A stretch of 32,000 nt of DNA, taken from positions 9,237 through 41,236 of the forward strand of contig NZ_JAHDSX010000020.1 in assembly GCF_020969955.1 (NCBI RefSeq), written 5' to 3'. The position numbers were made by a program, and so were the translations under genes. The notes below the pieces were generated by a model, which was not told where the DNA came from, searched no databases, and worked only from the letters and a program-made list of their open reading frames with translations. Origin of the DNA: Allobaculum fili (GTDB taxonomy: Bacteria; Bacillota_I; Bacilli_A; Erysipelotrichales; Erysipelotrichaceae). Positions 1 to 32,000 of the stretch are shown in pieces (within the stretch, counting starts at the first letter, position 1; each line of letters opens with the position of its first letter).

Positions 1-20
1 GCGGAACAGATTCGACAGGC

Positions 21-1808
21 ATGAAATCACACTCGCAAGAAAGGACAGAAACTGTTATGGAACTCATCAACATTCTTGAAGATGAACATCTTTCTACGCT
101 GAACCATTCTGCAGCCCATCTGATGGCGCAGGCAGTGAAACGTCTGTATCCTCAGGCAAAGTTCTGGGTTGGACCGGTCATCAGCGATGGCTTCTACTAC
201 GATATGGATCTTGGCGATGTCAGTCTGACCGATGAAGACCTCGTCAAAATCGAAAAGGAAATGAAGAAGATCGCCAAGGACGGCAAGCGCATTGTTCGCC
301 GCGAAGTGTCCAAGGAAGAAGCCCGTGAAATGTTCGCGGACGATCTGTACAAGGAAGATCTGATCGACGGACTCGAAGACGGAAACATCACCGTCTATTC
401 GCAGGGTGAATTTACCGACCTCTGCCGCGGACCGCACGTGGATTCCGTGAAAGAACTGAAAAACGTAAAACTGCTCAAGCACTCCGGCGCCTACTGGAAA
501 GGCGACAAGAACAACAAAATGCTTCAGCGTGTTTACGGTATTGCCTTTGATACCAAGGAACAGCTCGACGACTATCTGGCAGCGCTCGAAGAAGCGAAAA
601 AACGCGACCACAAGAAACTTGGCCGTGAAATGAACCTGTTTACGGTTTCGGAATATGCACCAGGTATGCCGATTTTCCTGCCGGATGGTATGATTCTGCG
701 GAATCTGCTTGAAAACTACTGGTACGACATTCATGCCAAAAACGGTTACAAGTTCATCAAGACACCAATCATGATGTCCCGTGAACTTTGGGAACGCTCC
801 GGCCACTGGGATCACTACAAGAACAACATGTACACATCCAAAGTGGACGACCGCGATTTTGCCATCAAGCCTATGAATTGCCCGGGTGCGCTGCTCGTCT
901 ATAACAACGACCTGCACTCCTACAAGGATCTGCCGCTGCGAATCGGCGAACTGGGTCAGGTTCACCGCCACGAAGCGTCCGGCGCGCTGAACGGTCTGTT
1001 CCGCGTTCGTACGTTTACCCAGGATGATGCGCATATTTTCGTAACTCCGGATCAGATCGAATCCGAAGTTAAGGGCGTTCTGGATCTGATCGACCAGATT
1101 TACGGCGTATTCGGTCTGCCGTACACGATCGAACTGTCCACTCGTCCGGAAAAGGACTACATCGGAACCATCGAAATCTGGGATAAATCCGAAAAAGCCC
1201 TCGCGGATGCCTGCGTCAAAGCCGGCAAGGACTACACCGTAAACCCGGGCGACGGCGCCTTCTACGGACCGAAACTGGATATCCATATCAAGGATTCCCT
1301 CGGCCGTGACTGGCAGTGCGGAACGATCCAGCTCGACATGAACCTGCCAGAACGTTTTGAATGCACTTACGTAGATGCGGACGGCTCGAGAAAAACACCG
1401 CTCATGCTGCACCGTGTAATTTATGGATCCATCGAACGCTTTATCGGTATTCTGATTGAGCACTTCGGCGGTCACTTCCCGCTGTGGCTGGCCCCGAAAC
1501 AGTTCGTTGTCATTCCGGTTCATCAGGAAAAACATGCGGCGTACGCCAGAGAAGTGGCAGATGCCCTCGAAAAACTCGGCATGCGTGTCAGCGTCGATGA
1601 TCGCAATGAGAAACTCGGCTACCGCATTCGTGAAGCCCAGATGAAGAAAATTCCGTATCAGCTTGTTGTCGGCGACCGCGATATGGAAGCCGGAACGGTA
1701 ACCATCCGTAAATCCGGAAGCAAGGACGCGGTAACTCTGACGCTCAATGAGGCTCTTGATCGCTTTAAGAAGGAGGTTGACGACAAATGTCTCTTTACCA
1801 TCGATTAA
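21..1808 (+). CDS. thrS: Threonine--tRNA ligase (ThrRS); 5' end probably lies upstream of the window
   Basis: 595-aa ORF. It has the HSAAHLMAQAVKRLYP / GPVISDGFYYD second-additional (editing) domain, class II catalytic core segments (FRVRTFTQDDAHIF, GAFYGPKLD, MLHRVIYGSIERF) and a C-terminal anticodon-binding domain. The frame has no stop between nt 3 and the first ATG, and the usual N-terminal TGS domain is missing, so the true start is likely before nt 1. Confidence 0.95.
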   Translation: MKSHSQERTETVMELINILEDEHLSTLNHSAAHLMAQAVKRLYPQAKFWVGPVISDGFYYDMDLGDVSLTDEDLVKIEKEMKKIAKDGKRIVRREVSKEEAREMFADDLYKEDLIDGLEDGNITVYSQGEFTDLCRGPHVDSVKELKNVKLLKHSGAYWKGDKNNKMLQRVYGIAFDTKEQLDDYLAALEEAKKRDHKKLGREMNLFTVSEYAPGMPIFLPDGMILRNLLENYWYDIHAKNGYKFIKTPIMMSRELWERSGHWDHYKNNMYTSKVDDRDFAIKPMNCPGALLVYNNDLHSYKDLPLRIGELGQVHRHEASGALNGLFRVRTFTQDDAHIFVTPDQIESEVKGVLDLIDQIYGVFGLPYTIELSTRPEKDYIGTIEIWDKSEKALADACVKAGKDYTVNPGDGAFYGPKLDIHIKDSLGRDWQCGTIQLDMNLPERFECTYVDADGSRKTPLMLHRVIYGSIERFIGILIEHFGGHFPLWLAPKQFVVIPVHQEKHAAYAREVADALEKLGMRVSVDDRNEKLGYRIREAQMKKIPYQLVVGDRDMEAGTVTIRKSGSKDAVTLTLNEALDRFKKEVDDKCLFTID

Positions 1809-2749
1809 AACCCGCCCTGTGCGGACTGCTCGCACTCGGCCTGGCTGCCTGCAGCTCACCAGCTCCTGCTGCATCCAGCAGCGAAGCATCTTCCACATCG
1901 TCCAAAGGATCGGAAACGGCTCTTGCTGAACCTTTGAAAGTACTCTGCCCGCAGGGTGCACCGGCTCTAGCTACACTTGGCCTCGAAGTCGATGACGCGG
2001 ATGTGGAATATGTTGAAGGCCAGGATCTGCTGGTCAGCGAACTGTCCAAGAAAGAGGGCGACTACGATATGATCGTCGCTCCAATCAACCTGGGTGTAAA
2101 AACCTGGAAAGAAGCTGAAGCCTATCAGCTTGAAGGCGTTCTGACCTGGGGCAACCTGTATGTAGTCAGCGCCGATGAAACCTGGAATGCGCCGGATATG
2201 AAAATCGCTCTGTTTGGCGAAGGCGCTGTTCCTGGACTTGTCTTTGATGAAGTCTATCCGGATCTGCAGGCGACCAGCGAATACTATCCGTCGGTAGCCG
2301 AAGCGTCTACCGCTCTGGTTTCCGGAAAAGTGGATGCCGCTCTGCTTGCACAGCCTGCAGCCGCTGGTGCTGTAGCCAAAGCCAAGGAAAACGGTACCGA
2401 ACTGAAAGTACAGGCCGATCTGCAGCAGCTCTGGCAGGAAAAACACGAAACCAGCCAGAAAGGCTATCCGCAGGCCGCTCTGTTCGTGAAGAAAGATCAC
2501 GCCAAAGATTACCAGAATGCCATCGACAAAATGGCTGACTATCTGAAAACGGCAGACGAAGCCAAGATCGAAGAAGATGTCGATCTGCTCACACCGGATA
2601 AACTCGGTGTTCCAAATGCGAAACTCGCAGCCAAGACCTGGGCACAGCAGAACATCCACTTTGAAAAAGCCGCTGATGTAGAAGAAGACATCACCAAATT
2701 CCTCGACGTCTTTGGCATGAAACTGCCGGAAGGTCTGCTTGTAAAGTAA
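1787..2749 (+). CDS. Lipoprotein, putative solute-binding protein (periplasmic-binding-fold, ABC/NMT1-like), orphan
   Basis: 320-aa ORF. The signal peptide ends in the lipobox LGLAAC and is followed by a Ser/Ala-rich tether. A strong RBS (GAAGGAGG) lies inside the thrS 3' end, and the ORF overlaps thrS by 22 nt. The binding-protein call rests on general sequence character only. Confidence 0.75.
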   Translation: MSLYHRLKPALCGLLALGLAACSSPAPAASSSEASSTSSKGSETALAEPLKVLCPQGAPALATLGLEVDDADVEYVEGQDLLVSELSKKEGDYDMIVAPINLGVKTWKEAEAYQLEGVLTWGNLYVVSADETWNAPDMKIALFGEGAVPGLVFDEVYPDLQATSEYYPSVAEASTALVSGKVDAALLAQPAAAGAVAKAKENGTELKVQADLQQLWQEKHETSQKGYPQAALFVKKDHAKDYQNAIDKMADYLKTADEAKIEEDVDLLTPDKLGVPNAKLAAKTWAQQNIHFEKAADVEEDITKFLDVFGMKLPEGLLVK

Positions 2750-2851
2750 GACACGATTGAGAAATAAAAATGCCAGTCCTTTCTTTGTTCAGGCATTGGA
2801 CTTTTTCCTTCCTCAGGCTTTGCCTACACTGAGCTTGTGGAGGGCCATGTC

Positions 2852-3016
2852 ATGAACGAAGAACAGGCACATGTACAGTTTCTGAAAGATAAAGCCCAGT
2901 CTTTAGGCCTTACGTTTGAGCAGTACATGTTATTTCTCATTTTCGAAAACATTGAACATTCGCCGTATTTCAATACGCCCGCACCCGTTTTGCAAAAGGA
3001 ACTGTGGCAAAACTGA
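2852..3016 (+). CDS. Small hypothetical protein (54 aa), below the ORF-track cutoff
   Basis: ATG at 2852 lies 8 nt after GGAGG (2839-2843). Product: MNEEQAHVQFLKDKAQSLGLTFEQYMLFLIFENIEHSPYFNTPAPVLQKELWQN. Stop at 3014-3016, followed 35 nt later by a perfect intrinsic terminator. Confidence 0.4.
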   Translation: MNEEQAHVQFLKDKAQSLGLTFEQYMLFLIFENIEHSPYFNTPAPVLQKELWQN

Positions 3017-3050
3017 ACCGGCGACGGATTCAAGATCCAGTAAAATGAGA

Positions 3051-3085
3051 AGAAGACAGCCGCAAAAGCTGTCTTCTTTTTTTTC
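3051..3085 (+). terminator. Rho-independent terminator
   Basis: 10-bp perfect stem AGAAGACAGC / GCTGTCTTCT with a 7-nt loop, followed by a T8 run. Confidence 0.85.
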
Positions 3086-3524
3086 GCGGCGCTGTTTTCA
3101 AAATCAAAAGCGTTCGTCTTCCGGTCCGAATTCTGGATTCTTCCGGATGTGCAGTACTCTAAATAGGAAGATGTCCGCCGTTTTGATAGACTCTTTTTGA
3201 AATCCGCAAACGTAAAAGCGAAAACAGGACGACAGTCCCGCTTTACCAGAGAAAAAATCGAAGCCGATCGACAGCTGCTTTCCGAAAGAAAAAGGGCTTA
3301 CAACGCTCAGTACACTGAAAGTAGAAGCTTGATTTTGCCGTAAAACGCCGTTAGTGTGTCGAAAATGACCGATGCCTATCCAAAAACGGCAATATACCCC
3401 CGGAAAACGAGAAACATCGGCTTTTGCAGAGCCGCCAGCGAATCCTGAATACGAGCTCAAAATGCGTGGTTCAGATTAAGCCGACTGAATCTTTGGTAAA
3501 CCGATATGGAAAGAAGGAATCTCA

Positions 3525-4130
3525 ATGAAAACGGTCTGGATTGCGACCGGCAACGCGCATAAAGCCGAAGAATTTGGGCAGATGCTCGGAAAGGACGTGC
3601 AGATTCGCACCCTGAAAGATCTTGAGAAGGAACCGGAAATTGTAGAAGACGGAAAAACCTTTGAAGAAAACGCGCTCATTAAAGCCCGTGCTCTGCATAA
3701 GCTGGTCAAGGCTTCCGTCTTTTCGGACGACTCCGGTCTGGAAGTGGATGCCCTGAACGGAGCCCCCGGCATTTATTCCGCCCGCTTCATGGGAGAAGAC
3801 ACCAGCTACGACATTAAGAATCAGGCGATTCTGGATGAGATTGCCGATAAAAAAGGCGACGAAAGATCCGCCCGCTTCGTCTGCGCCATCGCCTGGATCG
3901 AAGAGGACGGTACCGAACACGTCTACCGCGGCGTAATGGAAGGACGGATTCATGATCGCATCGAAGGCGAACACGGCTTTGGCTACGATCCGATTTTCTA
4001 CTATCCGCCATTTGGCACGACGAGCGCCAACGTTGCTCCGGAAAAGAAAAACGCGGCCAGTCATCGGCACAATGCTCTGGAGCAGATGATGAAAGACTGG
4101 AAGAAAAAGTCAGGTGCAAATAATGATTAA
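3525..4130 (+). CDS. rdgB: dITP/XTP pyrophosphatase (non-canonical purine NTP pyrophosphatase, RdgB/HAM1 family)
   Basis: 201-aa ORF with family hallmarks: IATGNAHKAEEF at the N-terminus, SDDSGLEVDALNGAPGIYSARF, and GFGYDPIF near the C-terminus. Confidence 0.92.
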   Translation: MKTVWIATGNAHKAEEFGQMLGKDVQIRTLKDLEKEPEIVEDGKTFEENALIKARALHKLVKASVFSDDSGLEVDALNGAPGIYSARFMGEDTSYDIKNQAILDEIADKKGDERSARFVCAIAWIEEDGTEHVYRGVMEGRIHDRIEGEHGFGYDPIFYYPPFGTTSANVAPEKKNAASHRHNALEQMMKDWKKKSGANND

Positions 4131-4653
4131 CGTTGTACTTTATGAGCCCGAAATACCGGCAAATACTGGCAACATAATAAGAACCTGTATGGCCACGGGA
4201 TCGGTTCTGCACCTGATCGAACCGCTTGGCTTCACGTTTGAAGACAAGTATCTGCGGCGGGCAGGTATGGATTATATAAAGGATGCGGACATCCGCATTT
4301 ATAAAAACTGGGACGATTTTGCTTCGAAAAACCCCGAGGAGCGCTGCTTCTTTCTGACCCGTTACGGCAAGCAGCCGCCTTCTTCCTTTGACTTCTCCAA
4401 CCCGGATGAAGATGTCTATTTTGTTTTAGGCAAGGAAAGCACGGGAGTGGATAAAGCCATTCTCAAGCGCAATATCGAGAGGTGCATGCGCCTGCCGATG
4501 GTGCCCAACGCGCGCAGTCTCAACCTGGGCAACTGCACGGCGATCATGGTGTATGAGGCGCTTCGCCAGCAAAATTATCCAAATCTCTCCTTTTCGGAGC
4601 AGCTCAAAGGCGAAGATTTTCTGGAAAACTATCAGCCGCCTGTACAGGACTAG
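4123..4653 (+). CDS. trmL: tRNA (cytidine(34)-2'-O)-methyltransferase TrmL (SpoU/TrmH family)
   Basis: MINVVLYEPEIPANTGNIIRTCMATGSVLHLIEPLGF closely parallels the E. coli TrmL N-terminus. The C-terminal knot motif RLPMVPNARSLNLGNCTAIMVYEA is present. ATG 4123 has AGGTG 6 nt upstream and overlaps the rdgB end by 8 nt. An in-frame GTG at 4114 is the ORF-track start. Confidence 0.9.
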   Translation: MINVVLYEPEIPANTGNIIRTCMATGSVLHLIEPLGFTFEDKYLRRAGMDYIKDADIRIYKNWDDFASKNPEERCFFLTRYGKQPPSSFDFSNPDEDVYFVLGKESTGVDKAILKRNIERCMRLPMVPNARSLNLGNCTAIMVYEALRQQNYPNLSFSEQLKGEDFLENYQPPVQD

Positions 4654-4741
4654 AACATCCTCTCCTGTTTGCTGGCAGAACTGCACGCCCGGCAGAAACC
4701 TTGTATGACCCTTTGCGACCCGCTCACAGAAAACACATATG

Positions 4742-4801
4742 GCTGTCTGAACAATAGACATGAAGCGAAACCTTCCTGTCCTGGTTCAGACGGCTTTTTT
4801 T
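4742..4801 (+). terminator. Probable rho-independent terminator of the rdgB-trmL unit
   Basis: Outer stem GCTGTCTGAAC / GTTCAGACGGC (one G-U pair), inner GACA/TGTC pairing, then a T7 run at 4795-4801. Confidence 0.7.
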
Positions 4802-4884
4802 GATGGACCTCCGCTCAAAGTCTTTATGTTATTCCGTTGCTATTCGCTTATAAAACGAGACGCTTTTTTCCAATGCCTTTCTAT

Positions 4885-4920
4885 ATATAAAGGGATAAAA
4901 ATATATAAAGGGATAAAAAT
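4885..4920. repeat. Perfect 18-nt tandem duplication (ATATAAAGGGATAAAAAT x2)
   Basis: Copies at 4885-4902 and 4903-4920 are identical. They lie in non-coding DNA. Confidence 0.9.
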
Positions 4921-5034
4921 CTATAGGCTTTCTTAATCCTGAGGCGTGTTCAATCCGATACCTTTCTGGACGCAAATAAACCCGAAAACAGCCCGCTGCC
5001 TGGCGCATTTCGAACCGGTCCTTTCCTTATATAG

Positions 5035-5082
5035 GAAATACAGGAAGTAGGGAATACAGGAGGAGAAGACAGAAATACAGAA
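5035..5082. repeat. Three spaced copies of the G(A/G)AATACAG(G/A)A motif
   Basis: Copies at 5035-5045, 5051-5061 and 5072-5082, all in a purine-rich non-coding stretch. Confidence 0.6.
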
Positions 5083-5259
5083 AGATCCGGATCCAGCCGC
5101 TCGACTGAGCACCTGACGAAGACGAGTTTGCCAAGAAGAGAATAAAGACGTGTGGGCCTGAGCAGGAAGTAAGCGTACAGGGATGAGTCTGCAGGCATCC
5201 GGACATCCTGGGCTAGGAATGCGTGAGGCGCATGGAGAGGCTTTCTCTTTCGTTTCTAT

Positions 5260-5283
5260 ATAGAAAGAGCGATAGAAAGAGCG
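5260..5283. repeat. 12-nt tandem duplication (ATAGAAAGAGCG x2) next to the palindrome TTTCTATATAGAAA
   Basis: Copies at 5260-5271 and 5272-5283 are identical. CTCTTTC (5244-5250) can pair with GAAAGAG (5263-5269). Confidence 0.8.
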
Positions 5284-5883
5284 GACGGCTTTTCGATCCA
5301 TGGTCTGACGGATCGGTTGAAGGCTGAACAAAGGCAGCTCTTGCCGTATGCAGGCCGAAAAGAAAGGAAACAGGGCCGGCTTTAAAAGTTAACAGCCGTT
5401 AAGAATTTACCGGACCGGATGAGGGTGCCAAACTCCCCGAAAAGAAGAGGAAAATCATCCATTTTGCGATTCTGGCTCATAGCGGCCAGCCAATTTATCG
5501 TCCAAAAACCGACATACTCGGGTATTTGTCTGTCCTTGAACGTCCCTTAAACGGCCCAATTGGGTCAAAATCGGGGAAAAAGCCGTTTATGAATCGTTAT
5601 GGTTGACGAAATCATACATATTGGATATCCGATTTTCTTCTGAAAAAAAAACATCATTTATGTTGTTCTAAATGGAATAGAGAAGTGTGCGAATTGCTTT
5701 CAAAATTTCATGAATTATCACACGAATTCCCACAAACTATTTTGAGGTCCTTTACTTAAAGGGCCTCAGGAAAAAACCACGTTAGAAATTCTTAAGAAAT
5801 TCCGAAGATATTTTTTGGGGAATTTTGCGTCTCAAAATAAGTCGTGCTAAGGTATGGATGTTCGAAAAAGAGGTGAGATAGAA

Positions 5884-7185
5884 ATGAATTTTGTTGAAAA
5901 ACACAGTAAACTTTTGGCAGTTGCCTTATGTCTTTGTGCTTCCGGCCCCATTCTTTCTACCGTTCATGCTTACGAAGTCCAGCCTGGCTGGCATTCCAAT
6001 GGAGAAGTAAGTTATTATGTATTTGACGATCACCAGAGAGCGAAAGGTCTCACGGTAATCGACGGCGCAACATACTATTTCGATCAGAACGGAGAAATGC
6101 AGCGCGGCTGGCAGAATATCAATAACGAAACTTATTACTTTGATAATAACGGTCAGGCCGTAACCGGCAAATCAGAAATCCAGGGTATGACCTATAACTT
6201 CCAGCAGAGTGGTGCTCTTGCAGCCGGCTGGAACGAAGACGGTACCTACAGCAACGAAAAAGGATTCCCGGTAGCTTCCACTTGGGTTAACGACGCAACT
6301 GGAAAATTTTACCTGGATGAAAACGGACAGGCTGTAAAAAATTCCTGGAAGGATCTCGATGGCGGACGTTACTATTTTGACGAAAATGGACGTACCGTAA
6401 TCGGTGAGATTCAGGCTGACGGAGCGGTTTATTATTCCGACGACCAGGGTCTTGTAAAGACTGGCTGGCGCGATGAAAACGGCGGACGTTACTACTATAA
6501 CGAAAACGGCGTTCTTAACACCGATACACTGAAGGATGTTGACGGAACCACTTACGCGTTCAACGCAGACGGTTCCCTGATGACCAGCACCACAATCGAC
6601 GGCTACAACGTAGACGAAAACGGTGTCGCAACTCTGATTCCTGTAGAACCAGAAGCACCGGTAGATACGCCTGTAACCGACAATACGGAAATTCTGGATA
6701 CAACAGAGCCGACAGTACCTGCACCAGATCCTAACGACGTTGTCGAAGAACCTGGCGTTGTGACCCCTGTTGATACTCAGCCGGATTATTCCGATCCAAT
6801 CGTTACCCCGGATCCAACTCCGACTCCGCAGCCGGATCCAGCTCCAGTAGAACCCACACCAGATCCAGCGCCTTCCTATGATAAGGCCAACACCATCTAT
6901 CAGGCAGCCATGAGCCAGCTTGGCGTATTCCAGGACTGCACGATGCTCGTTACCAACTCTCTTGCGGCAGCCGGCATTAACTTCCACGGATGGCCTCAGG
7001 ATTACGCAGTACTCGGTGACTGGACAAGCAACCCTGTTCCAGGTGATATCATCATCTACAGCGGACACGTTGCAATTTATGCCGGTAACGGCATGGCAGT
7101 ACACGGCGGATTCAACGGCAACACAACCGTTCTCTTCTCTGTAAACTGCACTTCCGTACTGATTGGCTACATTCACGTACGCTAG
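5884..7185 (+). CDS. Secreted cell-wall-binding-repeat protein with a C-terminal NlpC/P60-type peptidoglycan hydrolase domain
   Basis: The signal peptide ends in VHA|YE. About 10 choline-binding-type (CW_binding_1-like) 20-aa repeats follow (GW..(N/D)G..YYFD.NG). Next is a Pro/Thr/Asp-rich linker, then QDCTMLV ... GDIIIYSGHVAIYAGNGMAVHGG, which gives the Cys/His of the NlpC/P60 fold. The start is set at ATG 5884 (GAGGTG RBS 7 nt upstream) rather than the ORF-track ATG at 5854. Confidence 0.85.
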   Translation: MNFVEKHSKLLAVALCLCASGPILSTVHAYEVQPGWHSNGEVSYYVFDDHQRAKGLTVIDGATYYFDQNGEMQRGWQNINNETYYFDNNGQAVTGKSEIQGMTYNFQQSGALAAGWNEDGTYSNEKGFPVASTWVNDATGKFYLDENGQAVKNSWKDLDGGRYYFDENGRTVIGEIQADGAVYYSDDQGLVKTGWRDENGGRYYYNENGVLNTDTLKDVDGTTYAFNADGSLMTSTTIDGYNVDENGVATLIPVEPEAPVDTPVTDNTEILDTTEPTVPAPDPNDVVEEPGVVTPVDTQPDYSDPIVTPDPTPTPQPDPAPVEPTPDPAPSYDKANTIYQAAMSQLGVFQDCTMLVTNSLAAAGINFHGWPQDYAVLGDWTSNPVPGDIIIYSGHVAIYAGNGMAVHGGFNGNTTVLFSVNCTSVLIGYIHVR

Positions 7186-7199
7186 AAATGAACTTCAAG

Positions 7200-7228
7200 C
7201 TGTCAGCAATTCGCTGGCGGCTTTTTTT
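7200..7228 (+). terminator. Probable rho-independent terminator
   Basis: 8-bp stem CTGTCAGC / GCTGGCGG (two G-U pairs), loop AATTC, then C plus T7. Confidence 0.6.
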
Positions 7229-7625
7229 CATGGCTTCTAAGCCGCAAAAGCATAAAATCCCATTCCTGGTTCTGCCGGGATAGAAAATCCCCGTACAGAG
7301 CGATTCTTAGCCGGATATGAACCTTCTGCGTTTTGAAAAAAGGCTCATTCCGGCTTTTTGTATCGTCTTTTTGAGTGAAACCGCTTGCAGAAAGGGCCAG
7401 GTCGAAGGAGGAGGATTTTCAGAACGGGTGCGCAAAACGAGGAGGGAACAGGATACCCTGCAGATTTATCAGCGCATATGAATCGCACAGGAATAAGGAA
7501 GCGCAAAAAAGAAAAAAGCTTCGGTCAGACAACATCGCCAGACGATCAGACTGCGTAAACACCGTATTCACTTGAAACGCAAAAATATAGGCGAACTATA
7601 TTTATGGCACTAAAACAATCTTAAT

Positions 7626-7633
7626 TGTATAAT
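7626..7633 (+). promoter_or_regulatory. Candidate extended -10 promoter element (TGTTATAAT-like: TG-T-TATAAT)
   Basis: TATAAT at 7628-7633 is preceded by TG at 7626-7627, with no good -35. It lies about 260 nt upstream of the M16 genes. Confidence 0.3.
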
Positions 7634-7894
7634 GTCTATCCTTTGCTATCTTTGGACTTTCCGAATCAGGAGCTCATTTCCCCGGGATTTCCAAACTTTG
7701 GTAATGTGTTAGCGGTGATCTATTGAAAGAAAAGCCGTTTTTAAAGATTTCAAAAATGGTACTGCCCCTTATCTTTTAGGCAAACTCGATACTCACGCGC
7801 TCGTTTTGAGAGCGGTTCTTCTGGAAAAGAATCCCGTCTTTGAATCCAGAAAGCCGGTTCTCGAACGGTAAACTAGAGAAACGAAAGAACATTT

Positions 7895-9124
7895 ATGAAA
7901 CAAATCAAAACCGAAAAATTTACTGAAACTTCACTGAGCGTTCGCTGGTTTGTTCCTCTTGAGCGAAAAGACATCACATCCTGGAATCTGCTCAATGCCA
8001 TGCTCAGTCGAAGTACTGAGAAATACAGCAGCCGCGAAGCCGCCGGCAAAGCCAGTGCGATGGCGTACGGCACCCGCTGTGCATACAGCCTCTGCGCCTA
8101 CGGCAACTATTTGCGCATCGAATATGGCATGCGCTTTTTGCGGGAAAATCTGATCGGCGAAAAAAGCTATACCGCTTTACTGATCGATCTGTTCGACCAG
8201 CACCTGTTTCATCCGCTGCTTACCCAGCCGGTATTAGACGAGGCCAAGTATCTGCTGCGTCTCAACCTGAGCTCCATGGCCCAGCAGCCGGATCTGCGCT
8301 CGCTGGAAATGGCGTTTCAGGCGTTTACGGACTACGAATCCGTATCGATCCCGATCCGCGGCGCCATCGAAGACATTGACCGCGTCACCCTCGAAGACAT
8401 TCGCAGCCTGTACTCCAGACTGATGAAGACGCCCTGCGAAATGATCAGCTGCGGTACGTTCTCGGAAGAATTCAGCCGCCATATCGACAGATCCATCGAC
8501 TCGCAGGACATTTACACAACGTGGGAAAAAGTTGAAGCGTTTCCAACGCCTGTTCGCGTCAGCGAAGAGCGGGAAATCGCGCAGAGCGCCCTCTGTCAGG
8601 TGTACACGACGGACATTCTTCCCGACGATGACGACTACTATGCGCTTCTTGTTCTCGACTCGCTTTTAGGCGGAAGCTCCGTATCGCTTCTGTTTGAAGA
8701 AGTGCGCGAGAAAAACAGCCTGTGCTATTCGATCAGCACATCGCTCGTTCGCTTTTCCGGCCTGCTGCTCATCACGACCGGCGCGGCGCGCAGCGCGCTG
8801 CCTAAAGTCGAAGAGCTCGTCCGTCACATTCTGGAGCAGGTGAAAAACAAGGAAGTGGATCCGGCGACTTTTGAAATGGTCAAAGCCGAAATGATCGACA
8901 GCCTTAAGGGCCAGTCGGATAGTGCCGCGCGCATGATTGAACAGGAATTCCTGAACCAGATTCTGCACCGCACTGACGATATCGGCGATGTGATCGAAAG
9001 CGTCCGTGCCGTTACCCTTGACGATGTAGCCCGCGCAGCCGGCAAGCTGAAACTCGCGGTAACGTCTTCGGTCATGCAGGCCGAAGCGAAAGGACCGCAG
9101 GGAAAGGAGCAGTATGCCGCTTAA
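7895..9124 (+). CDS. M16 (insulinase/pitrilysin) family peptidase-like protein, non-catalytic subunit (no HxxEH)
   Basis: 409-aa ORF with the typical two-lobed M16 length and C-terminal-lobe character, but no zinc-binding HxxEH motif. It overlaps the downstream active M16 gene by 11 nt. Confidence 0.8.
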   Translation: MKQIKTEKFTETSLSVRWFVPLERKDITSWNLLNAMLSRSTEKYSSREAAGKASAMAYGTRCAYSLCAYGNYLRIEYGMRFLRENLIGEKSYTALLIDLFDQHLFHPLLTQPVLDEAKYLLRLNLSSMAQQPDLRSLEMAFQAFTDYESVSIPIRGAIEDIDRVTLEDIRSLYSRLMKTPCEMISCGTFSEEFSRHIDRSIDSQDIYTTWEKVEAFPTPVRVSEEREIAQSALCQVYTTDILPDDDDYYALLVLDSLLGGSSVSLLFEEVREKNSLCYSISTSLVRFSGLLLITTGAARSALPKVEELVRHILEQVKNKEVDPATFEMVKAEMIDSLKGQSDSAARMIEQEFLNQILHRTDDIGDVIESVRAVTLDDVARAAGKLKLAVTSSVMQAEAKGPQGKEQYAA

Positions 9125-10415
9125 CATGGAACGAAAAGAGAAGACGCTTGCCAACGGCATGAAAGTCATTCTCATTCATAAACCCGATTACGCCCGTTCG
9201 CTCTTCATGATCGGCATTCCCGCGGGAAGTACAAATCTGAGCGATGATCTCAACGGCGAGCGGATCGATCATCCGCAGGGCTGTGCCCACTTTCTGGAAC
9301 ACCAGATGTTCCGCCTGAACGGAAAAGACGTGACGTACGATCTCGCCGCCGTACAGGCCAAAAGCAACGCCTACACGTCCTATAACGAAACGTGCTACTA
9401 CATCTGGACCAACGACGATCCGATTCCGCCCCTCGATATCCTGATCGATTTTGTTCAGACGCTCGACATCGATGAAGCGAGCGTCAATAAGGAAAAGGGA
9501 ATTATCCTTTCCGAGTACTCGCAGTACGAGCAGGAGCCGGAAATGCGCCTGCTGCGGGAAACCTTTTCCTCGCTGTACGTCAATCATCCGATGCGCGAGG
9601 AAATTCTCGGCCGCCCGGAAGACATTCAGAACATGAAACCGGAAGATCTGAAGGCGTTTTACGAGACCTGGTACGACCCGTCCAATCTCGTTCTGGTCGG
9701 CGTGACCGGTCACGATCTCGACCCGCTTATGGACTGGATCGAAAACAAGGAAAAGGAATACCCGGCGAAGCTGGCGGTTCCTTCCAGAAAAGTGCTCCCT
9801 GAAGAGCCGGAAGACGTGTGCCGGCGCAAGGCCATCATCCCGATGGACGTGGATCTGACCTACGTCTGCCTGGGCGTCAAGATGAAGCCGCTCACGGGCG
9901 ATACCCGCGATCAGATTCGCAAGGACTACATGCTGAACCTGTGGCTGAACGGACGCTTTTCCACGCTGAATCCGGAATGCCAGAACTGGATCGATCAGAA
10001 AATCATCGGATCGATCTTCGGTGCCGAAGCGGATCTTGATGACGATCACGCCTACATTCTGATTTACGCGCAGAGCGATCGACCGGAAGAATTTTGCTGG
10101 ACGATGAGTGAAATTCTCAACAAGAAGCAGCCGCTCTCCCAGGAAATTTTCGAATCCGTTCTGATCCGGGACAAAGCAAGCGCCATTCGCATGTACGACA
10201 ACTTTGACGGTCTGGCGTCCGCAACCGTTCGCTACGGCTTCGGTCTGGGGGATCCGTTTGAAGACCTCGACATCCTCAACTCCATTACTCTGGACGATCT
10301 CAACGCCTACATCGCTTCGCTCGATTTCAGCCATACGAGCGAAACGTTCGTGCAGCCGATCAGCAAGGAGGAAGACTTCCTGGACGAAGAACCCTCTGAA
10401 GGCTTAGTGGCGTAA
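9114..10415 (+). CDS. M16 family zinc metallopeptidase (active subunit)
   Basis: 433-aa ORF with the inverted zinc motif HFLEH (GCAHFLEHQMF) and a downstream Glu-rich segment (LSEYSQYEQE). RBS is GGAAAGGAG. Confidence 0.88.
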   Translation: MPLNMERKEKTLANGMKVILIHKPDYARSLFMIGIPAGSTNLSDDLNGERIDHPQGCAHFLEHQMFRLNGKDVTYDLAAVQAKSNAYTSYNETCYYIWTNDDPIPPLDILIDFVQTLDIDEASVNKEKGIILSEYSQYEQEPEMRLLRETFSSLYVNHPMREEILGRPEDIQNMKPEDLKAFYETWYDPSNLVLVGVTGHDLDPLMDWIENKEKEYPAKLAVPSRKVLPEEPEDVCRRKAIIPMDVDLTYVCLGVKMKPLTGDTRDQIRKDYMLNLWLNGRFSTLNPECQNWIDQKIIGSIFGAEADLDDDHAYILIYAQSDRPEEFCWTMSEILNKKQPLSQEIFESVLIRDKASAIRMYDNFDGLASATVRYGFGLGDPFEDLDILNSITLDDLNAYIASLDFSHTSETFVQPISKEEDFLDEEPSEGLVA

Positions 10416-10450
10416 ACGGCTGGGATCCCTATTTCGAGACGAGCCTTGAA

Positions 10451-10485
10451 CCGGATCCAATCGACAGACTGACGATTGGATCCGG
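10451..10485. repeat. Perfect 13-bp inverted repeat (CCGGATCCAATCG / CGATTGGATCCGG), 9-nt loop, no T tract
   Basis: Read directly from the sequence. Located 36 nt after the M16 stop codon. Confidence 0.8.
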
Positions 10486-10528
10486 AATGGATCAAATGCG
10501 CCGAAAACATGATATTCATTTAAAAAGC

Positions 10529-10572
10529 GGTCATTCTCATCAATCAAATGCATGAGAATGGCCACTTTTTCT
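10529..10572 (+). terminator. Rho-independent terminator of the M16 operon
   Basis: 12-bp stem GGTCATTCTCAT / ATGAGAATGGCC (one G-U pair), 11-nt loop, then AC plus T5. Confidence 0.7.
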
Positions 10573-10595
10573 TCGATTGTCATGAAATAGGCGAT

Positions 10596-10624
10596 TTGAG
10601 CGATTCTGCCTTTCTTTCTATACT
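10596..10624 (+). promoter_or_regulatory. Candidate sigma-A promoter TTGAGC-17-TATACT
   Basis: -35 at 10596-10601, 17-nt spacer, -10 at 10619-10624. It lies 60 nt upstream of the SSB-like gene. Confidence 0.5.
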
Positions 10625-10683
10625 GAGCGTGTTTTCAGCAGAGCTTTATCCGAAAGAGAAGAGAGAAGGAAAGGAGGAAAGAC

Positions 10684-10992
10684 ATGAATCAGTTCTGTCT
10701 GGCAGGCAAAATCGCTTCGATTCCAGAATTGAAAACCAATCCGCAAGGCTGGAAAACGTGCAGCGTTCTGATCGAGGTCGAACGCCCGTTCGCCAATTCC
10801 AAAGGCGAGTTTGAAAGCGATCTGATGAGTCTGGAAGTGTGGCGCGGGGCAGCCGAAACGCTAGCCAGCTGTGCCCGCCTGAACGCCTGGATTACCGCGA
10901 AGGGCCGCATTCAGTCCAGACCGCTTCAAAAAGACGGACGAACCGTTTCGAACGTCACCCTGATCGCCGAAAAGATTGAATACATACACTGA
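10684..10992 (+). CDS. Single-stranded DNA-binding protein paralogue (OB fold only, no acidic C-terminal tail; SsbB-like)
   Basis: 102-aa ORF with the SSB pattern N.F.L.G.I...PELK.....K...V.IEVERPF....GE.ESD...LEVWRG.AE......L.....AKGRIQSR......R.V...L.A.KIEY. It stops right after the OB fold. Strong RBS AAAGGAGG. Confidence 0.8.
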   Translation: MNQFCLAGKIASIPELKTNPQGWKTCSVLIEVERPFANSKGEFESDLMSLEVWRGAAETLASCARLNAWITAKGRIQSRPLQKDGRTVSNVTLIAEKIEYIH

Positions 10993-11011
10993 TACCGCCC
11001 ATACACAGTCC

Positions 11012-11047
11012 AAAACGATCCGCCCCTCTTCCAGGACGGATCGTTTT
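11012..11047 (+). terminator. Probable terminator or attenuating hairpin
   Basis: 11-bp perfect stem AAAACGATCCG / CGGATCGTTTT with a 14-nt loop. The T4 run is part of the 3' arm. Confidence 0.5.
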
Positions 11048-11282
11048 GCCGTGCTGGCCGAGTCTACACTGGACAGGTACAATAGGAAAAACAGGGCGGA
11101 GCCAGAAAACGGATCTGCTCGTTTAAGGGGCGTGCGGAAAACGAAAGATCGTTTATTCGCAAGAAAAACGGAAACAGCCGGCAGAGTCAGCCGATCGAAC
11201 GGGCGAAACATCGATCGACAGGCAACAAGCTTGTTTCCAGTAAAACAAAGGGGATCTGAGAATTTTAGGAAAGGAAAAGAGT

Positions 11283-11750
11283 ATGGGATTACTGGATAAA
11301 CTTGGCGAAGCGCGCGCTCGCCAGCAGGAAAAAGAGCAGGAGGAGCTGCGGCAGGAAGAACAGGAACTCGAAGCGCGTTCGCTTTATTTTCCCCTGAAGT
11401 CATTTGATCGAATTTTGCTGGAAGATCTCGAAATCACCCCTCTGGGTCATAACCAGGCCATTGTGGAATACGAAGACGAAGAGATCGGCTTGATTTACTG
11501 TCCGCTTGATGAAGAGCAGATTGAGGATCTCGAAGAAATCAATCTGTGCATCCACGACGGCAAGCTTTGCGTACAGCTCATTGCGGATGAAGACAGTCCG
11601 ATTCCCTTTAAAAGCGGGATGACGGAAATGCGCTATGGCGATCTGCTCGAGGGCGTATCCGCAAAATCGGAAACCGAAAGGGAAGTCACTCTTCCCGACT
11701 TGCCGGCAGAAGGCGAAGAATACGAAAAAAATCCGGATCGAGAAGCTTAA
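11283..11750 (+). CDS. Hypothetical acidic protein (155 aa), N-terminal charged helix
   Basis: RBS AGGAAAGGA. Protein-like composition (Glu/Asp/Leu-rich). I recognise no family. Confidence 0.6.
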   Translation: MGLLDKLGEARARQQEKEQEELRQEEQELEARSLYFPLKSFDRILLEDLEITPLGHNQAIVEYEDEEIGLIYCPLDEEQIEDLEEINLCIHDGKLCVQLIADEDSPIPFKSGMTEMRYGDLLEGVSAKSETEREVTLPDLPAEGEEYEKNPDREA

Positions 11751-11838
11751 GCGTCCAGGAGAACCGTATAAACGACTGAGCGAAAAGAAAACGGTTTTGC
11801 GAACGGTTTAGAAATGGGAAATCGCTCAGGGAGCAGCT

Positions 11839-12591
11839 ATGGACATTCGTTTTGAACAGGAAGAAAACCCGGTACTGGAAGAGAAGGTGCCACTGCAGAT
11901 TCTGGAGGCGGCCGCATCCGGTAAGAATACGGAATACCGCCTGACGATCGGCTGGAAAAAGAAAACGGTAGAAGACCGCTATATCCGCCGGTTCTTTGCG
12001 GTGCATCCCCGGCGGGCAGATTATGAAAAGATGTGGCTTCCGCCCGAGGAAGCGGTCCAGTCCGACATCTGGAGACGACGGTTTCATAACGTGGAGGAGC
12101 TGGCAGCGCGAAGCGAAGCCGACCGGCTGTACTGGCAGGGCGCCATTGCGATCGACTGTATGGCCGAGAGCTTTCTCGAGTCCGAAGCCGCAGCGAACTG
12201 GCGGCTTTGCGAAGCCTTCGCCAGTCTGGCCGAAGCAATGCTGCTCGAACACTGGAACGAACTGCCCGCGCAGAGAAAGCCGCTTTGTAAACGATGGATC
12301 GCCTTGCTGGAACAGGGCTATGCCGTCTGGGGCTGGACGAAAGAACGTTTTGATTCCCTGTATTTTGCCCTTACGGTATATCTGATTGCCTGTATAGAAG
12401 AAGGCGCGTATGATGACGCGCTCGAACTTTGGAAAACGCAAAGCGATCAACTGGCTCAGCTGCAGAACCAGTCGGCGGAGTTGTGGATCACAGAAGCCAG
12501 AGCGCAGGTCGATCGGGTCGTTGAGCGTCTGGAAAATGTCGCAGCGGCCAAAGCCAGAAAGAGAAAGCGCACACGAAAGGGAAGTAAATAA
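11839..12591 (+). CDS. Hypothetical helical protein (250 aa) with a basic C-terminal tail (KARKRKRTRKGSK)
   Basis: AGGGAG RBS 5 nt before the ATG. Composition is plausible (Ala/Leu/Glu/Trp-rich helices). The larger antisense ORF 11686-12783 has shadow-ORF composition. Confidence 0.6.
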   Translation: MDIRFEQEENPVLEEKVPLQILEAAASGKNTEYRLTIGWKKKTVEDRYIRRFFAVHPRRADYEKMWLPPEEAVQSDIWRRRFHNVEELAARSEADRLYWQGAIAIDCMAESFLESEAAANWRLCEAFASLAEAMLLEHWNELPAQRKPLCKRWIALLEQGYAVWGWTKERFDSLYFALTVYLIACIEEGAYDDALELWKTQSDQLAQLQNQSAELWITEARAQVDRVVERLENVAAAKARKRKRTRKGSK

Positions 12592-12835
12592 GCCAGGGAC
12601 ATACATCCAGTAAATATGTCCGGCAAATACCTCTAGACGAATATGTCCAGCGGATTTCAGATTTGTCTGAGCTGGGCAGGGGCAGCTGAAAGAAAAGAAT
12701 GGCGGCCTGCCGGACTGTACGGATGTACGCCTGCATGGCTGCATGGCCGCAGAGATACACCGCTGCAGGGCATGCCGGATCACCGAGTCCGTTCAGTCGG
12801 GTTTCGTCCGTTCAACAGGTGGATCGACAGAAAAT

Positions 12836-12883
12836 GGTCCGCTTTGCGACACAATTGTGCCGGCAGAGCGGACCTTATTTTTT
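12836..12883 (+). terminator. Rho-independent terminator, 245 nt downstream of the 250-aa ORF
   Basis: Outer stem GGTCCGCT / AGCGGACC, inner palindrome CACAATTGTG, followed by TTATTTTTT. Confidence 0.7.
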
Positions 12884-12901
12884 GAAAATGCACCCAAAAA
12901 G

Positions 12902-12931
12902 AAAAAGCCGAAGACGAATCTTCGGCTTTTT
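12902..12931 (-). terminator. Bidirectional terminator (serves rpsD on the - strand)
   Basis: A5-GCCGAAGA-CGAA-TCTTCGGC-T5. Located 29 nt beyond the rpsD stop. Confidence 0.85.
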
Positions 12932-12959
12932 AAACTCATGAGACTTACTTTGAAATCTA

Positions 12960-13574
12960 TTAGGATTTGCGGTTGTAGTACTCAACAACGAGCAGTTCGT
13001 TGATTGGCTGGTCTTTGAACAGTTCGGCACGTTCCGGAGTGCGGAGGTATTTGCCTTTTTTCTGATCTTTGTCCACTTCAACGAAGTCAACGGCAGCTGG
13101 AGCAGCTGCAAGAGCATCAACAATGAACGGTTTGTTTTTGTCTTTTTCAGCAACTTCGATTACGGAACCCGGGCGAACGGAGAAGGATGGGATATCCACT
13201 TTCTTTCCGTCTACCAGGATGTGACCGTGGTTGACGAGCTGACGGGCAGCGCGGCGTGTGCGAGCGAAGCCCATGCGGTATACGAGGTTGTCGAGACGGC
13301 TTTCGAGGAGAACCAGGAAGTTTTCACCGGCAGAACCGCCCATGCGGCTTGCCTTGAAGTAGAGGTTGGCGAACTGTTTTTCAGAGAGCTGATAAACGTT
13401 ACGGATTCTCTGTTTTTCCTGTTTCTGGATACCGTAGTTAGTGAGTTTGATTCGGCGCGTTTTTCCATGCTGGCCGGGAGCATAAGGACGTCTGGCGAGT
13501 TCCTTGCCTGTTTCCGAAATGGAGAAGCTCAGGCGGCGGGAAACTTTCCAGGTAGAACCTGTCATTCTGGACAT
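12960..13574 (-). CDS. rpsD: 30S ribosomal protein S4
   Basis: 204 aa. MSRMTGSTWKVSRRL..., RPYAPGQHG, LESRLDNLVYRMGFARTRRAARQLVNHGHILVDGKKVDIPS and the C-terminal LVVEYY all closely parallel Bacillus S4. Confidence 0.97.
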   Translation of the reverse strand: MSRMTGSTWKVSRRLSFSISETGKELARRPYAPGQHGKTRRIKLTNYGIQKQEKQRIRNVYQLSEKQFANLYFKASRMGGSAGENFLVLLESRLDNLVYRMGFARTRRAARQLVNHGHILVDGKKVDIPSFSVRPGSVIEVAEKDKNKPFIVDALAAAPAAVDFVEVDKDQKKGKYLRTPERAELFKDQPINELLVVEYYNRKS

Positions 13575-13735
13575 TTAGTTTTTCCTCCTATTGTCTTCGC
13601 AAAAAAACAATACCAGGATACAAATCTTCGTAAGGGGTGCCTGGGACGATGTTTTCTTCAGAACAGCTGGCTGTTACTCGCATCTCTTAAGCTCAGGCGC
13701 CTGACTCACGCATTTGTATGCTGTTTGAATCATGC
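13575..13735 (-). promoter_or_regulatory. rpsD 5' leader (about 160 nt), candidate S4 autoregulatory leader
   Basis: This is the distance between the predicted promoter and the ATG. Several hairpins are present, including TATTGT/ACAATA, which abuts the GGAGG Shine-Dalgarno sequence. Confidence 0.45.
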
Positions 13736-13741
13736 CAAACC

Positions 13742-13770
13742 ACTATATCAGCAAACCTTCCAGATGACAA
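13742..13770 (-). promoter_or_regulatory. rpsD promoter TTGTCA-17-TATAGT
   Basis: Reverse complement of 13742-13770 reads TTGTCA TCTGGAAGGTTTGCTGA TATAGT. Confidence 0.6.
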
Positions 13771-14005
13771 CCGATCGGACATCGCCTTTTTTCGCAAACC
13801 TAAGCCGGAAGTGACGCTTCAGGACTGTCCAGATCCAGTACGCAGCGGGCAATAATATTGTAGAGGGAAAAGCCGCAGAAAAAATCCTGCTCAAAATTGA
13901 AGAGATCCCGAAGACGGAACGCGGCTTTTTGTGACACAATAGAAACTGTTGAAGAACGTCCATAGTCCAGGCAGGCCAAGCCCGCGTGGTTTTGTGTGCG
14001 TTGTC

Positions 14006-14014
14006 TGTTATACT
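14006..14014 (+). promoter_or_regulatory. Candidate extended -10 (TGT-TATACT) for ezrA
   Basis: TATACT at 14009-14014 with TG at 14006-14007, about 29 nt before the ezrA start. The -35 is weak. Confidence 0.4.
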
Positions 14015-14042
14015 ATAAAGCCGAATGTCAGGAGGATTATAT

Positions 14043-15827
14043 ATGGAAAATCTCTGGACCCAAGTCCGGGACTGGTGCCTGAATATGTACACGTATGTGA
14101 CCAGACACGTTCCGATTGAGGTCATGATTTATATAGGAATTGCGATTGTTATTCTGATCATCGTTGGCATCATTTCCCGCTCCATGAAGAAAAGACGCGT
14201 TTCCCGCCGTCTGCACGACCTGGAAGCGGATGTCAACGACATGCTCGACAACAATCTCGAATTCAAATACCGCAAGGCCAGACAGTTTGCCGAAAACAAC
14301 GAAGATCTTGCGGACCGGTTCAAGTCGATCAAGCCGAAATACAAGATCTGTCTGCAGTCGATCGAAGCCACGGAAGATCTGTACAACCGCGCGACGGAAT
14401 ACTTTACCCGTCATAAATATAAGAAAGCCGCCCGCGCGATGGACGAAGTCGAAACCGTTCTCGACGATACGGAAGAAAGAATCCGCATCGTGGAAGAATC
14501 GCTGGACCGCGTCATTTCCCGCGAAGACGAAGTCCGCAAAAATGCCTCCCGCATTATTGAACGCGCCGACAAGCTGAAAAAGGACTATGCCGAAAAACGC
14601 GACAGCTTCTTCAGCGGCACCGCCTACATGGATAAGATGATCAGTTCCATGGAGACGTCTTTGCAGAAGCTTGAAGAAGATCTCGGCCAGGCGCGCTTTG
14701 CCGAAGTCCGTGAAGACTGCGACAAAATTCAGAACGAATGCGATGAGTTTGAAGAAATCGCAAAAGTGTATCCGTCCCTGTACAGCCGGGCCAAAACCGA
14801 ACTGCCGCAGGCGATTGAAGAAGTCAAGACGGCTGTGGCCAGGATGGAAGAAGAACGCATTGACGCGTCCTACCTTGGCGTAGACGACAAGCTCGACGCC
14901 ATTTCCAATGCGCTCGAAGATGCCGTGGCCAGCCTCGATGAAGGCGACCTGAAAAAAGCCGCGCCGGCGCTCGATGCCATCACGGATCAGGTGCTCGCCC
15001 TCAACGAAGACATCGCACAGGAGCATGTAGCCTTCAGCGAAATCCAGGCCAGCCTGGAAAACAACTTCGCCACCGTCGATCAGAGCGAAGCCGAACTGGC
15101 GGAAATTATCCGTCTGTACGCGTCCATCAAGGACCGCTTCGGTCTCGAAGACTGGACCGCCCGTTTTGCCAAGGCGCGTGAACAGCTCGACGAGCTGAAG
15201 ACGCAGCGCGACCAGATTCAGAAACAGCTCGAAGAAAGCGAAGTTTACCAGGTCGAAGTCATCAGCGGATTCCGCTCCTTCATCAGCCGTACGGATGCGT
15301 TCGGCAAGGAAGTCGCCAACATGAAGCAGCTGCTTCTCGGTGCCTCTTCCGATGAAAGCCGCGCCCGCAAACAGCTCATCAAGCTCGAGCTGATTCTCAA
15401 CGAAGTGCGTCTGAACACCAGCATTCGCAATCTGCCCGCCATATCCGAATCCTTCAACCAGGACCTCGAACGCGGCGAACAGAAAATTACGGATGTACAG
15501 AACGTACTCGAAAGCCAGACGCTCGACATCGACAAGCTGAACGGCACGCTGCAGGATGCCATCGATTTCATTTACAAGCTGTATTCCAACGCCAGCAACC
15601 TCACCGGCGTAGCGGTCATGGTAGAAAACGCCATCGTCTTTGGCAACCGTTTCCGCTCTTCCTATCCGGCCCTTGATTCGGATCTGACCAAAGCGGAAAT
15701 GTGCTTCCAGAACGGGGAATATACCCGAGCACTCAAAATCGCCATGCAGGCTATCGAAACGCTTCATCCGGGAATTTATGAGAAGCTGATTGCCCGCAAG
15801 GATCCGGCGGTCATGAACCAGGTATGA
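14043..15827 (+). CDS. ezrA: Septation ring formation regulator EzrA
   Basis: One N-terminal TM helix (IYIGIAIVILIIVGII) is followed by a long coiled-coil/spectrin-like body and the C-terminal conserved patch VFGNRFRSSYP (the QNR-like motif of EzrA). The start is set at ATG 14043, 7 nt after AGGAGG. Synteny with rpsD / cysteine desulfurase / thiI is typical of Firmicutes. Confidence 0.9.
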   Translation: MENLWTQVRDWCLNMYTYVTRHVPIEVMIYIGIAIVILIIVGIISRSMKKRRVSRRLHDLEADVNDMLDNNLEFKYRKARQFAENNEDLADRFKSIKPKYKICLQSIEATEDLYNRATEYFTRHKYKKAARAMDEVETVLDDTEERIRIVEESLDRVISREDEVRKNASRIIERADKLKKDYAEKRDSFFSGTAYMDKMISSMETSLQKLEEDLGQARFAEVREDCDKIQNECDEFEEIAKVYPSLYSRAKTELPQAIEEVKTAVARMEEERIDASYLGVDDKLDAISNALEDAVASLDEGDLKKAAPALDAITDQVLALNEDIAQEHVAFSEIQASLENNFATVDQSEAELAEIIRLYASIKDRFGLEDWTARFAKAREQLDELKTQRDQIQKQLEESEVYQVEVISGFRSFISRTDAFGKEVANMKQLLLGASSDESRARKQLIKLELILNEVRLNTSIRNLPAISESFNQDLERGEQKITDVQNVLESQTLDIDKLNGTLQDAIDFIYKLYSNASNLTGVAVMVENAIVFGNRFRSSYPALDSDLTKAEMCFQNGEYTRALKIAMQAIETLHPGIYEKLIARKDPAVMNQV

Positions 15828-16951
15828 TTTATTTCGATCATGCAGCAACCACCCCTGTGAGCAGGGAAGTTGCTGCTCTTTTTGTAAAACTGCTCGATGA
15901 ATACGGAAACCCGGATTCCCTTCATCAGCAGGGAAGAAAAGCAGCAAAGCTTCTCGAACAGAGCCGCTCGCGCATCGCTTCCATGCTCAAATGCTCCCCG
16001 GAAGAAATCCTCTTTACCTCCTGTGCATCGGAATCCAATTCGATGGCGATCGTCGGCTATGCTTTAGCCAACAGGAATCGGGGAAACCGCATTATCACAT
16101 CCAACTCGGAACATTCCTCCACGACGGCCGCGATGAACTTTCTCGAATCGATCGGCTTTGAAGTGGTCCGTCTGCCCATTCACGAAGACGGAACCATTCA
16201 CGCCAAAGACGTACAGGACGCGCTGACGAAGGACACCCTGCTCGTCTCGCTCATTCACGTCTCCAATGAGACCGGCGCTATTACGCCGATCGGCGAGATT
16301 GCGGATGTTGTCCATACCCATCCCACCTGCGTCTTCCATGCGGACTGCACGCAAAGCTTTGGCAAAGTGGATATTCCTTTTGAAAAGCTCGATCTGATGA
16401 CGATGTCTGCGCATAAGATCCACGGCATGAAAGGATCCGCACTTCTCAAGAAGAAAAAGAACCTTGTCCTTCAGCCGCTGATCTTTGGCGGCCAGCAGGA
16501 ACAGGGCATGCGCGGCGGCACCGAAAACGCGCCCGTCCACATCGCGCTGGCCAAGACGATCCGTCTGGCACTCGAAGGCCAGAAGCAGACCCAGGCACAG
16601 ATGAAAAAAGTCCGGGATCACATCATCGAACGGCTCGATGAAATTCCCGGCGCGCACGTTCTCTCCCCGGAAAATGCGGCTTCCTCCATTCTTTGCCTCT
16701 GCTTTGATGCCATGACCAGCCAGGTCATGCAGAACGCGCTCGATGAGCGGGGAATCTGCGTTTCCGCCATCAGCACCTGCGAGTCCCGTTCCCATCAGGC
16801 CAACCCGGTTCTTCTGAACATGGGCTGTTCCTTAAAGGAAGCGACCCACAATATCCGCCTGTCCTTTTCGGGCGAAAACACCATCGAAGAGGCCGACGCA
16901 TTTATCGACAGTGTAAAGGAGATCATCCAGGCTTATGGATTACCGTTATGA
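15824..16951 (+). CDS. Cysteine desulfurase (class V aminotransferase, NifS/IscS/NifZ type) partnered with ThiI
   Basis: 375 aa. IYFDHAATTP N-terminus, PLP-lysine motif SAHKIHG, RGGTEN loop. ATGA overlap with the ezrA stop. Confidence 0.92.
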   Translation: MIYFDHAATTPVSREVAALFVKLLDEYGNPDSLHQQGRKAAKLLEQSRSRIASMLKCSPEEILFTSCASESNSMAIVGYALANRNRGNRIITSNSEHSSTTAAMNFLESIGFEVVRLPIHEDGTIHAKDVQDALTKDTLLVSLIHVSNETGAITPIGEIADVVHTHPTCVFHADCTQSFGKVDIPFEKLDLMTMSAHKIHGMKGSALLKKKKNLVLQPLIFGGQQEQGMRGGTENAPVHIALAKTIRLALEGQKQTQAQMKKVRDHIIERLDEIPGAHVLSPENAASSILCLCFDAMTSQVMQNALDERGICVSAISTCESRSHQANPVLLNMGCSLKEATHNIRLSFSGENTIEEADAFIDSVKEIIQAYGLPL

Positions 16952-18134
16952 CCATATTCTGATCCGGTACGGCGAACTTTCTCTGAAAGGCAAGAACCGG
17001 CAGAACTTCATTCAAAAGCTCAAAGACAATCTGAAAAAAGCGCTCAAGGGATTTCCGACGCTCGAACTCGAAACCCAGTACGACCGCATGTATCTTTATC
17101 TTCATGACGAAGATCAAAAAAAAGTGTGCGACATCGTCTCCAAAGTCTTTGGCATTTCCTCGTTTTCTCCGGCGATTAAAACGGAGCCGACGATGGACGC
17201 CATTCTCGAAGGCGTTAAAGCCAGTGTGGACTTAAGCACTCCGCACACGTTTAAAATCCGTGCAAGACGCCACGACAAAATGTTCGAGCACGATTCGGAT
17301 TACATCAACCGCGCAGCGGCGACCGTCATTCTCAAAAGCAGCGACTGGAAAGTCGATGTCCACAATCCGGAAGTGACGATCCTGATCGAAGTCCGCAAAG
17401 ATGCGGTCTACATCATGTCCGAGAAAATTCCAGGCGCCGGCGGATTCCCGGTCGGTGTCGGCGGACGGGCGATGATGCTGCTGTCCGGCGGTATTGACTC
17501 TCCGGTTGCCAGCTATCTCATGATGAAGCGCGGCGTGCATATCGAATGCGTGCACTTTGCCGCCCCGCCGTACACTTCCGCCGAAGCGCGTGAAAAAGTG
17601 TATGCGCTCGCCCGGCTGCTCGCTCCGTATCAGGGCGATGTTGTCGTTCATGTCGTTCCGTTTACCACGCTGCAGCTGGCCATTTATCAGAACGCGCCGG
17701 AAAGCTATGCGATTACGCTCATGCGCCGTATGATGATGCGCATTGCAGCAGGACTTGCGGAAAAACGCCATTGTCTCGCAATCGGTACGGGAGAAAGCGT
17801 TGGCCAGGTAGCCAGCCAGACGCTGGAGAGCATGTACGTCATCAACAACGTGACGAACATGCCGCTCATCCGTCCGCTCGTATGCATGGATAAGACCGAA
17901 ATCATCGATATCGCCCGAAAGATCGGTACGTACGAAACGTCCATTTTGCCTTACGAAGACTGCTGCACGATTTTCACGCCGAAAAATCCAGTAACCCGTC
18001 CGAAACTCGAAAAATGCATCGAGTACGAAAAACGCTGGGACTGGCAGGAAATGGTTTCCGACTGCATTGAATACGCGGAAACCATCCGCCTTCATTTCGA
18101 AGAACCAAATAAAGCGGAAGACGATCTGTTCTAA
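16935..18134 (+). CDS. thiI: tRNA 4-thiouridine(8) synthase ThiI
   Basis: 399 aa. ILIRYGELSLKGKNR (ferredoxin-like/THUMP N-terminus) and PP-loop LLSGGIDSPVA. Overlaps the desulfurase gene by 17 nt. Confidence 0.95.
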   Translation: MDYRYDHILIRYGELSLKGKNRQNFIQKLKDNLKKALKGFPTLELETQYDRMYLYLHDEDQKKVCDIVSKVFGISSFSPAIKTEPTMDAILEGVKASVDLSTPHTFKIRARRHDKMFEHDSDYINRAAATVILKSSDWKVDVHNPEVTILIEVRKDAVYIMSEKIPGAGGFPVGVGGRAMMLLSGGIDSPVASYLMMKRGVHIECVHFAAPPYTSAEAREKVYALARLLAPYQGDVVVHVVPFTTLQLAIYQNAPESYAITLMRRMMMRIAAGLAEKRHCLAIGTGESVGQVASQTLESMYVINNVTNMPLIRPLVCMDKTEIIDIARKIGTYETSILPYEDCCTIFTPKNPVTRPKLEKCIEYEKRWDWQEMVSDCIEYAETIRLHFEEPNKAEDDLF

Positions 18135-18158
18135 GCCAGAATGTATTCAAAACTACAG

Positions 18159-18202
18159 GCAGGGAAGAATTTCCAGTTCGAAATTCTCCCTGCTTTTCTT
18201 TT
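18159..18202 (+). terminator. Rho-independent terminator after thiI
   Basis: 14-bp stem GCAGGGA(A)GAATTTC / GAAATTCTCCCTGC with one bulged A, 6-nt loop, then TTTTCTTTT. Confidence 0.85.
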
Positions 18203-18422
18203 GAACTTTGCGTTTTGCGTTCTGCTCCTTGCCTGCTGCATTCGCCGTCTCCTTCTCGATCCAGATGCGAGGCGCACACAGAGCCTCTGTTCCCGTTTTG
18301 TCACCCGTTCTGACATCTTTGGGCTCCAGCTTCCCAACCCTTCCGCAAGCAAAGAAGACGGACGCCAAAATCCAGACGCGCCTAAAACCGGAGAATAGCG
18401 AGGGGCGCTTTATAATGAGGGC

Positions 18423-19193
18423 ATGAACTGTCCAATCTGTCATCAGCCCCTGCATAAGGAAAACCGCACCTGGAAATGCCCGAACAATCACGCGTTCGAT
18501 CAGGCCAGACAGGGGTATGTCAATCTCTGCCGCAAGCAGAAAGTCACCGGCGATAACGAAGCCATGTCGGCTGCCCGTACCCGCTTTCTCGAAAGCGGCG
18601 CCTATGATTTTTTACGCGAAGCCATCGCGAAAAAGATCCACGACCTCCATCCCAGAATGTACATCGATCTTGGCTGCGGAGAAGGCTATTACACCCGACG
18701 CTTTGCCAAGGAAGTCGAAGAAGGATACGGCATCGATTTAAGCCGTCCTTCCATTGCACATGCCGCCGGTCAGGACAAGCAGACGCAATACATTGTCGGA
18801 AGCATTTTTGAACTGCCGTTTGCCGATCTGAGCGCGGATCTGCTGACATCGATCTTTACGCCGATCCCCGCAAAGGAAGCCAGACGGGTTTTAAAAGAGG
18901 ACGGTTTACTGATCACAGTCGGACCCGGAAAAAACCATCATAAGGAACTGAAGGAAGTCCTGTATGAAAACGTCCGTCTCAACGATGAGCCAAAACAGCC
19001 GGAAGGCTTTGAACTTGTCGATCGTACGGAGCTGAGCGAGCTCGTTCATGTCGATGACGTCTGGAGCCTGCTGGAAATGACACCGTATCGCTACAAGTCA
19101 CCTGCTGAGGGCCTTGAGCGCGTCAAAAACCTGAAAAACGGTCTGGATGTCACCTTTGACTTTGTGATCAGCACCTGGAGAAAAGCAAAATGA
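18423..19193 (+). CDS. rlmA: 23S rRNA (guanine-N1)-methyltransferase, RlmA family
   Basis: 256 aa. N-terminal zinc ribbon CPICHQPL...WKCPNNHAFDQARQGYVNL, SAM motif DLGCGEGYY, overall colinear with E. coli RlmA. Confidence 0.9.
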   Translation: MNCPICHQPLHKENRTWKCPNNHAFDQARQGYVNLCRKQKVTGDNEAMSAARTRFLESGAYDFLREAIAKKIHDLHPRMYIDLGCGEGYYTRRFAKEVEEGYGIDLSRPSIAHAAGQDKQTQYIVGSIFELPFADLSADLLTSIFTPIPAKEARRVLKEDGLLITVGPGKNHHKELKEVLYENVRLNDEPKQPEGFELVDRTELSELVHVDDVWSLLEMTPYRYKSPAEGLERVKNLKNGLDVTFDFVISTWRKAK

Positions 19194-20508
19194 GAACAAA
19201 AATAAAAAAATGGGGAATCAACGGCGAAGGCATCGCCTACGTCAATAAGAAGGCGGTCTTCGTACACCCGGTGCGATTCCCGATGAAATCGTGGATATCG
19301 ATATTGATCACGACTTCGGCAGCTATGCGCAGGGTCATGTGGAAAAGATCGTCCAGGAAGCCCCGCGCCGGCGCAAATCGCCCTGTCCGATTTCGAAAGA
19401 ATGCGGCGGCTGTGCGCTGATGCATGTCGACTACAAAGGCCAGATCCGCATGAAAGAGCAGATCCTTAAGGAAGCGCTGCGCCGCTATGCGCACTATGAA
19501 GGACCGATTTTTCCTGTCATCAAAAATCCGGATCCTCTGCAGTACCGCAACGCCTGCAAGCTTCCCTTCGGCTTAAAAGACGGCAAAGTCACCACGGGCA
19601 TGTATGCGCGGGAAACCAATGATTTCGTTCCTGTTGAACGCTGTCTGATTCATGCCAAAGGTCTGGAACGGGCCCGCATGGAACTCAATACGCTGATCGA
19701 CCAGTCCGGACTTCCCGTTGCCGATAAAGAACATCCGGAAGGCCTGAAAAATCTGGTTCTGAAAGAATTTGACGGCAAAATCCATATCGTTCTGGTTACC
19801 GGAAAGATGGACATCCCGGAACGTCTGGTTGAGCAGATTCTGGAAAAGTCAGATCATGCCGCTTCCGTCTGGCAGTCCATTAAGGAACCGGACGATCCGG
19901 AACACGAACTGTTTGGCCGTCAGATGCTGCATCTGGGCGGCGATATGAAAATGACGCTTACGCTGGGCGAGTTCACGCTGAATCTTCTGCCCAAATCGTT
20001 TTTTCAGCTCAACACGAAACAGGCGCTCGCTTTATATACGCTGATCGAATCCTGGCTGCCGGATCATACCGATCTGATGGTCGAAGCCTATTGCGGCATC
20101 GGAGCCATCTCGCTTTTTGCGGCGGATAAAGCTAAAGAAATTATCGGTATCGAATCCGTAGAAGACGCAGTGGCCAACGCGAGTGAAAACGCACTGCTCA
20201 ACGGCAAGGAAAACCTTTCCTTCGTCTGTCAGGATGCGGCAACGGAACTGAAGCGGATTTCGCAGAAACGTCATGTCGATACGCTGGTCGTCGATCCGCC
20301 GAGAAGCGGTCTGGACCGTACCATGAAAGACGCCATCCTGAAAGCACAGCCGCAAAATCTGATCTACGTTTCGTGCAATCCGTCCACGCTAGGAAAAGAT
20401 CTGGACGTTTTGCAGAAGAAATACGCGATCGAATGCGTACAGCCTTTTGATTTCTTCTCGCAGACTCCGCACGTAGAGACAGCCGTAAAGCTTTCTCTCA
20501 AAAAATAA
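19190..20508 (+). CDS. 23S rRNA (uracil-5-)-methyltransferase, RumA/RlmCD family, interrupted by a 1-nt frameshift near 19268-19272 (candidate pseudogene or sequencing error)
   Basis: The frame starting at ATG 19190 (ATGA overlap with rlmA) encodes the start of a TRAM domain, MRTKIKKWGINGEGIAYVNKKAVFVHP. The domain continues in the -1 frame as GAIPDEIVDIDIDHDFGSYAQGHVEKIVQ. After that come the Fe-S cysteines CPISKECGGC, SAM motif EAYCGIGAISL, DPPRSG and catalytic YVSCNP. The ORF-track version (GTG 19291) lacks half of the TRAM domain. Confidence 0.85.
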
Positions 20509-20650
20509 AATTCCAAACGGAATCGATCGATCTTCTTTCCATTCCCTTCAAACCCTTCTGCTCCTTCTGTTCGTTTTATCTCTTCGATCCGTGGCCTGTC
20601 AGACGATGGAGACGCTGAAGATCCGAACAGGAGGGATAGATTCACAGAAC

Positions 20651-20700
20651 AAAATCCTCATGCCTCTGGATGATTTCCAGATGCATGAGGATTTTTCTTT
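20651..20700 (+). terminator. Rho-independent terminator (two-tier hairpin)
   Basis: AAAATCCTCATGC ... GCATGAGGATTTT outer stem, inner CTGGA/TCCAG pairing, followed by TCTTT. Confidence 0.75.
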
Positions 20701-21498
20701 AGCGCAGATCGGCTTTCTTAACGGCACGAAAGGCACCCGATCCGAGGGGGCCTGAAGACAGAGGACAGCGCAAATCCGCGCAGGAAAAAAAGCTGCCCAA
20801 AGGAGCGGACAGGCCATTTTCGGCGAAAGATCAAAGGATAGAAATAAATAAAAATAAGGTATAGAAACGCAAATAAATCCGTCGGATTTCACCAAGGCTC
20901 TCGCTAAAAATAATTACCGTAGTTGAAATATAAATAAATTCAAATTGGATAAATTAATACCAGAAAGTAAAAAGTGCAAACGATTGAAATAATTCAAATA
21001 TATATAAACTGTCAGAATAAAAGCATCATAAATTGAATACTGATTAATTTAGACAAAACCGTTAAGAAAAAGTACATCGCAAGCCACGAAAGCTGACACT
21101 ATTCTAAATACATTGAGGGGCTGACTCGCTTGCCCAGGCAAGCCATATGACCAGAAACGCCAACTGGTCTGCTGAGCAAAGAAGCCTGCTCTCGCTCAAA
21201 AATCCTGCACCTCAATTTCATTAGTATTTCGTTTTTCGAATGACCCGCTCATCTCTTTCTTTCCCAGCACATCGAATTCCTTGCTTTCCCGTCTCGGGTA
21301 AAACCAGGAACGCACGAAGATCATCATAAACCATCTAATCCTCAGGAAGAGAGTCCGGGTTTTGTACGGCAGCCCGAGCGCCCCGCTTTCGTATAACTTT
21401 ACGAACTTGAAAAAGAACGAAGATAAGAGATTTTACAATCCTTAAGAAAAATTCAAATCGATGATGCCCGATTCATCTCGTGGAAAGGACAGGCGTTT

Positions 21499-21783
21499 AT
21501 GAATAAAAACTCTCTGCGCCGCAAATCCCGCATTGAACTTCTCGAACTGCTGCTCGCCTCCCGGGAAGAAAATCAGAAGCTTCGCAAGGAAAACGAAGAA
21601 CTGAAAGCTCAGCTTGCGCAGCGACAGATCCATCTGGAAAACAGCGAATCGCTGGCACATGCGGCCTTGAAACTGGCCGGCGTATTTGAAGCAGCCGATC
21701 AGGCAGCTGCTCTCTATCTCGAAAGTCTGAAGGAGAATTATTCCGATCATGAATCAGAAGAATGCACCGAAGAAGCCCTCTGA
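21499..21783 (+). CDS. Small coiled-coil protein (94 aa), unknown function
   Basis: The basic N-terminus is followed by a heptad-like segment LLELLLASREENQKLRKENEELKAQLAQRQ, then SLAHAALKLAGVFEAADQAAALYLESL. Overlaps the signal peptidase gene by 35 nt. Confidence 0.6.
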   Translation: MNKNSLRRKSRIELLELLLASREENQKLRKENEELKAQLAQRQIHLENSESLAHAALKLAGVFEAADQAAALYLESLKENYSDHESEECTEEAL

Positions 21784-22351
21784 TCCAGACATGCCTTCCG
21801 TATCCGAGATCCGAAGCGAAATCGATCGCGTCCGCTATCGAAAACGCTACTGGAAATCGGTTCGCGGCATTCTTCAGACCATCCTGGTCGCGGCAGCGGT
21901 GGCCGTTCTGATTTCCATGTTATGGATGCCCGTTCTGGAAATTTACGGACCAAGCATGGCGCCTTCTCTGGAAGAAGGCGATATCGTTGCCGCCATCAAA
22001 AACAGCAAATTCGAAACGGGCGATGTCATCGCCTTCTACTACAACAACAAAATTCTCGTAAAACGCGTCATGGCCGGTCCAGGCGACTGGATCGACATTC
22101 ACGAAGACGGAACCGTTTTTGTGAATGGAGAAGAAATCGATGAACCCTATCTGACAGACAAAGCGTACGGAGATCCCGATATCGAATTTCCTTATCAAGT
22201 TCCCGAAGGACGCTGGTTCGTTCTCGGCGATCATCGAAGCATTTCCAAGGACTCCCGAAACGCAGAAATCGGCCCTATCGCTTCTGAAGATATTGTTGGA
22301 CGGCTCGTCTTCCGCCTCTGGCCCAACCCAGGACCAGCCGGCGACAGTTAA
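21749..22351 (+). CDS. Signal peptidase I (S26A), pilus-locus associated (SipA/LepA position)
   Basis: 200 aa with one N-terminal TM helix. Box B is GPSMAPSL (Ser nucleophile), box D is LVKRVMAGPGDWI (Lys general base), box E is VLGDHRSISKDSRN. Confidence 0.9.
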   Translation: MNQKNAPKKPSDPDMPSVSEIRSEIDRVRYRKRYWKSVRGILQTILVAAAVAVLISMLWMPVLEIYGPSMAPSLEEGDIVAAIKNSKFETGDVIAFYYNNKILVKRVMAGPGDWIDIHEDGTVFVNGEEIDEPYLTDKAYGDPDIEFPYQVPEGRWFVLGDHRSISKDSRNAEIGPIASEDIVGRLVFRLWPNPGPAGDS

Positions 22352-22676
22352 CTGTTTCTTCCATAATCCGGATTCATTGTCCTTCCGAATATGGATCCGA
22401 TTCACATCAATTCGTATAGGCAGTAAAGGTCTCTTGCCAGGGAAGGCAGAGTCGCCTTATTCATACAAAATGGCTTAAGCAAGCCAGAAAGAAGGGATAC
22501 GCAGACAAAAGAAGGTTTTACCCGTATCAAAACAGGAAAGGCTGAATCAATTCGATCCAACATCATTCCTTGATTTATCCCGGACGTTTACCTTCCTTTA
22601 CTGCAGGAGATCTGAATCGTCAGGAGTTGAATTCGAACAGCCCAAAAAGAGAAAAAGACAACAGAAAGGAAAAACA

Positions 22677-24236
22677 ATGAAATCCAGAAAATTTTTAATT
22701 TCATCCGCGATTGCCCTTTCGACAATGCTCGGAACTGCAGCGCCGATGATGAATGCGATGCCGATCTCAGCAACGACAGTAACTGTCTCCAATTTTGCAG
22801 AGGGACATGCTTTTACGGCTTATCAGATTTTTACCGGTAAGCTGGAAGGCGACAAACTTGTGGACATCGAGTGGGGAACCAGCGCTGATACAACAGAGCA
22901 AGCTGCAATTATTGCTGCATTAAAAGGAGACGATAGCCCGCTTTCGGCAGACAAAATTACAGCACTCGGAGACAACCCGAATGCTGCGGCTGTGGCTAAC
23001 GCAATTGATGGTCTTAATGCAGAACAAAGCCTGGCACTTGCTAAATTACTGCATCCAATTCTGACCGAGAATGGAAAAGCAATTACATCCAACACAACTG
23101 ACCTCACACCTGGCTACTATCTGATCAAAGATACAACAGCGGTTGATTCATCTGCCGATGACGTTATTGGTTTGAGCATTCTCCAGGTCGCCAATACTGA
23201 TGTAGTAATTACACCGAAAAACGCGAAACCAACCGTCGATAAAGAAGTTAGCGACAACGACAATCATGATGAGAGCAATACAGCAGGCTGGGGGGAAACG
23301 GCTGACCATGAAATTGGCGACACCTTCCAGTTCAGACTGACTGCTACAGTTGCACAGTATGCGGACATCAAAAACTACGATTCTTATAAGCTGGTATTCC
23401 ATGACACGCTGAGTGCTGGAATTGACTATGTCAGTGAAGGCAATCTGACTGCAGAGATGTTCGTTGGCGACAATACTACTGCAATTGAAGTACCAACAAC
23501 TACTGCAAAGGATGGCCAGAATCTGACAGTAACTATCGATAACCTGAAAGCTCATTTGCCTGCGGAAATTCAGGAGAATGACGCAATCAGCGTTGTTGTT
23601 ACCTACAATGCCAAACTGAATGCGCACGCTATGGTTGCTGAAAGTGGCGTTTCTGGGCTCTATAACAACAACAAGGTTTATCTGGAGTACTCCAACAATC
23701 CGAATGGGGAAGGAACAGGACAGACCAAAGAGGACTATGTATATGTCTTCACGTATAAACTGACCAACACGAAGACAGATAACATGGGAAACACCCTTCA
23801 GGGAGCCGAGTTCGTTCTTAAGAAAGGCGATCGGTTTGCTGCATTCACTAACGGCATTTTTAGCGGCTGGTCGACAGCGCAGGACGACACAACGAAGCTC
23901 ACATCTGGTGAAGATGGAACGTTCGTACTGACTGGTCTGGATGCAGGAACATACACCCTTGTCGAAACGAAAGCTCCGGAAGGTTATAAGCTGGCTGCTG
24001 ATACGACGATTACAATCACAGCCAGCCATAAAGAAGATGACGGCGGAGCTGCAGCGACAGTAACTTTATCAGGCGAGAACCACGAAGGTGCTACGGTAGT
24101 TGACTCCAAAATCTCCAACCTGCCTGAAACCGGCGGCATGGGTACGACTCTGTTCTATGCAGCTGGCGGAATTCTTGCTGCTGGCGCAGTAATCGCACTG
24201 GCTGCAGGCAAGAAAGCAAAAAAAGAAGAAGACTAA
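22677..24236 (+). CDS. LPXTG-anchored backbone (major) pilin, isopeptide/Cna-B-type Ig-fold protein
   Basis: 519 aa with a signal peptide. AFTAYQIFTGKL N-domain signature, pilin-motif-like TDVVITPKNAKP, E-box YTLVETKAPEGYKL. Sorting signal is LPETGG plus a hydrophobic span plus KKAKKEED. Confidence 0.88.
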   Translation: MKSRKFLISSAIALSTMLGTAAPMMNAMPISATTVTVSNFAEGHAFTAYQIFTGKLEGDKLVDIEWGTSADTTEQAAIIAALKGDDSPLSADKITALGDNPNAAAVANAIDGLNAEQSLALAKLLHPILTENGKAITSNTTDLTPGYYLIKDTTAVDSSADDVIGLSILQVANTDVVITPKNAKPTVDKEVSDNDNHDESNTAGWGETADHEIGDTFQFRLTATVAQYADIKNYDSYKLVFHDTLSAGIDYVSEGNLTAEMFVGDNTTAIEVPTTTAKDGQNLTVTIDNLKAHLPAEIQENDAISVVVTYNAKLNAHAMVAESGVSGLYNNNKVYLEYSNNPNGEGTGQTKEDYVYVFTYKLTNTKTDNMGNTLQGAEFVLKKGDRFAAFTNGIFSGWSTAQDDTTKLTSGEDGTFVLTGLDAGTYTLVETKAPEGYKLAADTTITITASHKEDDGGAAATVTLSGENHEGATVVDSKISNLPETGGMGTTLFYAAGGILAAGAVIALAAGKKAKKEED

Positions 24237-24256
24237 TCTTCAATAACCCACAGGAT

Positions 24257-24319
24257 TCAGGGAGTCTGACTCCCTGAGTCTGGAAAGCCTGGAAGAGTGA
24301 TTTTCCAGGTTTTCCAGAC
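24257..24319 (+). promoter_or_regulatory. Two adjacent stem-loops between the backbone pilin and the sortase gene
   Basis: Hairpin 1: TCAGGGAGT-CTG-ACTCCCTGA (24257-24277). Hairpin 2: GTCTGGAAA-G-CCTGGAA-loop-TTCCAGG-T-TTTCCAGAC (24278-24319). No clean T tract follows. Confidence 0.55.
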
Positions 24320-24345
24320 TCTCCAGAAAAGAGGAGGAGACGGGT

Positions 24346-25194
24346 TTGAAGTTTTTAAGGAAACATCTAAGAACAATTCTGATTCTTGTCATTCTCATCG
24401 CCGGGCTTGGTCTTCTGGCCTATCCAAGTTTTTCAAACTGGTGGAACACCACGCTTGGATCGCATTCCATTGCCCATTATGAGCAGGCGGTTGTGGAAAC
24501 AGATGAAGAAGATTTGAAAGCCATGCGCGAACAGGCCAATGCCTATAATACGGATCTTTTAACAAGAGCAGACCGCTATCATCCAACCCCAGAACAGCAT
24601 GCGCAGTACGGCGAACTGTTAAAAATCGGGGATTCAACGGTCATGGGTTCGATTTCGATCCCGCGAATCAAGGTGAATCTTCCGATTTACCACGGAACTT
24701 CCGAAGACGTCCTGGCTGCAGGAGCCGGTCATCTGGAAGGTTCGTCTCTTCCGGTTGGCGGAACGGGAACGCATGCGGTCATTACAGGGCATAGAGGCCT
24801 TCCTTCCGCAAAGCTGTTCACAGATCTGGATCAGCTGGAAGAAGGAGACCTTTTCGTTTTAAACGTTCTAGGCGAAAAACTGACGTACGCGGTGGACTCG
24901 ATTCGAATCGTTTTGCCGGCTGAACTCGATCAGCTGACGATCGATCCGACGAAAGACCAGGTCACTCTGGTTACCTGCACTCCGTATGGAATCAACACGC
25001 ACCGCATTTTAATCACGGGTCTGCGTACGGAAAACGTTGAGGAGTGGTCACTGGATCAGGAAGCGGGAATGATCGACGAGAAAATCGTCGCCCTCTGGAT
25101 CGGCGCCATTATTCTCGGGGTCCTGCTCATCGTGATGCTTATAAAGACAAGAAAGCCAAAGTCGAAGAAAGGAGAAGCCGATGACTCGATTTAA
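24346..25194 (+). CDS. srtC: Class C (pilin-polymerising) sortase
   Basis: 282 aa. TTG start 6 nt after GAGGAGGAG. N-terminal TM and C-terminal TM (ALWIGAIILGVLLIVMLI) are typical of class C. Catalytic His is in THAVITGHRG, Cys in TLVTCTPYG, Arg in HRILITG. Confidence 0.92.
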   Translation: MKFLRKHLRTILILVILIAGLGLLAYPSFSNWWNTTLGSHSIAHYEQAVVETDEEDLKAMREQANAYNTDLLTRADRYHPTPEQHAQYGELLKIGDSTVMGSISIPRIKVNLPIYHGTSEDVLAAGAGHLEGSSLPVGGTGTHAVITGHRGLPSAKLFTDLDQLEEGDLFVLNVLGEKLTYAVDSIRIVLPAELDQLTIDPTKDQVTLVTCTPYGINTHRILITGLRTENVEEWSLDQEAGMIDEKIVALWIGAIILGVLLIVMLIKTRKPKSKKGEADDSI

Positions 25195-25981
25195 AAAACT
25201 GTTTGGAATTGTTTTGACTCTCATGCTGATGGTGCCGATGACAGTTCGAGCCGCAGAAGAAATTGATCTGAGTCGAACAGGTTCTCTGCAGATGACGATT
25301 CACAAAGCCGATGGAACGCCAATCTCCGGCGGTTCCATGACGATCATTCCGGTGGCGGATATCGTTCTCGACGAAGAAACCAATCCAAAATTTCAACTGA
25401 ATGAAACGTTTGCCGAAACGAATGCGGATCTTTCCAACCCGCAAAGAGAAGCGGTCATTGAATATCTGGAAGATTTCGTAAAGAAACACAAGATCGAGGG
25501 AACCACACAGACTGTGGATCGTAACGGCATCGCCAGCTTTGGCGAGTGTCCGTTAGGTCTGTATCTCGTAATGCAGAACGAAGCGTCTCCTGGCTACAAG
25601 CCCATCCGTTCGTTTTTAATTTCGGTTCCAAATTTCGATGAAGAAGAACAGACCTATACCTACGATGTAATCGCCCTGCCGAAAATGAATACGGATATTG
25701 AGATTGACAGTTCTACATCGTCCTCGGATTCGTCTTCTTCCGAATCTTCTTCGAGTTCAACTTCATCGAGCATGAGCTCTTCAAACTCAGACGATTCATC
25801 GCATTCATCCAGTAAATCGACCAGCAATTCCATCAGCAGCTCAAACAGCGCACCCAGACCGAAAAAAACGCCGCCAACAGGAGCGCAGACCGGAATGACG
25901 CTTTTTGAAAGCCTGTTTATTCTTTCCGGTCTTCTGCTGATCGGTCTGTATTTCCTGAAGCGAAAAGAAACATCGAAATAA
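25181..25981 (+). CDS. Minor pilin (candidate basal/anchor pilin) with a Ser-rich stalk and non-canonical TPPTG sorting signal
   Basis: 266 aa with a signal peptide (VRA|AEE). One Ig/Cna-B-like domain carries an E-box-like YLVMQNEASPGYKP and ALPKMN. A run of about 48 aa is almost pure Ser/Asp/Thr. Then TPPTG plus a hydrophobic span plus KRKETSK. Overlaps srtC by 14 nt. Confidence 0.75.
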   Translation: MTRFKKLFGIVLTLMLMVPMTVRAAEEIDLSRTGSLQMTIHKADGTPISGGSMTIIPVADIVLDEETNPKFQLNETFAETNADLSNPQREAVIEYLEDFVKKHKIEGTTQTVDRNGIASFGECPLGLYLVMQNEASPGYKPIRSFLISVPNFDEEEQTYTYDVIALPKMNTDIEIDSSTSSSDSSSSESSSSSTSSSMSSSNSDDSSHSSSKSTSNSISSSNSAPRPKKTPPTGAQTGMTLFESLFILSGLLLIGLYFLKRKETSK

Positions 25982-26115
25982 ACGCGAAATAAGAACTACG
26001 CATAAAAAATGAACCGGAGATCCTTCAGCCGACGAGCGGGTTTTCCACGCCGTCAGGCTTTCTGCAGGGAAATCCGATTCACGGTTTTGAAGCAATTAAG
26101 AAATGGAGGAAGCGT

Positions 26116-29100
26116 ATGTCTGGAATGAAAAGATTCTTTCAGAAAAAACATCCGATTTTAATCCGAGTCCTTTCCATACTGACTCTTTTTGCGACTGCCT
26201 ATACGCTGATTCTGCCTGCAACAGCCCTGGCAAGACCTCAGTACTACTGCGGTATGGAAAAACATGTACACAGCGATACCTGCGAGGAGAACTGCACCCG
26301 GATTGAACACGAACATACACGACAATGCGAAGCCAACCTCGAGGCGGATGTGGAAGATGAATCCGTCTGGACAGCGGCTTTTGCGGATGTAATGGCTGAG
26401 CCGTCTTCTTCTGGCAAAGCGGCAGCAATCGCTCTTTCGCAAGTTGGCTCACATGTAAGTTCATCTAACTTTCAGGTTCTTGAAGACGGCAGTGAAGCAC
26501 CATATTCCCGATATGGAGCCTGGGAAGGAAATCCGTATACGACAAACCTTCAGGAAAGCTTCCTTCGTTTTGTCTACAGCTATGCCGGAGCAGATATGAG
26601 CAGCTTTGCCAGTCAGTCCGTCAAGGATTGGATGGATCCTCTTCTTGAGGGCGGCCTGCTGCGTTCGGCTGACCAGGCATCGGAAGGCGATCTCGCCTTT
26701 GTCGAAGATGAGGGAAAACTGAAAGGCGCGGTTGTCATTAAAGGAAATGAAGAAGCGCTGGATGTTGTGGAAGCCGATGAGGGAGAGATCGTTTCCAAAT
26801 CGGTAGCCAATGAACATGTCTATGGAACGGTTCGTGTTCTTTTAGATGCCGATCCCGCTGAAGCAGCTTCAACAGATGCTTCCACGGAAGAAAGCGCAGC
26901 GTCAAAAAAAGCGGAGAACGCAAATCCGGCTGCCGCAAATCAGGTCCTCTCTTACACACCTGCTCAAATTTCACCGCAGGCTGACGAAACAGCAGAGTCC
27001 TGTCCTGCAGCCAAATTTCCAGAATCGAATCCGGAAGGAAATCTCGGCGACGAGGGATATAACGAACATCCGACTGCAGCGAAGATTTATTATCGCTATC
27101 CTCAGAATTCAGGAAACACCCCGACCGAATGGACAGAAATTGAGCCGGATGACGATAACACGGAAAATGACATTACGTACAAGATGAACGTCGAGTTCAA
27201 AATGGTCGTGAATTATGAAAATCTGAAATACACAACCATCGTGGACAACAATCATTCATTCTATTATTCGATTCCTGCTTTCCTCCATTCCAATATGGCA
27301 GCAGAGGGAACGCCTCTCATGCACACCTTCGAAAGAGAAGATGGATCAACGAAGACAATCGAACTGGGAAGACTTCATGCCTGTCCAACAGAAGATCATC
27401 TCCATATCGATTACAGCAACTATCTGGAACTGGAAGAAAATGATATTAAAACAGGTCAATTCGAATATTCGCTTTTAGCCAATCGAGAAGAAATCTGGGA
27501 AAACCCGAATCAGGAATACCAGATTGGAGATAAAAACTACACCTTTAAGTTTGATACCTTGTCCAGCTACAACGATGTGACCGTCCACGATTTCAAAAAA
27601 GCAAAAAATCCAGAAGGCGGCAATCACGAGAACTATTCCTATGACGAAGAGGGCAACACAATCATTCATTATCAGATCAGCTTTGTGACGGATGATCAGA
27701 TTGCTCCCGATGCAATCGTCGATGACTGGTGGCCCAACTACAGCTCATGGAGCCAGAAATTTAAAGAAGGTTTTACCCCTTATGAAAATATTCAGTTTTT
27801 CTCCGTTGCAAGGGATGGAACCGCGACGGAGATTCCACAGGATCAGTACAGCTGCGTTCTGAGCCGGAATGGCTCCAGTGACCCGCTTGAACTTACGTAT
27901 CACCCCGTAACGAATCCAAAAGAAACTGTAACGCATACGGTAGAAGGCGCACCGGCGCCGCGTGCAGGGTTTTATCTAGGAACGCTGCAGCCCAATACGC
28001 AGTACAGACTGACTTATACCGCCAAATATTCGAAAAACGCGCTAAATCATGGTGTACAGGACATTCGAAACGATTCACGCATTCGATTTGGTACGAGCGA
28101 TGGCAGAGGCTATGACTGGGAAGATGACCGGCTTCAAAGCACGCTTACCGTTGGGAAATCCAATCTTGGACAGGAAACAAGGACGGATGACGACGGGAAC
28201 CTCTACCTGACCTACAAACTCAGCGTCATTGCCGGCGAATACAACATGGATGACTGGCCTGTCGGCGTTGTCACCGACTACATGAACTTTCAGGTGGACC
28301 ATGTGGTGCAGCCTGGCTACTTGTCCTATGTCTCCATGGTGGACTGCCAGTCTTCATCCGATGACCAGAATTACACCTCTATTCCTATAAATGAAGTAAC
28401 TTTTACAGACCAGGATAATGGAACAATTCGCGAATACCGGATCCCAGCACCTGAAACCATGTCGAGGGGCCAGCGTTACTACATTAAATGCCAAATCCGG
28501 ATTGACCGGGAACTGATGGTGAAAATGGCCACAGAGAATAAGGAACAGATGACGTATACCAACCTGGCGTATACAGGCGACACGTACAGCAGCTCAGGAC
28601 CGCATTCGGGAACCGTTTCTCAGAACATTCAGAAATCTGAGATTGTAACCAAAGCCAAGGGCGAAATGCTGACAGAAAACACGCCGATGACCATGACCGG
28701 CGATGTTTACGATGCAGCGGGTCAGAAGACGAATGTCACTGAATTCACAGTTCCCATCCACTCCGTACAGTACTCCATCAAAATCAACGAAGATGGAAAG
28801 GCAAATGTAGGATCGGCTGCTCTGACCGACGAGCTTTCCGTCAGCGGAACCATTTCCGATCAGTTCAGCTTTACAGGCTATGCAGCTCTGAAAGTTTATG
28901 ACGGCCGACAGGATCCTGGAAAAGAAGCGATGGGGACGATCTGGTTCAAACTGCCGGACGACCAGCAGAGTTTTCAGTTTGATCTTTCCAAATACAAGGC
29001 TTCAGTGGATGAGATAAAAGGGGCACACACACCGGAACACGCACTCAGCTACGAACTGATTTACTATGTTCGCGCGAAAGACGGTGCGGATAACCTGATG

Positions 29101-31734
29101 CTTACAAACGAACTGAATGGTTCCGTCGGCGTAGGCATTGGAGACAGTGTAGTCCCTGTGGAGCAGCACATTCACGTTTCCCATCTGATCGTTACAAGTG
29201 AAGAACTGAGCGCGGTAAAACGCGGCGTCTCTTATCTCAGCACGCAGGAAGATCATGAGGCCAATGGTACATGGAAAGCCGGTCGACAAATCTGGCTGGT
29301 TGAGGTCAGCGGATCGACGATCAGCAAAGAATCAACCCTTTCGGATACCCTTACCAATCAGACGAATTTGTCGGGCGAGTACTTCACCCATTACGTACCA
29401 GGAGAATCCGTGATTGGTCTGTACAGAGGAACCCTTGAATTCGCGTTTGACGGCACCCAGAATATCGAGGGAGATGTCAGTCATACCTCGACGAGCTATC
29501 CAGCAGGCAGCTTGCCTTCTTATACGTATCAGGATTTTTTAACTGCCTTTAACAGCCAGACAAGCCGGATTGATGAAGATCTGTATACAGTGACGTATGC
29601 TTCCGATAATCGAACCGTAAACATCCGGTTTAAAGAGAACTATTCTTTAATCGATGAAAATGGAGATAAGCAGAAGCTGTATATTCTGCTCCAGTCCACG
29701 CCTGATGAAAATTCGTTCAACGGAGGGGAGCAGGATCTGATCTGGAAACGCAATCAGGCCAATATATCCACTGGAAATGGTTTTTCAGCCATTCAGGGAA
29801 ATGAAACGAAAAAGCTGGCGGATGCGCAATATGGTTTCCGTTCGTACTACAGCATCCATAAAAGTGCCGGAAGCCGGTTCGCGTATCAGAACGGCGAGTT
29901 TAAAAAGCTGGATGATTCAAATCTGAACAGTGTTCTTTCTCTATTCAATACAAATCTCAAGCCGATTCTGGATGAAAAGATTGCGGACGGCGAACTGTCG
30001 AATCATGAAATTTACGATGACTGGACCCTTCTTGTAAACAGACAGGGCGGTGATACAAATTCGAATACCCCTTACTCTGGAACGTTCAAAATTGTGGATA
30101 CGATTTCTGATAATGCAAGTTTCGTAGGAGCCTTCCTGGCGAATACTGGCGAAAATCAGCCGACCATCGACAGCATTACCGTTGAAGGGCAGAAGGTAAC
30201 GATTATTGTCAGCAACGTTAGTCCTCGCCAGGCTTTCACCATCCATTTGATTTCCAAGCTGAATGTGGACTGGGATGAAGCGATCGCATCGGATTCTCGA
30301 ATTTCCGTGGTGAACCATGTTGACCTGTATCATGACCAGAACCGAATTGGAGTCGACGAAGAGACGAAAAATACGAAACTGTCCAATCCAATTTCGAAAG
30401 ATTCCGCAACGCTGGTCGACGATACAACTGCACTTTCCGGGAAATCGACGATTGAATACTCGATTGATCTCAATGAAAATCGACTGGATCTGATTGAGAG
30501 TGCAGATACCATCGATCTGCAGGATACGTATGATCCGGATGTCATTGAAATCATTCCAGATACGATTCAGGTCACAGCAGATGGAGCAGCGTATACCGAC
30601 TTTACGGTTGAATTCCGTAAAGAAGAAGGAACTGTCATCATTCGTAACCTTCCGGATCAGAAACGAATTCACATTACGTATTCCGCTTCTCTTCAGGTTC
30701 CGCCTGGAGAAAATTCATTCTCCATCAGTAACAGCTGCACGTGGCTGGGCTATGGAAAAGACGCACCATCTTCTACGTTTACCAAGTGGGCCACCAATAC
30801 GATTGGCGGTACTTCATCGAGCGTGAACATCACCCCGAAAGTAACCCTGAAAAAAGTCGACGCCAACAATGCCACGCAGGGCCTTGCCGGAGCAACGTTT
30901 TCATTCACTGCGGGAACGGTGACGAATGGGGTGTTTAAAGCGAATGAAAATAACAGTTATTCTTTCACTGCCACTACGGATTCGAACGGGCAGATTATCG
31001 CAAACGAAGCGCATGGAAATAAACTGGAGCCGAATATCTGGTACAAAGTGGAAGAAACGAGCGTACCGGCCGGATACGATCCGAATTCGATCGAAGATCC
31101 TCAATACTTCTATATTTATAAGGATTTACAGCATTTCCCGGCGGAAAACGAGCGCCCGAGAGAAGGGAGGGTGAACATTTCCGAACTGAGTCCGGATAAG
31201 ATTCTTTATCTGACTTTCACAAACAAGAAACCTGTCTTCTCAATCACGATTCGCAAATCGTTCTCTGAAGCCGGTCTTCTGCCAGGAAACTATACCTTTG
31301 GCGTTTATGACCGAGAATCCGATCCGAACGATGCATCACAGCAGCCGCTTAAGAAAGTGACCATTACGGTCACACCGCAGGATGCTTCCGACTCGACGGA
31401 AAAGACAGCGGATGCGGTGATCGACAATCTGGAAATCCGGAACGATCCGTATTACGTGTATGAGCTCGGCGAAGATGGCAAGCCCTGCCCTAAATACTGG
31501 ACTTCTTCGGCAAACGACCAGCTTTTCGAAGTCATCTATCCGGCAAACGGCAATGGGGTCACGTATTCCAATGCGTCCGAGACGGATCGCAATGTGATCT
31601 TTGAAGTGCAGAACCATCCGATTTACGAACTTCCAGAGACTGGCGGTGTTGGTACGTCTATCTTCTATGCAGGCGGAAGTGCACTGGTTCTGAGTGCAGC
31701 CTGTCTTGTGCTGCTTCTTCGCCGCAAGGATTAA
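26116..31734 (+). CDS. Giant LPXTG surface adhesin (1872 aa), candidate pilus tip adhesin
   Basis: RBS GGAGGA. Signal peptide ...LPATALA|RP. N-terminal Cys/His cluster and a CHAP-like segment, then a long Thr/Ser/Asn/Asp/Tyr-rich region. C-terminal Cna-B-like modules (VTLKKVDANNATQGLAGATFSF ... WYKVEETSVPAGYD; ITIRKSF...YTFGVYD). Sorting signal is LPETGG plus a hydrophobic span plus RRKD. Confidence 0.88.
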   Translation: MSGMKRFFQKKHPILIRVLSILTLFATAYTLILPATALARPQYYCGMEKHVHSDTCEENCTRIEHEHTRQCEANLEADVEDESVWTAAFADVMAEPSSSGKAAAIALSQVGSHVSSSNFQVLEDGSEAPYSRYGAWEGNPYTTNLQESFLRFVYSYAGADMSSFASQSVKDWMDPLLEGGLLRSADQASEGDLAFVEDEGKLKGAVVIKGNEEALDVVEADEGEIVSKSVANEHVYGTVRVLLDADPAEAASTDASTEESAASKKAENANPAAANQVLSYTPAQISPQADETAESCPAAKFPESNPEGNLGDEGYNEHPTAAKIYYRYPQNSGNTPTEWTEIEPDDDNTENDITYKMNVEFKMVVNYENLKYTTIVDNNHSFYYSIPAFLHSNMAAEGTPLMHTFEREDGSTKTIELGRLHACPTEDHLHIDYSNYLELEENDIKTGQFEYSLLANREEIWENPNQEYQIGDKNYTFKFDTLSSYNDVTVHDFKKAKNPEGGNHENYSYDEEGNTIIHYQISFVTDDQIAPDAIVDDWWPNYSSWSQKFKEGFTPYENIQFFSVARDGTATEIPQDQYSCVLSRNGSSDPLELTYHPVTNPKETVTHTVEGAPAPRAGFYLGTLQPNTQYRLTYTAKYSKNALNHGVQDIRNDSRIRFGTSDGRGYDWEDDRLQSTLTVGKSNLGQETRTDDDGNLYLTYKLSVIAGEYNMDDWPVGVVTDYMNFQVDHVVQPGYLSYVSMVDCQSSSDDQNYTSIPINEVTFTDQDNGTIREYRIPAPETMSRGQRYYIKCQIRIDRELMVKMATENKEQMTYTNLAYTGDTYSSSGPHSGTVSQNIQKSEIVTKAKGEMLTENTPMTMTGDVYDAAGQKTNVTEFTVPIHSVQYSIKINEDGKANVGSAALTDELSVSGTISDQFSFTGYAALKVYDGRQDPGKEAMGTIWFKLPDDQQSFQFDLSKYKASVDEIKGAHTPEHALSYELIYYVRAKDGADNLMLTNELNGSVGVGIGDSVVPVEQHIHVSHLIVTSEELSAVKRGVSYLSTQEDHEANGTWKAGRQIWLVEVSGSTISKESTLSDTLTNQTNLSGEYFTHYVPGESVIGLYRGTLEFAFDGTQNIEGDVSHTSTSYPAGSLPSYTYQDFLTAFNSQTSRIDEDLYTVTYASDNRTVNIRFKENYSLIDENGDKQKLYILLQSTPDENSFNGGEQDLIWKRNQANISTGNGFSAIQGNETKKLADAQYGFRSYYSIHKSAGSRFAYQNGEFKKLDDSNLNSVLSLFNTNLKPILDEKIADGELSNHEIYDDWTLLVNRQGGDTNSNTPYSGTFKIVDTISDNASFVGAFLANTGENQPTIDSITVEGQKVTIIVSNVSPRQAFTIHLISKLNVDWDEAIASDSRISVVNHVDLYHDQNRIGVDEETKNTKLSNPISKDSATLVDDTTALSGKSTIEYSIDLNENRLDLIESADTIDLQDTYDPDVIEIIPDTIQVTADGAAYTDFTVEFRKEEGTVIIRNLPDQKRIHITYSASLQVPPGENSFSISNSCTWLGYGKDAPSSTFTKWATNTIGGTSSSVNITPKVTLKKVDANNATQGLAGATFSFTAGTVTNGVFKANENNSYSFTATTDSNGQIIANEAHGNKLEPNIWYKVEETSVPAGYDPNSIEDPQYFYIYKDLQHFPAENERPREGRVNISELSPDKILYLTFTNKKPVFSITIRKSFSEAGLLPGNYTFGVYDRESDPNDASQQPLKKVTITVTPQDASDSTEKTADAVIDNLEIRNDPYYVYELGEDGKPCPKYWTSSANDQLFEVIYPANGNGVTYSNASETDRNVIFEVQNHPIYELPETGGVGTSIFYAGGSALVLSAACLVLLLRRKD

Positions 31735-31788
31735 AATTCCAAATCACAAATCCAAAAAGCAGACTTAAGAAACACCGTATTCAAAATC

Positions 31789-31834
31789 AATCGCCCCGGA
31801 TCGGCAATATCCTTCGATCCGGGGCGATTTTTAT
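31789..31834 (+). terminator. Rho-independent terminator after the adhesin gene
   Basis: 15-bp perfect stem AATCGCCCCGGATCG / CGATCCGGGGCGATT, 11-nt loop, then TTTTAT. Confidence 0.85.
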
Positions 31835-31963
31835 ACGGAGTCGGTGAACAGTTTGAAAATTCTCCGTTTGTTTGTAAGTGTCAAACAATCGACGGGTATA
31901 CGCGAGACTGAATATTAGATACGCTAAACGGGATCCCTTTCGAGATCCCGCTTGGCGTATTTT

Positions 31964-32000
31964 TTATTCTTCATCGTTTTCTTCATACTTCGGATCCGGT
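31964..32000 (-). CDS. 3' end of a - strand gene running off the window (...PDPKYEENDEE*)
   Basis: The - strand frame is open from the window edge to TAA (complement of 31964-31966). The hairpin CGGGATC/GATCCCG (31929-31950) lies just downstream on that strand. Only 12 codons are visible. Confidence 0.3.
   Translation of the reverse strand, partial: PDPKYEENDEE

Follow-up and report, generated by a model that had tools for sequence, protein, structure and literature searches.

Gene content and boundaries of the locus

Six co-directional ORFs occupy positions 21499-31734 on the forward strand of the window (the whole stretch of DNA that was analysed, 32 kb). An earlier reading made from the letters alone, the sequence-only reading, had claimed all six; they lie at the coordinates it gave, and its motifs and family calls hold. 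The genes and the features that bound them are as follows:

20651-20695, + strand: upstream intrinsic terminator, ending the rlmA/rumA housekeeping unit; 5' boundary of the locus
20696-21498, no strand: AT-rich, non-coding leader of ~800 bp, without ORF or Rfam support
21499-21783, + strand: cc94, a 94-aa cytoplasmic coiled-coil protein; first gene of the cassette, overlapping the signal peptidase gene
21749-22351, + strand: type I signal peptidase (SPase; Peptidase_S26, TIGR02227), with one transmembrane segment
22677-24236, + strand: predicted major (shaft) pilin, 519 aa (NF033902, TIGR04226, GramPos_pilinBB, SpaA)
24346-25194, + strand: class C (pilus-polymerising) sortase, 282 aa (NF033745), with a C-terminal transmembrane anchor
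25181-25981, + strand: one-domain pilin, 266 aa (D1 match by sequence and predicted structure)
26116-31734, + strand: large LPETG adhesin, 1872 aa (SpaA domain, LPXTG anchor, shared N-terminal module)
31790-31833, + strand: operon-closing intrinsic terminator

This gene cluster is real, and a chance pattern is excluded. The cc94 and SPase genes overlap by 35 nt and the sortase and 266-aa pilin genes by 14 nt, while gaps of 325 nt, 109 nt and 134 nt separate the SPase from the 519-aa pilin gene, the latter from the sortase gene, and the 266-aa pilin gene from the adhesin gene, respectively. The 325-nt gap counts against a single operon, as does the failure of a simple scan to find a consensus sigma-70 site upstream of the cassette. 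The genes upstream are housekeeping genes, closed off by a terminator consisting of a 20-nt inverted repeat (95% complementary) and a T-run (folding energy -29.4 kcal/mol, z = -8.2); the terminator downstream of the adhesin gene has a 14-bp GC-rich stem followed by TTTTT (-29.5 kcal/mol, z = -6.0). With terminators at both ends, the locus is indeed self-contained, as had been proposed, and the proposed lack of a regulator or second sortase extends to the entire 32-kb window, in which neither is encoded. The promoter and any regulatory sites are presumed to lie in the leader (20696-21498), where we found no credible ORF, no Rfam match and no convincing invertible-element repeats.

Allobaculum mucilyticum has the same six-gene block in a different genomic context. 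The DNA similarity begins at 21496, approximately the first base of cc94, and ends with the adhesin gene. Because this similarity is confined to the cassette, the flanks are unrelated between the two, and a DDE transposase adjoins the cassette in A. mucilyticum, the six genes travel together. Most likely (a probability of about 0.8), the block is an operon-like cassette for a sortase-assembled, covalently polymerised pilus of the SpaA/SpaH type; we infer its expression, the formation of polymers and the role of each subunit.

Pilins, sortase and adhesin

Judged by its sequence, the 519-aa protein is a predicted three-domain shaft pilin of the SpaH/EbpB type. It scores 95.8 bits with the SpaH/EbpB model NF033902 (cutoff 95) and 74.8 bits with TIGR04226, contains GramPos_pilinBB and SpaA domains, and aligns over its full length with the solved pilin structures 9uvm and 8wxd (S. 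sanguinis PilA) and 5xcc (C. perfringens CppA), with a best E value of 2e-31; Spb1 (4uzg) is also a detectable relative (E 2e-7). The pilin-motif-like VVITPKN and the E-box described for this protein are both present: the former spans aa 176-182 (23202-23222) and includes the pilin-motif Lys181, and the latter, YTLVETKAPEGY, spans aa 426-437 (23952-23987) and includes E430. A sorting signal, LPETGG, follows at 24120-24137. Of 43 homologues, at least 85% retain K181, E430 and LPxTGG. The sortase was likewise correctly called class C, with 270 bits for the NF033745 class_C_sortase model (cutoff 160); its active site comprises TLVTC (24964-24978) and the His in ITGHRG, and it is 79% identical to its A. 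mucilyticum orthologue.

The small 266-aa protein is likely the base pilin. It has a D1-type Ig domain with its pilin-motif Lys168 in YTYDVIALPK (25655-25684). From there a disordered, Ser-rich linker leads to a variant sorting signal, TPPTG (aa 230-234; 25868-25882), behind which come a transmembrane segment and a basic tail. In sequence searches it matches domain D1 of SpaD (4hss; E 3e-8), pilin motif included; AlphaFold2 models aa 30-165 with a pLDDT of ~90, and the best Foldseek matches of the model are the D1 domains of SpaD, CppA and FimP (E 4e-9). The domain is thus predicted with high confidence to be a D1 pilin-motif domain. K168 is invariant in 19 homologues. In many loci homologues lie 3' of srtC, and they have sorting-signal variants of their own (KPSTA, KPNTA and IPNTA in Erysipelotrichaceae, LPQTG in Clostridia). 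No sortase that would use the non-canonical TPPTG is encoded in the window, which counts against the pilus reading proposed here.

The 1872-aa protein is likely the tip pilin. Its leader (LILPATALA at 26206-26232) is followed by two C-x4-H-x-H-x3-C motifs (26248-26328) and a degenerate CHAP-like domain (~aa 100-235) that has lost the CHAP Cys and His. Some 1300 aa without an assigned fold then lead to a SpaA/Cna-B-type domain (aa 1575-1668; 8e-8) and an LPXTG anchor, with LPETGG at 31630-31647. The three sortase substrates fit the roles of shaft, base and tip, in keeping with the three-part pilus proposed from the sequence.

Signal peptidase and coiled-coil protein

The SPase is predicted to be catalytically competent. 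It scores 5e-33 with Peptidase_S26 and 3e-35 with TIGR02227 (121 bits; cutoff 47), and has the catalytic residues Ser69 (21953-21955) and Lys105 (22061-22063) as well as box E, GDHRSISKDSR (22226-22258). The SM, KR and GDHR motifs are kept in all cc-linked SPase homologues, and the conserved cytoplasmic N-terminal helix is common to pilus-linked SPases. Its sequence matches in the PDB include SpsB, SipA and LepA. SPases truly without the dyad form a class of their own in other Clostridiales pilus loci, where they invariably sit between two sortases; the window's enzyme falls outside this class.

The product of the first gene, cc94, is predicted by AlphaFold2 to be one long helix and matches no Pfam or NCBIfam family; its own family is large (3446 clusters at 50% identity, E<=1e-10). 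Among related loci, gathered by SrtC similarity so that the frequencies apply to this sortase clade alone, 48 SrtC-anchored ones extend far enough on their upstream side; 37 of these, spread over several families, have an active-type SPase upstream on the strand of the sortase, and a cc94 homologue lies directly 5' of it in 29 of those 37. All five independent cc94-homologue contexts examined read cc, SPase, tip, pilin, SrtC, minor pilin. This module, with its coiled-coil ORF, active SPase and tip adhesin, recurs widely among gut Clostridia. We suggest that cc94 is translationally coupled to the SPase and is a conserved accessory. In ~35 related loci the homologous adhesin gene is placed between those for SPase and pilin, which makes its 3' position in this cassette the derived one, a product of rearrangement; the suggestion that the adhesin had moved to the 3' end is therefore borne out.

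Proposed assembly and alternative readings

In the assembly that we propose, the three substrates would be exported by Sec and their leaders then removed. The operon's intact type I SPase would remove these leaders or raise the efficiency of the process, a role that is most plausible for the adhesin, whose leader is unusual, long and basic. The class C sortase would cut the adhesin at LPET|G and link it to Lys181 of the first shaft pilin, after which further shaft pilins would be joined head to tail by the same enzyme through LPET-Lys181 isopeptide bonds. Polymerisation would stop once the shaft threonine passes to Lys168 of the 266-aa pilin, whose TPPTG would direct attachment to peptidoglycan; this last step could fall to a housekeeping sortase with its gene outside the locus or to the class C sortase.

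It is conceivable, if unlikely, that the pilus has two parts only, shaft and small pilin, and that the 1872-aa protein is an independent adhesin anchored to the wall by the housekeeping sortase, for which LPETG is also a standard signal. The adhesin gene lies 134 nt 3' of that for the presumptive base pilin, and its product lacks any recognised tip-pilin domain, such as VWA or thioester, with no sequence relative found in the PDB; the A. mucilyticum orthologue has an in-frame stop before LPETG, and the adhesin may for that reason be dispensable or not pilus-borne. A tip role is favoured by the N-terminal module of leader and CHHC motifs, present in 25 of 35 tip-position adhesins and in none of 76 shaft or small pilins; the CHAP-like N-terminus also matches those of the tip-position adhesins of ~25 related operons. 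In addition, its sorting-signal region closely resembles that of the shaft pilin (LPETGGVGTS and LPETGGMGTT), its C-terminal SpaA/Cna-B-type stalk domains are as in tip pilins, and its gene belongs to the co-inherited cassette, 5' of the only terminator. Appreciably less probable is that cc94 and SPase form an unrelated housekeeping unit and that the pilus operon proper starts at the 519-aa pilin gene. The 325-nt gap, the resemblance of the enzyme to ordinary active SPase I, the very large cc94 family, in which fused gene calls put some members beside ptsI, parB or a response regulator, and the pili still made by S. suis after deletion of sipF (PMC2797073) would all suit such a unit. Yet the stretch in common with A. 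mucilyticum includes both genes but not the flanks, no terminator was detected in the gap, and the special N-terminal helix of the SPase, the upstream SPases of related loci and the five cc94-homologue contexts, all pilus operons, point the same way.

The sequence-only reading had assigned the locus to the FCT/PI-2 class. We consider it very improbable indeed that the locus is of this class and its SPase homologue a non-catalytic polymerisation chaperone of the SipA type. The assignment had some grounds: the genes for SPase, backbone pilin, sortase and small pilin follow one another as do sipA, fctA, srtC and fctB (PMC7900414), SipA (4n31) and LepA (4k8w) are among the matches of the SPase at ~1e-13, and pili require SipA homologues in S. 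pyogenes and S. pneumoniae (PMC7900414). S. pyogenes FCT-2/3/4 (cpa, sipA/lepA, fctA, srtC, fctB) also has its SPase-family gene directly 5' of the backbone pilin gene, then a sortase and small basal pilin, and the same tip, shaft and base logic. However, SipA and LepA of FCT regions lack the Ser-Lys dyad, SipA having Asp48 and Gly85 at these positions (PMC4049620), whereas Ser69, Lys105 and box E are intact here and the enzyme's top hit in the PDB, at 3e-17, is SpsB of S. aureus, an active peptidase. SipA is thought to be a chaperone; it works alongside a sortase of class B (in FCT-2/3/4) and FctA, which has two domains, lacks YPKN and carries non-LPXTG sorting signals, and the region also includes RofA/Nra/MsmR regulators (PMC4049620, PMC7900414); the window has a class C sortase, a three-domain SpaH/EbpB pilin with pilin motif, E-box and LPETG, and no such regulator. 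PI-2 of S. pneumoniae and the mitis group (pitA, sipA, pitB, srtG1, srtG2) is a compact islet without a regulator, with the SPase-like gene between adhesin and backbone genes, but it has two sortases and its backbone PitB has VTPTG and neither pilin motif nor E-box (PMC3178606), in contrast to the single class C sortase and LPETG pilin with both elements here. Nor does the window's SPase belong to the dyad-less Clostridiales class found between two sortases.

Relationship to known pilus clusters

The premise that SPase-bearing pilus islands are of the FCT and PI-2 type was incomplete: an SPase is also carried by the S. suis srtF cluster (PMC2797073), GBS PI-2b (orf-lep; PMC5249243), C. perfringens VR-10B (PMC8088525) and many gut Clostridia. 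The present locus resembles the S. suis srtF and GBS PI-2b clusters, not S. pyogenes FCT or pneumococcal PI-2.

The S. suis cluster (sipF, sfp2, sfp1, srtF) has a class C sortase, an ancillary adhesin and a major pilin, with the SPase as its 5' gene, and its operon type I SPase keeps the catalytic Ser and Lys, a likeness to the window's enzyme set by the description of the dyad and by gene position, not by sequence (PMC2797073). Deletion of sipF weakens the polymers, and the SPase is non-essential for polymerisation (PMC2797073). The S. suis gene order is exactly that of the related Clostridia loci, with the adhesin after the SPase; the window differs in its 3' adhesin and has two further parts, a base-type pilin of one domain and a first gene for a coiled-coil protein.

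In PI-2b of S. agalactiae, the genes 3' of lep are ap1, spb1, srtC1, ap2 and srt2. This operon opens with a small conserved ORF (orf), to which we liken cc94 by position and small size, followed by the SPase gene (lep), and it has three pilins, a class C sortase and no regulatory gene nearby (PMC5249243). The adjacency of AP1, BP and SrtC is consistent with PMC12224707, and an intact dyad has been reported for the S. agalactiae SPase homologue (PMC4049620), which, like its pneumococcal counterpart, is required for pili (PMC7900414). Unlike PI-2b, the window is without a second sortase, and its adhesin gene has moved to the 3' end; its pilin motif (TPKN) is near-canonical, that of Spb1 non-canonical (PMC4420484).

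Sequence and fold relatives of the shaft pilin and of the small pilin's domain occur among the SpaA/SpaD-type pilins of C. diphtheriae and related three-domain pilins, among them C. perfringens CppA, S. sanguinis PilA and A. oris FimP. The same chemistry is expected, with a pilin-motif Lys, E-box, LPXTG and class C sortase, but those operons encode no signal peptidase, and as a rule the base pilins there exceed this one in size or have canonical signals. Pilus assembly in A. oris needs an unlinked active SPase, LepB2, and its SrtC2 is also capable of wall anchoring (PMC9282373).

The host of the locus is an Allobaculum-like member of the Erysipelotrichaceae, a gut bacterium. In architecture, its cassette belongs with S. 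suis srtF and GBS PI-2b, in which an active SPase accompanies a class C sortase and no regulator lies nearby, and with many loci of gut Clostridia; it is set apart from them by its 3' adhesin gene and the absence of a second small sortase.

A probable three-part pilus operon with curated sortase and pilin families

Our analysis points to a three-part sortase pilus encoded at 21499-31734, on the strength of a class C sortase (SrtC) and three predicted sortase substrates. This part of the sequence-only reading stands, as do the self-contained nature of the locus and the relocation of its adhesin gene, but the assignment to the FCT/PI-2 type (the pilus islands of S. pyogenes and of pneumococcal/mitis-group streptococci) does not. 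The ORF table matches the six co-directional genes of that reading exactly, the motifs it quoted lie where it had placed them, and the gene calls of the window are reproduced on near-identical metagenomic contigs.

Features of the pilus locus and its borders (genes from the ORF table)
20651-20695, + strand: hairpin terminator of the upstream unit, -29.4 kcal/mol
21499-21783, + strand: coiled-coil ORF (cc94)
21749-22351, + strand: signal peptidase I (SPase); 35-nt overlap with cc94
22677-24236, + strand: 519-aa LPETGG protein (shaft pilin); gap of 325 nt from the SPase gene
24346-25194, + strand: sortase (SrtC); gap of 109 nt
25181-25981, + strand: 266-aa protein (small pilin); 14-nt overlap with the sortase gene
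26116-31734, + strand: 1872-aa LPETGG protein (adhesin); gap of 134 nt
31790-31833, + strand: hairpin terminator ending the locus, -29.5 kcal/mol

Profile searches of the pilins and the sortase against curated families confirm the gene calls. SrtC matches the class C model NF033745 (270 bits against a cutoff of 160), with no class B sortase model among its NCBIfam matches, and has the TLVTC motif, the catalytic His and a C-terminal transmembrane anchor. The 519-aa pilin scores 95.8 bits against the SpaH/EbpB major-pilin model NF033902 (cutoff 95) and 74.8 bits, above cutoff, against the isopeptide-domain model TIGR04226; GramPos_pilinBB and SpaA domains were also found by curated profiles. Its pilin-motif lysine is K181 in VVITPKN, its E-box glutamate is E430 in YTLVETKAPEGY and its sorting signal is LPETGG; when 43 homologues taken from related loci are aligned, K181, E430 and LPxTGG are each kept in at least 85%, and so are Lys, Asn and Asp residues at places where internal isopeptide triads typically have them. 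Solved pilins that match the protein along its whole length are S. sanguinis 9uvm and PilA 8wxd (best E 2e-31) and C. perfringens CppA, with weaker matches to GBS Spb1, RrgB and SpaD and no FctA or Spy0128 structure among the 32 PDB matches; the protein is a three-domain pilin of the SpaH/EbpB family with TPKN. A look-up of its exact sequence retrieved no record. The locus accordingly holds the elements of a SpaA-type pilus, namely a class C sortase, a pilin with pilin-motif Lys, E-box and LPXTG, and ancillary pilins with sorting signals.

The match of the small pilin (266 aa) to major pilins is confined to their N-terminal domain (SpaD 4hss, E 3e-8), and the alignment spans the pilin motif (YNVVAYPK against YDVIALPK). 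Its AlphaFold2 model, built with 19 homologues among which Lys168 is invariant, has a pLDDT of about 90 over residues 30-165, and the best Foldseek matches of the model are the D1 domains of SpaD, CppA and FimP (E 4e-9). After the domain come a Ser-rich, disordered linker, the TPPTG signal, a membrane-spanning segment and a basic tail. The Clostridia homologues terminate in LPQTGQLWWP and those of Erysipelotrichaceae carry KPSTA, KPNTA or IPNTA at the corresponding place, so TPPTG is a lineage-specific variant signal rather than a chance string; a MAFFT pairing of the LPQTG of distant small pilins with GAQTG was rejected, since these close-relative tails favour TPPTG. These features, one pilin-motif domain and a divergent sorting signal in a protein whose gene comes right after srtC, are those expected of a base pilin.

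Many related loci, gathered by SrtC similarity, have small sortases of 180-223 aa 3' of the minor pilin gene (for example L016 11827-12498, L026 7597-8229, L084 15334-15969 and L088 8433-8978). No NCBIfam sortase class model matches these above its cutoff, and they are found together with the LPQTGQLWWP signal. The small-sortase gene has been lost from the window and from Allobaculum mucilyticum, and the small pilin of both has a different signal.

Boundaries and surroundings of the locus

A single terminator lies 3' of the last gene and none was seen in the gap between the SPase and pilin genes; we infer that the ancillary pilin genes are co-transcribed within one unit. A sigma-70 scan of 20700-21498 found no promoter and an Rfam scan of 20000-32000 gave no match. 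The tyrosine recombinase genes beside two related loci prompted a search for a phase-variable invertible promoter upstream of the cassette; neither convincing inverted repeats there nor a recombinase in the window was found. The remaining 21 kb of the window carry housekeeping functions (ThrRS, Ham1, SpoU, a choline-binding NlpC/P60 protein, two M16 peptidases, S4, EzrA, NifS, ThiI, RlmA and RumA). The sequence-only reading had seen neither a regulator nor a second sortase in the locus, and the window annotation shows neither: there is one sortase gene in the window, and no regulator in the 21 kb upstream or 270 bp downstream of the locus that the window covers.

Two of these neighbours deserve a comment of their own. 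The 443-aa protein at 5854-7185 combines choline-binding repeats with an NlpC/P60 domain, which suggests a choline-decorated cell wall in this member of the Erysipelotrichaceae. For rumA (19190-20508), the ORF table start is the GTG at 19291, giving 405 aa; on a near-identical metagenomic contig the protein is called with 438 aa, beginning at the stop codon of rlmA and including a TRAM domain, and this longer form is probably correct.

Inheritance of the six genes as a cassette

SrtC is 79% identical to the sortase of A. mucilyticum strain 128, another member of the Erysipelotrichaceae with these six genes in unchanged order. DNA similarity between the two runs from 21496, at the start of cc94, to 31708, at the end of the adhesin gene, and the flanks are unrelated; the six genes therefore act as one unit, cc94 and the SPase gene included. 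A search of a plasmid collection by blastn and tblastn with cc94 and the SPase gave no match.

Mobile-element genes adjoin the cassette in several relatives. In A. mucilyticum (L001) a DDE transposase lies just upstream of it (5450-6754), and in two Clostridia loci tyrosine recombinase (Phage_integrase) genes are found directly 5' of it (L087 6031-6939 and L091 8809-9669), the second of these having two pilus loci in tandem. Such neighbours could reflect mobility or recombinase-controlled expression.

A derived gene order relative to the Clostridial class

Gene order was compared across 48 genome loci anchored on SrtC, each with 8 kb or more of upstream sequence. An active-type SPase lies upstream on the same strand in 37 of them, with an adjacent cc94 homologue in 29 of the 37; a type without the catalytic Ser-Lys dyad lies downstream in 7 of the 48, and four or five loci have neither type. 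The SPase-bearing island is thus no streptococcal FCT/PI-2 peculiarity, as had been supposed, since an active-SPase module heads most operons of this sortase clade. About 35 related loci have the order SPase, tip adhesin, shaft pilin, class C sortase, and the distance from SPase to sortase is usually 6-7.4 kb, because an LPXTG adhesin of 1000-2200 aa and the shaft pilin sit between the two. The five independent contexts of cc94 homologues that were examined all read cc, SPase, adhesin, pilin, SrtC, minor pilin, sometimes with a small unclassified sortase after it, and Dubosiella, a sister genus in the same family as Allobaculum, has the canonical SPase, adhesin, pilin and SrtC. The short SPase-sortase spacing of the window recurs only in A. 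mucilyticum and one Ruminococcus MAG.

The 1872-aa adhesin itself links the window to this class. It has a SpaA/Cna-B-type domain near its C-terminus and an LPETGG closely resembling that of the shaft pilin; no PDB sequence relative was found, and a homologue search with its first 700 aa returned three matches only. Its N-terminus, with the leader LILPATALA followed by two C-x4-H-x-H-x3-C motifs, belongs to a module in common with ORFs directly 3' of related SPases, made up of a long basic n-region, a hydrophobic core ending PAx(T/S/A)(M/L) and the Cys/His motifs. The leader pattern is present in 25 of 35 such ORFs, and the Cys/His motif likewise in 25 of 35, against none of 76 shaft or small pilins. 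This shared module ties the 1872-aa protein to the tip-position adhesins, and it supports the earlier view that the adhesin gene has moved to the 3' end, the move being relative to the Clostridial class and not to FCT.

In the window adhesin the two motifs are CGMEKHVHSDTC and CTRIEHEHTRQC (26248-26328, aa 45-71), and tip-position adhesins of L005, L016, L021, L025, L028, L040, L084 and other loci have one to six copies directly after the leader. Pfam has no model for the motif, which resembles a metal-binding knuckle. Further along, aa 100-235 (about 26410-26800) form a degenerate CHAP-like domain. The relatives P0037 and P0038 contain a genuine Pfam CHAP domain (GDWCAMF, (N/D)HVG), whose catalytic Cys and His have given way to other residues in the window and in A. 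mucilyticum (NLQESF, KGAVV); a peptidoglycan-amidase-type domain at a pilus tip would be unexpected. The A. mucilyticum orthologue has an in-frame stop (L001 16757-16759, opposite the Tyr1663 codon at 31102-31104 of the window; EPAQ*FYIYK against EDPQYFYIYK), which deletes about the last 210 aa, LPETG included, and recalls the ancillary-pilin pseudogenes sfp2 of S. suis and pitA of S. pneumoniae.

The signal peptidase and its coiled-coil partner

The SPase matches Peptidase_S26 (5e-33) and TIGR02227 (121 bits). Ser69 of GPSMAPS is its nucleophile, Lys105 of VKRV its general base, and its box E is GDHRSISKDSR; the dyad and box E are conserved in all cc-linked SPase homologues. The 54 SPase-family proteins from related loci fall into two clean classes. 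Members of the window's class are 46-81% identical to one another, lie upstream of pilins and always keep SM, KR and GDHR; the second class is about 25% identical and SipA-like, always lies between two sortase genes and has Ser replaced by Gly or Ala and Lys by Arg. The intact dyad and box E predict that the window's SPase is a functional peptidase, and the comparison with FCT thus breaks down on the features that define FCT.

The dyad-less proteins (from L009, L010, L013, L014, L015, L020, L022, L036, L051, L061, L076 and L079) have 240-320 aa, come mostly from rumen Clostridiales MAGs and amount to a SipA-like pseudo-peptidase outside streptococci; they nonetheless score above the NCBIfam SPase I cutoff. 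A charged cytoplasmic helix precedes the transmembrane segment of the window's SPase (21749-21870, aa 1-40: PSVSEIRSEIDRVRYRKRY), and its pattern P(S/T)xxx(L/I)ExE(L/I)xRx(R/K)Y is conserved in pilus-linked SPases, both active and dyad-less. To our knowledge, housekeeping SPases such as B. subtilis SipS have no charged N-terminal cytoplasmic helix of this kind.

The 94-aa coiled-coil protein cc94 is modelled by AlphaFold2 as one long helix, and its gene extends across the start codon of the SPase gene, as it does in other lineages. The cc94 family comprises 4569 clusters at 50% identity with E<=1e-3, 3446 of them with E<=1e-10, and a search for a curated family in Pfam, NCBIfam, PADLOC and, by profile, the PDB sequences gave nothing meaningful. 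Long N-terminal extensions of some members, with response-regulator, PEP-utiliser and ParB pieces, were rejected as evidence for a regulatory role of cc94, since they appear to be gene calls run together, with MTDKEL as an internal start. One member of the family (P0040-P0187) is named 'DNA repair protein' in its NCBI record, and some have C-terminal DivIVA-like coiled-coil extensions.

The helix of the SPase might, as a speculation, be the docking site for cc94. We propose, at a probability of only about one in five, that cc94 and the active SPase, a translationally coupled pair, are a dedicated maturation module for one class of tip adhesin, and that docking of cc94 on the helix gates or localises cleavage, so that processing of the adhesin licenses the start of the pilus. 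The adhesins concerned would be those whose leader is long and basic and ends PAx(T/S/A)|(M/L). Their C-x4-H-x-H-x3-C motifs, one to six in number and presumably metal-binding, lie at the extreme N-terminus of the mature protein, which would be the distal tip of the fibre. A cc94 homologue is missing in 8 of the 37 active-SPase loci, Dubosiella among them.

Relationship to known pilus systems

The intact dyad, a single sortase of class C and a pilin with pilin motif, E-box and LPETG all argue against placing the locus in the FCT/PI-2 class. S. pyogenes SipA has Asp48 and Gly85 at the dyad positions (PMC4049620), has no peptidase activity and occurs only with a class B sortase and an FctA-type pilin (PMC4049620, PMC7900414). 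[quoted passage not shown] Their backbone is a two-domain FctA/T-antigen with no YPKN and with non-LPXTG signals, in contrast to the three-domain window pilin with TPKN, E-box and LPETG. The FCT order is AP1, sipA, BP, sortase, AP2, and a regulator of the RALP or AraC kind lies in the region; only its SPase, BP, sortase and small pilin portion matches the window, where the adhesin is 3' and there is no regulator. PI-2 is a five-gene islet with two sortases, srtG1 and srtG2, where the window has one, and its PitB has VTPTG and neither pilin motif nor E-box (PMC3178606), whereas the window pilin has all three canonical elements.

The srtF cluster of S. suis (sipF, sfp2, sfp1, srtF) has a class C sortase, its SipF has both catalytic residues, and a sipF deletion still gives polymers, albeit weaker (PMC2797073). 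As in srtF and the PI-2b cluster of GBS, the operon SPase of the window keeps the catalytic Ser and Lys and is located 5' (PMC2797073, PMC4049620, PMC5249243), and as in PI-2b no dedicated regulator is adjacent (PMC5249243). PI-2b has a small conserved 'orf' directly 5' of its SPase gene; cc94, which overlaps the SPase gene of the window, is an analogue of it in position. The differences are that srtF and PI-2b have the order SPase, tip adhesin, shaft pilin, class C sortase, with the adhesin of the window instead after the small pilin, and that PI-2b has a second sortase, Srt2, after the minor pilin, which the window lacks. By gene content and published descriptions, the locus most resembles the srtF and PI-2b type, and its gene order is a derived one. 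Pili of A. oris require LepB2, an active SPase whose gene is unlinked, and the pilus sortase of that species can also carry out wall anchoring (PMC9282373), which offers a possible anchoring route here without a second sortase.

Significance

Judged from its genes, the locus appears to be an uncharacterised pilus operon of a known kind, and for the window alone an ordinary one. The comparative result is more useful than the single locus: across gut Clostridia and Erysipelotrichia, most pilus operons belonging to this sortase clade begin with an active-SPase module, often accompanied by a conserved coiled-coil protein, and a distinct dyad-less, SipA-like class lies between two sortases in other loci, so that the two kinds of locus form a natural comparison set for the role of operon-encoded SPases in pilus assembly. 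The locus thereby touches on the question of what these peptidases and their conserved coiled-coil partner do. If the maturation module is real, cc94, with more than 3000 clusters and no curated model, would be a new accessory factor with a general role in the biogenesis of Gram-positive pili, and the presence of SPase genes within pilus operons would be accounted for. Allobaculum species live in the gut in association with mucus, and a pilus bearing so large an adhesin at its tip could plausibly serve them as an attachment organelle.

Follow-up and report, generated by a model that had tools for sequence, protein, structure and literature searches.

A putative pilus tip adhesin of Allobaculum with a catalytically dead CHAP-like head behind a twin Cys/His motif

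To our knowledge, the tip adhesins described for sortase-assembled pili carry vWFA, thioester, lectin or collagen-binding heads. Those of the vWFA/MIDAS type (RrgA, EbpA, SpaC and PilA) combine a large N-terminal head, the function of which is aided by a metal, with a CnaB/SpaA-type stalk and are linked through LPXTG motifs. In Streptococcus pyogenes, the head of Cpa consists of thioester domains, and SipA is devoid of the catalytic Ser and Lys. The FCT-type pili of this species are reported to be encoded by a three-pilin cassette that also comprises genes for a pilus sortase and for a member of the signal peptidase family, and the largest LPXTG protein is the tip adhesin (PMC4049620). Among cell wall hydrolases, the CHAP amidases/endopeptidases (PF05257, clan Peptidase_CA), such as the CHAP domain of the phage endolysin Lys2972 (PDB 8tw1), possess a papain-like fold and the motif layout SQxG ... 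W-C-x-x-F ... GD-x-x-F ... H-V-G-I-V ... I-E-G-N. RipD (Rv1566c) of Mycobacterium tuberculosis contains an NlpC/P60 domain in which the catalytic triad is substituted and which still binds peptidoglycan (PMC12067865; PDB 4JXB).

We analyzed a stretch of 32,000 nucleotides of Allobaculum DNA, hereafter referred to as the window, which contains a pilus locus (Table 1). The cassette make-up of FCT-type pili (Cpa tip, SipA/LepA, FctA backbone, SrtC and FctB base) resembles that of the window locus; the latter differs in having a dead CHAP head, an S26 protein with SM and KR motifs and a class C sortase. Compared with the vWFA/MIDAS tip adhesins, the fold of the window head is entirely different, and a putative Cys2His2-type clasp is found instead of the Mg2+/Mn2+ site of MIDAS.

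Table 1. Features of the pilus locus and of the head protein (positions refer to the window)
Feature	Position	Strand	Evidence
S26 signal peptidase I, SM and KR catalytic motifs intact	21749..22351	+	Pfam; TIGR02227, 121.5 bits; sequence
Backbone pilin, ITPKN pilin motif and LPETGG sorting signal	22677..24236	+	GramPos_pilinBB; SpaA; NF033902, 95.8 bits
Class C (pilus-polymerising) sortase	24346..25194	+	PF04203; NF033745, 270 bits (cut-off 160)
Small pilin-like protein, putative basal pilin; Ser-rich stalk, Pro-rich PPTG-containing tail, membrane anchor	25181..25981	+	Weak NF033902 match
Giant LPXTG-anchored surface protein (head protein), 1872 aa	26116..31734	+	ORF list; DNA; Pfam SpaA and LPXTG anchor; TIGR01167
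Signal peptide, residues 1-39, predicted cleavage after ALA39	26116..26232	+	AxA rule
Twin Cys/His knuckle, C45-x4-H50-x-H52-x3-C56 and C60-x4-H65-x-H67-x3-C71	26248..26328	+	Sequence; conservation; AF2 model
Connector A77-D78-x-E80...W85 between knuckle and CHAP-like fold	26344..26370	+	>=85% conserved in Cys-bearing and Cys-less groups
Catalytically dead CHAP/NlpC-P60-fold domain, residues ~100-235	26413..26820	+	AF2; Foldseek; family homology; CHAP matches of relatives; profile A3
Gln146 codon (CAG), column of the CHAP nucleophile Cys	26551..26553	+	MAFFT and hmmsearch agree
Lys203 codon (AAA), column of the catalytic His	26722..26724	+	MAFFT; gap in hmmsearch
Low-complexity Ala/Ser/Glu/Pro linker from head to body, A7 run at 26903-26909	26833..27105	+	Translation; DNA
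SpaA/prealbumin-like stalk domain, residues 1575-1668	30838..31119	+	Pfam PF17802, 32.7 bits
LPETG sorting motif, followed by hydrophobic span and RRKD tail	31630..31644	+	Sequence; Pfam; TIGR01167

The last gene of this cluster is preceded by a GGAGG ribosome-binding site 6 nt 5' of its ATG and encodes a protein with both a signal peptide and a C-terminal LPXTG cell-wall sorting signal, as expected of a sortase-assembled pilus tip adhesin; the synteny of the locus suggests that this protein is a putative pilus tip adhesin. The region highlighted in the first-pass annotation (26242-26799) corresponds to residues 43-228 of its ORF, and the strings quoted there were found exactly in the protein sequence. 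The predicted mature N-terminus starts 5 residues ahead of the first Cys. Over 15.7 kb, GenBank record CP078088.1 shows 1 mismatch and 22 single-base indels relative to the window, and most genes are split there. This public record of strain Allo2 breaks the head gene into fragments, and the protein is therefore invisible in the current annotation. In view of the same indels, the A6 found in CP078088.1 in place of the A7 run in the linker is an assembly error, which rules out phase variation at this site.

The first-pass annotation proposed a CHAP/NlpC scaffold for the head, and structural comparison revealed the expected papain-like similarity. With a 41-sequence family alignment as input, AF2 produced a model of the head with a pLDDT of 95.7 and a pTM of 0.90; the single-sequence prediction had a pLDDT of 37.8. 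The best Foldseek matches in the PDB were the NlpC/P60 domains of LytE and SagA (probability 1.0, target-normalised TM 0.63), followed by RipA and Cg1735, with E-values against solved structures that were modest (best, 3.5e-3). Among viral proteins, the best matches were NlpC/P60, PlyB-like, CHAP, TIGR02594 and peptidase C51 proteins (E 1.7e-5 to 1e-3). As in papain-like folds, Q146 is at the start of a predicted helix (residues 145-156, 106-117 in the model), and K203 is located on the following beta-strand (residues 201-210, 162-171 in the model).

Searches with the window sequence itself were uninformative. Pfam and NCBIfam gave nothing usable for the N-terminal 300 aa, Pfam CHAP (PF05257) did not match residues 1-300 or 40-240 even at E <= 1, a word-indexed homologue search with the window segment returned the self match only, and PDB sequence searches with the window segment, the full protein, the A1 profile and the relative P0083 gave chance-level matches. 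The assignment is instead provided by relatives. Pfam CHAP matched 15 of the 41 relatives in alignment A1 at E <= 0.01, six family members scanned singly scored 34-54 bits (cut-off, 26), and relatives that keep the Cys and His exceed the Pfam CHAP threshold. The profile of active members, A3, was the only PDB sequence query that reached a CHAP endolysin; it aligns with 8tw1_A at both the Cys and the His columns, its Cys column being the Cys of the DCSG segment, and the window domain scores 69.4 bits against it in hmmsearch. Via these family intermediates, residues ~100-235 are a true CHAP/NlpC-P60 homologue, which has the papain-like fold in common with the CHAP enzymes and the active relatives of which show the CHAP motif layout. 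The window head differs from these enzymes by Gln in place of Cys, by Lys or a gap in place of His, and in that it has no Pfam match of its own. It also contains a family-specific R-Y-G-x-W...P-Y loop and the N-terminal twin Cys/His knuckle, and is fused, in a pilus locus, to an LPXTG stalk of ~1600 residues instead of modules for cell wall binding or lysis.

Catalytic residues have been lost from this scaffold. The nucleophile Cys had been noted as missing, and in accordance two independent alignments place Gln146 in its column. The His had also been considered lost, which is correct, since residues 197-212 contain no His; however, its placement at "GA(V)" was one or two residues too far along, the column being that of Lys203 or a gap. 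The Trp that precedes the nucleophile is replaced by Leu145. When alternative catalytic residues were sought, there was no Cys between residues 72 and 295, and the only His in residues 80-240, H113 and H234, are both off the catalytic columns, which upholds the view of the head as a pseudo-enzyme. Because residues 72-295 contain no Cys, the head cannot be a cysteine peptidase, and the replacement of Cys, His and the preceding Trp excludes hydrolysis by the CHAP mechanism. The head thus resembles RipD, in which catalytic residues of a papain-like cell wall hydrolase are also substituted and the fold is kept for binding; peptidoglycan binding by RipD is experimental, whereas that of the window head is predicted. 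RipD differs in being a small secreted cell wall protein of the NlpC/P60 rather than the CHAP branch, and it lacks a Cys/His knuckle.

The head is not unique to the window protein and is common to a large family that is widespread in gut anaerobes. This family comprises 1705 clusters (50% identity) at E <= 1e-3 and 745 at E <= 1e-10, and some members have been named "CHAP domain-containing protein" automatically by NCBI. The nucleophile Cys is lost in ~75% of the sampled relatives. In 110 Cys-less representatives (<=50% identity) the catalytic columns are relaxed, with D/N/S/Q/A/T occurring in combination with R/K/H/A/S/L/Y/T, and N221 is replaced directionally by Asp in 81% of them. The groove-forming loop R132-Y-G-x-W136...Y141 and the rest of the scaffold are strongly conserved; 34 positions, including all 8 knuckle ligands, are >=85% identical to the Cys-bearing group. 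The loss of the Cys with ~34 other positions kept is in line with a retained, probably ligand-binding role.

Our preferred reading, to which we assign a probability of roughly 0.6, is that the dead CHAP head behind a metal clasp is a non-catalytic ligand-recognition module on a sortase-assembled pilus of Allobaculum sp. Allo2. After removal of the signal peptide, the mature protein would begin with two interlocked C-x4-H-x-H-x3-C motifs, which would form a metal-clasp mini-domain packed rigidly on the papain-like CHAP/NlpC-P60 fold. This fold descends from an active peptidoglycan amidase/endopeptidase, and its former substrate groove would most likely accommodate a ligand of the peptide or muropeptide type at the pilus tip. 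Attachment to the shaft would be through the class C sortase, which would couple the threonine in the LPETG motif of the head protein to the lysine in the pilin motif of the backbone pilin.

The head might alternatively be an evolutionary relic that has no ligand of its own and is kept as a folding, secretion or capping module for incorporation at the tip, with adhesion exerted by the body of ~1300 residues. The window copy deviates at five otherwise conserved family positions (E114V, G129P, W145L, G220A and V225I), so that its groove may be more degraded than that of most relatives, and a relic would be expected to lose family-invariant residues near the former active site, as the window copy has done (W145L, E114V and G129P). 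The protein body is moreover very large and mostly unannotated, and P0012, a close relative with an A. mucilyticum-type head, has no knuckle altogether, so that at least one lineage can do without this element. On the other hand, the conservation among the 110 Cys-less representatives extends to surface-loop aromatics and Arg132 and exceeds what fold maintenance usually needs, and the head is invariably located at the extreme N-terminus, i.e., the distal end. We therefore consider a relic unlikely.

The locus has been conserved well beyond the window. As proposed at the outset, the gene lies in a pilus context, in one cluster with the genes for a class C sortase and for a backbone pilin with a pilin motif, and the cassette of S26 peptidase, pilin, sortase C and minor pilin genes adjoins the head gene in ~30 of 52 genome loci, in a set that was collected with the narrower alignment A2 (pattern Y[ST]RYG[AQ]W[AEC][GN]) and is biased against "AWYG" members, which are mostly active. 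Homologues of the small pilin-like protein occur in related loci, and an S26 peptidase gene adjoins the head gene in most of them. In gut Firmicutes and Coriobacteriia alike, this cassette is found with active as well as dead heads. Four short loci (L020, L048, L049 and L053) had suggested that active heads occur outside pilus loci; this was ruled out by four giant proteins with catalytically intact heads, the genes of which are all (4 of 4) directly downstream of an S26 gene. Pilin and sortase genes follow the active head gene in L054 and L058, the two contigs that reach far enough. A general link to conjugative elements was also discarded, with relaxase genes near only 2 of 58 loci.

These data bear on a further alternative, that the head protein is no tip subunit and constitutes an independent adhesin that is anchored to the wall beside the pilus operon by the housekeeping sortase. 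The tip position is deduced from synteny, and the gene stands last in the window cluster, after the putative basal pilin, instead of directly after the S26 gene as in most related loci. Against an independent adhesin, a giant head protein accompanies the S26 peptidase, backbone pilin and class C sortase in ~30 loci that belong to several phyla-level lineages and vary in gene order, and its LPETGG sorting signal is identical in type to that of the backbone pilin. We judge this alternative to be quite improbable, and favor a head at the pilus tip.

With respect to the clasp, the segment YYCGMEKHVHSDTCEENCTRIEHEHTRQCE contains four Cys (45, 56, 60 and 71) and four His (50, 52, 65 and 67); of the 4 Cys and 5 His in 30 residues reported in the first-pass annotation, the Cys count is thus right, and the His count is one too high. 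The whole protein of 1872 residues contains only 12 Cys, four of which share a single span of 27 residues (expectation, ~1e-3 over the protein), and the cluster is therefore not due to chance. Each of the eight ligand residues is conserved in 130-145 of 147 relatives (88-99%) at identities of up to ~57%, and this near-invariance strengthens the idea of a metal knuckle that had been raised. As in zinc knuckles, four conserved Cys/His ligands are available for each site (C45/H50/H52/C56 and C60/H65/H67/C71). The knuckle is most likely a compact mini-domain that would hold two metal ions, probably Zn2+, with 2 Cys and 2 His each. No curated Pfam or NCBIfam model matched the motif, even on arrays of 12 to 24 copies; a single sub-threshold match to Pfam DUF7210 was not reproduced and was absent from the knuckle arrays, and this family was rejected.

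Instead of forming a structural clasp, the motifs could be functional sites for extracellular metal capture or sensing, similar to the streptococcal histidine-triad (Pht) proteins, a notion suggested by their amplification to a maximum of 24 copies in relatives and by their richness in His and Glu (EEHxH). However, the copies are mainly paired (2 in 86, 4 in 24 and 6 in 7 of 150 proteins), and the pair is modelled as a single rigid unit with the CHAP fold (pTM 0.90), with a pLDDT of 89-94 in the knuckle and a beta-bridge that connects H50 with H65. With four protein ligands at each site, moreover, the metal would be coordinatively saturated, as is usual for structural sites, and metal capture appears very unlikely to us. 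Least credible of all is that the head is an enzyme with other chemistry, either a metallohydrolase based on the HxH motifs or an acid/base catalyst acting via Glu147, Glu219 or Asp221: acidic residues and Lys203 line the former catalytic columns and the change from Asn221 to Asp is directional, but these columns vary widely in Cys-less members, unlike a new catalytic site, and the knuckle, being just as conserved where the Cys/His dyad persists, did not arise to replace it.

A dead CHAP head that binds a ligand may be part of a broader picture, which we put forward tentatively and would not yet expect to hold in full. Gut anaerobes (Lachnospiraceae, Oscillospiraceae, Erysipelotrichaceae and Coriobacteriia) may share an unrecognised class of sortase pili with a CHAP-hydrolase tip on a twin Cys2His2 clasp. 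In about a quarter of the lineages the tip would be a live enzyme that might cut the wall of neighbours upon touching them or bore a passage for the pilus through the wall of the producer itself; elsewhere, including the Allobaculum protein, it would have been turned repeatedly into a dead "lectin" that recognizes muropeptides or peptides and mediates attachment to mucus or between cells.

The head architecture had been flagged as undescribed for pilus tip adhesins and, in agreement, our literature search yielded no relevant account of pilus tips with a CHAP or NlpC head. A hydrolase-derived head would add a new recognition principle, and its active relatives would represent an enzymatic pilus tip. 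With more than 1700 clusters at 50% identity, the family comprises active and dead members side by side, a natural series in which the evolution of enzymes into binding modules can be studied, and the extracellular Cys/His repeat, unmodelled so far, merits the definition of a family. The heads occur in gut commensals that are abundant but have received little study. Allobaculum degrades mucin and lives in association with mucus, and its adhesins therefore bear on host colonisation.

The 1,872-residue ORF is the last gene of a sortase-pilus cluster in the window. Its ATG has a GGAGG ribosome-binding site 6 nt upstream, the N terminus of the protein is a typical signal peptide (…LILPATALA/RPQ), and its C terminus consists of LPETGG, a hydrophobic span and RRKD. 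Pfam and NCBIfam matched only a SpaA-type stalk domain (residues 1575 to 1668) and the LPXTG anchor. Judged from its sequence, the predicted protein has the testable characteristics of a pilus tip adhesin. Nucleotides 26242 to 26799 are the codons for residues 43 to 228, and the peptides quoted for this region by the first-pass annotation match the translated ORF exactly; the 30-mer YYCGMEKHVHSDTCEENCTRIEHEHTRQCE, to which it had assigned 5 His residues, contains 4 (with 4 Cys). Further ORFs, antisense or overlapping, were called across the head region; none has support, and the long coding frame accounts for them as by-products.

Features of the pilus cluster and its GenBank counterpart
Feature	Coordinates	Strand	Basis
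S26 signal peptidase I	21749-22351		Pfam/NCBIfam matches
Backbone pilin	22677-24236		GramPos_pilinBB + SpaA; NF033902, 95.8 bits; ITPKN pilin motif, LPETGG
Class C sortase	24346-25194		NF033745, 270 bits (cut-off 160)
Small pilin-like protein, Ser-rich stalk	25181-25981		
Giant surface protein gene, 1872 aa	26116..31734	+	ORF list
L001, GenBank counterpart of the window locus	CP078088.1 942283-963215		

The Allobaculum sp. Allo2 chromosome (CP078088.1) is 99.85% identical to the window; the 15.7 kb compared contain 1 mismatch and 22 one-base indels. Nearly all genes are split in that record, including those for the adhesin, backbone pilin, ThiI, aminotransferase and methyltransferases, and the adhesin appears as a 310-residue hypothetical protein because the A7 run at 26903-26909 reads A6 there. 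The indels look like homopolymer assembly error; phase variation at the A7 run was set aside, given that single-base indels split so many genes of the record. The genes that precede the pilus locus, for EzrA, a class V aminotransferase, ThiI and RNA methyltransferases, are housekeeping genes, and the locus is therefore chromosomal.

Three independent lines of evidence establish that the head is CHAP-like. First, Pfam CHAP (PF05257) was matched at E <= 0.01 by 15 of the 41 aligned family members (best E 1.4e-12), namely those retaining Cys and His. Six members scanned singly scored 34 to 54 bits (cut-off 26), with weaker matches to NlpC_P60, Amidase_6 and TIGR02594, and some relatives are named "CHAP domain-containing protein" by NCBI. 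Second, a profile of the active, Cys/His-bearing members retrieved the CHAP endolysin Lys2972 (solved structure 8tw1_A, E 1.2e-3), with the family W-C aligned on D-C of the enzyme and H-V-G on H-V-G; the window domain scored 69.4 bits against this profile. Third, an AF2 model of residues 40 to 240 based on the 41-sequence alignment reached a pLDDT of 95.7 and a pTM of 0.90 (single-sequence model, pLDDT 37.8). In Foldseek searches of the PDB, the NlpC/P60 domains of LytE (8i2d) and SagA (6b8c) came out on top (probability 1.0, target-normalised TM 0.63), followed by T. thermophilus NlpC/P60, Cg1735 and RipA. In a viral structure library the best matches were NlpC/P60, PlyB-like, CHAP, TIGR02594 and peptidase C51 structures (E 1.7e-5 to 1e-3, TM 0.5 to 0.67). 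The topology matches expectation: helix 145-156 starts at the nucleophile column, and the next long strand, 201-210, carries the His column. The CHAP/NlpC-like scaffold proposed from sequence is thus borne out by model and fold search, which place NlpC/P60 and CHAP folds first.

The proposed loss of both catalytic residues also held. Gln146, of the QES triplet, occupies the Cys column in both the MAFFT and hmmsearch alignments, and the His column holds Lys203 (MAFFT) or a gap (hmmsearch). A search for either residue at alternative positions found no Cys anywhere between residues 72 and 295 and no His within residues 197 to 212. The near-invariant Trp preceding the nucleophile is Leu145 in the window copy, which also deviates from the family by E114V, G129P, G220A and V225I. 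By its sequence, the window head is dead as a cysteine peptidase. It is homologous to CHAP but has neither Cys nor His and falls below the Pfam threshold, and we therefore label it CHAP-derived and not a CHAP enzyme.

An exhaustive HMMER search with residues 40 to 240 yielded 1,705 representatives of 50%-identity clusters at E <= 1e-3 (745 at E <= 1e-10), most matches being the N-terminal part of proteins of 1,000 to 3,600 residues. We aligned 146 representatives with the window sequence. The tandem motifs C45-x4-H50-x-H52-x3-C56 and C60-x4-H65-x-H67-x3-C71 (the knuckle) retain each of their eight Cys/His residues in 130 to 145 of the 147 sequences, which answers the question of their conservation raised by the first-pass annotation. 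The subsequent connector is conserved (A77-D78-x-E80 … W85), and the main domain has the consensus SQxGYxES..N … G-Y-T-R-Y-G-x-W-Y-G-x-P-Y-G-D-W-[C/S/N/D]-A-M-F-x-S-F-C-L-x-Y-A-G … G-D-L-x-F … D-[H/R/K]-V-G-I-V … I-E-G-[D/N]. The nucleophile column holds Cys in 37 of the 147 sequences and S, N, D, Q, A or T in 110; among the 37, His is also present in 31 and the full C/H/E/N set in 20, most of those short of it being truncated. A head that is a relic or a capping module is unlikely. Constraint on the catalytic columns and on the positions adjacent to them is indeed relaxed in the Cys-less group; 34 positions are still at least 85% identical to the Cys-bearing group, including the eight knuckle ligands, Q109, S115, N118, R132, Y133, G134, W136, Y141, W145, F149 and F152, and Asn221 has shifted directionally to Asp in 81% of the Cys-less group. 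This combination is characteristic of a pseudo-enzyme retained for a noncatalytic task, and the sequence pattern points to changed function rather than decay. In one called protein of 692 residues (P0020), residues 371-462 are a CHAP head and residues 607-690 a sortase domain; this protein could be a gene fusion, or a read-through or assembly artefact of a metagenomic contig.

A scan of one genome per species gave 52 related loci, in Lachnospiraceae, Blautia, Oscillospiraceae, Holdemanella, Allobaculum mucilyticum and Mogibacterium and in the actinobacterial Coriobacteriaceae, Atopobiaceae and Adlercreutzia; because the search pattern was more apt to pick up Cys-less members, proportions drawn from these loci are biased. 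Where flanks exist, the head-bearing ORF is adjoined in approximately 30 loci by homologues of the window's S26 peptidase, backbone pilin, class C sortase and minor pilin; this ORF spans 1,000 to 3,500 residues and often ends in LPxTG. That the protein is wall-anchored instead of forming a pilus tip is improbable beside this neighbourhood. P0008, P0088, P0066 and P0046, four catalytically intact giants, were examined individually; an S26 gene lies directly upstream of all four, and pilin and sortase genes follow in L054 and L058, the two loci on sufficiently long contigs. The cassette is therefore common to active and dead heads. Loci L054, L056, L057 and L058 encode predicted active CHAP heads (intact Cys/His/Glu/Asn) on proteins of 1,600 to 2,800 residues, some with additional VWA, LRR, PA14 or fibro-slime domains; LPXTG was confirmed among them only for P0008. 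The position of the S26 gene, directly upstream of the head gene at most related loci, suggests that its product has a dedicated function in processing or as a chaperone. The window S26 peptidase retains catalytic-type SM and KR motifs; SipA, which is associated with the pili of S. pyogenes, has lost these. The start of the window S26 gene is overlapped by a 94-residue coiled-coil-like ORF (21499-21783), also called in GenBank (L001 5252-5536). The small pilin-like protein, a putative basal pilin, has a near-pure Ser stalk of about 50 residues and, where a canonical LPXTG would be expected, a Pro-rich tail, PRPKKTPPTGAQTG, with a membrane anchor after it. Relaxase genes were found within a few kb of the cassette at 2 of 58 loci (L056, 1852-3258; L058, 15842-16633) and at none of the other 56 or in the window; a general link to conjugation was rejected on this count, and any mobile-element link is occasional at most.

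No Pfam or NCBIfam model covers the knuckle, even for relatives' arrays of 12 to 24 copies at E <= 10. Copy numbers in 150 relatives are mostly even (2 in 86, 4 in 24, 6 in 7; maximum 24). In the AF2 model, a beta-bridge joins H50 and H65, each the first His of its motif, and the knuckle (pLDDT 89 to 94) lies inside a single rigid unit. From sequence and model we infer that the motif pair is one mini-domain with two Cys2His2 metal sites, probably for zinc, bracing the CHAP fold. Arrays of up to 24 copies occur in P0004, P0008 (residues 600-930) and P0025, with a two-motif unit of about 45 residues (YYCGLEEHxHxExC-DENGxLIC-xxxEHxHxExC). Metal capture by the knuckles, a reading that such arrays might invite, is quite improbable for a motif pair modelled within the rigid head. 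The knuckle is entirely absent from P0012, an A. mucilyticum-type head, and is therefore dispensable in at least one lineage. In A. mucilyticum strain 128 (L004, NZ_CP078089.1), the homologous head (40% identity, no knuckle) has Gln in the nucleophile column and a retained His; its 529-residue ORF is apart from a body ORF of about 1,980 residues, by frameshift or a real split. The knuckle cannot replace the catalytic centre because it is equally conserved in relatives with the Cys/His dyad, and retention of some non-cysteine catalysis by the head is very improbable.

Once the protein is secreted and its signal peptide removed, its LPETG Thr1842 would be linked by the class C sortase to the lysine in the pilin motif of the first backbone subunit, which, by analogy with three-component pili such as S. 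pyogenes FCT, would place the protein at the distal pilus tip. Its extreme N terminus would there present the metal-clasped dead CHAP head, whose former substrate groove may serve to recognise a ligand of peptide or muropeptide type, either in mucus or on other bacteria. Components of the S. pyogenes FCT pilus are a tip adhesin, shaft pilin, basal pilin and the signal-peptidase-like SipA (PMC4049620). RipD of M. tuberculosis contains an NlpC/P60 domain that has kept peptidoglycan binding with its triad substituted (PMC12067865), and the window head may be likened to it as a noncatalytic NlpC/P60-type module with a putative binding role. Searches of the open-access literature found no pilus tip with a CHAP or NlpC head, in line with what the first-pass annotation had supposed, and no description of the C-x4-H-x-H-x3-C repeat. 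The protein, a putative pilus tip adhesin, thus belongs to a known kind and is not categorically new; what is new about it is the head type and the unmodelled metal-type clasp. The finding bears on Gram-positive pili and gut-commensal adhesion, mainly because the family is so large and because tips predicted to be active coexist in it with tips predicted to be dead; if the predicted active heads are real enzymes, the loci that encode them would specify pili with an enzymatic tip.
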